From positions 10,864-74,863 of the forward strand of contig JAGYMQ010000145.1 in the NCBI GenBank assembly GCA_018400535.1: a stretch of 64,000 nucleotides of DNA. The letters are read 5' to 3'. The translations under genes and the position numbers were made by a program. The notes beneath the pieces are model-generated. The model searched no databases and was not told where the DNA came from. It was given only the letters and a program-made list of their open reading frames with translations. Source of the stretch: Candidatus Cloacimonadota bacterium (lineage in GTDB: Bacteria > Cloacimonadota > Cloacimonadia > Cloacimonadales > TCS61). This document shows, in pieces, positions 1 through 64,000 of this stretch. Position 1 is the first letter of the stretch. Each line of letters opens with the position of its first letter.

Positions 1-312
1 TGCGTAAGCAAGGCTTTTTGCAAAAGAAACTCCCACCAGCAAAGCTCCGATGAGACCAGGATTGATCGAAACTGCAACTGCATCAATTTCAGATAACGAG
101 ACTTTTGCTTTGTCCAGAGCTTGTTGAGTGACGAACATAATATTTTTCAAATGCATGCGTGAAGCAAGTTCAGGAACGACTCCGCCGAAATCAGCGTGTT
201 GAGTTTGCGAAGATATGATATTGGAAAATACTTTGTAATCGGTATTTATCACGGCAGCGGAAGTGTCATCGCAGGAAGTTTCGAGCGCAAGTATCAAAAG
301 TTCTTTTTTCAT
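1..312 (-). CDS. tsaD: tRNA N6-adenosine threonylcarbamoyltransferase TsaD, N-terminal part (gene runs off the window start)
   Basis: Own translation of the minus strand from ATG 312-310 gives MKKELLILALETSCDDTSAAVINTD...HADFGGVVPELASRMH...INPGLIGALLVGVSFAKSLA, the Kae1/TsaD N-terminal signature. The start overlaps the stop of the upstream ORF (ATGA). Confidence 0.85.
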   Translation of the reverse strand, partial: MKKELLILALETSCDDTSAAVINTDYKVFSNIISSQTQHADFGGVVPELASRMHLKNIMFVTQQALDKAKVSLSEIDAVAVSINPGLIGALLVGVSFAKSLAYA

Positions 313-1196
313 TGATTCTGAATAACTTTGATTCTTTTAGGTGTGTATTCGATCAATTCGAGTCCTGATGGTAATTGAAAATTTACTGTAGTGAAATCAT
401 TGCGTATGTTTGTCAGATCCAGATTTGCTTCGATAGAATTTCTATTCAACTTTTGCACGATATCTTCTGGTCCTTTGATCATCAGAGAAATTTTGGGTGG
501 GATGATCGTGATATTTTTTTCTTCAGGAAATTTAATTGGGATCAAAGAGATATTTTTTGTGACAAGGCGTTTCTGCATGATCTCATACGAAATTTTGTCA
601 GAACTTAAATTTATTTGTGGATCAGGAGCAATCAGACGGACATTCAATTTTCCGTCGTTGACCATATCTTTGTTAATTTTTTCTGTATAAATTTGATCAA
701 TCTGTTGCATTTTTCTGGAGGGACCTTCGATTTCAACGGTTTTCTTATCATTGATGATTTTATTTTTCAGGAAGAATTCACGATCTTCTTTGGATTCAAA
801 TTGAATTTTGATAGATTTATAGCGTTTGATCGTTTTATCGATAAAAACAGAAAGATTGGAATTTGTTTCCAAAATATCAAATTCCAGATGAATATTTTTG
901 GGGTATTTGATCTGTTTTTTGGATATCTGAAAATAATTATTTCCAAATTCAAATTGGGAAGCATCTACTTCCAAAAAAATATTTGAAAGATTCAATCGTA
1001 AAAATTCAAAACCAGTAGCAAGCAAAGATATTTCGACTTCTGGAAGCTCATCACTGATTATCAGGTCGGAAGGAAGATCTACGAATTTCAGCGGAATATC
1101 CATTTGATGTTTATGATCTTTGAGCATAACCTGCTGCAGCCAGAGGATGAATGCAATTATTAAAACAAATATCTTGAGAAAGAAATTCTTTTTCAT
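309..1196 (-). CDS. membrane-anchored protein with YbbR/CdaR-like repeated beta-rich modules (tentative)
   Basis: 295-aa ORF with an N-terminal TM helix (FFLKIFVLIIAFILWL). It is followed by repeated modules of about 85 aa with V-x-V/I-x-G...P patterns resembling YbbR domains. Similarity was judged by eye only. Confidence 0.45.
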   Translation of the reverse strand: MKKNFFLKIFVLIIAFILWLQQVMLKDHKHQMDIPLKFVDLPSDLIISDELPEVEISLLATGFEFLRLNLSNIFLEVDASQFEFGNNYFQISKKQIKYPKNIHLEFDILETNSNLSVFIDKTIKRYKSIKIQFESKEDREFFLKNKIINDKKTVEIEGPSRKMQQIDQIYTEKINKDMVNDGKLNVRLIAPDPQINLSSDKISYEIMQKRLVTKNISLIPIKFPEEKNITIIPPKISLMIKGPEDIVQKLNRNSIEANLDLTNIRNDFTTVNFQLPSGLELIEYTPKRIKVIQNQ

Positions 1197-1206
1197 TTTG
1201 AAAACA

Positions 1207-2028
1207 TCATCTTCGTTTAATGATGTTATGCAATTTGTTTCCCATCTCCGCTACTTTATTGTTTGGATCTCTTTTCCAATCTTCGATAGTTTGTTCAGTT
1301 AGCATTACCAATTCATGAGATTGATCTCTTTTACTTCGTTGCACGACGATGTTTGACAATTTTTTCATAGAAACCCAGATCGTTTTGATCCTCTGATCAT
1401 TTGCATCCAACAGCCATTCATGAACGTAGGGAAAGACGAGGATTGGATTCACTCTGACGACTTGCGTCAAAATATGTGTAATCTTTTTTTGGACTTCGAC
1501 CGATTTATCGTCGATTGCTTTTGAAATGAATTCCATAATGTAATTTGTGTCCAGACGAGCGATATTATCCATTCCGTGGAAAGCAAGAGCGCGTTTCTTT
1601 TCATCTTCATCTTCGATCCAGACCAACATTTTCTCTTTCATTCGATCTGGATGATGTTTCCACATTTCGTTGATAATCGTTTCAACTTCCCAGGGCACGC
1701 TATCATAGGTTTTTTCCAGAATGGCGAAAATTTTTTCCAAATGTTTCTCATCCATTTTGTAAAAGAAAAATAGTGCTGTCGCTCGAACGCCGTAAAACTT
1801 ATGTTCCAGCATTTTGGTGGCGATTTTTTCCATAAGTTCAGGATAGGAAGTTTTCGCCATTTTCGTTCCAAAATATTCTCTGATGAAATAGTTTGGCGTT
1901 TTCGTGATTTCCAAAATTTTCTTTTCTGCTTTTCTAGTATGTTTCTTCTTCAGCATTTCTTCAATTTCTGCCAAACTCTTATTCAGATTTTTCTTATCCT
2001 CTGCATCTAATCTTCCGATTTCATTCAA
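1207..2028 (-). CDS. hypothetical helical-repeat protein (possibly HEAT-like / DNA-alkylation-repair-like)
   Basis: 273-aa ORF with GGAG 7 nt upstream of the ATG. The sequence is helical and repeat-like, with conserved W/R spacing reminiscent of AlkD-type HEAT-like repeats. The functional call is weak. Confidence 0.4.
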   Translation of the reverse strand: MNEIGRLDAEDKKNLNKSLAEIEEMLKKKHTRKAEKKILEITKTPNYFIREYFGTKMAKTSYPELMEKIATKMLEHKFYGVRATALFFFYKMDEKHLEKIFAILEKTYDSVPWEVETIINEMWKHHPDRMKEKMLVWIEDEDEKKRALAFHGMDNIARLDTNYIMEFISKAIDDKSVEVQKKITHILTQVVRVNPILVFPYVHEWLLDANDQRIKTIWVSMKKLSNIVVQRSKRDQSHELVMLTEQTIEDWKRDPNNKVAEMGNKLHNIIKRR

Positions 2029-2308
2029 AATTTACTCCTTCAATTTTAGTTGAAATTAATTTAGTTTTAACTGAACTTTTTAAAATGTGTTTATTATTTT
2101 CTTCAAAAGTTGCAATTTTAGTATTAAATGAATTTAATGAGAGCCTATTATCAGTCAAACAAAATTTACAACTTTATCAAAATATTTTATCTGAACATAA
2201 ATTTTGGTAAATTTTTGTTGATCTTAATTTATGGTAGCTCAAATAATTTTCTTGAAAGTCTTTTTTTTTCTTTATTTTCATCTCAAAAAAATTTAATGAT
2301 TCATGAAA

Positions 2309-3976
2309 CTAAAATTTTGTCTTTTGCAATTCTCGTTGTAATTCCTGACTGATCGGACTGTTATCGTCTCTTCGCCAGCGGTCGTCGATCCTGGCTTTGA
2401 CCGGTGAATGCGTTTTGATATATTTAACGATAACCTCGCGCAGGTCAGTGCCATATCTGGTGATCTTTTCTTCTGGGATTTTTGTTAGCATCACCAGACC
2501 AGCATTTCCTTGCAAGAGAAAATCTGTTGTAGTGATCTTATAAATCTTATCAGCTTGCCATGGCTCGCCACCGATAGTTAATCTGGAAATCCGGTTGTAA
2601 TCTTTGCGTTCACGATTAACCAAAACCTTGACGCCAGCTACTCGCAAGCCGTGTCTTGATCCAGAAACGCGCATTTCGATAATATCTTTGAGGAACTTTC
2701 CATACACTTCGAACATCACGATTTCATTATCAAAAGGCATCACTTCGAAAACGTCGCGGCGTGTGATCGGTCCTTTCGCCAGATCGTCTCGCACTCCACC
2801 CAGGTTCAGAAAAGAGAAATCTGCTTCAGTGTATTCCAGCATTGCTTCACAGATCAGATTACCTATCAAATTTTGTGGTCCAGAACCACTTCGAGAAATA
2901 TGAATTGCTGCTTCGCCAATAATTTCGTCCAAACCTTCTTCTGCGATTTTCTGCATTGCCAAGATCGTGTCAGCAATTTCTGGTTGTGGGATGAGCTCAT
3001 CTTCAAACAAAGTAACCAGAACCCCTTCGCGGATCGCTGGTTTTTCATAGCCAGAAATTGTTTTTGTTTCCTTATCAATTTTTAAAATAATGTGACCAAT
3101 ATTGCTTCCCATCGCATAACCTTGGACGACGAGAGTGTGAGTGATTGGATCTTCCCAGGGATCTGCAAAACCTTTATGAATGTGTCCGGCAATAAAAAGA
3201 TCGATGTCTTCTACTTCATGAGCGAGTTCTTGCGCGTCATATCCCCAGCGCCGTTCTTCTTTTTGCTTATTTTCGGATTTATAACGTCTGTCATAAGCTG
3301 GTTGTGGGTCGTAGGGAATTCCCATATGACCGACAACAATGATGATATCCACCTGATCTTTGATTTTTTTTACATATTTTTCCAAAGCAGGTTTTGCTGG
3401 TAAAAAATCAACGTTTTTAACATTTTCGGGGAAGCTCATACTTTTTGTATCAGTCGTTGTAACGCCAATAATTCCGAATTTCACACCCATTTTTTCTTTT
3501 ATGATGTAAGGTTGAACATAATCGACCAATTCGCCAGTTTCAATATTCACGATATTACAGGAAAGAATTGGGAATTCGGCCAGTTTGTAAGTTTCGATCA
3601 ATTCTTCTTCGGAAATGTCATATTCGTGATTTCCTACAACAGAAAGGTCGTAATCTACCATATTAAAATATTTGATGACTGCTTTTCCTTTGCTATTTGT
3701 ACCGACTGGATGACCTTGAAAAAAATCACCAGCATCGAGTAGGAAATTGTCGCGAGTTTTTTTGTTCGTTTTTTCTCGCACAAATTTGATATAGCTAGCA
3801 GCACTGCCACCGCCACCCAGCATTGGAGGAAAATCTGGATTCATGAAAGTTGCTTCATAACGATCTATGCCACCATGAATATCATTTGTAAACAGTACGT
3901 CCAGAAGCAGATCCTCAGCATAAAGTGAGGTTGCAAAGATTACGAGTATAATTAGCAGTAAAATTTTTTGATACAT
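2309..3976 (-). CDS. secreted bifunctional metallophosphatase / 5'-nucleotidase (UshA-like)
   Basis: Signal peptide present. Calcineurin-like metallophosphoesterase motifs are TNDIHGG, LLDAGDFFQG, VGNHEYD, VVGHMG and IAGHIH. A 5'-nucleotidase C-terminal substrate-binding region follows. Confidence 0.85.
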   Translation of the reverse strand: MYQKILLLIILVIFATSLYAEDLLLDVLFTNDIHGGIDRYEATFMNPDFPPMLGGGGSAASYIKFVREKTNKKTRDNFLLDAGDFFQGHPVGTNSKGKAVIKYFNMVDYDLSVVGNHEYDISEEELIETYKLAEFPILSCNIVNIETGELVDYVQPYIIKEKMGVKFGIIGVTTTDTKSMSFPENVKNVDFLPAKPALEKYVKKIKDQVDIIIVVGHMGIPYDPQPAYDRRYKSENKQKEERRWGYDAQELAHEVEDIDLFIAGHIHKGFADPWEDPITHTLVVQGYAMGSNIGHIILKIDKETKTISGYEKPAIREGVLVTLFEDELIPQPEIADTILAMQKIAEEGLDEIIGEAAIHISRSGSGPQNLIGNLICEAMLEYTEADFSFLNLGGVRDDLAKGPITRRDVFEVMPFDNEIVMFEVYGKFLKDIIEMRVSGSRHGLRVAGVKVLVNRERKDYNRISRLTIGGEPWQADKIYKITTTDFLLQGNAGLVMLTKIPEEKITRYGTDLREVIVKYIKTHSPVKARIDDRWRRDDNSPISQELQRELQKTKF

Positions 3977-3983
3977 AGTTTTC

Positions 3984-5387
3984 CTACCATCTATAACTTA
4001 TTGAAGTTTTGAGTTTTAACAATGATTCTTTCACCATATCAGGATTTTCCCAGCCCCGATCTGAAAAATTCAGATACTGTGGGTTTTCCCAGAGATCATC
4101 ATAATCATAGTAGCTGTCTGGAAAAAGATCAAGCGCTTCATATTTACGATTTGTATATTCCAGAGAGATGTCACACACAAAATTTTCTAAGAAAGAAAAT
4201 CCTGTTCCTGCGCTGAATGTGGGCATAAATATCTTATTTGCATAATTCTTATTATCATCTGAACGAATCGCAAATTTTGTTTGATGGCTGAAACCAAAGC
4301 GTAGAGGAATGGAGTTTTCCAGCTTGTGTTCCACACCAAGATAAAAGTTATAAACATCGTCAAAAAGTGGGTTCATATCAGACCAGGAGACGTATTCCAG
4401 ATCGAGGGCGAAATTGGTTCGCATGATATTGCGGGGTGCATAATTTATTCCACTGCGGATTTTCATCGGAATCGTATAATCTGCGTAAGTAAGTGAATCG
4501 ACGATATCATAACCTTCAAGCGCATTTGTCGAATCATTATAGATCGGATAATATTCTGTTGCAAGATAAGTTGCTTCAGCAACATCCAACGTATCGATCT
4601 TTCCTGTAACGTCTAATTCTGTTTTTGGAGAAAAGGAAAAACCTAAATTCAATCTGGGTGAGATGGTTATATTCATTCCAGTTTGGAAGAGAAAGCCGTC
4701 GAAATCTCGTTCCAATTCATTTTCCTGATCTTGCAGATCGGGAATGATATCAAGCGAATGATCGCTCCAAACAACTTTTCTTTCCCAATCAGAATTTCCC
4801 TGCAATTTGGAAAGCTTGAAACCCAAACTGAAAATTTCATCGTATTGATAGGCAGCAAGGAAACTAAGCGCATCAATACTTCCGCTTCCTTCGATGAGAT
4901 TTTTTGCTAGAATAGGCGGATAATTATCGTAATCAGAATTTGCATTATTTCTGACTTCTTCATCATAGTTGGAAGTGAAATCGATGAAAGTATGATAGAG
5001 AAATGCGAGTGAAAATTTATTTTCCATGAGGCGTAGATTTCCAAAAACACCACCGGCAAAATTATCAAAAAGATTAGTATTGTTGGCGTAGGTCGCATCA
5101 TCAGCGTAAGCATCAAAGGAATTATACATTGGCAATGTGCGATTTTCAGAAATAAAAATAAAATTTCCTGTCAGTTGTGTTCCAAATATTCCTTTCAACA
5201 AGCTTAGATTTGCTGGATTTTGTCTGACCGCGAGCAGATTTGCCGCTTCAGCAGTTGAAGCAGATCCCATTGCAACCGAGCGTGCATCAAGATTTCCAAC
5301 AAAATTTCCCTCGATCTTTTCCAGAATTGAGTACGAATTTAAGGTTACAGTTAATATCAGCATTATCGTGATAATTATATATTTCAT
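3984..5387 (-). CDS. putative outer-membrane beta-barrel protein
   Basis: 467-aa ORF with a signal peptide. It shows alternating hydrophobic/polar beta-strand patterning rich in Y/F/N/D/S and a C-terminal ...SISYRW aromatic terminus typical of OM barrels. Confidence 0.55.
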   Translation of the reverse strand: MKYIIITIMLILTVTLNSYSILEKIEGNFVGNLDARSVAMGSASTAEAANLLAVRQNPANLSLLKGIFGTQLTGNFIFISENRTLPMYNSFDAYADDATYANNTNLFDNFAGGVFGNLRLMENKFSLAFLYHTFIDFTSNYDEEVRNNANSDYDNYPPILAKNLIEGSGSIDALSFLAAYQYDEIFSLGFKLSKLQGNSDWERKVVWSDHSLDIIPDLQDQENELERDFDGFLFQTGMNITISPRLNLGFSFSPKTELDVTGKIDTLDVAEATYLATEYYPIYNDSTNALEGYDIVDSLTYADYTIPMKIRSGINYAPRNIMRTNFALDLEYVSWSDMNPLFDDVYNFYLGVEHKLENSIPLRFGFSHQTKFAIRSDDNKNYANKIFMPTFSAGTGFSFLENFVCDISLEYTNRKYEALDLFPDSYYDYDDLWENPQYLNFSDRGWENPDMVKESLLKLKTSISYRW

Positions 5388-5402
5388 TTATCCTCCAAAA
5401 AA

Positions 5403-7991
5403 TTAAAATTTCCAATCTAATTGCAATCTGATGCTGTTTTCAGATTTTTGCACATTTCTAAAATAAGCTGTTACTGTTTCATTGTATTCGCGGAATTCTA
5501 TTTCCCGAGTTTTGAATTGTTTATATTTATATTTTAAAGACAAGAAAAGATTGTTGGAAATGCGGCTGTGAATATTGAACCAAGTTTTGTATCCTTTATC
5601 ACTTTGGTCAAAATCAAGTTCCACATCTTCATAATCCCAAAATGAAGCTCCGTAGGCATTCCAGAAGGAAAACGCACCGATCACTTTCAGATTCTCATTG
5701 AAATTGTGTGTGTAATCCACATAGATCATATCACCGTCTGTGAGCGTGCTTGCTTGCGCCATATCAGGTCCATTTACTTGAGCTGGATCGGAAAGAATGC
5801 TGAGATAAGGTGGCTGCCAGACTCGAGTATAAACGTATCCCAGCTGGATGCGATCAAAATTTGAAAGGTAGGTAATGATCTTTAATTCCGATTCGTCAGC
5901 TTGCGATTTACCACGATCAAGATCGTCATCATAACGTTTTATCTGCTGTTTATGACGCAATCTAAAACGTAATTGATGAAGTGGTTTGAATTCTATTTTT
6001 CCTTGAAAACGAATTCCTCGACGTGCGTCAGATTTTCGTTCCCAAATATCTAAATATGCTTGTGTCAATGTTAGCATTCGATGAAACTGATATCTCGTTT
6101 CAAAATAGAAACCACGTTCAGCAGACGGTTGAGCAGAATTCAGATAGAGATCATTCAAGAGAGTATTATTCAAGCCATAAACCATTTTTTCAAAAACGGT
6201 ATCATCATATCTTTCGCTTTCTGAAAAACTGCGTTGATAGGGATTATCGAAATCAAGGTCATAATCGCGATACATTGAAAGGAGATAGAGATTTTCAAAT
6301 TGAGTGTAGCTGCTGATCAACAAAGCAGAAGGGTCATCTCCAATTTTTTGAAATTTTCCATCAACTTCCATTTCGGCATATTCACCTTGAAAAGTTGTAT
6401 TATTGATCACAGTTCGCCAATCAAAGCCAAAGACACGACGATAATTGCGGTCGTAAAGTGTATCTTGTTTTGTCGAATAGAGCGCATTTACCTCATTATC
6501 TGTGATCTTCCATTTTTCATCAGCGGTTTCAATGTCTGGTATCAGAAGGTATTTCAGCTCGTCTTCTTCAGGAACGATGAAATCTCTATCATAAATTGCT
6601 TCGTAGCCGGTCATTCCGAGATGTGTTCCAATGAACGGAGAATATTCTAAATGTCCGCCGAGGATCTGTTCATCCAAAGCATCGATCCGCGGGGCGATCA
6701 AAATTTGATTATTATTGCCAGGATAGTCATTGAAATAATTTTCCGCATCCATCAATTCGTCATTAGAAAAACGGTTTGTTAATGTAATGTAGGATAAAAC
6801 GGCGTCATCTTCATCAATTTCACCATTATTATTGCTGTCATAGACGACTGCATCTTTTTTATCTTTGGAAAAGAAGAATGCTGCGTTCATATTGTGGCGT
6901 TTCCAATCAAGGGCAAAACCTTTGAGAGCATATTCTTCGGTGCGAGAAGCATCTTCGATGATGCCTAAAATTCTTTTATCAAAGCCGAATCCAGTTTTGC
7001 GGGGACTGAAATAATCGCTGTTTTCCATAACCAGACCTTCGCCGAAAGTGGCGCGATAATTTCCTACAAAAGCTTTGATATAATTTCTTCCATCAAATTC
7101 AAATTCTCTTTGATAGCCAAGATAAAATTTACTATTATCAAAAAGTTTTTCTGTTTCAATATTGCTGATATTTTCATTGGATTTGTGGGAATTGAACATT
7201 ATTCCAGCTTTCCATTCGTTCATATAGCGCATCCGGATTTTATGCATCACGGAAGCTCTATGGAAATCCATATCCAATATTCCCCAATAAGTTTGATCTT
7301 TTTCTGCTGGTGGATCTCCTTCGTAACCTCGTAACATACTTTCCTGATACATTTCTTTCTGATCGTCATCGTAGGGACTGTCTTCATATTTGAGCTGATA
7401 ATCGAAAAATATTTTGTTGGAAATTGGTGGTTGTTGATAATGGATAAAATTACCAAGATTCTTTGCTCCATAATAGGAAATTCCCGGTGTGAAGCGCAGG
7501 TCACGATAATTTGCGATCGTATCTCCGTTTGCTCTTCTTTTTAAAATAGCTGTGGCATCGATAGCAGAAACGTTTGGGAAGCTGATCAATTCAGAAAAAG
7601 AGAGTTTATTAACGTTGCGAGGTGACATCAGGAAATCTTCCCAGACATCACTCATTCCTTCCTGTAAACCTTCATTTGTTCCCAATCGCTCCAATTGATA
7701 ATACACCTCATCACGACGAGCTGCTGCTTCGTCTTGTTCTTCGTAGTGAGAAACCATAACGAGTGGTTTCAGTCTATTGAGCGTGCGTTGATTGATCGAT
7801 TTGATATTTCTCAAATCATAGATGCTCTCGAAGAATTTGATGTGGAAACGATAATCATAAATATCTTCTATCTGTTTTTCTGAAAGTGGTAATTTCTTCA
7901 GCTCAGCAAGATCGGCAGAATTAAGATCGATCCTCTCTGCCCATAAAAGGACAATGCTCAAGAACGAAATTATAAAAATTATTTTTTTCAT
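5403..7991 (-). CDS. large outer-membrane protein with N-terminal ComEA-like helix-hairpin-helix modules
   Basis: Signal peptide present. Two HhH-like segments are seen (IDLNSADLAELKKLPLSEKQIEDIYDYR and LSFSELISFPNVSAIDATAILKRR). These are followed by about 650 aa of beta-strand-like sequence ending in ...LQLDWKF. Confidence 0.5.
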   Translation of the reverse strand: MKKIIFIISFLSIVLLWAERIDLNSADLAELKKLPLSEKQIEDIYDYRFHIKFFESIYDLRNIKSINQRTLNRLKPLVMVSHYEEQDEAAARRDEVYYQLERLGTNEGLQEGMSDVWEDFLMSPRNVNKLSFSELISFPNVSAIDATAILKRRANGDTIANYRDLRFTPGISYYGAKNLGNFIHYQQPPISNKIFFDYQLKYEDSPYDDDQKEMYQESMLRGYEGDPPAEKDQTYWGILDMDFHRASVMHKIRMRYMNEWKAGIMFNSHKSNENISNIETEKLFDNSKFYLGYQREFEFDGRNYIKAFVGNYRATFGEGLVMENSDYFSPRKTGFGFDKRILGIIEDASRTEEYALKGFALDWKRHNMNAAFFFSKDKKDAVVYDSNNNGEIDEDDAVLSYITLTNRFSNDELMDAENYFNDYPGNNNQILIAPRIDALDEQILGGHLEYSPFIGTHLGMTGYEAIYDRDFIVPEEDELKYLLIPDIETADEKWKITDNEVNALYSTKQDTLYDRNYRRVFGFDWRTVINNTTFQGEYAEMEVDGKFQKIGDDPSALLISSYTQFENLYLLSMYRDYDLDFDNPYQRSFSESERYDDTVFEKMVYGLNNTLLNDLYLNSAQPSAERGFYFETRYQFHRMLTLTQAYLDIWERKSDARRGIRFQGKIEFKPLHQLRFRLRHKQQIKRYDDDLDRGKSQADESELKIITYLSNFDRIQLGYVYTRVWQPPYLSILSDPAQVNGPDMAQASTLTDGDMIYVDYTHNFNENLKVIGAFSFWNAYGASFWDYEDVELDFDQSDKGYKTWFNIHSRISNNLFLSLKYKYKQFKTREIEFREYNETVTAYFRNVQKSENSIRLQLDWKF

Positions 7992-8125
7992 ATAAATCCT
8001 CTTTTTTCAAACAAGTTTATAAATTTTTGCACGGGCTCTTTGTAAAGAAATTTTTATCAATGATTGAAAATCGTACTTTTCTGAAAAAAGTCGCTTATTG
8101 TTTATTTCTAAACAATTTTCCATGA

Positions 8126-9226
8126 TCATCTTTTCAGGAGCAGCGCAACTTTTTCAGCGATCGCAAGGCAGCAGGTCAATCCTGGTGATTCAATTCCGAT
8201 CAGATTGATGAAATTGGGAAAGCCTTTTGTACTTTCTTCTTTGATATAAAAATCGCGAAAATCATCGTTCGGGCCTTGTAATTTTGGGCGAATTCCGCAG
8301 TCATCGAGATGAAGATGATCTTTTTCGATCGTGATGTAACGCTGGATAGCTTGCAGGAAATCTTTTTTATTAGTTTCATCCATTTTATAATCCAGTTCGT
8401 CAATATAATAGGCATTGGGACCAAATCTCACTTCGCCATTGAGATTGATCGTCAGATGAATTCCCAGAGAAATTCCCTTCGGATCAGGAAGCGGATAGAT
8501 CAACCGTTTCACGCCGCTGATGTGATTATCTTTGTAATATTCACCTTTGCACCAGTGCAATTTCAGATTTGCTTTTTGGATGTCAATGCCGACCATTTTT
8601 GCTATCTCATCAGAAAAGAGACCAGTACTGTTTATAACAGCTTGAGCTTGAAATATTTCTCCGTTGGAAAACTGCACAATGTAGGAATCATCTTTCTTTT
8701 CGATCTTGGTAACTTCCATTTTATAAACGATAAAAGCATCATTTTCTTCTGCCTTTTCGGCTAGCATTCTCATCAGTCCATGAGTATCTATGATACCAGT
8801 TTTTTTCACTTCTAAAGCTTTGATAGCATGGATCTGCGGTTCCATTTCACGGATTTCTTCCTTTTCGACAATGCGCATATTTTTCACGCCATTAAGCTCG
8901 CCATTTTGTTGTAATTTTTCTAATTCTGGAATTTCTTCTGTTGAAGTCGCCACGATAAATTTCCCGCATTGTTCGTGTTTGACATTATTTTCTCGGGCAA
9001 AATCGTAGAGCAGATCTGCACCACGCACGCAAAGTTTTGCCTTCAGAGTATTTTGCGGATAATAAATTCCGGAATGGATAACTTCGCTATTGCGGCTGCT
9101 CGTGTGTCGGCCAAAGGATTCTTCCCTTTCCACTACAACCACGTCATCGAATTTTTCGCTCAATTTTTTTGCGATAGAAAGACCGACGACTCCTGCTCCG
9201 ATGATCAAAATCTCCACTTTTTCCAC
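8126..9226 (-). CDS. FAD-dependent oxidoreductase (DAO family; L-2-hydroxyglutarate oxidase / glycerol-3-P dehydrogenase-like)
   Basis: N-terminal Rossmann dinucleotide motif ILIIGAGVVGLSIAKKL...VVVVERE. Also RNSEVIHSGIYYP and a C-terminal GIESPGLT motif. Confidence 0.75.
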   Translation of the reverse strand: MEKVEILIIGAGVVGLSIAKKLSEKFDDVVVVEREESFGRHTSSRNSEVIHSGIYYPQNTLKAKLCVRGADLLYDFARENNVKHEQCGKFIVATSTEEIPELEKLQQNGELNGVKNMRIVEKEEIREMEPQIHAIKALEVKKTGIIDTHGLMRMLAEKAEENDAFIVYKMEVTKIEKKDDSYIVQFSNGEIFQAQAVINSTGLFSDEIAKMVGIDIQKANLKLHWCKGEYYKDNHISGVKRLIYPLPDPKGISLGIHLTINLNGEVRFGPNAYYIDELDYKMDETNKKDFLQAIQRYITIEKDHLHLDDCGIRPKLQGPNDDFRDFYIKEESTKGFPNFINLIGIESPGLTCCLAIAEKVALLLKR

Positions 9227-10053
9227 TATCTGATCTCCCGATTATCAATCAATCTTGTGCCGTCGATAAAGACAGCAAGTAAAACACGATCACCTTTTTG
9301 TAGATGATCTTGATGTTCCAGCGTGAATGGATTTACAGCTTCAATATAATCAATTTTACAGTTTGATCTTTCAATGATTTTAGTCATTGTGCGAATAATT
9401 TTATGGGAATCTCTGATGCCTTCATCAAACATTTCCTGAGCTTTTTGCAGGGAATGATAGAGACAGAGCGCATTTTTCCTATTTTGAGAAGAAAGAAATT
9501 TATTGCGAGAGCTCATAGCCAGACCATCTTTTTCACGAATGATCGGGCATCCGACTATCTCGGTCTTAAAATTCAGATCTTGTGCCATTTGCTTTAGCAC
9601 AACTAATTGTTGAAAATCTTTTTCTCCCATGAACATTTTTTCTGGCTCGATGATATTCAACAATTTTGAAACGATTGTTGTGACGCCTTGGAAGTGGGTG
9701 GGACGAGATTTTCCACAAAGAATTTGCGTGATCTTATCCACTTTGATCCAGGTTTTGAACCCGCGAGGATACATTTCTCTGTCATCAGGGAAAAAAATAG
9801 CGTCCACATTCAATTCTTGCAGCAGTTTTAAATCTCGGGTCAGATCACGTGGATAAGAAGCAAGATCTTCGTTCGGTGCAAATTGGGAAGGATTGACGTA
9901 GATGCTGACCACAACGTGTTCGGTCTCTTTTCTCGCTGTTTTCACCAGGCTGAGATGTCCAGCATGTAAATATCCCATAGTTGGGACAAAACCTATATTA
10001 TCCCAGTCTTGCAACCATTGCCTGATCTCACTGATCGTCTTGCAAAGTTCCAT
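9226..10053 (-). CDS. panC: pantoate--beta-alanine ligase
   Basis: GFVPTMGYLHAGHLSLV (HIGH-type motif), VVSIYVNPSQF, and C-terminal ...SSRN. Size is 275 aa. Confidence 0.93.
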   Translation of the reverse strand: MELCKTISEIRQWLQDWDNIGFVPTMGYLHAGHLSLVKTARKETEHVVVSIYVNPSQFAPNEDLASYPRDLTRDLKLLQELNVDAIFFPDDREMYPRGFKTWIKVDKITQILCGKSRPTHFQGVTTIVSKLLNIIEPEKMFMGEKDFQQLVVLKQMAQDLNFKTEIVGCPIIREKDGLAMSSRNKFLSSQNRKNALCLYHSLQKAQEMFDEGIRDSHKIIRTMTKIIERSNCKIDYIEAVNPFTLEHQDHLQKGDRVLLAVFIDGTRLIDNREIR

Positions 10054-10424
10054 TATTTTTCTATAAATCTCATATTCAAATCATCTTCGATGATGACGAT
10101 CTTCGGTTTGTGTTGTGATATTTCTGCTTCGGTCATTTGTCCATAATTTACGATGATAAGTTTATCATCCAAACTAACTAAACGTGCTGCAGCACCATTC
10201 ACTCCGATCATACCGCTCCCATATTCACCTTCTAGAATATAAGTGGCAAAGCGATTGCCGTTGCTGATGTTATAGACTTCTACCTTTTCCCAGACTTTCA
10301 TCCCGGATGCTTTTAATAATTTCTTATCTATCGTAATGCTGCCCACGTAGTTCAGATCTCGCATGGTGACATGTGCTCTGTGCAGTTTGGACAACAGCAT
10401 CGTCCGTGTCATTTTTTCCTCCAA
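10053..10424 (-). CDS. panD: aspartate 1-decarboxylase
   Basis: MLLSKLHRAHVTMRDLNYVGSITID includes the G-S self-cleavage site. Also EKVEVYNISNGNRFATYILEG. It is adjacent to and overlaps panC. Confidence 0.93.
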   Translation of the reverse strand: MEEKMTRTMLLSKLHRAHVTMRDLNYVGSITIDKKLLKASGMKVWEKVEVYNISNGNRFATYILEGEYGSGMIGVNGAAARLVSLDDKLIIVNYGQMTEAEISQHKPKIVIIEDDLNMRFIEK

Positions 10425-10526
10425 AATTTATTTTTTCACCGAATTTAAGTTACATATTTCAATATTTTTTTTTATGGATTTTCTTTTGTCAATTCTATTA
10501 TCCCACGAATTTTGTAAACACAAAAA

Positions 10527-11762
10527 TCAGACTTCTTGCCAGCTATTTGCAACTTGTCTTCCTTTTGTTTCATTGACGAACTGGATCAAGATCGCACCGG
10601 TAACAAAAAAGAATAAAACTGCAAGGATCGCCCATTTTTGTTGCCCTGTGATGCGCGCAATTTCTCCATAAAGTAAAGGTCCCACAACGGAAGCTAATCT
10701 CCCAGTTACTGCATAGAAACCGAAGAACTCAGCAGATTTTTGCCTTGGCGTGAGCAGAGCTAACATAGTTCGGCTACTGGATTGACTTGAGCCGATAGCA
10801 ATTCCGGCAATTATTCCCACCAGATAAAATTGATTTTTGGAAGTGCTGAAAAAAGCCCCGAGAACCACCAAGCTCCAGATGAATAAAGAGAGAGTGATTG
10901 TTTTTTTTGCACCGATCCTGTCCAAAATGTAGCCAAAGATGAAAGCACCAACTATCGAGCTGATATTTGCGATAATGAAATAGGTGATCAATTCTTTTTG
11001 AGTCATAGCGAAACGAGTTGCACCATAGATCGCTGCAAAGCTGATCACGACAACGATTCCATCATTGTAGATCAAATAGCTGATCATAAATTTGAGCAGT
11101 TCACGGAAATTGCGAATATTGTGAAAACTTTCTCTAATCCGAAAAAATGCTGTTTTAAAATAATTTGTGCGTTGTGATGGCTTCTTGATCTCTCGCAGAA
11201 GTAAAAAAGTGGGGAGGGCAAAGATACCGAAAAATGCTGCTACCGTTGGAAAGACGAACCGCGTCCATTGATTGTGGACCAAGGGTAGAATAATGATAAG
11301 TGAAAGCAAGCCGCCAATATAACCAAGCGACCAACCCCAACCTGAAACCTTTCCCATATCATTTTGTGGAGCAACATCAGGAAGAAGCGCATTATAAAAG
11401 ACATTAGCGCTATTAAAACCAAAATTTGCGATGATGAAAAACAACATTCCGCGAAAGACATTTCCCGCTTTCACAAAATAGAGCAGACCAGTAAAGATCA
11501 CAGTGAGATAACAATTATAAAAGAGAAATTTTTTTTTTGCGCGGGAAAAATCAGCAACTGCACCGAAGATCGGGGCAGAGACTGCGACCATCAGCATGGA
11601 GATACTCATTGCTCTTCCCCAAAGCGCTGTTCCCAGTTCTCCTTTTCCCACGACAATTTCTTTGAAGTAAACGCTGTAAACTACTGTGACAATAATTGTC
11701 GTAAAAGATGAATTGGCAAAGTCATACATTATCCAGCCGAAAATATTTTTGTTCAATTTCAT
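10527..11762 (-). CDS. MFS transporter (UMF1/Atg22-like family)
   Basis: 411 aa with about 12 predicted TM helices. The N-terminal WIMYDFANSSFTTIIVTVVY motif is characteristic of the UMF1 family. Confidence 0.8.
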   Translation of the reverse strand: MKLNKNIFGWIMYDFANSSFTTIIVTVVYSVYFKEIVVGKGELGTALWGRAMSISMLMVAVSAPIFGAVADFSRAKKKFLFYNCYLTVIFTGLLYFVKAGNVFRGMLFFIIANFGFNSANVFYNALLPDVAPQNDMGKVSGWGWSLGYIGGLLSLIIILPLVHNQWTRFVFPTVAAFFGIFALPTFLLLREIKKPSQRTNYFKTAFFRIRESFHNIRNFRELLKFMISYLIYNDGIVVVISFAAIYGATRFAMTQKELITYFIIANISSIVGAFIFGYILDRIGAKKTITLSLFIWSLVVLGAFFSTSKNQFYLVGIIAGIAIGSSQSSSRTMLALLTPRQKSAEFFGFYAVTGRLASVVGPLLYGEIARITGQQKWAILAVLFFFVTGAILIQFVNETKGRQVANSWQEV

Positions 11763-11768
11763 GTTTTT

Positions 11769-12833
11769 TTAATTTAATGAAGCTACATCGATCTCTCTTA
11801 GATTGTAGTCTTCATACAATTTTTTATTGGGTGTGGCAATAAATATCTGATGGTCGGAAGAAAGCAGTTTTAAAATACGTTCAGCTCTTTTTTGATCAAG
11901 ATCTGCCAGCACATCATCAAACATGAGAATGGGTTGATCCTGTTCTTGTAAAAAAATCATTTGCGATTGGACGAGTCTCAGAGCTATTGCCAACGAGCGC
12001 ATCTGACCTTGTGAGGCAAATTTGCGGACGGGATGAGAGTTCAAATAGAATTTTATATCTGCCAGATGTGGTCCGATCAGAGTTCTTTGCTGTTCGATCT
12101 CGTTTTTCTCCTGAGTTGCGATCGCTTTATGTAGGCTTTCTTTAAGTGATCCTTCGTAAGGAAAAGAGAAAATATATTCCAGATCAATAGTTTCCTTTTC
12201 CAAGCTGATTAAAGTAAAGTAATCTGATAATAGGGGTTTGATCTTTTCCAAATAATTTAGTCGAGATTTAATTATTTTTTCACTCAAAATGATGAATTGC
12301 ACATCCCAAGACCTTTTTTCTGACCTGCTGAATTTTTTTTTAAGCAGGGCATTTCTTTGCTTCACCAGATGAAAATAACGACGTAGAACATCTAAATATT
12401 GAAAAGAATATTGGGAGAGTGCGATGTCCAAAAAATTTCGTCGATAAGCTGGAGAAGCAGCAACGATATTGATATCTTCAGGCGAGAAATAGATGATTTT
12501 GACATATTGGAAAAGCTCACTGATTCGAGCGATCTTTTTATGATTTAATTTGATGAGTTTTTTATTTTTCTCCACATTCGTATCAAGGAAATACTCAATA
12601 TTGTTTTGACGGAAATTTCCTTCCAGATGAAAAAAAGCTTTCGAGAAATTGATCAGGTCAACATCTTGATTTCCTCTGATCGATTTCCCAAAAGCAAAGA
12701 ATGCAATAGCTTCCAACAAATTTGTCTTGCCTGTTCCGTTATCACCAAAAAGCAAAGAGCCAGTGTCTGGAAACTCGAGTTCTAATTTTTCAAAATTACG
12801 AAAATTTATTAATTTGAGATTAAGAATATCCAA
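11769..12833 (-). CDS. recF: DNA replication and repair protein RecF
   Basis: LKLINFRNFEKLELEF...LFGDNGTGKTNLLEAI (Walker A). SMC-type signature SQGQMRSLAIALRL and Walker B ILMFDDVLADLD. It lies directly downstream of dnaN. Confidence 0.93.
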   Translation of the reverse strand: MDILNLKLINFRNFEKLELEFPDTGSLLFGDNGTGKTNLLEAIAFFAFGKSIRGNQDVDLINFSKAFFHLEGNFRQNNIEYFLDTNVEKNKKLIKLNHKKIARISELFQYVKIIYFSPEDINIVAASPAYRRNFLDIALSQYSFQYLDVLRRYFHLVKQRNALLKKKFSRSEKRSWDVQFIILSEKIIKSRLNYLEKIKPLLSDYFTLISLEKETIDLEYIFSFPYEGSLKESLHKAIATQEKNEIEQQRTLIGPHLADIKFYLNSHPVRKFASQGQMRSLAIALRLVQSQMIFLQEQDQPILMFDDVLADLDQKRAERILKLLSSDHQIFIATPNKKLYEDYNLREIDVASLN

Positions 12834-13952
12834 TTAAACTAACCGCAGTGGCATCAATAAAAATCTGGCGGTATAATCTTCGTGACCATTAACATTGAAG
12901 AATAATGCTGGCTCCGTTCTTTTTCCCATTCTGATCTCGATAAGTTCAGTTTCAATCACATTTAGAATCGCAAGCAAATAGCGGAAATTGAAAGCGATCT
13001 CGATGGGCTCTCCATTATAATCAAAATCTTCAATCTCTTCTTTTGCTTCACCTTCATCTCTTTTCATTGCATAGACAATAAATTTCTCTTTGTCCAAATT
13101 CAATTTTATCTTGAATGTTTCTTCGGAAGCAAGAAGCGATGTGCGTTTGATAACTTCTTTGAAGATACTTGTTTTGATTTTGAGGATATTCGTGTTTTCA
13201 TTGGGAATCGCTTTATGATAGTTTGGAAAATCACCTTCGATGATATGTGTGAAAATCGTGTAATTTCCATAAGCGAACATCACCCGACTTGCTTCAATAA
13301 GAACTCCGATCTTGGGAATATCATCCGAGATCACTTTATCAATGAAAAGTAATCCTTTTGTCGGAATGATCTGCTCTATTGATTCTGGAATGTCCACTTG
13401 TTTTTGCAGTTTGAATTCTGCTATCTTCTTGCCATCAGTTGCGACCATGAGCTGACAATCAGATTCCATTTTCCAATAGATGCCAGTGAAGATAGGACGA
13501 TTTGATTCAGTTGAGACGGCAAAATGAGTGTTATCGACCATTTTTTTAAACATTTTTGCATCCAATTCAATAGCATTTGAAACATCAACTTCTGGTATGA
13601 GCGGGAATTGTGATGTTTCTGCACAGAGCAGATTGAATTTGGAATGCTGGCAGATGATCTCCAGAGTATTTTCTTCCAGGATAAAATTCACCAGAGAATT
13701 GGGAAGCGAAAGAATGATCTCGTTCAGATTACGAGCAGAGACTGCAATTTTACCACCTTCTATGATATTCGCTGCAAATTCTGCGATGACAGAAATTTGA
13801 AGGTCGGTGGTAGAAAACTTGAGAATATTTGTCTTTTCATTAGCTTCGATCAGATAATTGGTCAATATCGGCATCGTATTTTTGCTCGGAACAATATTAT
13901 GTAGATGCTGAATATTTTGCAAAAGATCGCTTTTTTCAATCGAAAATTTCAT
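12834..13952 (-). CDS. dnaN: DNA polymerase III beta sliding clamp
   Basis: 372 aa, starting MKFSIEKSDLL. Three-domain clamp length, C-terminal ...RFLLMPLRL, and position upstream of recF. Confidence 0.92.
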   Translation of the reverse strand: MKFSIEKSDLLQNIQHLHNIVPSKNTMPILTNYLIEANEKTNILKFSTTDLQISVIAEFAANIIEGGKIAVSARNLNEIILSLPNSLVNFILEENTLEIICQHSKFNLLCAETSQFPLIPEVDVSNAIELDAKMFKKMVDNTHFAVSTESNRPIFTGIYWKMESDCQLMVATDGKKIAEFKLQKQVDIPESIEQIIPTKGLLFIDKVISDDIPKIGVLIEASRVMFAYGNYTIFTHIIEGDFPNYHKAIPNENTNILKIKTSIFKEVIKRTSLLASEETFKIKLNLDKEKFIVYAMKRDEGEAKEEIEDFDYNGEPIEIAFNFRYLLAILNVIETELIEIRMGKRTEPALFFNVNGHEDYTARFLLMPLRLV

Positions 13953-13982
13953 TTTATTCCTCTATATAAGTTTTCATAAAAT

Positions 13983-14013
13983 AAAAGCAAGAGTTTTGCA
14001 ACTCTTGCTTTTT
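13983..14013 (-). terminator. Rho-independent terminator downstream of hup (bidirectional-looking hairpin)
   Basis: Perfect 9-bp stem, gcaagagtt (13987-13995) pairing with aactcttgc (14000-14008), with a 4-nt loop. It is flanked by an A-run (13983-13986) and a T-run (14009-13), so a U-tract follows the stem on either strand. Confidence 0.75.
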
Positions 14014-14028
14014 AAAGGTTCAACACTA

Positions 14029-14301
14029 TTACTTAACGGCTTCTTTCAGTTTTTTACCTGCTTTGAAAACGGGAACATTTCTTGCTGGGATATTAATTTT
14101 TGCTTTTGTTTGTGGATTCACACCTGTTCTTGCTTTGCGATGCGTTACTTTAAAAGTTCCGAAACCAACGAGAGAAACTTTGTCACCATTTTCCAAAGAT
14201 AAAGTAATACCATCGATAACAGCTTTTAATGCGAGATTAGCTGCTTTTTTTGTTACGTCCGCTTCTTCAGCAATTTTGTCAATCAAATCTTGTCTGTTCA
14301 T
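14029..14301 (-). CDS. hup: HU-family nucleoid DNA-binding protein
   Basis: 90 aa: MNRQDLIDKIAE...VSLVGFGTFKVTHRKARTGVNPQT...IPARNVPVFKAGKKLK. AAGGAGGAC Shine-Dalgarno sequence upstream. Confidence 0.95.
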   Translation of the reverse strand: MNRQDLIDKIAEEADVTKKAANLALKAVIDGITLSLENGDKVSLVGFGTFKVTHRKARTGVNPQTKAKINIPARNVPVFKAGKKLKEAVK

Positions 14302-14491
14302 TTAAGTCCTCCTTATAAATTCTTTAGAACAACACGATATAGAAAGTTTTAACCTTCGAAATTATGTCAATAAAAAAATCTCTAAACGTGCATTTTCACT
14401 AATTATTTTGTAAAATTTCCAAGAAATTGAGAAGAAAATCTGGTTGGAATTGATAATTTAAAATGCTTTTCAATCGCAATGCAATTTTATC

Positions 14492-16420
14492 TTAATCTAT
14501 TGCTGATGCAGGTTCTGGCGCAATTTGCTTTTTGATCCCGATCAATTCATAGATGTTGATGCTCTGATTTTTTCCCTTAATTCTGGTCTCTGCAATAAAA
14601 TTGCAAATAATTTTATCTTTAGCAAATTTTTTTGTTGCTTCACTGATAATAATATTATTCTGAGTGGCAAATTCTCTGGTCAAGGTTTCCAATCTAGATC
14701 CTGCATTCATATTATCCCCGATCGCAGTATAATCGAAAATTTGGTCTGAACCAAGATTACCGACCGTCACATCTCCACTATTGATACCAATTCCCATGTC
14801 AAAGGGGTCTTTGTTTTCCTGCTGCCATTTATCCTGCAATTCTGCGATCTTTTCTCGCATCTCAAGAGCTGCTTTGCAGGAATAATAAGCGTGATCTTCC
14901 ATCTCCAAAGGAGCTCCAAAAAGTGCAACGATCTTATCACCAACGAATTTATCAACCGTTCCCTTGTTTTTTGTGATGACCGTCACCATTTCCGTGAGAT
15001 ATTCGCGGAGGATATCAACGGTCTGTTTGGGTGTGTGACTCTCAGTGTAGGGCGTGAAGGAGACGATATCTGCGAAGAGAATGGAAATCTCTTTTTGTTC
15101 ACCGCCATATTCTAATTTGGAAGGATCAGAAAGTAGCTCATTGACCAATTCTGGTGCGATGAAATGACGGAAAGCGTTTTTGATGAATTTTCTTTCTTGA
15201 GTTGTTTTTATATATTGGAAGATCAGTCCGACGAAATAGATCAGAATAATCAATACTGGAATTTCCAGAAGTGGCAAGATAAGCGAATTTTCCTTGAATG
15301 AATAGAAGCATAGAATGAGATAACTCAAAATCAAGAAAATATTCAGGAAGAAACAATATGTAGGTTTGATATTCACTGCAAGCGCAAAGAGAAGGAAAGA
15401 TAATCCTAAAAAGATCATTATGAAATAAAAATAATTGAATTCGTAAAGATAATCCTGTCTTTTTGCCATTTCCAGAAAAGTGGCATGGATCTCGACGCCG
15501 GAAGTCAATTTATTGGATAGGGTGAAAAACGGAGTGTGATGAGCATCATGAAATTCCAGAGCTGTTATGCCGATAAAAACGGTCTTATTTTTTAGTTTTT
15601 CTTTGAATTTATAATACTGATCAATATCTGCTTCGAGCTCTTTTTCAAAAGCTGTAACAAAAGTAGAATCGTCAATGATATCAGAATAATCTATCATTTG
15701 AAAAGTGCCAGCGGGCCCATAATAATTTATCAAAGTTTCATTCCAATCAACTTTTGGGATGCAGTTATCACAGATCATAAATTTGCGAGGATGATCTTCC
15801 ACCTTTTTGATCTGGAGTGGTTTACCGAATTCATTTTTATGAAGCTGTTCATAATGTTTTTCCAGAGCCATCGCTCCCAAGGAAAGGTGGATCTCGCTTT
15901 TCTTTTTTTGAAAGAGCTCATATCTGCGCACGAAACCATCGCTATCTGTAGATATATTTACCAATCCCCACTTTATTTTATCATTACGTAAACTTTTTAT
16001 GGGTGGAAGAAATTGTTTGATGACAGCATTATTATGTTTATCTTCCACCATTTTTCCAGCAAGAATGACATTATCATATTTTTTGAGAGTATTACGCAGA
16101 ACAAGATCTTCTTTTGGTTCAGAATACTCTGTGAATTCGATATCAAAGATAATTTGTTTCACTCCAGCTTTTTGTAGGTTTTCGATCAATTTGGCGTGAT
16201 AACTTCGGGGCAGAGGCCACCTTTTTGCTAGCGTGTTGAAGGTCTCATCTCCGATCTCGATAATGATGATGTCGTCAGAAATTTCTCGATCACCACGCAA
16301 AAGGAAGAGAACATCACGTGCTTTTTGTTCCAGATTTTCCCAGAATCCTGTCAGAAATACTATTCGTAAAAAGAGAAATATGAGCAATGGAACGATGAGA
16401 AATTTAATGATCTTTTTCAT
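14492..16420 (-). CDS. CHASE2 sensor domain-containing class III adenylate/guanylate cyclase
   Basis: N-terminal TM helix, a periplasmic region of about 300 aa, then a cluster of TM helices. The C-terminal cyclase domain has the motifs ISILFADIVSFTPYTE, FVGDKIVALFGAP, IGINSGDVTVGNLGS and DYTAIGDNMNAGSRLE. Confidence 0.85.
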   Translation of the reverse strand: MKKIIKFLIVPLLIFLFLRIVFLTGFWENLEQKARDVLFLLRGDREISDDIIIIEIGDETFNTLAKRWPLPRSYHAKLIENLQKAGVKQIIFDIEFTEYSEPKEDLVLRNTLKKYDNVILAGKMVEDKHNNAVIKQFLPPIKSLRNDKIKWGLVNISTDSDGFVRRYELFQKKKSEIHLSLGAMALEKHYEQLHKNEFGKPLQIKKVEDHPRKFMICDNCIPKVDWNETLINYYGPAGTFQMIDYSDIIDDSTFVTAFEKELEADIDQYYKFKEKLKNKTVFIGITALEFHDAHHTPFFTLSNKLTSGVEIHATFLEMAKRQDYLYEFNYFYFIMIFLGLSFLLFALAVNIKPTYCFFLNIFLILSYLILCFYSFKENSLILPLLEIPVLIILIYFVGLIFQYIKTTQERKFIKNAFRHFIAPELVNELLSDPSKLEYGGEQKEISILFADIVSFTPYTESHTPKQTVDILREYLTEMVTVITKNKGTVDKFVGDKIVALFGAPLEMEDHAYYSCKAALEMREKIAELQDKWQQENKDPFDMGIGINSGDVTVGNLGSDQIFDYTAIGDNMNAGSRLETLTREFATQNNIIISEATKKFAKDKIICNFIAETRIKGKNQSINIYELIGIKKQIAPEPASAID

Positions 16421-16422
16421 TA

Positions 16423-18708
16423 TCAGAATTTTTGAGTAAAACGAAACTTCCAGGAAAGATCGTGATAATCTTCTGAATCGTCAGCTAAATTTCGATAACT
16501 TTGGTAGCCAATATTTGTGGATAAACTTAATTGGGAAGAAAATTTATATTGTGCACCCAAATTAAAATATTGAGTATTTTGACTATCAATATCTCCGTGA
16601 AAAGAAGTGAAACGATAATCTATAAAAGGAAGCAAGGATTCATCCAAAAATTCAAATTCATCTTTCAGATAAAAAGAAGTATAATTTTTTTTGATCAGAC
16701 TGCTATTTCCAATATTTTCATCATTCACAGAAAAAGATATGGAGAGAGTAGTTTTCATCGGAAGTTCTTTGAATTCACTGAGAGCAGAGAGAACGATGTT
16801 GTTTCTTTTTGAAGTGAGAGCATCATTTGGATTTGCGTTATAGAAATTATTGTAGCTGACATTAAATTTCGTGGGAGCGAGAGTAATATTTTCCCACAAA
16901 TAACTTCCACCGAGCTGAAAATTGTCGTTTGTAATATCGAGAGAATCAGCCTCATTATCAGTTGTATTTTTACAGAAACCAATCCTGAAAAATACATTTT
17001 CCTGAAAACGATATAACGCGTGGATCATATATTGGAGAGTAGATGTCTTTTGCGTTTTGGTGTCATTAACGTTATCAGAGGAAATATTCAAAGCAGCGTT
17101 TGCTGAAAGTCGATTTTCCAGCAATTGCACATTATCCGAAATAGAGAACATTTGATGATCGCGTTGAATTGAACTTGTGGAAAGAGAATTGAAACTTGAT
17201 CCGATGGAATAGTGTGAGATATTCAGATAATTATTATAGAAGAAAGAGCGCAGATAGAATTTATATGCCAGATTTGATGAACCGGGATAAAAAGGTTCGA
17301 TATATTTATTGATGACGAAAATATCGGAATATTTTGTTATGTCGATCGGTAGGTCAATATTTGTACCATATTCGGCGTTGATGCTATCCAGACTCATCCT
17401 GCCCTCATAAATATTTTTGTTAAGATAGCTCATTGCCGCTTCAGCTCCCATGATCACACGTTGACGGAAGAGTGAGAGAGCCATGTCCAATCCAAAGACG
17501 ATATTATCTTGGGGCTGCACGGCTACTGAATCACCCACGATCCATGAAGAATCCTCTATTGAACTCATTTCATCTTTATTTTTCACAAAAGAAAGGCCAT
17601 AACTGAATTTATTTTTGTTTCCAGCTTCGAAACGAAGAGCCCAAGTATTTCTTTCAAAAATACTTTGGCCAAGATCTTTTTTTTCGATTGAACGCTTCAA
17701 TGTTCCTTGCGAATAAAAAATCCGCATTTTTCCTGTATCAAAAGTTGAATGCCAGCCGCGAATATTTTTTCCATTCAAAAGAAATGAACCAAAATTCGGC
17801 GAATGATCTCCCAATCTCATCGTCAGATAGGGAACTTGCAGCCGCAGAAAATAGCGATTAACCGCTTGTTCTGAATGAGATTCCAAAGAAGAAAGATAGA
17901 TATTGCTATCGAAGGAAAACCATTTTTTGCTTCCTCTGAGAGTGAGCAGAAAATTTGCTTTTTTTTGATCATCTTTCGTGCGAATACTGGAATTGAAAAC
18001 TCCTTTTCCCATAAGCTTGAAAGGTAATTCGACCAGATCGATCTTCACTTCATTTTCCCAGATCGGAGAACGGATCTTTGAACCGTCATTCAGCGTTGCT
18101 TCGAGATAAAATCGGTGTTTTCCAGGCAGAGCGTTTTTCACGAGATGAACGATCATATTCGAATATTTCATTGTGTTTGCAGTGACGTCTTTTCCATCAA
18201 AGAAAAGCTTGAAATTAGTTATTTCTTGAGAAAGTGCATAAGTGGAGATCGCGATCACAAAATCTTTGGAAAAGCCGCTGAAATCTTTATCAGGAGAAAG
18301 AAGTATCAGTCTGGATGAAATTTTTTGAGAAGCGATCAGCGGAACAGAGTAGGGATTCATTGTTGGATTGGAAGCTGGCAGATATTTTTCTGAGCCGTCT
18401 TTCAATCGGATGCTAAAATAATATTCCAAAGTTTGATCTCGGCTATCCATCTTTCCCAGATTTGCAGTAAAAATAGGATCATTTTCAGAAGAATGGCTCA
18501 TTTCTATCTGAGAATAAACACGTTTTCCAAGTTCATGGAAATATAGGATAATCGTTTCAATTTTATCGAGATCTTTTTTCACTTCCAGATTCAGTTCGAT
18601 TTCTTCATCAGCTTCAATAGAAAGTGGTGGCAAATGCTCGATTTGAACTTCAGCATAAAGAAATGCACTTGCAGCGAGCAAGAATATCAAAAAAATATTT
18701 TTTTTCAT
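16423..18708 (-). CDS. putative outer-membrane protein (N-terminal globular region + beta-barrel)
   Basis: 761 aa with a signal peptide. The C-terminal half is rich in short amphipathic strands with Y/F/N/S and ends in ...WKFRFTQKF (terminal Phe). Confidence 0.5.
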   Translation of the reverse strand: MKKNIFLIFLLAASAFLYAEVQIEHLPPLSIEADEEIELNLEVKKDLDKIETIILYFHELGKRVYSQIEMSHSSENDPIFTANLGKMDSRDQTLEYYFSIRLKDGSEKYLPASNPTMNPYSVPLIASQKISSRLILLSPDKDFSGFSKDFVIAISTYALSQEITNFKLFFDGKDVTANTMKYSNMIVHLVKNALPGKHRFYLEATLNDGSKIRSPIWENEVKIDLVELPFKLMGKGVFNSSIRTKDDQKKANFLLTLRGSKKWFSFDSNIYLSSLESHSEQAVNRYFLRLQVPYLTMRLGDHSPNFGSFLLNGKNIRGWHSTFDTGKMRIFYSQGTLKRSIEKKDLGQSIFERNTWALRFEAGNKNKFSYGLSFVKNKDEMSSIEDSSWIVGDSVAVQPQDNIVFGLDMALSLFRQRVIMGAEAAMSYLNKNIYEGRMSLDSINAEYGTNIDLPIDITKYSDIFVINKYIEPFYPGSSNLAYKFYLRSFFYNNYLNISHYSIGSSFNSLSTSSIQRDHQMFSISDNVQLLENRLSANAALNISSDNVNDTKTQKTSTLQYMIHALYRFQENVFFRIGFCKNTTDNEADSLDITNDNFQLGGSYLWENITLAPTKFNVSYNNFYNANPNDALTSKRNNIVLSALSEFKELPMKTTLSISFSVNDENIGNSSLIKKNYTSFYLKDEFEFLDESLLPFIDYRFTSFHGDIDSQNTQYFNLGAQYKFSSQLSLSTNIGYQSYRNLADDSEDYHDLSWKFRFTQKF

Positions 18709-18717
18709 TTTTCTATG

Positions 18718-19389
18718 TTATTCAAATTTGATCTTAACTTTTTTGTTATCTCCTTGATCATTCTCAATTTCAAATTCCAATGCTTTTTCCATGCTGCTTT
18801 GCATCATTTCTTGTTGCTCTTCATTCAGATCCCCTTTTTGGATTGGAGTCACTATGATCGCATCGGAACCTGTGGAATGTGCTTTCTGTCCAGCTGTGAT
18901 ATACACTTCTTGTCCATCAGAAATATTTTTGACAGAAACTTCTCCCGAGAAAGTAAAGATATCTGTTTCACCATTTTCAGCTACCGATAAGATAAATTCT
19001 GTGCCGATCACAGAAATTATCGAGGTGGGAGTGGTTATTTGCATTTCGCCAGTTCCTGCTTCCACTTTTGTCCAAATATCACCGATCTTGAGATGATGTT
19101 TATTGTTCAATTTTTCCTTATCTTCCTGCACGTTGATCTTCAAAACACTATTTGGAAAGAGTTTCAACAAGGAATTTCCATCCACGAATTTTATTGCGGC
19201 AAAGGATTCTTGCTTGCTCTCCAAAGTGTCTTCATTATAAAGCTCATCGCCAGATTTTGTCATTTGCAATTTTTCTTCGCGCGTCAATTCTACTTCTCCT
19301 TTCACCTTCAAAGCGATCGCAACGGGATCTAAAGTAAAAAGCAAAGTTACTGTGAAAATGATCATCCCAACAAATATAATTTTTTTCAT
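18718..19389 (-). CDS. FecR-domain protein (secreted/periplasmic)
   Basis: 223 aa with a signal peptide. The core (VKGEVELTRE...GDELYNEDTLESKQESFAAIKFVDGNSLLKLFPNSVLKI...TPTSIISVIGTEFIL) matches the FecR/PF04773-type beta-sandwich pattern by eye. Confidence 0.6.
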   Translation of the reverse strand: MKKIIFVGMIIFTVTLLFTLDPVAIALKVKGEVELTREEKLQMTKSGDELYNEDTLESKQESFAAIKFVDGNSLLKLFPNSVLKINVQEDKEKLNNKHHLKIGDIWTKVEAGTGEMQITTPTSIISVIGTEFILSVAENGETDIFTFSGEVSVKNISDGQEVYITAGQKAHSTGSDAIIVTPIQKGDLNEEQQEMMQSSMEKALEFEIENDQGDNKKVKIKFE

Positions 19390-19398
19390 AATATTCTC

Positions 19399-20445
19399 CT
19401 ATTCGATATCAAGGTTCTGATAATTGATTTCATTATTCAAAAATTGATCAAGGATCTGATTGAGTTCTTCTGGAGAAATTTGTTCGCCTTTCCAACTCAA
19501 ATTAGAAATTTTGTAACCACCTCGTAAATATCCAATAACCTGTTGCAATTCCTGATAACCAAGCTGACTGAGAAAATTGATCATTTTCTGTTCTGCCATA
19601 TCCAATCCTTCTGTTTCTTCAAATCTGAAAATATGCATAATGCTTTGTTCGGTCGTCGTGCCAGAAGGAGCTGTCGCTTCAGCAGAAATATACCAGGCAT
19701 AATAATTTCCCAGATTGAAACTGGGAGCAGAAGGCGGATAAGCAAAACTGGTTTCAGCAATATCTTCTTTAACGAAAAAAGGTTCATATTGCGTTGTGAT
19801 CTCTTCGAAACTGGTAATGATCTCTGTTAATTCATAGATTCTCAAAGTGTAGTCAGTTAAATTTGAAAACCAGACAAAATTTGGATATTGTGAGTAAATA
19901 GAAAGCATCGGAGAACCCAGAGGATTTCCGGGTGTAACCAGCGAGATCGTGATCGGCGAGATGATCATTAATGTGAATTCTTTCGTCTCGATAATATTGC
20001 CATCCGGGTCTTTTGCTTCGATCATGAAAACATAATTACCATCAGGGATCTTACCTGTTTCCATTGTGTCATCTTCGAGTGAATTTTTAAATCCAGAGAC
20101 ATCAGCATCGATATCGAAATATTCAGATTGTCCTGAATTGCTAACGACCACATCCTGATTATTTACAGTGATATTAAACGGTGGTTCATTTTTGGGTTCT
20201 AATTTAATTTCAGCATCAGGATAATCATCATAGGAAAGCGTGCAGATAAGCTTAAAATCTACATCGCTGTTAATTGTCAGATTAAAGAGAATCGGTTGCA
20301 ATTCAGGATGATCGGGATCAAAATTTGCTGGTGCCAGAGAATTGTAGGTAGCGCTTTCAGGGCTCATATCCATCGAGAAATCTGCAAAAATATTTCCATA
20401 AAAAACGAGCATCATAAAAGAAAAAATAATTAACTTTTTCATCAT
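19399..20445 (-). CDS. secreted hypothetical protein
   Basis: 348 aa with a signal peptide (MMKKLIIFSFMMLVFYGNIFA). No recognisable catalytic motifs. The start overlaps the ddl stop by 4 nt. Confidence 0.6.
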   Translation of the reverse strand: MMKKLIIFSFMMLVFYGNIFADFSMDMSPESATYNSLAPANFDPDHPELQPILFNLTINSDVDFKLICTLSYDDYPDAEIKLEPKNEPPFNITVNNQDVVVSNSGQSEYFDIDADVSGFKNSLEDDTMETGKIPDGNYVFMIEAKDPDGNIIETKEFTLMIISPITISLVTPGNPLGSPMLSIYSQYPNFVWFSNLTDYTLRIYELTEIITSFEEITTQYEPFFVKEDIAETSFAYPPSAPSFNLGNYYAWYISAEATAPSGTTTEQSIMHIFRFEETEGLDMAEQKMINFLSQLGYQELQQVIGYLRGGYKISNLSWKGEQISPEELNQILDQFLNNEINYQNLDIE

Positions 20446-21383
20446 AACTCCTTTGTAAAATTTTCTTTAGAAAGTTCAATGATCTTTTCGATCAAGTTTG
20501 CGAAATTTAAACCTCTTTTTTTTGCTGCCATCGGCGTCAGGCTCAAAGGCGTCATTCCAGGCAGCGTATTTACTTCCAAAAAATAAAAGTTTTCGCCATT
20601 AAAACGAAAATCTACTCTACCATAAATCGAACAGCCAAGTTCTTTGAAAATGAGCAATGCCTGAGTTTGAAGCTGTTCTGTTTGTCTGGAAGTTAATTTT
20701 GCTGGCACTTCATAGATCGTATTTCCCTTCGTATATTTATTTGAATAATCATACCAGCCGTTTTTTGGTTTGATCTCGACGACTGGTAGCGCTTCATTTC
20801 CCAGAATTGTGACGGTCAATTCTCTACCGGCGATGAATTCTTCGATGAGGATTTTTTTGTTCCATTTTGTGGCAGATTGGATAGATGAGTTCAATTCATC
20901 CATATTTTTGACGATTGAAATTCCAACAGATGAGCCAGAATCATTTGGTTTCACAACGAGAGGAAAATCAAATTGTTTTGGTAGCTTTTTGACATTATCA
21001 CTTTGTAAAAGAAGGTGTTTTGGCACGGATATGTGAAAATGCGAGGCAATGATACCAGAAAGATATTTGTCCATTGCGATCGCACTTGATCTGGAGTTTG
21101 AGCCCGTAAAAGGGACATGATGTAATTCCAAAAGCGCTTGCAATCTGCCGTCTTCGCCTTCTGCTCCGTGCAATCCGTTGATCACAATATAAGGATCAAA
21201 TTTCTGGATTTCTTTGATAAACTCTGAATAAGAAGCAAGTTCAGCCGGATCGACAATTTGCACATCAAATTTATACTTATCCAAAGCAATTGCGATCTCA
21301 GAAGCAGTGATTTTCGAAACTTCTGCTTCCTCAGAATGACCGCCAGATAAAACGATAATTTTTTTCTTTTTTTTCATAATCAT
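20442..21383 (-). CDS. ddl: D-alanine--D-alanine ligase
   Basis: IIVLSGGHSEEAEVS, LHGAEGEDGRLQALLELHHVPFTGS, and an ATP-grasp C-terminus GRVDFRF...YFLEVNTLPGMT. Confidence 0.92.
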   Translation of the reverse strand: MIMKKKKKIIVLSGGHSEEAEVSKITASEIAIALDKYKFDVQIVDPAELASYSEFIKEIQKFDPYIVINGLHGAEGEDGRLQALLELHHVPFTGSNSRSSAIAMDKYLSGIIASHFHISVPKHLLLQSDNVKKLPKQFDFPLVVKPNDSGSSVGISIVKNMDELNSSIQSATKWNKKILIEEFIAGRELTVTILGNEALPVVEIKPKNGWYDYSNKYTKGNTIYEVPAKLTSRQTEQLQTQALLIFKELGCSIYGRVDFRFNGENFYFLEVNTLPGMTPLSLTPMAAKKRGLNFANLIEKIIELSKENFTKEL

Positions 21384-21541
21384 TTTTTTTGCAGATATGC
21401 TTTATTGTGTCAAGAATTATCGTTTGCTGAAATAAACTTGCGAAATCAGAGATTTGTCATGAAGCCGTAAATCAACCTTACGAAGCCTTCTCACATTTTT
21501 TTTCTTGATCAGGATTTGTAAGGTTTGGACTTGAAGTAAAC

Positions 21542-21625
21542 TTTCCAAATCTGAATTGCAAGAAAAATTTTGGAGTTAGGTTTTAAAACAATTTTCCGAA
21601 TTTGAATTGCAAGAAAAGTTTTGAG
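21542..21625 (+). repeat. imperfect direct repeat (2 x ~33 bp) upstream of the first receiver/ATP-grasp gene
   Basis: tttccaaatctgaattgcaagaaaaattttgga (21542-21574) versus ttttccgaatttgaattgcaagaaaagttttgag (21592-21625). The identical core tgaattgcaagaaaa occurs at 21552-21566 and 21603-21617, a 51-bp offset. Confidence 0.7.
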
Positions 21626-21707
21626 GGAAGCTTCGGAAAGTGAGCTGGCATTTCTTGACAATAAAACCCACAAAAAAATTAGTCAATCAAGAAAAAAAAA
21701 GAAGAGG

Positions 21708-24677
21708 ATGACGATGGACGTTAGAGATCTGAATTATTATTATAAGAAATTTAAATTTGGAGAAGATAATTTCCACGAATTGATGAAGAAACGGGTTCGG
21801 GAAATTCTCTTGATCTCGACTTTTTATGATGCTTTCATATTTGAACAGGATGGCAGGCTTTCAGAGCAGATCTATGGAGAATATATGCAGCTGAATTTGA
21901 GCACAGCTCCGCGTATCACAAGCGTTCCCACAGGAATTCAAGCTTTGGAACTGCTGCGCAAGAAAAAATTTGATCTGGTGATAACAATGATGCGCATCGG
22001 CGAGATCAGTCCTTTCAAATTGAGCAAAGAAGTGAAAAAGATCAATCCTGAATTGCCAGTTCTATTATTATTGAATGTTTCAAATGATGTTGGTATGATC
22101 GATAAAGACAGCGAAGAAATGAAAGATATCGATAACGTTTTTTCCTGGAATGGTGACAGCAAGATTTTCCTATCAATGATAAAATACGTGGAAGATAAAT
22201 GGAACGTCGATAATGACACAAAAGTCGGTCTGGTACGCGTTGTTTTGTTAGTAGAAGATTCAATCCATTATTATTCGATGTTCCATCCACTATTATATTC
22301 AGAGATCTTGAAGCAGACGCAAGGATTGATCAGTCAAGAATTGAACGATATCAACAAGCGCCAGCGGATGCGGGGCAGACCAAAAGTTCTTCTATGTCAC
22401 ACGTTTGAAGAAGCGATCGAACTTTATGAAAAATATCAAGAATATGTCATCGGGATAATTTCTGATATTCGCTATAAATACCGTGGTAAAGTTCATCCCA
22501 AAGCAGGAATAAAGTTGATCAAGCATATGCAGATGCATTACGTTGATTGTCCGATTTTGTTGCAATCATCGGAATTGGAAAATGAAAAAGATGCAAAAGC
22601 TTTGGGTGTTTATTTCCTTCACAAAAATTCAAAAACTTTATTACATGACCTGCAGAAATTCGTTCTGGATAATCTGGGCTTTGGTGATTTTGTTTTTCGA
22701 AATGCTGAAGGAAGTGAAATCGCCCGGGCAACAAGCTTGAATGATTTTGAATCAAAACTGGAATCCATTTCCGATGAATCTTTGCTCTATCACAGTAAAA
22801 GAGATCATTTTTCTGCCTGGCTGACAGCCCGCAGTGAATTTCTTTATGCACGACAATTGAAGAAGATCAAAGCTGAAGATTTTGATAATATCGATGATCT
22901 TCGAACTACGTTAATCTCACTCTTCAAAAAAGTACGACACCTCAGAAATCGAGGAAAAATATTAAAATTTCATCCCAACGCTTTTAACGTGGAAGAAGGT
23001 ATTGTCCAGATCACAGAAGGTTCTTTGGGTGGGAAAGGACGTGGCATTGCCTTTTTAAATGCGTTGCTGGTTTCAATGGATTATGAAAAAAAATTCAAAA
23101 ACGTGAATATCAAAATCCCACAAACGATGATAATCGGTACCAGCGAATATGATTTTTTTTATCGGACAAACAATCTGGGAACCTGGCTTACTGGAAAAAC
23201 TGATAAAGAGATCAAAGAATATTTTATCAAAGGCAAGCTTTCTGATGAACTGATTTCCAAACTAAAAATTCTGATCAAAAAAATCGATTATCCTTTGGCA
23301 GTGCGTTCTTCTGGTTTGTTAGAGGATTCACAATCCCAACCTTTTGCAGGAATTTATGAAACAGTGATGCTACCGAATAATAATCCTGATGTTGAGATCA
23401 GGTTGCAACATCTGATCAATGCTATCAAATACGTTTTTTCCTCAGTTTTTATGATCGATGCCCGTAACTATATTGAAAGCATCAATTATAAATTGGAAGA
23501 AGAAAAAATGGCGGTCATCATTCAGGAATGCGTCGGCGATAATTATGATGACTATTTTTATCCTCATATTTCCGGCGTGGGACAATCCTACAATTTTTAT
23601 CCTACTTCCTATCTAAAAAATAGCGATGGCATTGTCACGCTGGCGGCTGGTCTGGGAAAATCTGTGGTGGAAGGAAATCGTGCTTATCGCTTTTCACCGA
23701 AATATCCAAAGATGGAATTGATTTCACAAGAAGAATTGATGGGTGATTCACAGAAAAAGTTTTATGCGATAAATCTAAAAAAACAAAATTTTGATCTATT
23801 GGAAAATGAAGATGATCACCTCACCAGATTACGCATCAAAATAATGGAGAAGCATGGAACTCTGCAAAATATCGCTTCTGTTTGGGATTTCGAAAATGAT
23901 CGGCTGGTCGATAGTCTGGAAGCAAAAGGACCACGCATCATTACATTTGCAGATATTATCAAACACGATTATTTCCCGCTGGCAAAGATCACAGAGGAGA
24001 TCTTAGAGATCGGCAGCAAAGCGATGGGCGTTCCCGTTGAAGTCGAATTCGCTGTTAACCTCACGAAAGATGAAAGTAAAAATATCTTTCCCACTTTTTA
24101 CGTTCTCCAGATACGACCCTTGACCATCAATACAGAAGAGATTTACATCGACAGTGAAAACCTTGATAAGGAAGAACTTTTTCTTTATACAGAGAAAGGA
24201 ATGGGAAATGGAGTGATCAGCGATATCAACGATGTGATCTTTATTGATCCAGATACATTTGATTCCACTAAAACGAGAAAAATGCGCCAAGAAATCGCTC
24301 AGTTAAATAAAAAAATGCGGGAATTGAATCGGAAATATATTTTGATCGGACCAGGAAGATGGGGCTCTCGCGATCGATTTTTGGGAATTCCAGTGCAATG
24401 GAACGAGATCAATAAGGCGAAGATAATCGTGGAAACCAGTTTGAAAGATTTTGTGGTGGAATCTTCGCAGGGCACTCACTTCTTCCATAATTTGGTCTCG
24501 ATGAATACAGGATATTTCACGGTCAATCACACAGAATCGACTGATTTTATCGATTGGAGCTGGCTGAAAAAACAACCAATTGAAGAAAAGACAGATCATT
24601 TCATTCACATCCAGACTGATAAGCCAACCGTCGTGAAAATGGATGGTAGAAAAGGAATTTCATTCATTTATAAATAA
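21708..24677 (+). CDS. receiver-like domains + PPDK/PEP-synthase-type ATP-grasp (PEP/pyruvate-binding) protein, paralog 1
   Basis: ATP-grasp motifs GSLGGKGRGIAFLN, LAVRSSGLLEDSQSQPFAGIYET and VEVEFAV...FYVLQIRPLT. Two N-terminal CheY-like folds. The start was moved from TTG 21621 to ATG 21708 (MTMDVRDLNYYYKKF...), which aligns with the paralog start MTMRLEELNKYYDNF and has GAGG just upstream. Confidence 0.8.
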   Translation: MTMDVRDLNYYYKKFKFGEDNFHELMKKRVREILLISTFYDAFIFEQDGRLSEQIYGEYMQLNLSTAPRITSVPTGIQALELLRKKKFDLVITMMRIGEISPFKLSKEVKKINPELPVLLLLNVSNDVGMIDKDSEEMKDIDNVFSWNGDSKIFLSMIKYVEDKWNVDNDTKVGLVRVVLLVEDSIHYYSMFHPLLYSEILKQTQGLISQELNDINKRQRMRGRPKVLLCHTFEEAIELYEKYQEYVIGIISDIRYKYRGKVHPKAGIKLIKHMQMHYVDCPILLQSSELENEKDAKALGVYFLHKNSKTLLHDLQKFVLDNLGFGDFVFRNAEGSEIARATSLNDFESKLESISDESLLYHSKRDHFSAWLTARSEFLYARQLKKIKAEDFDNIDDLRTTLISLFKKVRHLRNRGKILKFHPNAFNVEEGIVQITEGSLGGKGRGIAFLNALLVSMDYEKKFKNVNIKIPQTMIIGTSEYDFFYRTNNLGTWLTGKTDKEIKEYFIKGKLSDELISKLKILIKKIDYPLAVRSSGLLEDSQSQPFAGIYETVMLPNNNPDVEIRLQHLINAIKYVFSSVFMIDARNYIESINYKLEEEKMAVIIQECVGDNYDDYFYPHISGVGQSYNFYPTSYLKNSDGIVTLAAGLGKSVVEGNRAYRFSPKYPKMELISQEELMGDSQKKFYAINLKKQNFDLLENEDDHLTRLRIKIMEKHGTLQNIASVWDFENDRLVDSLEAKGPRIITFADIIKHDYFPLAKITEEILEIGSKAMGVPVEVEFAVNLTKDESKNIFPTFYVLQIRPLTINTEEIYIDSENLDKEELFLYTEKGMGNGVISDINDVIFIDPDTFDSTKTRKMRQEIAQLNKKMRELNRKYILIGPGRWGSRDRFLGIPVQWNEINKAKIIVETSLKDFVVESSQGTHFFHNLVSMNTGYFTVNHTESTDFIDWSWLKKQPIEEKTDHFIHIQTDKPTVVKMDGRKGISFIYK

Positions 24678-24679
24678 AG

Positions 24680-27655
24680 GTGACTATGAGATTAGAAGAA
24701 TTAAATAAATATTATGATAATTTCAAATACGGCGAAGATATTTTCCATAATTTGATGCGACATAAGATTCGCAACGTATTGCTTATTTCCAGCATTTTTG
24801 ATGCCTATATTCTGGAACAGGACGGCATTCTTTCGGAGCAGCTTTATGGCGAATATAAGCAGATGAATATTCTGGATATACCGCAGATTACCACAGTTTC
24901 TTTCACAGATGATATCAAAAAGACCATTCGCGAAAAAGATTTCGATGCAGTCATCATTATGATGAGAGTGGGTTCTTCCTCACCGCATTATTTATGTAGA
25001 GAGATCAAAGAAATTTATCCAGAATTACCCGTGTTATTGCTTTTAAACAAGCAATCTTACGTGGAGATATTGAGCCAATATCCCGAAAAAATGTCATACT
25101 TTGACGAAGTCTTCTTGTGGCATGGGGATACAAAATTATATTTCGCAATGATCAAATCGGAAGAAGATAAAATGAACGTCGAAGCAGATACAGAAATTGG
25201 AGATATTCGCATCGTGCTCTTTATTGAAAGTGCGATCGATTACTATTCTTCCATTTTGCCTTTGATCTATTCTGCTGGATTGAATCTGACACAAGAGCTT
25301 ATCCAATCCGAAAAATATACGGTCAATAAAAGATTAAGAATGCGCGCTCGCCCAAAAGTTTTGATGGCACACGATTTTGAAAATGCTGTCGAAATTTTCC
25401 AGAAATATAAAGATAATATTCTCTGCGTGATCTCCAATGCAAATCTGAAGATCAAAGGAAATTACGATCCGAAAGGTGGTATCAAACTCTTGCATAAATT
25501 CCGTGATAGCCAATCAGAACTTCCTTTGCTCATTCAATCTGCCGATGAAAATATGAAAAAATTTGCACGTGAACTGGATGCAAAATTCCTTTATAAATAT
25601 TCTCCCACCTTGATGCACGAATTGCGAGATTTCATCACGAATAATCTGGGTTTTGGTGATTTTGTGTTTCGAGATGATAAGCAGAATGAGATAGCCAGAG
25701 CGCGTTCTATTTTTGAGTTTGAAAAGGAATTGGAAAAAATTGCGATCGATTCGATCCTCTATCACGCTCGTAAAAACCATTTCTCGGCTTGGCTCCTGGC
25801 ACACAGTGAAGTGCAAATGGCAAAAGAAATGCGAAAATTGTCTATCGAAGATTTTCATTCTACAGAAGAGATCCGTGATTTCGTTTTGAAAACAATTCAT
25901 GAAGTTCGCAAAAAGCAAAATAGAGGACGAGTGATCCAATTTGACGAAGCGATTTTTACTGAAGATGACAAAATCGTGCAATTGGCAGAAGGTTCAATGG
26001 GCGGAAAAGGAAGAGGTTTGGCTTTTTTGAATGCTTTGTTGGTATCACTCGAATTGGAAAATAAATTTGGTGAAGTAAAAATTAGAATTCCCAAAACAGC
26101 TATCATCGGCACAAATGAGTTTGATGATTTTCTGGAAAATAATCATTTGGATATCGATGAGCTGGTGAAAAAAAATGATGATGAGATCAATGATATTTTT
26201 CTGCAAGGAAGATTGACTGCGCAATTGCGACAGCGCTTGAAAATTCTTTTGCAAAATTTTGATCAACCTCTCGCTGTTCGTTCTTCTGGTCTCCTGGAAG
26301 ATTCTCAATCTCAACCTTTTGCAGGAATATATGACACGCTGATGTTGCCAAATAATCATCCCGAACCAGAAACACGATTGCACAGATTGTGCGAGGCGAT
26401 AAAAGTGGTTTTGTCTTCTCCTTTTCGAACTCAAGCGCGCAGATATATCGAAAGCATAAATTTCAAGATCAATGAAGAAAAAATGGCGGTCATCATCCAA
26501 GAAGTGGCGGGTTCTGAACATAAAGAAAAATTTTTCTATCCCAATTTTTCCGGTGCTGCTCAATCCTACAATTTTTATCCGATCAGTCATATGAAACACA
26601 ATGAGGGAATCGTTTCTCTGGCTGCAGGTCTGGGAAAATCTGTCGTTGATGGCGAAAGAGCATTTCGTTTTTGTCCAAAACATCCACGCATCGATCTGAT
26701 GGAACCGACAAAGATCGTGGAAAATAATCAAGAATTTTTTTATGGTATTGATAAATCTATTGAGACCTCACCACGCATCACAGCAGATGATGTTTTTGTG
26801 AAACGCATCAAAGTGCGGAGCTCCCACAAAGAAGATGTTTTCAAAGCGATCACTTCTGTTTGGGATTATAAAAATCTGGAATTTCTTGATGGGAAATTTA
26901 TTCGTGGTCCTCGCGTTTTCACCTTCCGTAATGTCATTCACTACAATCATTTTCCTTTACCTGAAATTCTGAATTTGATCTTGGAAATGGGGCAGATCGC
27001 CCTGGGAATTCCAGTTGAAATTGAATTTGCTGTTGATCTGAAAAATCAAGATTCAAAAGCGATTTTCTATTTGTTACAAATTCGACCTTTATCTTTGAAC
27101 AAGGAAAGGATCGAGATTGATCAAACGAAGATCAAGCGGGAAGAGATGATGTTGATCACTAACAAAGGAATGGGAAATGGAATTTATCAGGATATTAAAG
27201 ATGTCATCTATATTGATCCTGAAAAATTTGATAATACGCAGACATTACAAATGGTCTCAGAATTGGAAGAACTAAATCGAAAGCTGGAAAAAAATGATCG
27301 TAATTATATTTTGATCGGTCCAGGCAGATGGGGATCAAGCGATAGATTTTTGGGAATTCCCGTCAAATGGTCGCAGATAAATCGAGCAAAAGTTATCGTC
27401 GAAGCCAGTTTAGAAGATTTTGTCGTAGATGCTTCACAGGGAAGTCATTTCTTTCATAATTTGGTAGCAATGGATGTGGGCTATTTCACTGTTGCTCACA
27501 ATTCCGAACAAAGTTATATTGATTGGAAATGGCTGTCAGCACAACCGATCAAAGAGAAAAAGAAATATTTTGTTCATACCGAATTAACTGATCCAGTCGA
27601 AGTAAAGATCGATGGACACGAAGGATTTGCGATCATTGACAAAAAACAAAGATAA
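24680..27655 (+). CDS. receiver-like domains + PPDK/PEP-synthase-type ATP-grasp protein, paralog 2
   Basis: Same architecture and colinear similarity to paralog 1 (GSMGGKGRGLAFLN, LAVRSSGLLEDSQSQPFAGIYDT, VEIEFAV...FYLLQIRPLS). It starts 2 nt after the paralog 1 stop, at GTG 24680 or ATG 24686. Confidence 0.8.
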   Translation: MTMRLEELNKYYDNFKYGEDIFHNLMRHKIRNVLLISSIFDAYILEQDGILSEQLYGEYKQMNILDIPQITTVSFTDDIKKTIREKDFDAVIIMMRVGSSSPHYLCREIKEIYPELPVLLLLNKQSYVEILSQYPEKMSYFDEVFLWHGDTKLYFAMIKSEEDKMNVEADTEIGDIRIVLFIESAIDYYSSILPLIYSAGLNLTQELIQSEKYTVNKRLRMRARPKVLMAHDFENAVEIFQKYKDNILCVISNANLKIKGNYDPKGGIKLLHKFRDSQSELPLLIQSADENMKKFARELDAKFLYKYSPTLMHELRDFITNNLGFGDFVFRDDKQNEIARARSIFEFEKELEKIAIDSILYHARKNHFSAWLLAHSEVQMAKEMRKLSIEDFHSTEEIRDFVLKTIHEVRKKQNRGRVIQFDEAIFTEDDKIVQLAEGSMGGKGRGLAFLNALLVSLELENKFGEVKIRIPKTAIIGTNEFDDFLENNHLDIDELVKKNDDEINDIFLQGRLTAQLRQRLKILLQNFDQPLAVRSSGLLEDSQSQPFAGIYDTLMLPNNHPEPETRLHRLCEAIKVVLSSPFRTQARRYIESINFKINEEKMAVIIQEVAGSEHKEKFFYPNFSGAAQSYNFYPISHMKHNEGIVSLAAGLGKSVVDGERAFRFCPKHPRIDLMEPTKIVENNQEFFYGIDKSIETSPRITADDVFVKRIKVRSSHKEDVFKAITSVWDYKNLEFLDGKFIRGPRVFTFRNVIHYNHFPLPEILNLILEMGQIALGIPVEIEFAVDLKNQDSKAIFYLLQIRPLSLNKERIEIDQTKIKREEMMLITNKGMGNGIYQDIKDVIYIDPEKFDNTQTLQMVSELEELNRKLEKNDRNYILIGPGRWGSSDRFLGIPVKWSQINRAKVIVEASLEDFVVDASQGSHFFHNLVAMDVGYFTVAHNSEQSYIDWKWLSAQPIKEKKKYFVHTELTDPVEVKIDGHEGFAIIDKKQR

Positions 27656-27710
27656 ACAGCAAAGGCAAAATTTCTGATACAAAAGTGGAGATTTTCTTTC
27701 AAGACAATTT

Positions 27711-28505
27711 TTATTCCACTTTCAATAATTCGATATCAAAAGTCAATTCAGCTTTGGGCGGAATCGTGCCGGGAAATCCTTTTTCGCCATAAGCAAGATC
27801 ATAGGGTATGATCAATCTGGCTTTATCACCTTCTTTCATCATTGCCACGCCTTCGTCCCAGCCTTTGATCACTTTGCCCATTCCCAGAATAAACGAAAAA
27901 GGTTGATCTCTCTTTAGCGATGAATCAAAGATCGAACCATCTTTCAAATATCCAGTATAATCAACTGTGACTGTGTTTCCAGCCGCTGGCTTTTTCCCCG
28001 ATCCTTCTTTGACCAGAATAAATTTCAGACCGGAATCGGTTTCAATCTCTGTTTTTCCGCTAATATCAAATTCTTCGATCTTGATCTCGGGTAAAATAGC
28101 GATCAATTCCAGATCAAATATCAGAGTAGAATTAGCTGGAATGCTTCCGATCTTCCTGCTTCCATAACCCAATTCTGGTGGGATGATCAGGGTCGCTTTA
28201 TCTCCGACGTGTAATAAGGCAATTCCCTCATCCCAGCCTTTGATCACACGACCTTCTCCCAAAGGAAATGTCAATGGTTCATTACGATCGTAGGAGCTAT
28301 CAAATTTTGTGCCATCTTCCAATTTTCCTGTATAGTGAACTTGCACTCTTTGTCCCACTTTGGCTTGTTCACCATCGCCTTTTTCGGTAATCTTATATTT
28401 CAAACCAGAATCAGTCGTAATATAATCGCTATAACCTTTTCCTTTACTGATCAGGAAGGTAAACAAGATAACATAAATTGCACTAATCATAATTGTTCGC
28501 TTCAT
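27711..28505 (-). CDS. FKBP-type peptidyl-prolyl cis-trans isomerase with two tandem FKBP domains
   Basis: Signal/anchor peptide, then two copies of GLKYKI..G.G..A..G..V.VHYTG.L.DG..FDSS..R..P..F.LG.G.VIKGWDEG...M..G.KA.LIIP..L.YG. Confidence 0.9.
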   Translation of the reverse strand: MKRTIMISAIYVILFTFLISKGKGYSDYITTDSGLKYKITEKGDGEQAKVGQRVQVHYTGKLEDGTKFDSSYDRNEPLTFPLGEGRVIKGWDEGIALLHVGDKATLIIPPELGYGSRKIGSIPANSTLIFDLELIAILPEIKIEEFDISGKTEIETDSGLKFILVKEGSGKKPAAGNTVTVDYTGYLKDGSIFDSSLKRDQPFSFILGMGKVIKGWDEGVAMMKEGDKARLIIPYDLAYGEKGFPGTIPPKAELTFDIELLKVE

Positions 28506-28897
28506 TATTTCTCCTTTTTTTGGATTTTTGTTTGGATATGAAATTCACCATTTTCAAAAATAACATCTTCAATTTCGACCATTTGTAAATTATCGGAAAC
28601 GAAATTTTGCAGGAAAAATGTCAGTTTGGGATAATCGAGATCAATATATTTATTGGAAATAAAAGAAAGCATTTTAAAAAAATTATCAATAAACCAACCT
28701 GATCTTAATTGAAAAATTAGATTACCCTGTTCATAGGCGATGAATTCCAAAGTAGTTTTCAGTTTAATTTTTTTGTGAAAAGAAAATTTTATAATATTTT
28801 TATCAATTTGGATAATGGATATTTTCGAGGGTAATTTTTCCAAAGATTCCAAAAAATCAAAAAGCTCTGCTAAGGAAAATTTTATCTGCGCCATCAA
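28505..28897 (-). CDS. hypothetical protein
   Basis: 130-aa ORF, translationally coupled at both ends (overlaps with the GNAT stop and the FKBP start). No recognisable motifs. Confidence 0.5.
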   Translation of the reverse strand: MMAQIKFSLAELFDFLESLEKLPSKISIIQIDKNIIKFSFHKKIKLKTTLEFIAYEQGNLIFQLRSGWFIDNFFKMLSFISNKYIDLDYPKLTFFLQNFVSDNLQMVEIEDVIFENGEFHIQTKIQKKEK

Positions 28898-29331
28898 ATT
28901 TTGTCACTTTTTCTTTTTGTGAAATAAATAATATCTTTGTGTTGAAAATAATTCATTTTTTTAAATAGTTGCATCGAGGCTTTGTTCCAATCTTCGATAA
29001 GTGCTGCGACGATCTCGATACCAGCTTCGTGCAATAAATTCTCTGCTGCCTGGATCATTTTTTTGGCAATATTTTTTCCGCGGTATTCGGGATGCACAGC
29101 CAGACGATTTATCCAACCTTTTCTTTGATTGTGGGTTACAAAAATGCTTGCTATCAGTTCTCCCTTTTTTTTCATCACAAGATAGAAATTTTGTTGAGAA
29201 GTGATCTGCTTTTTCATATTCTGATAGGAATCTCTGCCCTGTGGCTTATGTGGTAAATTTGCCTTTTCCCAGAGCGAGATCAATTTTTTGTGATCATTAA
29301 TATCAAATTTTTCGATTTTCATAATTATCAA
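28894..29331 (-). CDS. GNAT family N-acetyltransferase
   Basis: 145 aa with a GNAT motif A-like segment, LAVHPEYRGKNIAKKMIQAAENLLHEAG. Its start overlaps the ftsZ stop by 4 nt. Confidence 0.75.
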   Translation of the reverse strand: MIIMKIEKFDINDHKKLISLWEKANLPHKPQGRDSYQNMKKQITSQQNFYLVMKKKGELIASIFVTHNQRKGWINRLAVHPEYRGKNIAKKMIQAAENLLHEAGIEIVAALIEDWNKASMQLFKKMNYFQHKDIIYFTKRKSDKI

Positions 29332-30506
29332 TTAGATAATTTCCGCATAAATGCCGGTATTTCAATTTGACTATCTGAATTTATTTTATGTTGTCTTTTA
29401 CCATTTTGGATTTGGTATGGCTCTGATTTTTTAATGCGACGAATAGTATCACGAAGTTCCTGGGAATCTTCTTCATCTTCTGTAGTCTTTTGGTTTTGTT
29501 CAATTTCTTTTTTTTCCTGATATTTTTCCTGCTTCGAGCCCAAACCAGCAGCAATGAGCGTTACCCGGATCTTACCCTGCATCTCTTTATCCATCACGAC
29601 TCCATAAATGCGATGCTCGTCTTCATTGTTTCCTTCTCCTGTTTTGGAGATGATATGCGTGGTGATCTGATTGAATTCACTCATTTTGAAATCTTCATCG
29701 GCAGTGATATTCACTAAAACGCCTTTGGCATTTTCAATATTGATATCTGCCAGCAAAGGATTGTTTATCGCTCTGTCAAGAGCATCGAGTGCCCGATTAT
29801 CGCCTTCACCCAAACCGACTCCCATCAGAGCAGTGCCTTTATTTTTCAAAACTGTTTGCACATCTGCGAAATCGACATTGATATATCCGCTGTGGTGAAT
29901 GATATCGGTGATCGCTTTTGCTGCTTCATAGAGAATATTATTTGCTTGATTGAAGGCATTGAGAAATGTTATTTCTTCTGACATTTCATTCAATTTGTCA
30001 TTGGAAACCACTAAAATCGTATCGACAAGATTTTTCAATTTTTTCAATCCTTGGTTGGCATTTGCCATTCTTTTTGTTCCTTCGCTTTTGAAAGGAGTAT
30101 TGGCGATCCCGATCGTGAGAATTTCCATTTCTTTTGCCAGAGCTGCGATGACTGGAGCCGCGCCTGTTCCTGTGCCGCCTCCCAAACCGGCTGCAATAAA
30201 TAGCAAGTCTGCTCCTTTGATGTGATTTCTGATCAATTCACGAGATTCTTCTGCTGCTTTTCTACCTTTTTCAGGATCAGAGCCAGCACCCAGACCTTTC
30301 GCAGTTTCTTTCCCCAATTGCAATTTCACTTTTGCCTGGGATTTTTTCAGATCGGCGATATTGGTATTTGCTGCTATGAATTCGATACCTTTCAGATTGT
30401 TTGTAATCATTGCATCGATGGCATTGCCACCAGCTCCACCTACTCCAATCAATTTTATATTAGTGCCAAATTGGAATTCATCCTGGTTAAGATCGAGTTC
30501 TAACAT
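29328..30506 (-). CDS. ftsZ: cell division GTPase FtsZ
   Basis: IKLIGVGGAGGNAIDAMI, tubulin signature GLGGGTGTGAAPVIA, and the C-terminal conserved peptide IEIPAFMRKL. Confidence 0.97.
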   Translation of the reverse strand: MLELDLNQDEFQFGTNIKLIGVGGAGGNAIDAMITNNLKGIEFIAANTNIADLKKSQAKVKLQLGKETAKGLGAGSDPEKGRKAAEESRELIRNHIKGADLLFIAAGLGGGTGTGAAPVIAALAKEMEILTIGIANTPFKSEGTKRMANANQGLKKLKNLVDTILVVSNDKLNEMSEEITFLNAFNQANNILYEAAKAITDIIHHSGYINVDFADVQTVLKNKGTALMGVGLGEGDNRALDALDRAINNPLLADINIENAKGVLVNITADEDFKMSEFNQITTHIISKTGEGNNEDEHRIYGVVMDKEMQGKIRVTLIAAGLGSKQEKYQEKKEIEQNQKTTEDEEDSQELRDTIRRIKKSEPYQIQNGKRQHKINSDSQIEIPAFMRKLSN

Positions 30507-30527
30507 ATTTATTTCCTCCTTAAGAGA

Positions 30528-31793
30528 TTATGAAAAATCCTTAAAAAAATCTGCTATCTTTTTGAAAAAGTTCATGATCGGGTCAGAATATTTATATTTT
30601 AATATCTTATCATCTTTTTCTTGTAATGCATCATAAGATTGCAATAATATCCCGACAACAGTAGAATATTTTGGATTATCCAATTGTTCTGTTGCTCCTG
30701 ACAATCTTTCTAAAAAAGGATAACCGATTTTCGTGGACATATTGAAAATCTCTTCTGCCAGTTTCTCTGTGCCTGATAGCAATGATGCTCCTCCAGTTAA
30801 AGTTAAGCCAGCCGTGATACACGAAAGGTCATATTTTTCGCTTAAAAGTTTGTAGGAATTTTCAAAGATCTCACGCATCCGTGCTTCGATTATTTCAGAA
30901 ATGTAGCGCAGTTTCCGCTTTTTACCAATTCTGCCAGCGATTCCGTCAATATCCACCATTTCATCTTTGGGCACCAGTTTTGCCAGAGAAGAACCTTGAT
31001 TGATCTTTATATCTTCTGCATCTTTTGGAGAAGTGTGCATTCCGATCGCAATATCTTGAGTGATATTGGTTCCACCTAAAGGGATAACAGCGCTGAACCG
31101 AATACTATCTTTAAAGAAAACAGCGATATCTGTTGTTCCACCACCGATATCAATAATAATCGAGCCCAGATCTCTTTCCACTTCGTTCAAAACTGATTTG
31201 GAAGAAGCTATCGGTTCTAAAAAGATCTCTTGTGTTTTATATCCGGCTAGTTCTACACATTTTGCAATATTACGCAGAGAGTTTCCATCTGCCATCACGA
31301 TATGGACATACACAGAAAGATTGAATCCGCTCATATTCAGAGGATTCATAATACCTTTCTGATCATCGATCTGATAATATTGCGGGATCGCATGAATAAT
31401 TTCCAGTCTTTCGTTTCCCTGCTGCAGTTTAACGTTGTTTTTGGAATTTGTGATCGCATCATCGATATGTTCCTGAGTGATCTCGCAAGATTGAGAACCA
31501 GAGGTTAATGATATTCTACCTAAGGTATTCTGGCTCTTGATATGCTCACCAGCGATTCCGACATAAATGTTCTTCGCTTTCAGATTTGATTGTGCCTCTG
31601 CTTCACCTATTGCTGATTTTATCGAATCTGCAGCTTTCATAATGTCGATCACGATACCATTTTTCAAACCTTTGGATGGACTTGTGCCGATTCCTTTCAC
31701 TTCCAAGGAATTGTCTTCATTAATCTGTGCGATCAGAACGCAGATCTTTGTCGTTCCGATGTCTATCGCTGTAATTGTGAATCCACTTTTCAT
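30528..31793 (-). CDS. ftsA: cell division protein FtsA
   Basis: Actin-like ATPase: TAIDIGTTKICVLIA, IIDIGGGTTDIAVF, LTLTGGASLL. It sits between ftsQ and ftsZ. Confidence 0.93.
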   Translation of the reverse strand: MKSGFTITAIDIGTTKICVLIAQINEDNSLEVKGIGTSPSKGLKNGIVIDIMKAADSIKSAIGEAEAQSNLKAKNIYVGIAGEHIKSQNTLGRISLTSGSQSCEITQEHIDDAITNSKNNVKLQQGNERLEIIHAIPQYYQIDDQKGIMNPLNMSGFNLSVYVHIVMADGNSLRNIAKCVELAGYKTQEIFLEPIASSKSVLNEVERDLGSIIIDIGGGTTDIAVFFKDSIRFSAVIPLGGTNITQDIAIGMHTSPKDAEDIKINQGSSLAKLVPKDEMVDIDGIAGRIGKKRKLRYISEIIEARMREIFENSYKLLSEKYDLSCITAGLTLTGGASLLSGTEKLAEEIFNMSTKIGYPFLERLSGATEQLDNPKYSTVVGILLQSYDALQEKDDKILKYKYSDPIMNFFKKIADFFKDFS

Positions 31794-32545
31794 TGATCCT
31801 CCGTTTTGATCACAAGCTTGTCAGAAAATCTGAGATCGATGATCTGTCCTGTATGATAGGGTCGATTATCTTCAATTTTGCGATATTTTTGCAGCTGATA
31901 ACAAATTTCTTCATCTTCCCCAAAAATGATGCGATGCCCGTTATTTGCATTGATCAGGTTCAACGTGTTATTCTTGATAACATATTCAGAAATTTGATCG
32001 GCAAAAATTTCATCGTGGGTGCGGATGATCTTTTCCAATTCAAAGATCTTTTTCACGAAAGGATTATCAATTTTTGCTCCGATCTTGAGATATTTTGCGC
32101 TGATATCAGTTGTTATGATCGGAAGGTCTTCAGCATAGGAAAAATTATTATCCAGAATTTCTCTTTCTTTTGAGATTGGACAAATTTCTCCCTCTTTGCT
32201 TCGGATATAGAATTTAGCTACTTTTTCTTCGATCTTGATCTTTAATTTATCAGGCAGAATTCGTGAAATTTTGATTTTTTTCATGCGAGGGATATTTTCA
32301 TATTTCTGGAATATCTCCGCTTTGGTTAAAGCATAAAGATTTTTGTTCAAACAATCTTGAGAAAGATTTCGCAGAAATTCTGTTTCCAGATTTTCGTTGC
32401 CGACGATTTCGATTTCTTTCACAGTGAAAAGATCCCATTTTGTAATGATCGCTTTGATCCCGCTGTAGATGCCGAAGATGATCAGCAATCCAAATAATAG
32501 GTAAAAGAAATAGCGACTGGAACCATTTCTAACGTGTTTCATCAA
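31790..32545 (-). CDS. ftsQ: cell division protein FtsQ (POTRA domain)
   Basis: 251 aa with a single N-terminal TM helix, followed by a POTRA-like FTVKEIEIVGNENL segment. Position is murB-ftsQ-ftsA. Confidence 0.75.
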   Translation of the reverse strand: MMKHVRNGSSRYFFYLLFGLLIIFGIYSGIKAIITKWDLFTVKEIEIVGNENLETEFLRNLSQDCLNKNLYALTKAEIFQKYENIPRMKKIKISRILPDKLKIKIEEKVAKFYIRSKEGEICPISKEREILDNNFSYAEDLPIITTDISAKYLKIGAKIDNPFVKKIFELEKIIRTHDEIFADQISEYVIKNNTLNLINANNGHRIIFGEDEEICYQLQKYRKIEDNRPYHTGQIIDLRFSDKLVIKTEDQ

Positions 32546-33414
32546 TTCACGATCCTGATTTCCAATTTTAGCAGTTGATTAAATTTTTTATAAACTTCTT
32601 CTTGAATAAGATCGATCAATTCCATTACATTTTTAAATTTTGCTTTTCCCTTATTGATGATAAAGTTTGCATGTTTTTCGCTGATCTGAGCATCACCAGA
32701 AGCAGTTCCTTTCAATCCGCATTCTTCGATGAGATGAGCAGCAGTTGTGTTTGGCGGATTGCGAAAAGTGCTTCCCAAACTGGGATAATCATAGGGATGG
32801 CGGGATTTGCGAATAGCCATGATCTTCTTGATTTCTCCATCGATCTCGTCTATTGGTTTTGGGTCCAAAATAAATTTTACGCGGGTGATATAATCTCTGA
32901 TCGACGTGCGGCGATAATCAAATTTGAGATCATCTTTGCTATAAGTGACGATCTGACCATTTTCATTGATCATTTCCACCAGATCGATATATTGTGAGAT
33001 CTCTTTACCGAAAGCGCCAGCATTCATTTTGACCGCACCACCGATTTGAGCTGGGATTCCTGTCAGAAATTCCAAGCCACCCAGAGTCGAATTCTGCATT
33101 TTTTCCATAAATTTTTGCAAAGGATAATTTGCCGTGACCCATACTTCATTACCATTCAACTCAATTTTTTTTGGAAGCTTGCGATCTGCTACCATAAAAC
33201 GATTTCTTGTGTTTCCGAATAAAATGTTGGAAGCTCCACCGATCGGCACTAATTTGCGGTGTTCATCTCGTGCTTCCAAAATGACTGCTCTTAATTCTGA
33301 TATTTTACGAGGAGTAAATAAATAATTCGTTTTTTGTCCGATCTTGATATGTGAATATCGCGACAAAGAGCATTTTGAAGTGATTGTTCTTAATAATTGG
33401 TTTTTCATTTCCAT
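32542..33414 (-). CDS. murB: UDP-N-acetylenolpyruvoylglucosamine reductase
   Basis: GGASNILF, GIPAQIGGAVKMNAGAFGKE, PSLGSTFRNP, SEKHANFIINKG. Confidence 0.92.
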   Translation of the reverse strand: MEMKNQLLRTITSKCSLSRYSHIKIGQKTNYLFTPRKISELRAVILEARDEHRKLVPIGGASNILFGNTRNRFMVADRKLPKKIELNGNEVWVTANYPLQKFMEKMQNSTLGGLEFLTGIPAQIGGAVKMNAGAFGKEISQYIDLVEMINENGQIVTYSKDDLKFDYRRTSIRDYITRVKFILDPKPIDEIDGEIKKIMAIRKSRHPYDYPSLGSTFRNPPNTTAAHLIEECGLKGTASGDAQISEKHANFIINKGKAKFKNVMELIDLIQEEVYKKFNQLLKLEIRIVN

Positions 33415-33417
33415 AAT

Positions 33418-34794
33418 TCAACCTCTTTCAATATTTTTTTTCAAGTATTTTTCAGCATATTTATAGATGGAACCAGCTCCCATTGTGAGTACAATGTCAC
33501 CTGGTTTGATCACATCATCGATTTTTTGGATAATATCATTATTGTTTTCAATATAACAAACATTTTTGTGACCTGATTGAATAGCCGCAGCAGCGATCAT
33601 TTTGCCGCTAATGCCAGGAATTGGTTGCTCTCGAGCTGGATAGATCGGTGAGATCAGCAAGACGTCAGATTGAAAAAAAGAACGTCCAAACTCCTGATAA
33701 AAATCTCTGGTGCGGGAATAAAGATGCGGCTGGAAAACAACGACTATTCGACGATCAGTATTTTCTTTGACGCCCTTCAAAGTTGCTTCGATCTCGGTCG
33801 GATGATGAGCATAATCATCATAGAATAAAATATCGTTCACGCTTCCTTTCCATTCAAATCTGCGGAAAACGCCATTAAAATTTGCCAGTCCTTTTTCAAT
33901 GTGGGCAAAGGGAATTTCCAGTTCCAAACCGATTCCCAGTGCCAGAAGTGAATTCAAAATATTATGTTCACCCATCACGTTCAAATTTATTTTCCCCAAT
34001 TTTCTGTTTTCAAAAATTGCTGTATATCGCGATTTGAAATCTTTCATTTCAATATCACCAGCACGCAGTTTTGCCTGTTTGGAAAAGCCGTAAGTGAAAA
34101 TATCTTTCTGGATATCAGGAATGATAGACTGGATGCCTGGATCGTCCAGACAAGCGATGACGCTACCAAAGAAAGGAACTTTGTTCGCATATTCGACGAA
34201 AGCAGATTTCACGCCAGCCAGATCTTTGTAGCAATCAAGATGATCTGCTTCGATATTCGTGATGCCAGCAATGATCGGACTGAGCGTCAGAAAGGAGCGG
34301 TCAAATTCATCAGCTTCGACCACGATATATTCGCCAGAACCAAGTAAATTATTAGAGCCATAATTTTTTACTATGCCACCAACAATAACTGTCGGATCGA
34401 GATTTGCTGCAGAAAGAATGCTGCCGACCATCGAAGTTGTCGAAGTTTTTCCATGCGTGCCTGCGATGCCAATTCCATAACTCATTCGCATAATTTCAGA
34501 GAGCATTTCAGCACGGCGAATGACAGGGATCTTTTGAACAAGAGCAGCAGCAATTTCTGGATTATCATTTTGCACAGCAGAAGATTTGACGATGACATCG
34601 ACATCATTGATCAGCTTGGAATTGTGTCCTTCCACGATTTTTACGCCTTTTTTCTGCAAGTGTTTTGTGATCGGAGAAAGCTTCAGATCAGAGCCGCTGA
34701 TCACGAAACCTTGATTCAAGAGCAGCTCTGCGATCCCGCTCATTCCGATACCGCCGATGCCGACAAAATGGATCTTTTTTGTTCTACCTAACAT
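33418..34794 (-). CDS. murC: UDP-N-acetylmuramate--L-alanine ligase
   Basis: IHFVGIGGIGMSGIAELLLNQG, GIAGTHGKTSTTSM, DDYAHHPTEI. The ATG (34794-34792) abuts the TAA stop of the upstream PLD-SNF2 gene with 0 nt between them. Confidence 0.95.
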   Translation of the reverse strand: MLGRTKKIHFVGIGGIGMSGIAELLLNQGFVISGSDLKLSPITKHLQKKGVKIVEGHNSKLINDVDVIVKSSAVQNDNPEIAAALVQKIPVIRRAEMLSEIMRMSYGIGIAGTHGKTSTTSMVGSILSAANLDPTVIVGGIVKNYGSNNLLGSGEYIVVEADEFDRSFLTLSPIIAGITNIEADHLDCYKDLAGVKSAFVEYANKVPFFGSVIACLDDPGIQSIIPDIQKDIFTYGFSKQAKLRAGDIEMKDFKSRYTAIFENRKLGKINLNVMGEHNILNSLLALGIGLELEIPFAHIEKGLANFNGVFRRFEWKGSVNDILFYDDYAHHPTEIEATLKGVKENTDRRIVVVFQPHLYSRTRDFYQEFGRSFFQSDVLLISPIYPAREQPIPGISGKMIAAAAIQSGHKNVCYIENNNDIIQKIDDVIKPGDIVLTMGAGSIYKYAEKYLKKNIERG

Positions 34795-37700
34795 TTATCT
34801 GTCCTTTTTTAAAATTTCACCACAAACAAATTCTATCGGTTCAGATTTGTTTTGTGATTCTGATATAATTTCTGCCAGTTGCTCTGAATTATAAAGATAA
34901 ACTAATTCAGAAAAAAAGACATCATTATTATTCTCCAAATTAATTTTTCTTACATATTGAATTAGATGATGAGGAAAATTAACATCCAAAACCTTATTAA
35001 TCATTTCAGCATTTTCGATGAATTCTCTATTTTTAATATTTACTTTCATCAGATCCTTTATTCTAAGCTTAGCCTTTCTAATGACAGGATCGATTTTAGT
35101 TTTCTGGTTTTCACTTTTGATGCTATCTTTAAAAATTTGATTCAATTTATTAATATCTTTATAGAAATCTTCCTTTTGATTAGAACTTATTTTAGTTTCT
35201 TTTTTATTATGCTTACATCTGATTTCTGTGATAACATCTGAAAAATCTGTTTGAACATAATCACCTTTCTTAATAAATAGTTTATAAAATTCACCTGATC
35301 TGAAAAAACCATAGCTTCCATCATTTTTTTTTGCATTTTTTGATGAATGCAAACCAATCTGTAACCGTTTAATATAATCCATATACTCTGGTTTAAACTT
35401 TGCAAGTTCTTTTATTATCTGCTCAGCTTCATCGATTGTAAAATCAGTTTCTTCGGAAGCTTCCAATTCATCGATATCACGTTTATCGTAAATTGTATAT
35501 AAAGCAGATTCATTTAATCTTTCATTTTCAGTTAATATCTTTTCATCTTCACCGATATATTTATGGATTTCTTTTATTCTCTGATCTAATTTTTCTTTCA
35601 GTTTAATTTCAGATTCAACTTGAGTGACTGGAAGAAAATTTCTTATAAAAATCGTATCTGCTTCACTGCCAATTCTATCTACTCGACCAGCTCGTTGGAT
35701 CAATCTTACAGGATTCCAGTGCAGATCATAATTGATAACAGCGGAACAATCTTGAAGGTTGAAACCTTCACTTAACACATCTGTAGCTACTAAAATATCT
35801 ACAATTTTATCTCCGTTATATTCATTGGCTATGGGTGCAAAAGCACCAATTTTGGCATCGATTTGAGTACTTTGACCATTTACCAGTTCAACTTTATCGA
35901 AATCTTTTGAAAGTCGATCTGAAAGGTAATTAGTTGTATCGGCGTATTCGCTGAAGATAAGTATTTTCTTTTGATTATTATTGGTTTTTAAATCATCAAT
36001 AATCTTAGTAAGTTTATCAAATTTGGCATCATCAGAAATTGGGATATTATCCAGGAAACTGTGGACATCATTAAATATCTTCAAATCGAATTTTAAATCT
36101 TCTACAAGTTTATCAATGTTAAAATCATCAGTTTTATATTCATTTTCCAATTCTTCTACTTTCTTTAAAACTTCTTTCAATTCATTACGATAGATTATTT
36201 CCTGGATTTTTTCACCGGCAGGAACAATCTGTTTATCTTCGATGATACGAATAAATTTAGTATGAATATCGATCAAATTCAAAATACTGATCCTGAAAGC
36301 ATGAATCGAACTTTCTAATCTTTTGAACAAATTTATTTTATGAAAAACCCTTAAAGTATTAATTACTTTCTTCAGCTGAAAATAAGGCTCAATTTCCTGT
36401 TTGTCTTCAATAACATATTTCCAAAGATTATAGCGTGAATATGTTAATTTCTGTAATAACTTTTGAATTTGAGAATAAAGGTTGTGATAGGTTGTGTTGA
36501 TATTGTAAGTTTCTGTTCTTAATTCTCTCTTGGGGAAAGTTATCTGATAATCATCATTAACATAAAACTGCTTTATGTGCTTTCTAGTTCTTCGGATAAC
36601 CATATATTTCAACAATTCCGGCAATCTATATTCACCGTTTTCCACTTTTGTGAATAAATTCCTGAGGTGTGGCTCTTCCAAATTATTGGGGAAGATGTTT
36701 TCCTCTGATTGGTGGAACAATTTGATCTGATTATATATATTCCAGGGAGAAGTATTCTGAGGTGTAGCTGTCATCAATATTACTTGTTTGCCGATGAGGA
36801 AAGGCTGTAGTTCTCGATACATTTTAGTATCATTATTTCTAAAATGGTGGCTCTCATCAATTAAAACAACATCTCTGCTTTCGAATTTCTTTAAAATGCT
36901 GTTGTTATCGTAAATTCCACGATAAAGCATTCCGCGTGAAATTACTACAGCATCAAATTGGAATTTTTCTTTGAAACGATCCCACATTTCGATAAGACCA
37001 GGAGGTGAGATTATCAGCGCACGCTTGTTAAGATGTTTCAATAAACCTGCACCAATGAAAGATTTACCCAGACCAACCACATCACAGATAAAAACACCAT
37101 TATATTTTTGCAGCCATTCATTTGCCTGCATGACAGCAACTTTTTGGAAAGGGAAAAGATGCGGCATATTATCCCAGTTCCAGATCGTGGAAGATTTTCT
37201 TTCCAATGAAAACTTGGTAAGGTGATAAAGTGTAAATATGTAAATGTCATAAGGACTGATCGTCTTGAGTGCCCAGGAATTTTCGATAATTTTCTGCATG
37301 GAATCAGCAAAGGGAACAGCTTCTTTCCAAATGTCATCAAACCATTTGTTTAATTCTTCGTAATTTTTTTGACCTCGTACATAAGTATTAAGTTCAGTAT
37401 TGTGATAAAAACCACTCATGGTGAGATTGGACGAACCCACAACGGCAATTCCTTCTGAGCCGGAAGCAGTAGCAATATTTTGTTTGTATTTAAAAATATA
37501 AGCTTTGGCATGCAGCGGATATTTCGTGTAAACTTTTACTTCCAGTTTCTTGGATTTAACGAGTTCTACTAATTTCTGAATTTCTTTTTGTCTTTTAACT
37601 GAATGGGGAAGTGCTTGAATATTTTGAGTAATTTTCTGTTTGATCTCGTTTTTAAAATTCTCTTTATCGATATTTCTCTGATATTTCAATTTTGCCTGAG

Positions 37701-37944
37701 TTTCTTCCAGTTCATCCGGATGCAGAGTTTCTGCCAGTGCTTCCATTAACTGCTGATTCAAGTTTGAACCGATAAGAATCTTCGCACCATCTAACTCCTC
37801 CAGATTCTCAGAAATTTGATAGAAACCGGAAAGGTAAAGATATCCCACAGCAAATTTAACCTTTTCGCTTCCTGCCAACATGTCGTTGACTACATCTTTC
37901 AAAAACAGTTTTCTATTATCGATTATATCTGATCTACCTACCAT
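34795..37944 (-). CDS. PLD-family nuclease domain fused to SNF2/SF2 helicase (putative restriction/effector subunit)
   Basis: A single HKD motif, PLHAKAYIFKY...VVGSSNLTMSG (aa 143-177). Helicase motifs are I CDVVGLGKS (aa 287-295), II VLIDESHHF (aa 360-368), III LMTATPQN, V/VI VATDVLSEGFNLQD...NYDLHWNPVRLIQRAGRVDRIGS. About 300 aa at the C-terminus are unassigned. Confidence 0.85.
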   Translation of the reverse strand: MVGRSDIIDNRKLFLKDVVNDMLAGSEKVKFAVGYLYLSGFYQISENLEELDGAKILIGSNLNQQLMEALAETLHPDELEETQAKLKYQRNIDKENFKNEIKQKITQNIQALPHSVKRQKEIQKLVELVKSKKLEVKVYTKYPLHAKAYIFKYKQNIATASGSEGIAVVGSSNLTMSGFYHNTELNTYVRGQKNYEELNKWFDDIWKEAVPFADSMQKIIENSWALKTISPYDIYIFTLYHLTKFSLERKSSTIWNWDNMPHLFPFQKVAVMQANEWLQKYNGVFICDVVGLGKSFIGAGLLKHLNKRALIISPPGLIEMWDRFKEKFQFDAVVISRGMLYRGIYDNNSILKKFESRDVVLIDESHHFRNNDTKMYRELQPFLIGKQVILMTATPQNTSPWNIYNQIKLFHQSEENIFPNNLEEPHLRNLFTKVENGEYRLPELLKYMVIRRTRKHIKQFYVNDDYQITFPKRELRTETYNINTTYHNLYSQIQKLLQKLTYSRYNLWKYVIEDKQEIEPYFQLKKVINTLRVFHKINLFKRLESSIHAFRISILNLIDIHTKFIRIIEDKQIVPAGEKIQEIIYRNELKEVLKKVEELENEYKTDDFNIDKLVEDLKFDLKIFNDVHSFLDNIPISDDAKFDKLTKIIDDLKTNNNQKKILIFSEYADTTNYLSDRLSKDFDKVELVNGQSTQIDAKIGAFAPIANEYNGDKIVDILVATDVLSEGFNLQDCSAVINYDLHWNPVRLIQRAGRVDRIGSEADTIFIRNFLPVTQVESEIKLKEKLDQRIKEIHKYIGEDEKILTENERLNESALYTIYDKRDIDELEASEETDFTIDEAEQIIKELAKFKPEYMDYIKRLQIGLHSSKNAKKNDGSYGFFRSGEFYKLFIKKGDYVQTDFSDVITEIRCKHNKKETKISSNQKEDFYKDINKLNQIFKDSIKSENQKTKIDPVIRKAKLRIKDLMKVNIKNREFIENAEMINKVLDVNFPHHLIQYVRKINLENNNDVFFSELVYLYNSEQLAEIISESQNKSEPIEFVCGEILKKDR

Positions 37945-39008
37945 AATTTACCTTCCTCGATTTGGGAAACAAGATGCCAGTAATAAAATGCTTCGGGTGA
38001 AATTGGCTTGAGTTTATTCAATATCTTATATTTACCAACAATAGTAGTTTTTTTAATTTCATCAAGGTTTGAAGATTCTTCTCTAATTTTTGATAAATCT
38101 ATCTCTTTATTTTTTAAGATAATTGATGCTAAAAATGCTATTTTTGCAGTAGGAAGTTTTGCCTGATCAATCGAAAATGTTCTACTTAGCAAATAATTAA
38201 TTATATTTCTGCACCCAAATCTTAAAATATCTAATTGTTTATTTTTTAAAGAACCACGAAAACCTGATTGTGAGATCAAATATGATGTTTCGATGGAATC
38301 TTTTAAACAGGCTTCAATGGGATAGTTTTCTTTATTTAACTCACACTCGAAATTGTAAGAAGATTCGTAAGAAGCTTTTATTAACTGAATGTCCTTGGCA
38401 ATGTCAAACAGATTGGAGATATCAAACAGTTGTTTTATGATTCCAACTTTCCTGCTATTACTTTTATCATCAAAAGGTATCCCAATAGTATTTGGAGCAA
38501 ATGCTGCCAATTTATCTGCTAATAAAGATTCAAGGGATGGAATAATGACATTGTATTTTCTATTAGTTTCAAAAAAGGGAGTTTCAATTATCTTGGATTG
38601 AATACTTGGGAAATTGTGTTTCTTTAAAACTATATCCAATAAAATGTTTTGTGCTTCAGAATTGAATACTGAGGAATAATAGAATTTATAGTGTTTTATT
38701 AATTCGTTCTGATTTTCTCGCTTATCCTCTTCAATATTTATGAATCTGGAATTTTCAGATAAAGACATCAGTTTTGAAATATCAATTTTACCTACAATGT
38801 CTATATCTATGGATAACCTGGTTGGCTCTGGTAAAACTAATAATAAAGATGTACCACCTTTAAAGACAAAATCAAAGCCATGCTCAGTTAGTAATGATAA
38901 AAGTTCAAAGGCATAAATAGTCTTTTCTACATACTCTGAATTAGCTTTTTTATATTTTTTCCTAAAACCTTGAATGAATTCTTTTGTAAAATAAACTTCT
39001 TTTATCAT
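37938..39008 (-). CDS. AbiEii/DUF1814-type nucleotidyltransferase (type IV TA toxin-like)
   Basis: 356 aa with N-terminal FVFKGGTSLLLVLPEPTRLSIDIDIVG. This matches the GG[ST]...[DS]xD pol-beta NTase signature of the AbiEii family. ATGA overlap with the upstream AbiEi-like gene. Confidence 0.75.
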   Translation of the reverse strand: MIKEVYFTKEFIQGFRKKYKKANSEYVEKTIYAFELLSLLTEHGFDFVFKGGTSLLLVLPEPTRLSIDIDIVGKIDISKLMSLSENSRFINIEEDKRENQNELIKHYKFYYSSVFNSEAQNILLDIVLKKHNFPSIQSKIIETPFFETNRKYNVIIPSLESLLADKLAAFAPNTIGIPFDDKSNSRKVGIIKQLFDISNLFDIAKDIQLIKASYESSYNFECELNKENYPIEACLKDSIETSYLISQSGFRGSLKNKQLDILRFGCRNIINYLLSRTFSIDQAKLPTAKIAFLASIILKNKEIDLSKIREESSNLDEIKKTTIVGKYKILNKLKPISPEAFYYWHLVSQIEEGKLW

Positions 39009-39772
39009 CTTTTAATCCCGCTTGTCCCATCTACCCAATATCTCTCCATTATTGGCTGAATGGGACAATCTGCTGAATGCATTCTTCTTAGCATATAATG
39101 ATTGATCACGTCGACTTCAATGATTGATCTACCAACAATATTTTCAAAAATAATTTTGTACTCCCATTCATCAACTATAGGTAAAACATCCATTTCGATG
39201 AAAAGATCAACTAGAATTTTTTCGATTCTGGAATAATGAGATTCTACAGGTTCCCGGCTTATCGCTGGACGCAGAATAAACGTTTCAGTTTCCACATTAA
39301 ATATTTTTTCCGCTTCCGATCTGGATGGATTTAATATCACTTTTTTATTATGTATCAGCAATTTTTCATAAATTGCCTGAAGGTAGTTTTTATCGGCAAA
39401 AATGAAAACGAAAAAGCGAGTGGGAACATGATGAAAATAGGGTGCAAGCTGAGCCGTGCTCCACACGTTGAAATCGAGTAATGGAAATTCACGTTTCATT
39501 AAATTGATAATGTTTCTTACAGGCTCTTTATACAAAACAAACTTACTCTGAAGAAAAGAATACCAGCCTCTGCCAGCAGATCTTATAACTCCATCTTTTC
39601 TGAAGCGAGTAAGGTTTTTTCGCAAAGTTTCCAGATTGTAATCCGGATACTGGTTATAAAGGTCTGCTTTCAGTTTTTTAAAGCTGAAATACTGCTTACC
39701 TGTTTTTCGGTAACTTTCGATCAGGTTTAGAATTTTTTCTTTTTGCAAAATAACCTCTTTGAATTCAACCAT
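39005..39772 (-). CDS. AbiEi-like antitoxin / wHTH regulator (DUF6577-like)
   Basis: N-terminal wHTH-like segment ending in ...FRKDGVIRSAGRGWYSF. The conserved middle FPLLDFNVWSTAQLAPYFHHVP and the position immediately 5' of the AbiEii-like gene also fit. The start is set at ATG 39772 (MVEFKEV...) rather than ATG 39862, which would overlap the methyltransferase by 82 nt. Confidence 0.6.
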   Translation of the reverse strand: MVEFKEVILQKEKILNLIESYRKTGKQYFSFKKLKADLYNQYPDYNLETLRKNLTRFRKDGVIRSAGRGWYSFLQSKFVLYKEPVRNIINLMKREFPLLDFNVWSTAQLAPYFHHVPTRFFVFIFADKNYLQAIYEKLLIHNKKVILNPSRSEAEKIFNVETETFILRPAISREPVESHYSRIEKILVDLFIEMDVLPIVDEWEYKIIFENIVGRSIIEVDVINHYMLRRMHSADCPIQPIMERYWVDGTSGIKR

Positions 39773-39780
39773 TCGGAAGG

Positions 39781-42700
39781 TCAATGACCATTCCGAAGGT
39801 TTTGCTTCTTTGCCTGCATATTTCGTTCTATCGCTTCTGCCAGTTTGGGATAACGCCGCCAATACCAGTTCTCTACTTCTGCTATATCCTCCTCGTTCAA
39901 ATTATACATTTCGTAAACCAGCTTATCGATCTCGATTTGCTCGTTGGTCATATAATCGTATCTGGGATTTTGTTTTTGATTGGAAATGATAGTTGATACT
40001 AGATCGAGAATATTTTGACAATTAGCAATATGAACTAAAGTAAAATCATTGAAAGCACCAACTTGAGTATCAACAGTATGCATGATAAAATTTTTAAATA
40101 TGTATTTTGATATTTTTGAACATAGTAAACCCAGAAGAATGTTATAATCAAATTTACAAAAAATGCATGAGCTTTTATTATCAAACATTGAACTAGAATT
40201 TAATCTTATTGTTGGAGCATATACTCCTGTTAAAGAGAAAGTTAATCCTTTACTGAACCAGTATTTTTTATTTCTTAATGTAGATTTATTTTGAGTGTAA
40301 TGCTGTGCTTTTTTTAATCTTGAAACTGCTTCAGTTGACCAATCGATAAAAAAATCTGTCGGAATAAAATAATTAGGTAACCACCCTTCAGATATTTGAG
40401 AATCACCACCTTTATCATATGGGATTATATATTTCTTATTTTTCTCTTTGTTTATTCCGTTCTTTTTTTCATCCCTAGATAAATTTAAAACATCATTTTC
40501 TGAAAGTAAATATTCCGAATAATTAGTAATCAACTTATAATTACCTTTGGCTTTCGACTTTTTAAAAAGAAATTCAGAATTATTACCTGTATCAATACCC
40601 TTTTTCACATCAGCAATATCACCCAGTTTAACCAGTTCCAGTTCTTTACCGTTGAAATCAACTTTGTAAATGGTTTTACCGTCCACCATTTCGCTTCTGC
40701 CGGTATCTTCCATCAGGGCAAAGAGTTTGGGCGAAGCAATGAAGAAGCTGTGGTTGCTGAAGCGGGGAATAAGCTTCTGTTTGTAAGCGAACACGGCAAA
40801 GTCACGTTCGCTGTAAATGGTTTCACCGTCTCTGGTGCTGTCGAAATCGCTTAGTTCAGCCAGCAGTTCAAAGCCGGCTTCCAGGTTGCCGGTGTTCCAG
40901 CTACCGTTTGGCTGCTTAATTTTAAAGGGAGAAAGGTCGGCAGCTATAATGCGGTTTTCGGCATTATCGGTAAAACGCAGCCGCGGAGAAGTTCTTTTGA
41001 TAAAAGTGTAAACTCCGGTATTCACTGTTGCGCCGAAAGTATCAGCTGGAACGGAGATGAGGAATTGAGCATCGGTTTCCTTCAATAACTGGTCACGCAG
41101 ATTTTTGTGAGATTTTATCGTTTGCCAGGTATCGCTCATAATGTAGCATAGTGTGCCACCGGGTTTGAGGATTTTAAGCCCCAGAGAAACAAAAATTCCA
41201 TAGCTGTCTTTGCTGTTCAATTGGAATTCATCACGGATTTTCACATCCACTTTAATGCCGTAAGGTGGATTGGCGATAACGATGTCGAAGCCGCCATTTG
41301 CTTCGATCTCATCAAAGAAATCCAAGCCCCAGTTGAAATGTTCGGAAAGCAGATGCACATTTTCAAGCTTTTTAACAATCGCTTTGATTCGAGCCAATGA
41401 ATCTTGTTTTAAATCGAGGTTCTGTTCATCTTCTTCAAAGAAATTGCCTTGTCCCTCGGCAATGCTTTCCAGATATTTTTGTTCTTCAGCTTTCTTTTTA
41501 TTTAGAAACCAGGTCAGGTAATCGGTTTTCAATTTATTGATTTTTTGTTTTGCTTTATTTTTTTCTTCTAATTTTACAATTTTCTGAAAATCTTTTTTAG
41601 CAGTTTGAAATGATTCCAGCAGTTCTAAACCTTTTGTATCCGGTTTCAGTTTTCGTTCCTGGTCGAAATCGTATCCGGCAATTTGGGAAACGAGAGAATC
41701 TCCCTGATAAATATGAAAGTCGAGATTGGGAAGAGGTGGAATTTGTTTTATGTTATCTACTTCCAGGTCTACGATGAGAGAAAGCCATAAACGCAAGTTT
41801 GTAAGATGAACCGCTTTTTCCTGTTTGTCCACGCCGTAAATGCAGTTTTCGATAATCTCTCTTTTCAGGTTGTAGCGATAGTTTTGTTTATCTTTTACCT
41901 CAGGATTTATTTTGTTGTCGATAACGTCGATAATCTCAATTATTTTGAGTAGAATTCCCACCGGATAAGCACCGGAACCGACCGCCGGATCGACAATTCG
42001 AATGTCCAGAAGTCGTAGTTTAATCTTGTTTAATTCTTCATTCGAAAGTTTTTCAGTTTTCAAGTTGAAGACCAATTCCTTCAAGTTGCTGCGTTCAATT
42101 TCGATTGTATTATCATGTGCTAAATCATTCAGAAGAGATTGTTTAACCATGAAAGAGACGATGAATTTGGGTGTATAATATGAACCGGAAGCTCTGCGTG
42201 CATCGGGAATATCTTTATATTTTTTCTTTTCTGAACCTAGTATAAGTCGCTCGAATATTGTACCTAGCATTTCCGGATCGATGGCGATTTCTTTTTCATA
42301 TTCGGTATCTTCCCGCACAGTGAAATTATATTTTTGGAAAAGTCCCTGCAGAATTATTCGAAAATCATTATTCTTGATTCTGATCTTTTTTTCTTTGTCG
42401 GAAAATTCAAAAAGTCCACCATTCAAAAAGGGAATATCTTTAAATTCGTCCTTATCTGTATTGTTAGAAATTTTTTCAAAAAGAGGGATGAGAAAGTTTT
42501 TGTAAAAATTTTTATTCCCTATCTTATCAAAGTTATCAAAGATGTAAGTTGGATTTTTTTTCAAGTAACCTTTCTTCTGGACAAAATAAAGAAAGAAAAT
42601 GCGATTAAAAATTGTCTGAGTATGTCCATCAGCAATTGGTCGGGTAAGCTTGTTGATATTCATTATACTTTTTCGGAATTCGCGATAGAAATGAACATAA

Positions 42701-43218
42701 TCTTTATAGAAAATCCGTGAGACAGCTTCTACATCAAAAGCTTTATCATGCTTGATGTTGATCATAACAGAAGATTCTTCGTCTGATTCAATTTTAAGAA
42801 GATTTATTCGTTCAGAAGCTGTTCTTAAATTCTCAAAATGACCAATAATAATACGTCTAAAAGGTCGATAAGGAATACGACCATCAACTTTAGTTTTTTC
42901 TGCTGTTTTCAAGTTTGTGAAATGGAATTCCTGATTAACTTCATCAGCAAAAATCATAAGGTTATGGGGATATGTTTTTGATATTTGTTCTGAGATCGGT
43001 CGTTCAGTTCCTTTTAGAAGTTTTGGTAATCTACAATAAATAATCAGAAAACCATTAACTTCAGCAATCTTCTCGATAGAGGTTACTTCTTTTTGTAATT
43101 TTTCCGATAAAGCTGAAATCAAAGAACCGGAGGTATAATTATAGTTCAAATATTCGATGAACAATTTTCTATGATCTTCAAGATTTTTTAGTTGTTTAAG
43201 AACTTCGATCAAATTCAC
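39781..43218 (-). CDS. PglX/MmeI-family (Eco57I-like) gamma-class N6-adenine DNA methyltransferase with C-terminal specificity region; no recognisable nuclease domain
   Basis: 1145 aa. Motifs: IPFLNGGLFE (aa 262-271), ASGSYYTPKFIV (aa 343-354), SAM motif I VDPAVGSGAYP (aa 409-419), motif IV IANPPYG (aa 647-654), TRD entry LGDIADVKKGIDTGNN (aa 865-880), and PglX-like YIIPYDKGGDS...IDW. GTG start at 43218 is preceded by GGAGG at 8 nt and overlaps the upstream stop (GTGA). Confidence 0.85.
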   Translation of the reverse strand: MNLIEVLKQLKNLEDHRKLFIEYLNYNYTSGSLISALSEKLQKEVTSIEKIAEVNGFLIIYCRLPKLLKGTERPISEQISKTYPHNLMIFADEVNQEFHFTNLKTAEKTKVDGRIPYRPFRRIIIGHFENLRTASERINLLKIESDEESSVMINIKHDKAFDVEAVSRIFYKDYVHFYREFRKSIMNINKLTRPIADGHTQTIFNRIFFLYFVQKKGYLKKNPTYIFDNFDKIGNKNFYKNFLIPLFEKISNNTDKDEFKDIPFLNGGLFEFSDKEKKIRIKNNDFRIILQGLFQKYNFTVREDTEYEKEIAIDPEMLGTIFERLILGSEKKKYKDIPDARRASGSYYTPKFIVSFMVKQSLLNDLAHDNTIEIERSNLKELVFNLKTEKLSNEELNKIKLRLLDIRIVDPAVGSGAYPVGILLKIIEIIDVIDNKINPEVKDKQNYRYNLKREIIENCIYGVDKQEKAVHLTNLRLWLSLIVDLEVDNIKQIPPLPNLDFHIYQGDSLVSQIAGYDFDQERKLKPDTKGLELLESFQTAKKDFQKIVKLEEKNKAKQKINKLKTDYLTWFLNKKKAEEQKYLESIAEGQGNFFEEDEQNLDLKQDSLARIKAIVKKLENVHLLSEHFNWGLDFFDEIEANGGFDIVIANPPYGIKVDVKIRDEFQLNSKDSYGIFVSLGLKILKPGGTLCYIMSDTWQTIKSHKNLRDQLLKETDAQFLISVPADTFGATVNTGVYTFIKRTSPRLRFTDNAENRIIAADLSPFKIKQPNGSWNTGNLEAGFELLAELSDFDSTRDGETIYSERDFAVFAYKQKLIPRFSNHSFFIASPKLFALMEDTGRSEMVDGKTIYKVDFNGKELELVKLGDIADVKKGIDTGNNSEFLFKKSKAKGNYKLITNYSEYLLSENDVLNLSRDEKKNGINKEKNKKYIIPYDKGGDSQISEGWLPNYFIPTDFFIDWSTEAVSRLKKAQHYTQNKSTLRNKKYWFSKGLTFSLTGVYAPTIRLNSSSMFDNKSSCIFCKFDYNILLGLLCSKISKYIFKNFIMHTVDTQVGAFNDFTLVHIANCQNILDLVSTIISNQKQNPRYDYMTNEQIEIDKLVYEMYNLNEEDIAEVENWYWRRYPKLAEAIERNMQAKKQNLRNGH

Positions 43219-43778
43219 GAAATTACCTCCAGATTATATTTCGAGAGTGGTAAAGCACCTTTGTTGATCCACTTGTAATTACTTGGTTCATCCAAGATAA
43301 ACACTTTCTTTCCATTATTTACCGCTTGATCAAACAGTCTATGCAGATTTCCATTCTCTTGAATACTTATGAATAGTATTTTATTAGCTTTATCTATTAT
43401 TGCTTTGTTTCTAATATTTGTGTTTTGTTTTGATATCCTTCGTTCATTTTGCCAAAAAGACAATATTAAAATTTTATCATTATTATATTCATCGATTAAA
43501 TATTTTGGAAGCTTGTAATTTTGTATTCCTTTTGCTAAGAATATTATGACCTTTGACAATAAGTTATTTGTTCTACTTTCTAATATCTTTTTTTCCACAT
43601 TAGAATGCCAGCCACTGATAAGCGTTATTTCTTTTTTCTTTATTTCTTTTAACAAATCTGAGGCTGGAAGAAAAAGATTCATTGGAATAGTTCTGGAACA
43701 AAAAACCGCAATTGAAGATTCATTCAACAGCTCAATATTTCCCGAATAATATAGATCAGCGGAAATTTTGTAATCCAT
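43215..43778 (-). CDS. DprA/Smf-like (SLOG superfamily) Rossmann-fold protein, stand-alone
   Basis: 187 aa: GNIELLNESSIAVFCSR (cf. DprA ...AIVGSR), LISGWHSNVEKKIL (cf. SG.A.GID), IIFLAKGIQNYKLP (cf. G.d..YP), RNKAII...ILFI. It lacks the DprA N-terminal SAM and C-terminal wHTH extensions. Confidence 0.65.
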   Translation of the reverse strand: MDYKISADLYYSGNIELLNESSIAVFCSRTIPMNLFLPASDLLKEIKKKEITLISGWHSNVEKKILESRTNNLLSKVIIFLAKGIQNYKLPKYLIDEYNNDKILILSFWQNERRISKQNTNIRNKAIIDKANKILFISIQENGNLHRLFDQAVNNGKKVFILDEPSNYKWINKGALPLSKYNLEVIS

Positions 43779-43781
43779 CTA

Positions 43782-44852
43782 TCAATTCCTCAGCATCTTT
43801 TTTGCGATCATTTTTGCTGCTTCCTGATGTGGTGAAGTGGGATAATTTTTTTGAATAACATTTTTTCGTTCTTTCATTTCCAATATTTTTTCTTTCAATT
43901 TTTGCGGATCAAGTTCTTTTTGCAAAATCATATCTGCTACTTTCTTTTCTGCCAGTTCTTTGGCATTGAAATATTGGTGGTTATGAGCAGCAGTGGCGAG
44001 AGGAATAATTATACAGGGAAGTTTCTTGGTTTCAATTTCGGAAAGAGAAAGTGCACCGCCGCGGCAGATAACCATATCGACCGAATTATATATTCTGCCG
44101 ATCTGATTCTCATAATCGAAACCCCAAAGCCCTTTTTTGTTCATGATCTTCGGTAAATATTCATCAAGACTGAAAGTGCCGATCTGCCAGATGATCTCGA
44201 TATTTTGAGCTAATAAATCTTCAATTATCGGAAAAAAATTCTGGTTCAAAACATACGAGCCCTGACTGCCACCGGTCAAAAATATCTTAAAAGTGTTTTC
44301 TTGTAAATTATGTTGAAAAAAATCAATCTGCTGATTTTCTTGCAAAACGCTTTGATTAATCGGATTTCCTGAAAAAATGATTTTGTTAGCCGGCAAATAG
44401 TTTCGCGCTTCAGCATTTCCCAAAAAAATCGTTTTTGCATATTTGGAAAGGAGACGTGTTGTCATTCCAGGATAGCTATTTTGTTCCTGCAAAAAAATTG
44501 GAATTTTAGCAAGATAGGCTGCATAACCGACTGGTCCAGAAACAAAACCTCCTGTTCCCAGAAAAATATCAGGTTGAAATTCACGAATGATCTTCTTTGC
44601 TTTCCAGATACTTTTCAGCAATTTAAAAGGAAAAAGAATGTGTTTAAAAGTGAAATAACGATAAAGTTTCTGAATATCTATTCTTTCAAAATCAATGTTT
44701 TGGGAACGAACGAGTTTTTCTTCCATGCTATTTTTATTTCCCACGAAAAGGATCTTTGCATCTTTTTTCTGCAATTCTGAAATGATAGAAAGAGCGGGAA
44801 TGATATGTCCGCCTGTTCCGCCCGCAGCCACCAGAATTTTCTTTGCCGTCAT
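43782..44852 (-). CDS. murG: UDP-N-acetylglucosamine--N-acetylmuramyl-(pentapeptide) pyrophosphoryl-undecaprenol GlcNAc transferase
   Basis: ILVAAGGTGGHIIPALSI, FLTGGSQGS, MVICRGGALSLSEI. Confidence 0.93.
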   Translation of the reverse strand: MTAKKILVAAGGTGGHIIPALSIISELQKKDAKILFVGNKNSMEEKLVRSQNIDFERIDIQKLYRYFTFKHILFPFKLLKSIWKAKKIIREFQPDIFLGTGGFVSGPVGYAAYLAKIPIFLQEQNSYPGMTTRLLSKYAKTIFLGNAEARNYLPANKIIFSGNPINQSVLQENQQIDFFQHNLQENTFKIFLTGGSQGSYVLNQNFFPIIEDLLAQNIEIIWQIGTFSLDEYLPKIMNKKGLWGFDYENQIGRIYNSVDMVICRGGALSLSEIETKKLPCIIIPLATAAHNHQYFNAKELAEKKVADMILQKELDPQKLKEKILEMKERKNVIQKNYPTSPHQEAAKMIAKKMLRN

Positions 44853-45985
44853 ATTTTTCTCCTGCGAGCGCTGATATTGAGCAGCAATCCGATCGAAAAA
44901 GAATTCACCAGCAGCGAAGTTCCACCATAACTGATAAAAGGCAGAGTTACGCCGGTGGAAGGCAAAGCCGCCATTGCCACGCCGATATTGATCATCGCGT
45001 TGAAAAAAATATTCATTCCGAGCCCGAGAGAGAGCAATTGCAAGAAAAGGTCTTTTTGTTTGTTCGCATTTATGATAGACCTAAAAAAGAGAAAAGCGTA
45101 GAGTAGCAGGATCGTTAGTGCTCCTAAAAAACCAAATTCTTCTCCTATGATAGCAAAAATATAATCTGTTTTGGCTTCAGGCAGGAAATAATGTTTTCCT
45201 GTGCCATGACTGGGAGAAGTCCCGAAAATTTTTCCAGCCGAAAGTGAGATCAAGCTTTCTCTGATCTGATAATCGTTCAATTCTTTGTCTTCAGCATTTT
45301 TTTCGGCGGGGAAGAATAGCGCATATTGTTTATAGATCTTGATGCGATCGCTGCGATATTTTGGACCGAGGAAAAGCACCATCATTCCCAAAAAAAGTAA
45401 AATTCCGAGCAAAGAAAATATCGTCGAATAGCGCACTTTTGCTAGAAATAGAAGTGAGATAAGCGTGATGCTGGAAATGACCAGCGTGCTGAAATGTCTT
45501 TCCACCAAGATCAGCAGAAAGATGAAAGCTGGGATCACGATGAGAGCCAAAAAATTTGAGAAAAAGAATTTTGGCGTTGTGTAGGGAATGACCCGTTTTT
45601 TTTTCTCCAAAATGTGAGCGAAATAAATTATCAAAACGAGTCTTGCGATCAAGCTGGGTTGAATATTGATCTTCCAGATCCTGATGCTGCGCACAGCACC
45701 TTTGACGCTGTTTCCAAAGATCAAAACTGCGATCAAAGCCAGGATAGTTAACACAACAAACAGAAAAGAATATTTTCTGATTTTTCCCAGATTGATCTTT
45801 TTGAAAGCAATAAAAAGAGAAACCATAGAAAGAATGAACCAGGCAAATTGACGATAAAAAAAGATCATCTGCGTGCGGATCGAACTGATATTGAGCTGCA
45901 TATAAAGTCCGATGAAGATCAAAACAAAAAAGGCAAAAAATAGATAATGATCATATTGTTCGATGTAGGTGCGAACTTTTTTCAT
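44849..45985 (-). CDS. ftsW: SEDS-family lipid II flippase/peptidoglycan polymerase FtsW
   Basis: 378 aa with about 10 TM helices. Motifs TDYIFAIIGEEFGFLG and LPSTGVTLPFISYGGTSLL. Position is murD-ftsW-murG. Confidence 0.9.
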   Translation of the reverse strand: MKKVRTYIEQYDHYLFFAFFVLIFIGLYMQLNISSIRTQMIFFYRQFAWFILSMVSLFIAFKKINLGKIRKYSFLFVVLTILALIAVLIFGNSVKGAVRSIRIWKINIQPSLIARLVLIIYFAHILEKKKRVIPYTTPKFFFSNFLALIVIPAFIFLLILVERHFSTLVISSITLISLLFLAKVRYSTIFSLLGILLFLGMMVLFLGPKYRSDRIKIYKQYALFFPAEKNAEDKELNDYQIRESLISLSAGKIFGTSPSHGTGKHYFLPEAKTDYIFAIIGEEFGFLGALTILLLYAFLFFRSIINANKQKDLFLQLLSLGLGMNIFFNAMINIGVAMAALPSTGVTLPFISYGGTSLLVNSFSIGLLLNISARRRKI

Positions 45986-47286
45986 TGCAGATTCTCCACG
46001 ATCTCTTTGAAATGATTTCCTCGCTGCTGATAATTTTCGAACATATCAAAACTGGCACAAGCGGGTGAAAGCAGGATGACATCGTTTTCTTGTGATTCCG
46101 AGAAGGCTGTTTTCACCGCCGTTTCCAAAGACGGATAGATTGCCAGATCGATTTGATTTGAAAAAATTTTTTCCATCGCTTTTGCTTCTTTTCCGATGAG
46201 ATATAATTTTGCAGCGTGTTTTTGAATAACAGGTAATAAAACGCTATAATCCTCGCCTTTTCCCAAACCACCCAAAATTAATCTGATTGGAGCGGAAAAG
46301 GAATTCAGAGCGAATTTTACAGATTCGGTATTCGTTGCTTTAGAATCATTATAAAATCGTCTTCTTTTGATCTCTTTGACGAATTCCAGACGATGGGGAA
46401 GAGGTCGAAAAGTTTTCAAAGCAGACAGGATCTTTTCATGATCGGTGATGAATTCTTCGGTCGTGAGAATAGCTGCATTCATATTCATCAGATTATGAGG
46501 ACCGGGCAAAGGAAGTATTTTTTGAGAAACAGGATTTTCGAAAAAGTCATTTCCTTTATTATTTGTGGAATTTTGAGAAAACAATTTTATTTGAGCATTC
46601 AGATCAGCTATTTTTTTTCGGCAGAAAGGATCATCTGCATTCAAGATGGCGATATCCTTTTTGGTTTGATTGCGGAAAATATTGAATTTTGCAGCGGCGT
46701 ATTTTTCCAGAGAAGCATAGCGGTCGAGATGATCAGGAGAAATATTGAGTAGAATGGCAATATCTGCTTTGAAAGAGGCGATCAATTCAAGCTGGAAACT
46801 GCTCAATTCCAAAACGATAAGATCAATTCCCGGTTTTTCGATCGGGTAGGAAGTGAAAGCTGATCCGATATTTCCAGCCAAAATTGATTTGAAACCATTT
46901 CTTTGTAAAATATGATAAATCAAACTGACGGTTGTGCTTTTGCCGTTTGAGCCCGTAACTGCGATGATTTTACTGTTTGGATGTTTGATCAGAAATCCCA
47001 ATTCAATCTCGCTGATGATCTTGATTTTTTTAGCTTTTGCTTTTTTAATGATAGGAATATTGAGTGGTATTCCCGGACTGACTACAAGATATTCATTTTC
47101 CAGAATTTTTTCTGTGTGCCCACCAAATTCACAGGGAAATTTCTTTTGTATCTGGTTCTTTTCTGGAATGTCAGATTTCAACTCACTCAAAAAAACTTCA
47201 CCACCAAGCGCTTTGATCTTTCGTGCAGCTGATATTCCGCTGCGTGCTATTCCTAAAATGCCAAATCTTTTTCCTGCTATTTTCAT
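45982..47286 (-). CDS. murD: UDP-N-acetylmuramoylalanine--D-glutamate ligase
   Basis: FGILGIARSGISAARKIKALG, IIAVTGSNGKSTT, NDSKATN. Confidence 0.92.
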   Translation of the reverse strand: MKIAGKRFGILGIARSGISAARKIKALGGEVFLSELKSDIPEKNQIQKKFPCEFGGHTEKILENEYLVVSPGIPLNIPIIKKAKAKKIKIISEIELGFLIKHPNSKIIAVTGSNGKSTTVSLIYHILQRNGFKSILAGNIGSAFTSYPIEKPGIDLIVLELSSFQLELIASFKADIAILLNISPDHLDRYASLEKYAAAKFNIFRNQTKKDIAILNADDPFCRKKIADLNAQIKLFSQNSTNNKGNDFFENPVSQKILPLPGPHNLMNMNAAILTTEEFITDHEKILSALKTFRPLPHRLEFVKEIKRRRFYNDSKATNTESVKFALNSFSAPIRLILGGLGKGEDYSVLLPVIQKHAAKLYLIGKEAKAMEKIFSNQIDLAIYPSLETAVKTAFSESQENDVILLSPACASFDMFENYQQRGNHFKEIVENLQ

Positions 47287-47287
47287 T

Positions 47288-48403
47288 TTATCTTAATTTT
47301 ATAGTGGCTAAGCCAATTGCGACTAAAAGGGCAGTGACGATCCAAAAACGAATAACGATCTTTTCTTCCGCCATTCCTTTCAATTCATAATGATGATGAA
47401 TAGGAGCGCAGAGAAAAACTCTTTTTCCCGTGCCAGTTTTGATGCGAGTGTATTTGAAATAGTAGCGCTGGATGATCGTGGACATTGCTTCCAGAACGAA
47501 GATCCCGCCAACGATCGCAAAGAATATCTCCTCGCGTAGCAGAATCGAGAGGACAGCTAAAATTCCACCCAAAGCGAGCGAGCCGGTATCGCCCAGAAAA
47601 ACTTGCGCTGGTTTGATGTTATACCATAGAAATCCCAGCATTGTTCCCATCAAAGCAGCGATAAAAACTGTTAATTCGCCAGCATTGCTGATAAATTCCA
47701 GATTGAGATATTCAGCAATGTTGAAATTGCCTTTGATATATGCCATGATTCCCAGTGCGAGACCAGAAAGAGCGACGATCCCGCTGGCAAGTCCATCCAG
47801 ACCGTCTGTCAGATTGACTGCGTTAGAAGTTCCCGTGATCATAAAGACAACAAAGGGAATAAATATCCAGCCCAGAGAAAGGGAAACACCTTTGAAAAAA
47901 GGCAAACTGATTTGCGTGATATTTACATTGTCGTGCATTCCAAAAAATAGAACGGCACCGATGAGCAAGCCCAGGGTGATTTGAGCGAAAAGTTTATAAC
48001 GTGCGATCAAGCCTTCTTTCATTTTGAGGAAGTTTTTCAGATAGTCGTCTAAAAACCCAACGCCTCCCAGCCAAACAGTCGTTATGATCATGATGATGAT
48101 GTAGCTATTGACCAGATTATTCCAGAGCAGAACGGAGATGAGCAAGCTGGTTATCACGATCAAGCCACCCATCGTGGGTGTTCCTTCCTTTTCGCGGTGA
48201 GAGATCGGTACGTATTCATTCACGTTTTCCACTGCTTGATTTTTTTTCAGTAGTCGGATGATCTTTGGCCCGAGTAAGAGCGAAAAAATGATAGCAGTAA
48301 TGAATGCAGCGATCGCTCTAAATGTGACGTATTGAAATACGTTAAAAAGATTATAACCGAAGATTTCGGTCTGTGATAATGGTGCGAAAATATGATAAAA
48401 CAT
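47288..48403 (-). CDS. mraY: phospho-N-acetylmuramoyl-pentapeptide transferase
   Basis: KEGTPTMGG, AVNLTDGLDGLA, FLGDTGSLALGG, APIHHHYE. Confidence 0.95.
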   Translation of the reverse strand: MFYHIFAPLSQTEIFGYNLFNVFQYVTFRAIAAFITAIIFSLLLGPKIIRLLKKNQAVENVNEYVPISHREKEGTPTMGGLIVITSLLISVLLWNNLVNSYIIIMIITTVWLGGVGFLDDYLKNFLKMKEGLIARYKLFAQITLGLLIGAVLFFGMHDNVNITQISLPFFKGVSLSLGWIFIPFVVFMITGTSNAVNLTDGLDGLASGIVALSGLALGIMAYIKGNFNIAEYLNLEFISNAGELTVFIAALMGTMLGFLWYNIKPAQVFLGDTGSLALGGILAVLSILLREEIFFAIVGGIFVLEAMSTIIQRYYFKYTRIKTGTGKRVFLCAPIHHHYELKGMAEEKIVIRFWIVTALLVAIGLATIKLR

Positions 48404-48405
48404 TT

Positions 48406-51183
48406 TTAGATCCTGTCTAATATTTTTTCTAAACTAATGCCATGCGAAGCTTTGATCAATATTACTGCCTTTTCTGGTAATTCATTCAATTTTTGGGATG
48501 CCAGCAATTCTTCGACTTTCTTATAATGAACATCTGCTTGAAATTCTTCTGCCAGCTTTCCTACTGAGATCAGCAGATCATAATCGATCTTTTTTAATTG
48601 AGACCAGATTTTTTTATGGTAGAATTTTGTCAATTCTCCTAATTCCAGCATATCTCCAAGTATTGCAATATGAGGAAGATGCGGATGATAATCTTTCCAG
48701 AAGTTCAAAGCAGCTTGCATCGAATCAGGATTTGCATTGTAACAATCGATCAATAAATGTCGTGCCTTTTTCTTTTTTAGTTGCATTCGCCAGTTCATAG
48801 ATAATTGCTTTTGCAGTCCGGCAAAAATATTCTCGGATGGTATCTTCATCTCTTTACAAATAGCAATTGCGATCGTGGCATTCAAAACAAATTTTTCGAA
48901 AGGGGTCGGAATGGAATATTCTTCATCATTGACCAGAAATCGAGTGCTGTTTTGATCAGATTTTACTTTGGAGATCACGTAGTCATTTATTTGAGAATAG
49001 CCAAAAGTGATTCCTTCAAATTCGTTGAATTTTGAAAGATCTCCCGGGAAAAATTTTTTCTTTGGAGAGTGATGGAAGACGGCAGTTTTTTCCTGAAAAA
49101 CACCATTAATATCCTTTAGAAATTCCAGATGGGAAGCTCCGATCGCAGTTATGACAGCAAAATCGGGGCGAAGAATTGCGGTGAGTTTTTCTATTTCTCC
49201 GAAGTGATTTGAACCGAGTTCAAAAATTCCATATTTGTGTTCAGGTTTTGTTTTGAAAATAGTTTTTGGCAGTCCGATCAGATTGTTTTCATTAGCAGAA
49301 GTTTTGATGAGAGGAGTATCTATTTCCAGGATATTAGCCAGAAATTCTTTGGTTGTCGTTTTGCCGTAACTTCCCGTTATCCCGATCGAACAGAGATCAA
49401 AGAATTTTATGTATCGTTTTGCCAATTTTCCGTAAGCCTCGATTGTATCATGCACTTTGATCAAATGCGGATGAGCTAGATTGTAATTTTCGTTTACAAC
49501 CGCCCAATTCCCTTTTTCCAAAACGATATCCACAAAATCATGTCCATCAAAATTCTCGCCTTTGAAAGCGAAAAAAAGCGAATTTTTTGGAAGATTGCGC
49601 GTATCGGTGGAAATATGATAGAGCAATTGTGGACAAGGTTTGAGCTCTTTTCCAAACACGAATTCCAAAAAAAGTGGATCAACTGGAATTGACAGGTTCT
49701 CATTTTTAACTGGAGTGAATTCTTGAATGATCTTCCTGTCGCTGAAAGGCAATTTTTTGCCATTGATCTCTTGATATTCTTCGTGTCCTTTTCCAGCGAC
49801 GAGAACGATGTCTTTTTCTTTTGCCAGGCTTAGTGCTGTTTCGATAGCGCTTTTGCGGTTTTGGATGATGAGAATATTTTCTTCTGAAGTCGCATTTTGC
49901 AGAATATCTCGGATGATCTTTTCTGGAGATTCAAAGCGTGGATTATCGTTTGTGACGATTACTATTTCAGAATATTTCAGCGCACTTTTCAGCATTTCAG
50001 GACGCTTGCTTTTATCTCGATCTCCACCCGCGCCAAAAACAGTGATAATCCTGTTTGGCTGCATTTGATGCAATGTTCGCAGAACATTATCTAAGGCATC
50101 AGGTGAGTGCGCATAATCGATGAAAGCGTTTTTCTGGGTAAGTGCGATCTTTTCTAATCTGCCTTTAATAGGAGAAAGATCGGGAATTTTTTTCATGAGT
50201 TTCTCGACCTGAATATCAGGAAACAGTTCACAGCAGGCGGCAAGAGATGCCGTTAGATTGTAAATATTAAATTCACCGAGAAGAGGAGAATGCAGGGTAT
50301 AGTTTTTTTTGGCGATATTCAATTCGAAGCGAGATGAATGCAGATCATTTTCAATTTGGAAAATTTTGTAATTGGCAGCTTTTTTCCCATAAGAGATCTT
50401 TTTGCCAGTTGTTTTTGTAAATAGTTTGTTTCCAAAATCGTCATCAATGTTAATGATCTGGATTCCATCATTTTCTTTTGTATATTGGAAAAGTTTTGCT
50501 TTTTCATTGGCATATTCGAGGAGATCTTTGTGGAAGTCAAGATGATCCTGACTGATATTTGTGAAAATGGCTGCGTCAAATTTCAAAGCAAAAACGCGAT
50601 CTAAAGCTAAAGCATGTGAAGAAACTTCCATGATTACAGCTTCGACTTTTTTAGCCACGAATTCAACAAATATCTCATTCAATTCGATAATGTCTGGAGT
50701 AGTTCTTTCTGTTTGAAATTCTCTGTCTCCGAGCTTGAAACCGAAAGTGCCGATCAATCCAACTTTTTTATCAAAATTCAATATTTGATAGAGCAAGTTT
50801 GTGACTGTTGTTTTGCCGTTCGTGCCAGTAACTCCGATCAATTTGAATTTGTCGGTTGGATCATCGAAAAATAATTTTGCCAGAATTGCTGCAGCTTTTC
50901 GCGCATCAGAAACGAGGATCTGCGGAATTTTTAGATTTAATTTTCTGGTAACGATGAGCAGTTCAGCTCCGTTTAAGACAGCATCCTCAGCGAAATTATG
51001 GCCATCTTGTTCAAATCCTTTTATGCAAATAAAAATAGAGTGTTTTTCAACTTTTCGAGAATCGGTGCAGATTTTTTTTAGTATTCTATCATCTTTTTCC
51101 AAAACCATTTGTTTTATTAATGAGTATTTTTGCAGATTTTGGATAATTTCGGACGTTTTCACAGATCGGCATTGATCTTGCAT
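48406..51183 (-). CDS. murE/murF: fused MurE (UDP-MurNAc-tripeptide synthetase) / MurF (UDP-MurNAc-pentapeptide synthetase)
   Basis: A single 925-aa ORF with two complete Mur-ligase modules. MurE-like: ICTDSRKVEKHSIFICIKGFEQDGHNF, GVTGTNGKTT, GKGHEEYQ. MurF-like: ISTDTRNLPKNSLFFAFKGENFDGHDF, GITGSYGKTTTKE, DCYNANPDSM. Confidence 0.88.
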   Translation of the reverse strand: MQDQCRSVKTSEIIQNLQKYSLIKQMVLEKDDRILKKICTDSRKVEKHSIFICIKGFEQDGHNFAEDAVLNGAELLIVTRKLNLKIPQILVSDARKAAAILAKLFFDDPTDKFKLIGVTGTNGKTTVTNLLYQILNFDKKVGLIGTFGFKLGDREFQTERTTPDIIELNEIFVEFVAKKVEAVIMEVSSHALALDRVFALKFDAAIFTNISQDHLDFHKDLLEYANEKAKLFQYTKENDGIQIINIDDDFGNKLFTKTTGKKISYGKKAANYKIFQIENDLHSSRFELNIAKKNYTLHSPLLGEFNIYNLTASLAACCELFPDIQVEKLMKKIPDLSPIKGRLEKIALTQKNAFIDYAHSPDALDNVLRTLHQMQPNRIITVFGAGGDRDKSKRPEMLKSALKYSEIVIVTNDNPRFESPEKIIRDILQNATSEENILIIQNRKSAIETALSLAKEKDIVLVAGKGHEEYQEINGKKLPFSDRKIIQEFTPVKNENLSIPVDPLFLEFVFGKELKPCPQLLYHISTDTRNLPKNSLFFAFKGENFDGHDFVDIVLEKGNWAVVNENYNLAHPHLIKVHDTIEAYGKLAKRYIKFFDLCSIGITGSYGKTTTKEFLANILEIDTPLIKTSANENNLIGLPKTIFKTKPEHKYGIFELGSNHFGEIEKLTAILRPDFAVITAIGASHLEFLKDINGVFQEKTAVFHHSPKKKFFPGDLSKFNEFEGITFGYSQINDYVISKVKSDQNSTRFLVNDEEYSIPTPFEKFVLNATIAIAICKEMKIPSENIFAGLQKQLSMNWRMQLKKKKARHLLIDCYNANPDSMQAALNFWKDYHPHLPHIAILGDMLELGELTKFYHKKIWSQLKKIDYDLLISVGKLAEEFQADVHYKKVEELLASQKLNELPEKAVILIKASHGISLEKILDRI

Positions 51184-53339
51184 ATTGCACCATATTTGAT
51201 CTTTGAGCCTGGTTTAATCGATTGAGAGATGACGATACCGTTTCCTTCGATCTGCAATTGCACTTCGCTTTGATGTGCTTTTTGAAGAGCTCTGCGCAGA
51301 GTTAATCCTGTGAGATCGGGCATCCGATTTTCGTAGATCTCAATTTCTTTTTTCTCTTCTTTTCCCAAAACTAGAATAATATTTTTGCTTTGATCAAAGC
51401 TATAGCCTGGTTTTGGAAATTGATTCGTCACTATTTGCGAAGAACCATTGCGCTTGATCTTATATTTTAACTCTTTTTTTGCCAGAATTTTTAATGCTTC
51501 ATTTTTGTGCTTGTTCATTAGATCAGGAACTTCTGCGTATTCTGTTTTTGCTTCCACAAATTCTGAGATCAGATTGCTGGACGGCAGATTGCACAGGTCT
51601 GTCGTGATCTCTTTGAAAGTAGGAACTGCTGAAAGCGAAGCATAATAGGAATAAGAAGAATAATCTGCTTCATCATAGACGATGACCATCACATATTTAG
51701 GCTTTTCAACCGGGAAAAAGCCAGCAAAAACAGAAGTATATTTTTCTTCAGAATAACCAAATTCTCCCGCGATCGCTTTTTCTGCAGTTCCAGTTTTTCC
51801 AGCAATATCCATAAAATTTAGTTTTGTTCCAGTAGCTGTTCCATATTCGACCACGCTTTGCAGAAAAGTTTTGATCGTGTTCAAAGAATTTTGATCGGAA
51901 ATTTCACGCAATATTCTGGGCTCGTGTTGCTCGATTGTCTCACCATTTTCTTCGATCACTTTTTCCACAAAATAAGGCTGCATAACTTTTCCACCATTTG
52001 CCAAAGTGCAGTAAGCATTTGCCAGTTGCAAAGCGGTGACAGATATTTCTTGCCCAAAAGAAATGGAATGCAACGAAAATCCTCGCCAATCATTCAGTTT
52101 GCGGAAAATGCCGGTAGATTCTCCAAAAATGCGATGACCAATTCGATGACGAAATCCCAAAGCGATCAATCGATCGAAAAGGCTTTTGCTGCCTATCTTT
52201 TCCACGATCTTGCTGATCCCGACATTGGAAGAATGAGCGACGATATCATGGAAACTCAGAATTTCAAATTTATGATCATCTTTGATCACGCGTTCTTCTT
52301 CGCCAAAAGTAATATGATAGTCATTGCAATTTATCTTGTCTTCGGGAGCGAAAATATCTTTTTCAAGGGCGATCAAGGCAGTGATCGGTTTTAATGTGGA
52401 GCCAGGCTCGAACATAAAGGAAACTGGTAGATTTGCTGAACTACGCAATACTTTTGCAGAAGCTGTGAGCTTATCTCGTTCCAATCCAGCCATAGCGATG
52501 ATCTTGCCTGTGTATGGATCCATAATTATTCCGATTGCATTTTTCGCATCATATTTTTGGATACCACCGCGGAGTCTGTTTTCCAGAACTTCCTGAATTG
52601 TATTATCGATCGTGAGCACTAGAGAGTTTCCCTTTTTTGCTTTTTTGGAACGTAAAAATAAAAAGGGAATACGTTTGTTATTGGCATCCTGAATCGTTTC
52701 TTTCCAGCCAATATTGCCCGTTAATTCTTTGTCATAGCTGGCTTCAACGCCACAAAGTCCCTGCACTTGATAGATATTTTCATCGGAAATTGAACGATGA
52801 GGGTTTTTTTCTTCAACGATTCCCAGAAAATTTGCACCTAATTTTCCATGCGGATAAGTTCTTTCCATCTTGCTGAAATTGCTGATCAGACCAGAAAATT
52901 TTTCTTTTTCAAAATGCTTTTTTATTTTTTGTAATTGCAATTCCGAAATTTTATCCGAGATATAGACGCTGTTTGTCAAAGGCTTTTGAGAAATAATCCT
53001 TTTAACTTCTGCTTTGGAAAGCTCCGAATTATGAGAAATGATCTCTGAAATTTTTTCCAATGTTTCTTCAACTTTCTTATCCTCTTTTTGATCTGCCAGC
53101 GCAATTTTTCGATCCAGATCAAGCTGATAAAATTTTGTTGTTCCTACCAGAAGATCTAAATTGCGATCATAAATATTGCCGCGTTTAGGAATGATCAGTT
53201 CTTTGCTGGGATTCTTGCGTATTTCGATTGTTTGGTGCAATTTATATGGATCAAAGACTTGAACATTGAATAGATATCCGATCCAGAGAACAAGCAAAAG
53301 AAAATTTATTAACAGGAAAATTTTCAGTCTGCCGTTCAT
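51159..53339 (-). CDS. ftsI: penicillin-binding protein (FtsI/PBP3-class transpeptidase) with two C-terminal PASTA-like repeats
   Basis: N-terminal TM anchor. Transpeptidase motifs SxxK (GSTLKP), SxN (HSSN) and KTG (GKTGTA). The C-terminus carries two repeats of about 60 aa, each beginning (V/M)PDL. Confidence 0.88.
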   Translation of the reverse strand: MNGRLKIFLLINFLLLVLWIGYLFNVQVFDPYKLHQTIEIRKNPSKELIIPKRGNIYDRNLDLLVGTTKFYQLDLDRKIALADQKEDKKVEETLEKISEIISHNSELSKAEVKRIISQKPLTNSVYISDKISELQLQKIKKHFEKEKFSGLISNFSKMERTYPHGKLGANFLGIVEEKNPHRSISDENIYQVQGLCGVEASYDKELTGNIGWKETIQDANNKRIPFLFLRSKKAKKGNSLVLTIDNTIQEVLENRLRGGIQKYDAKNAIGIIMDPYTGKIIAMAGLERDKLTASAKVLRSSANLPVSFMFEPGSTLKPITALIALEKDIFAPEDKINCNDYHITFGEEERVIKDDHKFEILSFHDIVAHSSNVGISKIVEKIGSKSLFDRLIALGFRHRIGHRIFGESTGIFRKLNDWRGFSLHSISFGQEISVTALQLANAYCTLANGGKVMQPYFVEKVIEENGETIEQHEPRILREISDQNSLNTIKTFLQSVVEYGTATGTKLNFMDIAGKTGTAEKAIAGEFGYSEEKYTSVFAGFFPVEKPKYVMVIVYDEADYSSYSYYASLSAVPTFKEITTDLCNLPSSNLISEFVEAKTEYAEVPDLMNKHKNEALKILAKKELKYKIKRNGSSQIVTNQFPKPGYSFDQSKNIILVLGKEEKKEIEIYENRMPDLTGLTLRRALQKAHQSEVQLQIEGNGIVISQSIKPGSKIKYGAICKINADL

Positions 53340-53345
53340 TTTGAT

Positions 53346-53675
53346 TTAATTCGTCAATGCTTCAGCTGACGGAACGAAATAATTGATAAGTCGCACTGAT
53401 TGATCTTTATCATCGAAAGAAATATTGTAAGTGGTTTCTGGATTCATAGGATAGAACATATCCAATTTATCTGCAGCCAGTTTTTCAATACGTTCTTTTG
53501 ATGACAATTTGTTGTTTTCGATCAAATTATAAAGATTTAGTTCTTTCAACGAAGTGATCTGTAATTGTTGATTTTCAATCTGGTGATTATATTTAAGTAT
53601 TTGATGCTTGTTGACGAAATGAAAATAGATTATTCCCAGAATCAAAAGGAAAAGTAAAAAAATTTTTTTATTCAT
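53346..53675 (-). CDS. ftsL: FtsL-like cell division protein
   Basis: 109 aa with a single TM helix followed by a coiled-coil-like segment. It sits in the canonical slot between rsmH and ftsI. Confidence 0.6.
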   Translation of the reverse strand: MNKKIFLLFLLILGIIYFHFVNKHQILKYNHQIENQQLQITSLKELNLYNLIENNKLSSKERIEKLAADKLDMFYPMNPETTYNISFDDKDQSVRLINYFVPSAEALTN

Positions 53676-54607
53676 TTGATCTCCTTTTTCTGAGCAGCTC
53701 GCAATTTAGCGCTGCGGGCTCTCGAATTTTTTTTGATCTCTTGTGTTGTTGGAGTTATTGGCTTTTTCGTTAAAATCTTGATAGTTGATATCTTCCCACA
53801 ATTGCATTTCAATAACCCTTCAGGACAGACACAATCCTTTTCCTCATATTGGAAAAATTTCTTCACAATTCGATCTTCCAGACTGTGATATGATATCACA
53901 ACGATTCGACCTTGCGGGTTCAAAATCGTGACAGCATCGCGCAAGGCAGATCTGAGAGCTTCCAATTCACCATTGATATAAATTCTGATCGCTTGAAAAA
54001 TACGCGCCTTTGCCTTGATTTTCTTATGAGATCTTGTTGCGTTCTCGATGATCGCTCCCAATTCTCCTGTCGTCGTTATACTTGATATTTTTCGTTTCTG
54101 GATGATCATCTTTGCTATGCGCACAGCTTCTCGTTCTTCTCCAAATTCCCAAAAAATCTGCTTTAATTTTTCGTAGGAAAAATTGTTGATCACATCAGAA
54201 GCAGAAGTCGCTTGTTCACGATTCATTCTCATATCCAAAGGTGCATCATAAGAAAAGCTGAATCCCCTTTCCTTTTCGTCGATCTGATGCGAAGAAATGC
54301 CCAGATCAAATAAAATTCCGTCGATCTTTTTTATCCTGTTCAAAGCTAAATGTGTTCTGATCCGGCTAAAATTGCTCTTGATCAGAAGAAAGCGAGATTT
54401 GTATTTTTGCGAAATTTTCTTTCCGCTTTCGATCGCATCAGTATCTCGGTCGAAAGCAAATAATTTTATGCTGGAATTGGAATCTAAAATTGCCTGTGAA
54501 TGACCACCACCTCCAAAAGTTGCATCGACATAAATACCGTCATCTTTCAAGTTCAGGTATTCGATACTTTGTTTAAGAAATACCGGCTGATGATATGAGT
54601 GGTTCAT
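53672..54607 (-). CDS. rsmH: 16S rRNA (cytosine1402-N4)-methyltransferase
   Basis: HQPVFLKQSIEYL, YVDATFGGGGHSQAIL, DGILFDLGISSHQID, ISYHSLEDRIVK. Confidence 0.95.
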   Translation of the reverse strand: MNHSYHQPVFLKQSIEYLNLKDDGIYVDATFGGGGHSQAILDSNSSIKLFAFDRDTDAIESGKKISQKYKSRFLLIKSNFSRIRTHLALNRIKKIDGILFDLGISSHQIDEKERGFSFSYDAPLDMRMNREQATSASDVINNFSYEKLKQIFWEFGEEREAVRIAKMIIQKRKISSITTTGELGAIIENATRSHKKIKAKARIFQAIRIYINGELEALRSALRDAVTILNPQGRIVVISYHSLEDRIVKKFFQYEEKDCVCPEGLLKCNCGKISTIKILTKKPITPTTQEIKKNSRARSAKLRAAQKKEIK

Positions 54608-55047
54608 TGATAATCCAGCGCACTGAATTTCCGTTTGTGTTTTTCCAGCTGCTGATCGCGATATTCTTTGTAACGATCAGGATTCCAAACCGAGATATAA
54701 TTGCCTTCACCTTTGATCACAACTTTATCTTTGATACCAGCGATCTCCAGAAGATCATCACCGATCTTTATCCGGCCATTTATTTCCAATTTTTGTGCTG
54801 ATGATGAAGCAAAAGTGATGAGGTGCATCAGGAGTTCCTTGTCATCTGCGCTGCCACTATTTAACTTATCCTTTTTAACTTGCCAGTTATCGAGTGGATA
54901 GATTGCAATGTTTGCCACTGGACCGATCGTGATCACGACTTTCTGTTTTGCTTGAGGATTAAATTGCTTTTTGAAATCTGCTGGGATCGTGATCCATTTC
55001 TGTTTGTTAACTGAATTAAAATAAGTTCCAAGGAATTCTCCTGACAT
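54604..55047 (-). CDS. mraZ: transcriptional regulator MraZ
   Basis: Two SpoVT/AbrB-like halves (FLGTYFNSVNKQKWITIPADFKKQF and INGRIKIGDDLLEIAGI). The start is set at ATG 55047, preceded by AAGGAGGTG (complement of 55051-55059), rather than the TTG at 55074 used by the ORF track. Confidence 0.85.
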   Translation of the reverse strand: MSGEFLGTYFNSVNKQKWITIPADFKKQFNPQAKQKVVITIGPVANIAIYPLDNWQVKKDKLNSGSADDKELLMHLITFASSSAQKLEINGRIKIGDDLLEIAGIKDKVVIKGEGNYISVWNPDRYKEYRDQQLEKHKRKFSALDYQ

Positions 55048-55067
55048 CAGCACCTCCTTGCTTTGAT

Positions 55068-55123
55068 TGAGCAATTTTGAGAAATTTTGAGAAAAACTGA
55101 GTCAAAAGTGAGTAGCTGCTGAG
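55068..55123 (-). promoter_or_regulatory. array of six helically phased TGAG (CTCA on the mraZ strand) repeats; candidate MraZ operator
   Basis: TGAG occurs at 55068, 55078, 55088, 55098, 55109 and 55120, with spacings of 10, 10, 10, 11 and 11 bp. The array lies 21-76 nt upstream of the mraZ ATG. Units resemble (A/T)TTTTGAGAAA and AAAAGTGAGT. Confidence 0.55.
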
Positions 55124-55224
55124 CCGAGTCAAGATTTTTCTTACTTTTTCTTAGAAAACTGATTTTTTGTTTGACTTAATTATAGTATAAAACCTTATTT
55201 ACAAAGAATAAAAAAGAGGTATTT

Positions 55225-55347
55225 ATGTTGTTTGGTGTCATTTTATTGATAATACTTTTATTACCAGCAGTTATCATGATCTGGCTTTGTAGCTCGGTCG
55301 ATGAACACACCATCGATCGCTATTACTACAAAAAAAATAGTATCTGA
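55225..55347 (+). CDS. possible 40-aa small membrane protein (below the ORF-track cutoff)
   Basis: ATG 55225 is preceded by AAGAGG (55214-55219) at 5-nt spacing. The translation MLFGVILLIILLLPAVIMIWLCSSVDEHTIDRYYYKKNSI has one clear TM helix and a charged tail. There is no other support. Confidence 0.3.
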   Translation: MLFGVILLIILLLPAVIMIWLCSSVDEHTIDRYYYKKNSI

Positions 55348-55360
55348 TTTTTTATTCGAA

Positions 55361-55391
55361 CATTTTCTCACATTTTCTCAGAAAATTCTCA
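55361..55391 (+). promoter_or_regulatory. second phased repeat array (3 x CTCA on the plus strand), inverted relative to the mraZ-proximal array
   Basis: cattttctca (55361-55370), cattttctca (55371-55380), gaaaattctca (55381-55391). CTCA occurs at 55367, 55377 and 55388, with spacings of 10 and 11 bp. The unit is the same (TGAGAAAAT in reverse complement) as in the 55068-55123 array. Confidence 0.5.
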
Positions 55392-55807
55392 TATTTTTTT
55401 TGTTACTTTTTTTTAGCAGATCACTTTTCTTGAAGAACAGTTTAATATTTCGGCATAATTGCACTTTTTCTCCGGAAGAATCTAATGAAATTCTTTCAGC
55501 TATTCTTATTCCGAAAGTAAAGCTACTCGACGTCGCATTCAGTAAAAAAATATACGAGAAGAATAAGAAATATGAGCACGAGATTCTTCGATAGTAAAGA
55601 TGAAAGATTTTTCAGAACGAAATTTTTTTATAATGCCGAACTCATTGAAAAATTAATTTCTCTTTTATTTTCAAATTTTCTTATCTTATTCAATTTTGTC
55701 TAAAAAAATTATTCTGTGAGCAAAGTAAGATGATTTTTTCGCATTTTTTCTTTACTTATATAACAATATTAATTTTTTGAATCCTATTAAATATTTCAGG
55801 AGGAACT

Positions 55808-56038
55808 ATGTTAGATAAAGAAAAGATACAGGAAGTATTGGATAAGGTTCGTCCTTCATTGCAAGCGGATGGAGGCGATTGTGAATTGGTCAATGTGCGA
55901 GAAGATGGCGTGGTCGAAGTTCGTTTGCAAGGAGCGTGCGGCAATTGTCCAATGGCAACTCTAACTTTGAAAGCTGGAATAGAGCGCGTTCTGAAAGAAG
56001 AAATTCCTGAAGTGAAAGAAGTTATCTCTGTAAATTAG
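55808..56038 (+). CDS. NifU-like (Nfu C-terminal domain) Fe-S cluster scaffold/carrier protein
   Basis: 76 aa: [46 protein letters not shown], with the CxxC motif. AGGAGGA sits 5 nt upstream of the ATG. Confidence 0.9.
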
Positions 56039-56044
56039 GAAGAT

Positions 56045-56455
56045 GTGATGAAGATCAAACATTATCAACAATATCCCTTGGAAAAGGTTACAATGGAAGG
56101 TGCACGCAAAGCCTATATTCGATGGTTGGTTTCAGAAAAAGATGGAGCTCCCAATTTTGCGATGCGTCTATTTGAAGTGGAACCTGGTGGTTTCACGCCT
56201 TTCCATTCCCATAGTTGGGAACATGAAAATTTCATCGTCGAAGGTGAAGGTGCATTAGTAACTGAAGATGAAGAAATCCCTTTCAAGCCTGGCGATGTGA
56301 TCTACGTTCCACCGTTTATGAAACATAATTATAAAAATACGGGTGAGTCCACACTCAAATTTTTGTGTATGATTCCACATAACAAGAAAGAAGAAAAAAA
56401 AGATACGAAAAAGAAGATAAATCCCTTTGCGTCTGGAAAAGCGAATAATTGTTAA
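56045..56455 (+). CDS. cupin-domain protein
   Basis: Cupin motifs G(X)5HxH: EPGGFTPFHSHSWEHENFIVEG, and PGDVIYVPPFMKHNYKN. Confidence 0.8.
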   Translation: MMKIKHYQQYPLEKVTMEGARKAYIRWLVSEKDGAPNFAMRLFEVEPGGFTPFHSHSWEHENFIVEGEGALVTEDEEIPFKPGDVIYVPPFMKHNYKNTGESTLKFLCMIPHNKKEEKKDTKKKINPFASGKANNC

Positions 56456-56466
56456 AGGAGTAGATA

Positions 56467-57525
56467 ATGGATTTGAAATTTTTTGAAGATTTAGTTTTAG
56501 CCCCCAGCCCTTCTGGTTTTGAACAGCCAGCTCAAGATGTCTATCGTCGATATGTGGAAAAATATGCAGATGAGATCAAAACAGATATTCACGGAAACGT
56601 GATCGCAAAGAAAAATGGAACAGGAAATTTGCGTTTTATGGTCGTCGGCCATGCTGATGAAATTGGCTTGATGGTAAATTATATCGATGATAATGGATTC
56701 ATTCGGTTTGTGCCGATCGGTGGCGTTGATACCAGCATTTTACCAGGATTACGAGTGCAGATCTATCATGAGAAAAAAGTCATCAAAGGTGTGATCGGAA
56801 AAAAACCGATCCATCTTCTGAAACCTGAAGAAAGAAAAAATGCAGCAAAATTGGAAGATCTCTGGATCGATATCGGTGCTAGAGATAAAAAAGATGCAGA
56901 AAAAAAAGTAAGCATCGGTGATCCTATCACATTTATGCCAGGATTGGATATTTTGAACGAAGATATTATCACGACAAAAGCAACTGATAATAAGGCTGGT
57001 GTCTATATTGCTGGACTTCTATTGAAAGAACTACACAAAAAGAAAATCGAAGCGAATATTTTTGCTGTTTCTTCGGTGCAAGAAGAAATTGGTTTACGCG
57101 GAGCAACAACCAGCTCCTTTGGAATCGATCCCCACGTGGCTATTGCAATTGATGTTACCCACGCCATCGATTATCCAGGACTCAGCAAAGAACAGCTGGG
57201 AGAAACAAATCTGGCAAAAGGTCCGACGATCACGGTCGGTGCTAATATCAATCCACAAGTTTTTAAATTGATGAAAAAGGCAGCTGAACAAGCAAAGATC
57301 GATTATCAGATCCAAGCAGCACCACGTGGAACAGGAACAGATGCAAATGCAATTCAACTAACTCGTTCTGGCGTGGCAACAGGTTTGATCAGCATTCCGA
57401 ATCGTTATATGCACACACCAAGTGAAATTATCTCTACAAAAGATCTGGATAGCAGCGTGAAACTTTTATTGGAATTTGTGAAATTGCTTAGTTCCGAAAT
57501 TGATTTTGTTCCAAATAACAAATAA
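56467..57525 (+). CDS. M42 family metallopeptidase (glutamyl aminopeptidase / FrvX-like)
   Basis: APSPSGFEQ, VVGHADEIGLMV, FVPIGG, DNKAGV, QEEIGLRGA, HTPSE. Confidence 0.88.
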   Translation: MDLKFFEDLVLAPSPSGFEQPAQDVYRRYVEKYADEIKTDIHGNVIAKKNGTGNLRFMVVGHADEIGLMVNYIDDNGFIRFVPIGGVDTSILPGLRVQIYHEKKVIKGVIGKKPIHLLKPEERKNAAKLEDLWIDIGARDKKDAEKKVSIGDPITFMPGLDILNEDIITTKATDNKAGVYIAGLLLKELHKKKIEANIFAVSSVQEEIGLRGATTSSFGIDPHVAIAIDVTHAIDYPGLSKEQLGETNLAKGPTITVGANINPQVFKLMKKAAEQAKIDYQIQAAPRGTGTDANAIQLTRSGVATGLISIPNRYMHTPSEIISTKDLDSSVKLLLEFVKLLSSEIDFVPNNK

Positions 57526-57558
57526 TTCTGCTAATGTTTGGTAATTGATCTGGAATAA

Positions 57559-58311
57559 ATGTGCGGGGGGAAATTAGTGATCGAAGTAAGAAATCTAACA
57601 AAACAATTTATGCAGAATGATGATACTTCTCTTTTGGCCGTGAATGATCTTTCCTTTTCTGCTGATAAAGGCGAGATCGTTGTTTTGCTCGGAGTGAACG
57701 GTGCTGGGAAAACCACAACGATGCGAATGCTATCGACTGTCTTGCAACCATCCAGCGGAACAGCCAGATTAGAAGGCTTTGATATCCAGAAAGAACCGCA
57801 GAAAGTTAGAGCAAATCTTGGTTTCCTCTCTGGAGATACAGGACTTTATAACCGTCTAACAGCACGCGAAGTGATAACATATTTCGCCAGATTGTATGAT
57901 ATAACTGACAACGTTATTTATCAGCGTATAGAAGAATTATCTGCCTTACTGGATATGAATGATTTTCTGGATAAAAAAGTGGAATTCCTTTCCACAGGAA
58001 TGAAACAAAAAGTCTCGATCGCCCGCTCAATAATTCACGATCCGCCTGTCATGATCTTTGATGAACCAACCTCAGGCTTAGACATTTTGACTGCAAAAAA
58101 TATCATTTCTTTCATCAATCATTGCAAAGAAGAAAATAAATGTGTGCTCTTTTCCACGCACATTATGCGAGAAGCTGAACGCATCGCCGACAGGATCGTG
58201 ATGATCCATGAAGGCAAATTATTGGCAGAAGGCAGCTGGCAAGATTTCAAAGAAGATACTGGCTTAAACGACCTTGATGATATTTTTATTGAATTCGTAA
58301 ATCGGTCATAG
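57559..58311 (+). CDS. ABC transporter ATP-binding protein (ABC-2/NatA-like)
   Basis: Walker A GVNGAGKTTT, signature LSTGMKQKVSIA, Walker B VMIFDEPTSGLD. The true start is probably GTG 57577 (VIEVRNLTK), with a G-rich Shine-Dalgarno sequence 7 nt upstream. Confidence 0.9.
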   Translation: MCGGKLVIEVRNLTKQFMQNDDTSLLAVNDLSFSADKGEIVVLLGVNGAGKTTTMRMLSTVLQPSSGTARLEGFDIQKEPQKVRANLGFLSGDTGLYNRLTAREVITYFARLYDITDNVIYQRIEELSALLDMNDFLDKKVEFLSTGMKQKVSIARSIIHDPPVMIFDEPTSGLDILTAKNIISFINHCKEENKCVLFSTHIMREAERIADRIVMIHEGKLLAEGSWQDFKEDTGLNDLDDIFIEFVNRS

Positions 58312-58324
58312 CAGGAGATCAACG

Positions 58325-60334
58325 ATGAACCTGAAAAAAATCTTCATAATTTATAAGAAAGAACTTCTCGATCTTCTTCGTGATAAACGAACTGTTGTCA
58401 CTTCGATCATTCTCCCGATCGTTCTCTATCCTATGATCATGATCGGTTTCAGCTCGATGATGTCGCGTCAGGAAACGAAGCTGGAACAAAAAACGATGAC
58501 CGCTTATCTTCACGATACGATCAACGATGAAAATACTGCATCTTTCCGAGAAAGATTGGAAGCAGAAGAAACTTTGCAGATCATGAATCAAGTTCCCACT
58601 TTCAATCGTCAAACCTATCTTGAGCTGATCGAAGATAAATCCATTCAAACGCTGATAGAAATTCAAGATAGCATTTCCGATGCTGGATTTCAAATTTATC
58701 AAATCAAGATCAGCTATGATAAAACAAAAGAAGAAAGTGAATTGACCTATAAAAAGATAAAAGAGATCATAAACAAGATCGAAGATGAGTTTGTGGAAAA
58801 AAGGTTGGCTAAGATCCAGGTTCAAAAAGAAATTTTAAATGCTGTTGACCTGAAAGAAGAAAATATCGCACCGCCTGAACAAATGCTCGGTTTTGCGCTG
58901 GGAAAATTTCTGCCCTACCTTTTGATCATCATCACTATCAGCAGTGCTTCTGTCGCTTCGACTGATCTAGTCGCCGGCGAAAAAGAACGCGGAACTCTGG
59001 AAACGATCCTCGTGAGTGCTGCCCGAAGATCAGAATTGGTCGTGGGAAAATATCTCACGATTATCACGATCTCAATTATCACCGTTTTGCTGAATCTTTT
59101 TAGTATGTATATTTCTTTCCAACATATTATAAAACAGGCTGGAGTGGATACTGGTGGTTTCCAATTACCTCTGGCAAATTTTGCTCTCATTTTGATCATC
59201 ATGTTACCGCTGCTGACTTTTTTCTCCGCAATTTTGCTCTCTCTTTCCACCTATTCTCGCAACGCAAAAGAAGCACACAGCTATCAAACGCCGTTGATGT
59301 TTGCGGCGATCATGCTTTCGATGGTCAGTTTCCTGCCAGGATTTGAACTGAATCTGGGATTTGCTTTGATCCCAATCGTAAATTATTCTCTGCTCATTCG
59401 TGATATAATGCTGAATAATTTTAATACGATGCTTTTGTTTGTTGTTGTGGGATGGACATTGCTTTTCGATTTTTTTGCCGTGAAACTTTCGATCTATCTA
59501 TTTAATAATGAATCAATTCTTTTCCGAAAAAATGATCAATCACTCAAGTTTTGGGGAAAAAATAAGAAAAAGAATATTTTATCACCTCAATTTGCCATAA
59601 TCTTTTTTATTCTCATTATTCTCGCCCTTTATTATCTCGGTGGAAGCTGGCAAATGAAAGATTTGATGTCAGGCTTGATAAAAACGCAGCTGATCATTTT
59701 TCTCTTGCCAGTTCTGTTGCTTTTACGTTTTGGAAAATTGGATACGAAAAAAGTTTTACAATTACAAAAAACACGGCCTCTAAATTTCCTTTTGGTTTTG
59801 ATCTCTGCTCTACCATTGATAATCTTGGCGGCAATCCTGGGACAGATCATCAATCTTTTTTATCCCGTTTCAGAATCCTATCTCAAAGCGATGGAAGAAT
59901 TAGTAAATAGCGATATTTCTCTTTTGTCAAATATCTTTATCGTAGCGGTTTTACCTGGAATTTGCGAGGAGATTTTTAGTCGTGGTTATTTACTAAAAGC
60001 CTTTTTGTCCAAAGGAAAATGGAATGCGATCATTATATCTGGAATCTTGTTTGGAGTTATGCATCTTGATATTTTTGGTTTGATCCCAAAATCCTTGTTA
60101 GGAATTTGGTTAGGATATCTTTTTGTCAGGACTGGTAGTATATTCATTCCAATGTTTGCTCATTTTTTGAATAACGCTTTTGCCATTCTGATCTCAAGAT
60201 TCGGAGATCAAATTCCAATTATAACAAATTATATCGAAGATGGGATTTTTCCTTATTGGATGATCATACCGACGATCGCTGTTCTTTATTTTATTATCAA
60301 TGCTTTTGAAAATTTTAACTTTAGGAGGGAATAA
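58325..60334 (+). CDS. ABC-2 type permease (NatB-like) fused to a CPBP/CAAX-type intramembrane protease domain
   Basis: 669 aa. The N-terminal ~400 aa have one TM helix, a large loop, then about 5 TM helices (ABC-2 pattern). The C-terminal ~230 aa carry CPBP motifs EExxxR (CEEIFSRGY), FxxxH (FGVMHL) and HxxxN (HFLNNA). Confidence 0.75.
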   Translation: MNLKKIFIIYKKELLDLLRDKRTVVTSIILPIVLYPMIMIGFSSMMSRQETKLEQKTMTAYLHDTINDENTASFRERLEAEETLQIMNQVPTFNRQTYLELIEDKSIQTLIEIQDSISDAGFQIYQIKISYDKTKEESELTYKKIKEIINKIEDEFVEKRLAKIQVQKEILNAVDLKEENIAPPEQMLGFALGKFLPYLLIIITISSASVASTDLVAGEKERGTLETILVSAARRSELVVGKYLTIITISIITVLLNLFSMYISFQHIIKQAGVDTGGFQLPLANFALILIIMLPLLTFFSAILLSLSTYSRNAKEAHSYQTPLMFAAIMLSMVSFLPGFELNLGFALIPIVNYSLLIRDIMLNNFNTMLLFVVVGWTLLFDFFAVKLSIYLFNNESILFRKNDQSLKFWGKNKKKNILSPQFAIIFFILIILALYYLGGSWQMKDLMSGLIKTQLIIFLLPVLLLLRFGKLDTKKVLQLQKTRPLNFLLVLISALPLIILAAILGQIINLFYPVSESYLKAMEELVNSDISLLSNIFIVAVLPGICEEIFSRGYLLKAFLSKGKWNAIIISGILFGVMHLDIFGLIPKSLLGIWLGYLFVRTGSIFIPMFAHFLNNAFAILISRFGDQIPIITNYIEDGIFPYWMIIPTIAVLYFIINAFENFNFRRE

Positions 60335-62173
60335 ATGTGTGGAATAGTTGGCTATATTGGAAACAGGAATGCAACTCCGATCATTGTTGAAGGTATCAAG
60401 CGCTTAGAATATCGAGGCTATGATAGTTCTGGCCTCGCTTTGATCAACGATGACAGTGAATTGAAGATATTTAAGAAATCTGGCAAGATCATTGAATTAG
60501 AAAGATCTTTGCCCGCTCCCAGGGAAATCAGTGGAAAGGTGGGAATTGCTCACACAAGATGGGCAACTCACGGAGAACCAAATACGGTGAATGCCCATCC
60601 TCACTCTGATTGCCACAAAAATCTGGCAATTGTGCACAACGGTATCATCGAAAATTATGAACTTCTGCGTAAAAAATTGGAAAAAGAAGGTCACAAATTT
60701 GTAACCGATACTGATACTGAAGTTCTAGCTCATCTCATCGAACAATTCAATGGAGAAGACCACGATTTGACGATTGCCATTCAGAAAGCATTAAAACTGG
60801 TCGAAGGAACCTATGGCATCGCTGTCATACATAAAAATGATCCACAGAAGATCGTGGCAGCTCGGAGAGGTAGTCCATTAATTTTAGGAATTGGGCATGA
60901 TGAATTTTTTGTCACATCCGACGTGAATGCGATCATCATTCATACTAAGAAAGTTATCTATCTGAATGATAACGAAATTGTGACGATCTCGCCTGATGAT
61001 TTTACGATCACAACAATCAATAATGAACTGGTCGAAGCTGAAATATCCGAAGTAGATTGGGATGTTTCTGCGATCGACAAAGGTGATTTCAAACATTTTA
61101 TGCTGAAAGAGATCTTTGAACAACCAACTTCTGTGCAAAATGCCTTTCGTGGAAGACTGGTAGATAAGCTGGCAACTGTTCGTCTTGGTGGTCTTGCTAT
61201 GCATAATTCTGATCTCAGGCGCATAAAAAACATTCATTTGATCGCCTGCGGAACTTCCTGGCACGCCGGTTTGATCGGTGAGCATATCATCGAAAATCTG
61301 GCAAGAATTCCTGTCGATGTTGAATACGCGAGTGAATATCGCTATCGCAATCCTATTATTCCAGATGACACATTGGTTTTCGTGATCAGTCAATCGGGGG
61401 AAACTGCTGATACTCTGGCTGCTTTGAATGAAGCACAGGCAAAAGGAGCACGTGTTCTGGGCATAACGAATACTGTCGGAAGCACGATAGCACGTGAATC
61501 AGATGGTGGCGTTTATATCCATGCTGGAGCAGAGATCGGCGTGGCTTCCACAAAAGCATTTACATCTCAGATCACGATATTGATGCTGTTAGGTGTATTA
61601 ATGGGAAGGATGAGAAATCTTCCGCCTACTTTTGGCAAAGCTTTCATCAAAGAATTGCGGATGATACCCGAAAAGATAGAAACAATTTTGAGTCAAAATG
61701 ATAGGATCAGAGAGATCGCAGCAACGATCGCAGAAGCTTGTAATGCGCTTTATCTGGGACGCGGCGTGAATTATCCCGTTGCTCTGGAAGGTGCATTAAA
61801 ATTAAAGGAAATATCCTATATCCATGCAGAAGGCTACCCAGCTGCAGAAATGAAACACGGACCCATCGCCCTCATCGATGAAAATATGCCTGTCATCGCT
61901 ATTGCGCAGGATGATGCGATCTATGAGAAAATTTATTCTAATTTGCAGGAAGTGATTGCACGCAAAGGAAGATTGATCTCGATCGCCACAGAAGGTGATG
62001 ATAAGATAAAAAATATTTCCGAAAATGTGATTTACGTGCCAAAAACCATCCACACTCTGCAGCCGCTGCTTTCTGTTATTCCCCTACAATTGCTGGCATA
62101 TCACGTGGCAGATCTCAAAGGTCTGGATGTTGATCAACCGCGCAATCTGGCGAAAAGTGTGACTGTCGAATAA
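60335..62173 (+). CDS. glmS: glutamine--fructose-6-phosphate aminotransferase
   Basis: MCGIVGYIG (N-terminal catalytic Cys), two SIS domains (SQSGETADT) and a C-terminal ...LAKSVTVE. Confidence 0.97.
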   Translation: MCGIVGYIGNRNATPIIVEGIKRLEYRGYDSSGLALINDDSELKIFKKSGKIIELERSLPAPREISGKVGIAHTRWATHGEPNTVNAHPHSDCHKNLAIVHNGIIENYELLRKKLEKEGHKFVTDTDTEVLAHLIEQFNGEDHDLTIAIQKALKLVEGTYGIAVIHKNDPQKIVAARRGSPLILGIGHDEFFVTSDVNAIIIHTKKVIYLNDNEIVTISPDDFTITTINNELVEAEISEVDWDVSAIDKGDFKHFMLKEIFEQPTSVQNAFRGRLVDKLATVRLGGLAMHNSDLRRIKNIHLIACGTSWHAGLIGEHIIENLARIPVDVEYASEYRYRNPIIPDDTLVFVISQSGETADTLAALNEAQAKGARVLGITNTVGSTIARESDGGVYIHAGAEIGVASTKAFTSQITILMLLGVLMGRMRNLPPTFGKAFIKELRMIPEKIETILSQNDRIREIAATIAEACNALYLGRGVNYPVALEGALKLKEISYIHAEGYPAAEMKHGPIALIDENMPVIAIAQDDAIYEKIYSNLQEVIARKGRLISIATEGDDKIKNISENVIYVPKTIHTLQPLLSVIPLQLLAYHVADLKGLDVDQPRNLAKSVTVE

Positions 62174-62935
62174 ATGAATAAAGCAAATTCTCGAGATAAG
62201 ACATATACGGGAATTATTCTCAAAAAAATACCATTTAGAGAAACAAGCTTCATCTTAGATATTCTGATCAAAGAACTGGGAATCGTTAGCGTTATTGCAA
62301 AAGGTATTCGTAAAGAAAATAGTCAATCTCAGGGTATCATTGATCTTTTGAACGAATTGGACTTGGAACTTTACAAAAATCCAAATTCGGAGTGGTTCAT
62401 TCTGAAAAAAGCTGACTTCATCAAGTCTCATCTTTATCAAATGGATTTTCAAACGACCATTTTGATGCAGTCTGCAGTCGAGATCTATCGCCAGCTCATC
62501 ATCGATCAAACAGAAGCTTCATTACTATATACACTTCTTATCCGCTATCTAACATATTTGGAAGCGAAACCAACGAACGCTATTGCCATTTTTTGGCGTT
62601 TTTTATTACGGTTGTTCAAAATAGTCGGCATTGAATTCCAGCTCAAACATTGTGTGATCTGCGATCGAGAAAAATCATTTTTTGCTTATTATCCTATCAA
62701 ACATGGTTTTATCTGTAAAGATTGTTATAGAATTGCTATGCAGGAACAGGTCATTGAACTGAGCGAAAATGTTCCTGAAATTCTGAATAAATTGGAAAAT
62801 ATTGGAAATTACCTGAAAAAAATCTCAATTTCAGAATCATCCCAAAAACAACTGAATAGGATTTTCCTTTTGCATTTATCTGAACATTTTCATAAAAAAT
62901 TTCTTTTGAAAAGTCTGAAAATGTTGTATCTATAA
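62174..62935 (+). CDS. recO: DNA repair protein RecO
   Basis: OB-fold N-terminus GIILKKIPFRETSFILDILIKELGIVSVIAKGIRK and a zinc motif CVICDRE...CKDCY. Confidence 0.85.
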   Translation: MNKANSRDKTYTGIILKKIPFRETSFILDILIKELGIVSVIAKGIRKENSQSQGIIDLLNELDLELYKNPNSEWFILKKADFIKSHLYQMDFQTTILMQSAVEIYRQLIIDQTEASLLYTLLIRYLTYLEAKPTNAIAIFWRFLLRLFKIVGIEFQLKHCVICDREKSFFAYYPIKHGFICKDCYRIAMQEQVIELSENVPEILNKLENIGNYLKKISISESSQKQLNRIFLLHLSEHFHKKFLLKSLKMLYL

Positions 62936-62963
62936 CTAGCTTCTATCACTTAAAATAAAAAAA

Positions 62964-62996
62964 CTTCCGAAGCTGATTTGCTCCGGAAGCCTTTTT
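62964..62996. terminator. Rho-independent terminator between convergent recO and the T9SS-CTD gene
   Basis: Stem cttccgaagc (62964-62973) pairs with gctccggaag (62980-62989) with one mismatch and a 6-nt loop. A T-run follows at 62992-62996, and an A-run precedes the stem, so it could serve the opposite strand as well. Confidence 0.7.
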
Positions 62997-63012
62997 AATC
63001 TTGGTGTAGGAA

Positions 63013-64000
63013 TTATTTCAGCAATAACATTCGTTTACTATCAACTGATCTTCCATCGATATTCAAATGATAAAAATAAACTCCGGAAGTAACCTGTTTT
63101 CCATCATTATCAGTTCCATTCCAAACAACAGAATTTCTTCCCGAACTCAAATTATCTGCTGCAATTGATCTCACTAATTGTCCTTTCAAGTTATAGATGT
63201 TGATGTTGGTCGGTGCTGAGCTTTTTGTTACATTGAAAAAGATCGTTGTCGTGGGATTGAATGGATTGGGAGTATTCTGGATCAATGCGGTTTGATAGAT
63301 AGGCATATCATTCTGTGCAGAAATGATTTCCACCGTAATTTCATTGGAAGGATCAGCAGGATAATCATCATAATAGATTGCAACCACGTAGTAAATGTGA
63401 GTTCCGCCTGGAACATTTTGATCGATATAAAAATCGTTGCCACCGCTGATCGTTGAGAGCAGTTCGTCATCACGATAGATTTCATAATTAGTGATCGAAG
63501 CCATTGTTTGCGGATGATTCCATTCCAGAACGACATTACTGCCAGCGATGCTATAATCAAGATCGGTAGCAGGCAAATAGAGATTTTGTAGATCAATATC
63601 AACTTCTGTGGTCTGATCTTCGATGATCGCTACATCTTCCATTGTGTAAGGTTCAAAGCCTGAGACATCGAGAGAAATATCATAAGTTCCCACATCGAGT
63701 TGCATGGAAAATTCGCCCATATCATTCGTTGTGATAGTGATATCTCCGACAGTGAGTTCAACATTTGCGATAGGAGTTCCAGAATCAAGATCGGCAACAA
63801 CACCTGCGAGAATTCCCATTGGTTGTGGTGTCAGATCTCCCGTGTATTTATAAACTCCGCTCAAAGCAGGATTGGAAATATCGTTGAAACATCCTGCCCA
63901 GCCAGTCGTTGAATTAATCCAGGTCGTGGCAAGAAATTGCACACCAGTTGTTTGATCGAAAACAGTCCAGTTATGTCCACCATCATGACTGTATGATGCA
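63013..64000 (-). CDS. secreted multidomain protein with T9SS/FlgD-Ig-like C-terminal sorting domain (5' end outside window)
   Basis: The C-terminal ~85 aa are NTPNPFNPTTTIFFNV...INIYNLKGQLVRSI...VVWNGTDNDGKQVTSGVYFYHLNI. There is an upstream CarboxypepD_reg-like segment (GVVADLDSGTPIANVELTV) and an Fn3-like segment. The reading frame stays open past the GTG at 63942 to the window edge and there encodes SHDGGHNWTV, an Asp-box/BNR-like motif. Confidence 0.75.
   Translation of the reverse strand, partial: ASYSHDGGHNWTVFDQTTGVQFLATTWINSTTGWAGCFNDISNPALSGVYKYTGDLTPQPMGILAGVVADLDSGTPIANVELTVGDITITTNDMGEFSMQLDVGTYDISLDVSGFEPYTMEDVAIIEDQTTEVDIDLQNLYLPATDLDYSIAGSNVVLEWNHPQTMASITNYEIYRDDELLSTISGGNDFYIDQNVPGGTHIYYVVAIYYDDYPADPSNEITVEIISAQNDMPIYQTALIQNTPNPFNPTTTIFFNVTKSSAPTNINIYNLKGQLVRSIAADNLSSGRNSVVWNGTDNDGKQVTSGVYFYHLNIDGRSVDSKRMLLLK

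Follow-up and report, generated by a model that had tools for sequence, protein, structure and literature searches.

A putative composite defence cassette between murG and murC in the dcw operon of a Cloacimonadota clade

Gene content and junctions

The stretch of DNA analysed (the window) comprises 64,000 nt of Candidatus Cloacimonadota bacterium (assembly GCA_018400535.1, contig JAGYMQ010000145.1, positions 10,864 to 74,863). It carries a dcw operon, identified by Pfam, in which all genes are on the reverse strand: mraZ, rsmH, ftsI, a murE-murF fusion, mraY, murD, ftsW and murG and, on the 3' side of the cassette described here, murC, murB, ftsQ, ftsA and ftsZ. murG and murC are kept apart by an 8,984-nt block (34795-43778, reverse strand) of five closely packed genes. 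The features used below are the following.

43782..44852, reverse strand: murG, upstream anchor of the slot (Pfam Glyco_transf_28 N- and C-terminal domains)
43215..43778, reverse strand: DprA-like Rossmann-only protein, 187 aa, first cassette gene (Pfam DNA_processg_A)
39781..43218, reverse strand: methyltransferase, PglX/MmeI-family, 1145 aa (Pfam Eco57I and MmeI_Mtase)
41971..41991, reverse strand: its AdoMet-binding motif I, DPAVGSG, aa 410-416 (D410, G414, S415 and G416 invariant in the family alignment)
41260..41271, reverse strand: its catalytic motif IV, NPPY, aa 650-653 (N650, P651, P652 and Y653 invariant)
39919..40668, reverse strand: its target-recognition region (TRD), aa 851-1100, swapped between lineages
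39005..39772, reverse strand: AbiEi-like antitoxin/regulator, DUF6577, 255 aa from its ATG (Pfam, PADLOC)
37938..39008, reverse strand: AbiEii nucleotidyltransferase toxin, 356 aa (Pfam, PADLOC)
34795..37944, reverse strand: PLD-SNF2 protein, 1049 aa (Pfam PLDc_2, RE_NgoFVII, SNF2-rel_dom and Helicase_C)
37504..37512, reverse strand: its single HKD motif, H145-x-K147 (H145, K147 and G170-S-S-N173 invariant in 27 homologues)
36847..37074, reverse strand: its helicase motifs I (GLGK, aa 291-294) to II (DESH, aa 363-366), invariant in alignment A1
34802..34806, reverse strand: AAGGA, a Shine-Dalgarno-like element for murC, within the last PLD-SNF2 codons
33418..34794, reverse strand: murC, downstream anchor (Pfam Mur_ligase N, M and C domains)

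The spacing of the cassette genes is by overlaps or by gaps of 0-8 nt. murG leads into the DprA-like gene through TGA-TAG-ATG, the DprA-like and methyltransferase genes overlap by 4 nt (from their coordinates), and the methyltransferase stop is followed by 8 nt (CCTTCCGA) and the AbiEi ATG. AbiEi and AbiEii overlap by 4 nt, AbiEii and PLD-SNF2 by 7 nt, and the PLD-SNF2 TAA directly abuts the murC ATG. An earlier, sequence-only reading had described five same-strand ORFs with these junctions; the ORFs are confirmed by their coordinates and by Pfam, and each junction by the coordinates or by the sequence itself. Its remark that mobility genes and insertion marks are missing also holds: there is no tRNA in the 64-kb window, no integrase or transposase among the scanned neighbour genes (all housekeeping) and no convincing case of direct or inverted repeats flanking the cassette. 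The cassette does not lie in a defence island, since all other window genes examined are housekeeping genes. It is AT-richer than its surroundings (GC approximately 0.28-0.36, with one interior peak of 0.42, against approximately 0.37-0.41 in the flanks).

From gene packing alone we infer that the cassette would be expressed by read-through and co-transcribed with murC-ftsZ. The end of PLD-SNF2 appears to be translationally coupled to murC, and a purine-rich element equivalent to AAGGA is found 5' of murC in genomes both with and without the cassette. Terminator-like matches are fewer than expected from shuffled sequence (5 versus 8.1), and only one, which is weak, is on the coding strand inside the cassette interval. 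A sigma-70 promoter scan gave 51 matches versus 44.8 expected, which is chance level and carries no information on internal promoters either way.

The encoded proteins

The methyltransferase is, on sequence and fold, a predicted gamma-class N6-adenine DNA methyltransferase of the PglX/MmeI-family with a C-terminal TRD. Its Pfam match (Eco57I/MmeI_Mtase) has an E-value of 6.8e-26, and generic Type IIG, PglX and DrmMI models match in PADLOC. The AF2 model (pLDDT 81, pTM 0.79) is closest to BREX PglX/BrxX (8c45 and 9ewz, approximately 1050-1145 columns). DPAxGSG and NPPY are conserved throughout the family, and the latter lines up with the NPPY region of M.TaqI. No acidic/Lys triad that could represent a nuclease motif is conserved over residues 1-160 in the family alignments.

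The PLD-SNF2 protein is a putative restriction effector in which an HKD (PLD) nuclease is joined to a Swi2/Snf2 translocase whose C-terminal region is RapA-like. Its best PADLOC match, full length, is C3a139 'HKD+Snf2' (5e-63), an uncharacterised family neighbouring CRISPR loci. The AF2 model matches SNF2 remodellers, RapA (full length), ZorD and SauUSI (7clg, 809 aligned columns). In addition to the motifs listed above, TATP (392-395) and QRxGRxDR (750-757) are invariant in alignment A1, so that the invariant set comprises HxK, GSSN, Walker A, DESH, TATP and QRxGRxDR. With one HKD active site per protein, a dimer would probably be needed for cleavage.

AbiEi and AbiEii are identified both by Pfam (DUF6577, 9e-34; AbiEii, 1.6e-15) and by PADLOC (9e-32 and, over the full length, 2.8e-92), and the GGTS...DIDI motif of Pol-beta NTases is visible in the AbiEii translation. 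The DprA-like protein matches DNA_processg_A (9.5e-12) and, in PADLOC, PsyrA (1.1e-12) and ShosA (6e-5), the latter being a DprA-like ssDNA binder (PMC11961720). It is not a canonical DprA, since it scores only 33 bits with the dprA equivalog model (cut-off 191). In each of the 18 loci that contain it, among them IMG/VR loci in which the gene order is reversed, its gene adjoins that of the methyltransferase. The sequence-only calls therefore stand for all five proteins: DprA/SLOG-like (Pfam DNA_processg_A), a PglX/MmeI-like N6A methyltransferase without a nuclease domain (Pfam, fold match and alignments), an AbiEi/AbiEii pair and a PLD-nuclease/SNF2-helicase fusion (PLDc_2, SNF2-rel_dom and Helicase_C).

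Distribution

We placed 22 Cloacimonadota loci with respect to the murG-murC slot. In approximately 14 relatives the two genes are contiguous, with gaps of 11-38 nt, so that insertion of the cassette is more than chance. The slot is filled by the same five genes in at least seven further Cloacimonadota lineages (full cassettes in L001/L014, which is Ca. Cloacimonas sp. SDB, L164, L169-172, L195-197 and L198), and on two partial contigs (L176 and L166) the distal cassette genes abut murC. An assembly chimera or artefact is ruled out by these occurrences together with the decay products. In L010, a 475-nt gap between murG and murC is a deletion scar with three remnants: the first approximately 45 codons of the DprA-like gene, an N-terminal piece of AbiEii and the last approximately 30 codons of PLD-SNF2. 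L170 has a cassette with frameshifts, L166 a cassette fragment, and L028 only AbiEi and AbiEii in the slot. Presence is patchy, even among close relatives.

Outside dcw, the five genes are found in identical order at four unrelated loci (L167, L173-175/L178, L177 and L179), and L003 and L085 have three-gene versions that lack AbiE. This co-occurrence, in order, in dcw and four other contexts does not fit a random juxtaposition. Because the set recurs in related genomes and elsewhere, we regard it as a real, unusually placed module. As L028, L166 and L003 demonstrate, AbiE and the methyltransferase/PLD-SNF2 pair can be lost separately from each other, and are therefore not obligately interdependent.

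Individual parts have also changed. Between the window and L001, methyltransferase identity is 84-98% over aa 501-850 (94-98% over aa 651-850), falls to 28-46% over aa 851-1100 and returns to 77% over aa 1101-1145; the TRD has been replaced. The L001 AbiEii is 70% identical to that of L028 and only 42% to that of the window, so that the allele has been exchanged. In two lineages, and in several samples, the methyltransferase C-terminus is fused in frame to AbiEi (P0136 and P0137). The cassette is old in one Cloacimonadota clade, decaying in some lineages and recombining between them, which the sequence-only reading had not recognised.

A wider survey covered 79 GTDB loci with a PLD-SNF2 homologue. 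A methyltransferase lies within 6 kb in 54 of these, always on the same strand (54/54), with stops and starts overlapping or abutting. Of the 39 loci with at least 6 kb available on either side, which come from many phyla, 32 have such a methyltransferase and the other 7 lack one within that distance. Apart from this pair, no family is widely recurrent at these loci. The pair is widespread across phyla, plasmids and IMG/VR contigs. In Nitrosopumilus (L146), the partner is a Type-ISP-like coupler, methyltransferase and TRD protein 3 nt downstream. In other phyla the interval between the two genes carries MNT+HEPN (PDC-M05), PIN, Uma2 (PDC-S03), YhcG (PDC-S02), AAA_14-DUF4143 (PDC-S01), DUF5131 or Schlafen-AlbA_2, and a Thermococcus profundus plasmid also has the arrangement methylase ... 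AbiEii, PLD-SNF2. The conserved core is the PglX-like methyltransferase and PLD-SNF2, with an interval that often carries TA-like cargo, here AbiEi/AbiEii. There is precedent for embedded genes in Hma operons (PMC11232893) and for backup effectors in BREX and BREX-related loci (PMC12839542).

Proposed function and alternatives

We favour, with a probability of about 0.62, a composite anti-phage/anti-plasmid cassette long resident in the murG-murC slot of one Cloacimonadota clade. Its core would be a two-subunit, ATP-dependent restriction-modification-like module. The methyltransferase would read a short, probably asymmetric site via its own C-terminal TRD and mark host DNA. PLD-SNF2 would act on unmarked DNA, translocating by ATP hydrolysis and cutting once two protomers join their single HKD motifs, as is thought for MtsD (MANTIS), SauUSI and Type ISP/III enzymes. 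The DprA-like protein, probably translationally coupled to the methylase, may be an accessory factor, either a methylase cofactor or an ssDNA/nucleotide sensor. AbiEi/AbiEii, in the cargo slot, could provide a backup abortive-infection toxin, if AbiEii is indeed toxic, or a stabilising addiction module. In a guard coupling of this kind, AbiE may be released upon attack on the methylase complex, as is PrrC, which is embedded in the EcoprrI locus and kept latent by EcoprrI (PMC1484252). The sequence-only reading had proposed the same division of roles (methylase as self mark, PLD-SNF2 as effector, the rest accessory or backup), and this fits the comparative data because of the conserved pair, the TRD swap and the TA-like cargo between the core genes. 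An active role in defence, as an integrated unit, is favoured by the TRD swap and by the naturally occurring fusions of methylase and AbiEi.

An unlikely alternative is that the methyltransferase/PLD-SNF2 and AbiE genes are a selfish addiction cassette, which persists by post-segregational killing and because deletions in an essential operon are risky, with no net phage protection. Its housekeeping neighbourhood outside any defence island, the retention of AbiE alone in L028 and the stepwise decay (L166 fragment, L170 frameshifts, L010 scar) would be expected from this, and the scar keeps the cassette ends, which fits constraints on murG/murC expression. However, clean losses are frequent (the approximately 14 contiguous relatives) and addiction is therefore weak. 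The replaced TRD and the exchanged toxin alleles indicate diversifying selection, which is typical of active defence, and the gene pair is widespread across phyla, plasmids and IMG/VR contigs. Domestication is less probable still: the methylase would regulate the cell cycle or act epigenetically, the RapA-like SNF2 protein would serve in transcription or repair, and both would be co-regulated with the division genes. Long retention in the operon, the apparent coupling to murC, the full-length alignment to RapA and the presence of a DprA-like ssDNA-binding protein agree with such a role, but a TRD swap would rewire any regulon, and the patchy presence among close relatives, the invariant HKD motif, the unrelated non-dcw contexts and the embedded abortive-infection toxin all speak against it.

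We give marginally less weight to a modification-dependent (Type IV-like) nuclease, in which PLD-SNF2, as SauUSI does, acts on foreign DNA that carries modifications and the methylase is an independent orphan or belongs to another system. The shared PLD and SF2 helicase layout, the match to 7clg and the seven fully flanked loci without a methylase are consistent with this. Against it are the consistent, same-strand linkage to an N6A methyltransferase with a TRD, the Nitrosopumilus partner, which although swapped is still a methylase, and the C-terminal region, where neither Pfam nor fold searches revealed an SRA-, PUA- or DUF3427-type reader. Least probable of all is that the cassette was once part of a larger BREX, MANTIS or DISARM locus and, having lost the ATPase, PglZ or DrmAB genes, has degenerated and no longer works. 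The components do resemble PglX, MtsD/DrmD and DrmC, and the window contains none of the partners that define those systems, but the reduced gene set is conserved with intact motifs in dozens of loci spanning phyla, and all cassette ORFs are full length.

Relation to known systems

PADLOC and NCBIfam place the five-gene set in no named system, and no model reaches family level for the set; AbiEi/AbiEii is the only known pair that PADLOC calls, and NCBIfam scores for PglX, DrmD and the PLD anti-phage family are far below their cut-offs. DUF499, PglZ and DrmA/B neighbours occur in no locus examined, which also speaks against a degenerate remnant. For the cassette itself, the sequence-only reading had likewise noted no PglZ, DrmA or DrmB. 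Its description of the cassette as undescribed is correct in that no tool names the set, but AbiE is known, as is the logic of a methylase with a PLD-helicase, which is common to MANTIS/Gao_RL, DISARM class 1 and Type ISP/III enzymes. Among characterised systems MANTIS (Gao_RL, BREX-related type 2) comes nearest, but its AAA+ DUF499 and DUF3780 proteins are absent here; its MtsD is a PLD-helicase nuclease, and MANTIS restriction itself has not been reconstituted in vitro (bioRxiv 10.64898/2026.09.23.753747). The methylases of MANTIS and BREX depend on AAA+ and other partners; the cassette has none of them, and we assume that its PglX-like enzyme would work autonomously. The module is only moderately novel: it would belong to a known kind of methylation-based restriction system, with a backup toxin, at an unusual genomic address.

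Organization of the cassette and its surroundings

The dcw cluster of the window is complete and lies on the minus strand, in the order mraZ, rsmH, ftsI, a murE-murF fusion, mraY, murD, ftsW, murG, five extra genes, murC, murB, ftsQ, ftsA and ftsZ. The extra genes are as follows.

34795-43778, minus strand: extra block of 8,984 nt, five genes
43215-43778, minus strand: DprA-like gene
39781-43218, minus strand: methyltransferase gene (M)
39005-39772, minus strand: AbiEi (DUF6577) gene
37938-39008, minus strand: AbiEii gene
34795-37944, minus strand: PLD-SNF2 gene (R)

The sequence-only reading had described this block as a seamless insertion and its account of the junctions is exact: murG and the DprA-like gene are joined by TGA-TAG-ATG, the DprA-like and methyltransferase genes overlap by 4 nt, an 8-nt gap precedes AbiEi, AbiEi and AbiEii overlap by 4 nt, AbiEii and PLD-SNF2 by 7 nt, and the TAA of PLD-SNF2 is followed at once by the ATG of murC. 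It had also seen no tRNA, flanking repeat or recombinase, and scanning gave the same outcome: there is no tRNA in the window, the att-like or direct-repeat matches in the flanks are all short and of low identity, none being meaningful, and the scanned neighbours are all housekeeping genes with no recombinase among them. The block is AT-richer than the flanking DNA.

Two other features of the region can be recorded here. The ORF at 48406-51183 (minus strand, 925 aa) is identified as a MurE-MurF fusion because the Mur-ligase middle and C-terminal domains each occur twice in it; the fusion recurs at related loci, one of them L169, where the protein has 983 aa. On the opposite strand, just downstream of the dcw region, are two tandem paralogous ORFs of approximately 1000 aa each (21621-27655, plus strand) with PPDK_N (PEP-utilising, ATP-binding) domains, the first of which also gives a weak match to a response-regulator receiver.

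Insertion, decay and exchange at the murG-murC junction

Relatives were compared by anchoring on MurC, each GTDB species being represented by one genome. Candidatus Tenebribacter and Candidatus Cloacimonas sp. SDB are the nearest relatives that have a name. In approximately 14 Cloacimonadota relatives, the murG-murC gap is only 11-38 nt. The five genes occur in identical order and in the same slot in independent assemblies (L001 and L014, both from Ca. Cloacimonas sp. SDB; L164; L169-172; L195-198), and distal cassette genes adjoin murC in two partial contigs (L166 and L176). Since these independent assemblies have identical junctions, an assembly chimera can be rejected. The insertion of the cassette is genuine and dates far back.

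It is not maintained in all lineages. In Ca. Tenebribacter burtonii (JAVCCF010000103; L010:9526-10000), a 475-nt murG-murC gap contains three remnants: the start of the DprA-like gene (approximately 45 codons), an N-terminal piece of AbiEii and the end of PLD-SNF2 (approximately 30 codons), which stops immediately ahead of murC. What fills the gap is thus the scar left by deletion of the cassette. The slot of another Cloacimonadota genome (DAISYT010000174; L028:2476-4285) holds AbiEi and AbiEii only, with clean junctions on both sides, and L166 has lost AbiEii. In a population variant of the dcw-resident cassette (L170:9809-18196), the methyltransferase gene is truncated or frameshifted and two ORFs (358 and 678 aa) stand in place of an intact PLD-SNF2, reflecting either pseudogenization under way or an assembly error.

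Carriers are scattered within one clade, both in the MurC tree and in a concatenated tree. Between the window and L001, PLD-SNF2 is 84% identical and MurC only 71%, whereas MurC of L169 and L166 is closer to that of the window (78% and 76%, respectively) and PLD-SNF2 more distant (71%). These incongruent values indicate that lateral transfer between lineages has also affected the cassette, in whole or in part, with its address unchanged, probably by recombination through the conserved flanks.

The position is unusual and apparently unreported: in the literature searched, of which coverage is incomplete so that absence is weak evidence, there is no report of a defence system inside any dcw operon nor of the five-gene set. 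The description of the cassette as new does not extend to the AbiE pair, which belongs to a known family (see below).

The junction varies in other ways in related groups. Both Ignavibacteria loci examined (L023:9511-9993 and L032:9032-9538) carry a gene for a conserved predicted membrane protein of approximately 160 aa between murG and murC, with an additional small membrane protein in L032; the junction is thus not universally tight in the FCB group. Downstream, Ca. Cloacimonas sp. SDB (L001:13154-15428) has no murB between murC and ftsQ. The gene is likewise missing there in certain further Cloacimonadales loci, L016 and L017 among them, and is present in the window and its closer relatives.

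Predicted expression through the cassette

Co-transcription of the cassette with the dcw genes is suggested by three features: the genes overlap or are separated by gaps of 0-8 nt, the AAGGA ribosome-binding site of murC is located within the last codons of PLD-SNF2, and terminator-like matches fall below chance expectation. A sigma-70 promoter scan gave results at chance level (51 matches compared with 44.8 ± 6.9 expected) and is uninformative for this phylum, favouring neither expression by read-through alone nor internal promoters. One element that includes a perfect -10 hexamer, TTATATAAT (34885-34895, minus strand), occurs approximately 95 nt upstream of the murC ATG and does not vary among the seven cassette lineages, of which the L010 scar is one (alignment A2). 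It might be a murC promoter element, but AT-rich Leu-Tyr-Asn codons explain the invariance equally well.

The methyltransferase and PLD-SNF2 proteins

The methyltransferase carries DPAVGSG as motif I and NPPY as motif IV. Its AF2 model (pLDDT 81, pTM 0.79) matches BREX PglX/BrxX best (8c45, 9ewz) and over nearly the full length, ahead of CamA, M.BseCI, MmeI, DrdV and BpuSI. The fold is thus PglX-like, yet the NCBIfam model BREX_1_MTaseX gives 118 bits with a cut-off of 500. PADLOC matches the protein with Type IIG models because the methyltransferase and helical regions are common to both. A cryptic PD-ExK nuclease at the N-terminus was considered and rejected: residues 1-160 have no conserved acidic/lysine set and no D...ExK across 41 and 27 homologues, which makes a built-in nuclease unlikely, and the best fold match is itself nuclease-less. 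The sequence-only reading had likewise seen no nuclease domain here. Over residues 851-1100 (window 39919-40668), identity between the window and L001 falls to 28-46%, compared with 84-98% for the preceding 350 residues and 77% for the last 45, a classic target-recognition domain (TRD) swap.

PLD-SNF2 contains a single, invariant HKD motif (H145, K147, GSSN) and all SF2 motifs. Its structural model matches Snf2 remodellers, RapA (full length), SauUSI (Foldseek, 7clg) and ZorD; in Pfam there is a match to RE_NgoFVII (3.5e-6) and a marginal one to ResIII (22.3 bits, cut-off 22.5). NCBIfam DrmD gives 139 with a cut-off of 610 (PADLOC DrmD, 2.6e-38). The best PADLOC match is 'C3a139', which is simply a family noted beside type III CRISPR loci (PMC6546367). 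Neither PADLOC nor NCBIfam models assign the M/R pair to a named family.

The AbiE pair, the M-R interval and the DprA-like protein

AbiEii has the GGTS...DIDI nucleotidyltransferase (NTase) signature and a full-length PADLOC match (2.8e-92). AbiEi is identified by PADLOC (9.1e-32) and Pfam DUF6577, with Pfam AbiEii on the overlapping neighbour; the NCBIfam model TAA_AbiEi gives only 16.8 (cut-off 150). With AbiEi (of the wHTH antitoxin type) adjoining AbiEii (a DUF1814 NTase), the pair is a member of the AbiE family, and toxin and antitoxin roles can be predicted for it. Almost every member of the clade with at least 57% PLD-SNF2 identity has the pair between M and R; L003, nested in this clade, has lost it. 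In two divergent lineages, represented by several samples and still within the dcw slot, the methyltransferase is fused in frame to AbiEi/DUF6577 (proteins P0136 and P0137, 1379-1390 aa; L195:773-4912 and L198:2402-6574), the methylase end ...WYWRRYPKLAEAIE continuing directly into the AbiEi N-terminus.

AbiEii of L001 shares 70% identity with its L028 counterpart and only 42% with that of the window (L028 compared with the window, only 44%), despite 84% identity of AbiEi between the window and L001. A Thermococcus profundus plasmid (NZ_CP014863; L199:1-10360) encodes a DNA methyltransferase and a hypothetical protein together with a toxin of the AbiEii/AbiGii family, whose gene overlaps that of a PLD-SNF2 homologue (34% identity), so the AbiEii-PLD-SNF2 linkage also occurs in an archaeon at this distance.

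In other phyla the M-R interval contains alternative cargo: MNT+HEPN (PADLOC PDC-M05), PIN (with a 79-aa partner), Uma2 (PDC-S03), YhcG (PDC-S02), AAA_14-DUF4143 (PDC-S01) and DUF5131 (loci L087, L095, L097, L102, L140; L098, L110, L111, L153; L121; L117; L156), as well as Schlafen-AlbA_2 proteins. This variety mirrors the embedded genes of Hma operons, the 'backup effectors' of BREX and BREX-related loci, and prrC inside the EcoprrI locus.

The DprA-like protein (187 aa) includes the Rossmann region only (Pfam PF02481 aligns with residues 9-167) and its gene always adjoins that of the methylase. A canonical DprA (SAM, Rossmann and winged-helix domains) can be rejected: the TIGR00732 equivalog gives 33 bits with a cut-off of 191 and the Rossmann region alone aligns. 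Iterated HMM searches found the DprA-like protein in only 18 loci and the AbiE proteins in only 14-15; both are clade-specific accessories and not universal core genes.

The unit and its core outside dcw

The five genes also occur in identical order in four contexts outside dcw (L167; L173-175 and L178; L177; L179), some with extra small genes after the methyltransferase; the set is a coherent unit there too. Three-gene versions with no AbiE are present in L003, beside phage-like genes, and in an Aminicenantes genome (L085). In two IMG/VR contigs classed as viral (L185:9992-17038 and L193:8034-15115) the trio is reordered as PLD-SNF2, methyltransferase and DprA-like, with approximately 30% identity to the window proteins, which suggests that the core system is carried by phage or prophage. 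A single-protein metagenome scan returned five loci only.

A large homologous methyltransferase gene lies within 6 kb of PLD-SNF2, always on the same strand, in 54 of 79 loci from many bacterial and archaeal phyla, and in 32 of the 39 with at least 6 kb on both sides. When the neighbours of PLD-SNF2 were clustered, nothing else recurred widely and a DUF499-like ATPase was not among them. In Nitrosopumilus sp. (OZ241857; L146:13273-16314), the gene that begins 3 nt after the PLD-SNF2 homologue encodes a protein of 1013 aa in which ISP_coupler, N6_Mtase and Type_ISP_C domains are combined (a Type-ISP-like coupler, N6 methyltransferase and TRD). The arrangement is in effect a 'split Type ISP' whose R subunit is of the HKD-Snf2 kind, and the swap of partner implies that PLD-SNF2 behaves as an 'R' subunit pairing with interchangeable methyltransferase-TRD subunits.

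Proposed mode of action and significance

The following scheme, like every functional statement made here on the cassette, is deduced from sequence, starting from the anatomy, motifs, synteny and evolutionary signatures observed. The PglX-like enzyme would methylate adenines in a short site recognized by its TRD. PLD-SNF2 would be recruited or licensed at unmodified sites, translocate at the expense of ATP and cut once two protomers build one HKD site, a mechanism already put forward for SauUSI and for the MANTIS protein MtsD (10.64898/2026.09.23.753747). Help to the methylase, or the sensing of ssDNA or nucleotides, might be the task of the DprA-like protein; for comparison, ShosA binds ssDNA (PMC11961720). 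AbiEii could serve as a suicide toxin in a second line of defence or as an addiction module, and AbiEi may tether it to the methylase.

Taken together, these observations allow a broader and still tentative reading, to which we attribute a probability of roughly 0.3: that the M and HKD-Snf2 pair is an unnamed minimal restriction family, the M-R interval a guarded toxin slot and dcw a defence hotspot. If so, the pair, with or without the DprA-like protein, would be widespread in bacteria, archaea, plasmids and viral contigs, and a PglX-type pair would work without the AAA+ loader required by BREX and MANTIS. The M-R interval would dock suicide toxins (AbiE, MNT-HEPN, PIN and others) restrained by the methylase complex, a generalized PrrC-type guard of which the methylase-AbiEi fusions would be the physical trace. 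The unit would have become fixed in the dcw cluster of one Cloacimonadota clade, where transcription of murC-ftsZ would have to cross an immune cassette and where recombination in the conserved flanks, murG and murC, would exchange alleles; no bacterial operon is more conserved, and this one would then double as a defence hotspot.

A compact two-to-three-gene relative of BREX, MANTIS and DISARM would be tractable for asking what AAA+ ATPases contribute, and the cassette could serve as a model for whether a PglX-like methylase acts alone. The recurrence of toxin-antitoxin-type toxins between M and R, together with the fusions, provides a testable case of 'guarded' restriction beyond EcoprrI-PrrC. 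A cassette maintained, recombined and decaying at the murG-murC junction shows that even the dcw operon can be an integration and exchange hotspot, which bears on models of operon evolution and on defence-island finders; since these lean on neighbouring defence genes, they would miss it. Annotation pipelines tend to hide the system, labelling the methylase 'Type IIG R-M' and the remainder 'helicase-related' or 'hypothetical'.

Comparison with known systems

The closest characterized system is MANTIS (Gao_RL/BR type 2, MtsA-D), in which an N6-adenine methyltransferase defines self and the effector, an N-terminal HKD domain joined to an SF2 helicase, is SauUSI-like and dimeric with one PLD site formed (10.64898/2026.09.23.753747; PMC12839542). 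The domain order of this effector, MtsD, is that of PLD-SNF2, which also matches SauUSI and RapA; the likeness is one of architecture, and scores at family level are weak (NCBIfam 'phospholipD_antiphage', NF042964, 139 bits with a cut-off of 1100; PADLOC PLD_Helicase, 5.6e-24, a partial match). MANTIS includes a DUF499 AAA+ ATPase (MtsA) and a DUF3780 protein (MtsB), both absent from the window and related loci: apart from the methyltransferase, no protein of approximately 1000 aa recurs in 80 related loci, and the small first gene of the cassette is DprA-like (PF02481) instead. In addition, the methylase is of the BREX-1 PglX type with a C-terminal TRD, whereas BR systems have the nested-TRD type.

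The sequence-only reading had found no fit to Type I, Type III, BREX or DISARM, and each does fail on its defining components. The methylase resembles that of BREX type 1 (best full-length structural match, gamma-class NPPY, swappable C-terminal TRD), but the cassette has a nuclease-helicase in place of PglZ, BrxC, BrxB, BrxA and BrxL. PADLOC and Pfam gave no PglZ match in the five proteins or the other scanned ORFs of the window, the BrxC/PglY AAA+ ATPase is absent from the window and related loci, and no hidden DUF499, PglZ or DrmAB partner was found in the window or among large neighbours at related loci. DISARM class 1 (DrmD, DrmMI, DrmA, DrmB, DrmC) shares the combination of SNF2 helicase, PLD nuclease and N6A methylase (PADLOC DrmMI on the methyltransferase, 1.1e-20). 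However, PLD and SNF2 are fused here and the core genes are absent: there is no DrmB (DUF1998) match, DrmA gives a weak partial match to the helicase core only, and the neighbours are dcw genes. The Snf2 helicase HmaA of Hma carries a C-terminal PD-(D/E)xK; here the nuclease is an N-terminal HKD with no DUF499 (HmaC), and the PADLOC HmaA model matches the helicase core only (aa 457-761, 9e-25).

Among the restriction-modification types, PADLOC and Pfam gave no HsdR or HsdS match for Type I. Type III combines a beta-class Mod with a Res carrying a C-terminal PD-(D/E)xK, compared with a gamma-class Eco57I/PglX-like enzyme and an N-terminal HKD here. Type ISP and Type III also join a nuclease and SF2 translocase with a methyltransferase and TRD, but the nuclease here is HKD/PLD rather than Mrr or PD-(D/E)xK, the motor is Swi2/Snf2, and the functions that Type ISP holds in a single polypeptide are split over two. 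In Type IIG/IIL (MmeI-like) enzymes an N-terminal PD-ExK is fused to the methyltransferase-TRD; no such D...ExK is conserved in the cassette enzyme. SauUSI (Type IV) and CglI/NgoAVII likewise couple ATP-dependent PLD nucleases to SF2 motors. SauUSI, however, reads modified DNA by a domain of its own and does not require a methylase, and CglI/NgoAVII divide PLD and ATPase between two proteins, with a C5 methyltransferase as partner.

The accessories can be compared in the same way. The DprA-like protein matches the PADLOC PsyrA and ShosA models of PsyrTA and ShosTA, but it is a Rossmann domain alone beside a methylase gene, and neither toxin, PsyrT (RecQ-like) or ShosT (PRTase), has a match among the cassette proteins. 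The DUF6577/AbiEi and AbiEii NTase genes, with overlapping stop and start, resemble AbiE (type IV toxin-antitoxin/abortive infection); they differ in having no intergenic promoter region of their own, in being embedded between M and R and, in some lineages, in the AbiEi-methylase fusion. Suicide effectors or other defence genes are similarly embedded between modification and restriction genes in EcoprrI-PrrC and Hma. PrrC is latent under its R-M enzyme and activated by a phage anti-restriction factor (PMC1484252), approximately 66% of hma operons have insertions (PMC11232893), and 'backup effectors' have been described in BREX and BREX-related loci (PMC12839542). The EcoprrI effector is the PrrC anticodon nuclease, whereas here it would be the AbiEii NTase, for which synteny and the methylase-AbiEi fusions suggest a possible guard relationship. 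Because the BREX, DISARM, Hma, Type I, Type III and Type IIG assignments fail and AbiE membership holds, we have filed the cassette as a putative methylation-based restriction variant with an embedded backup toxin.
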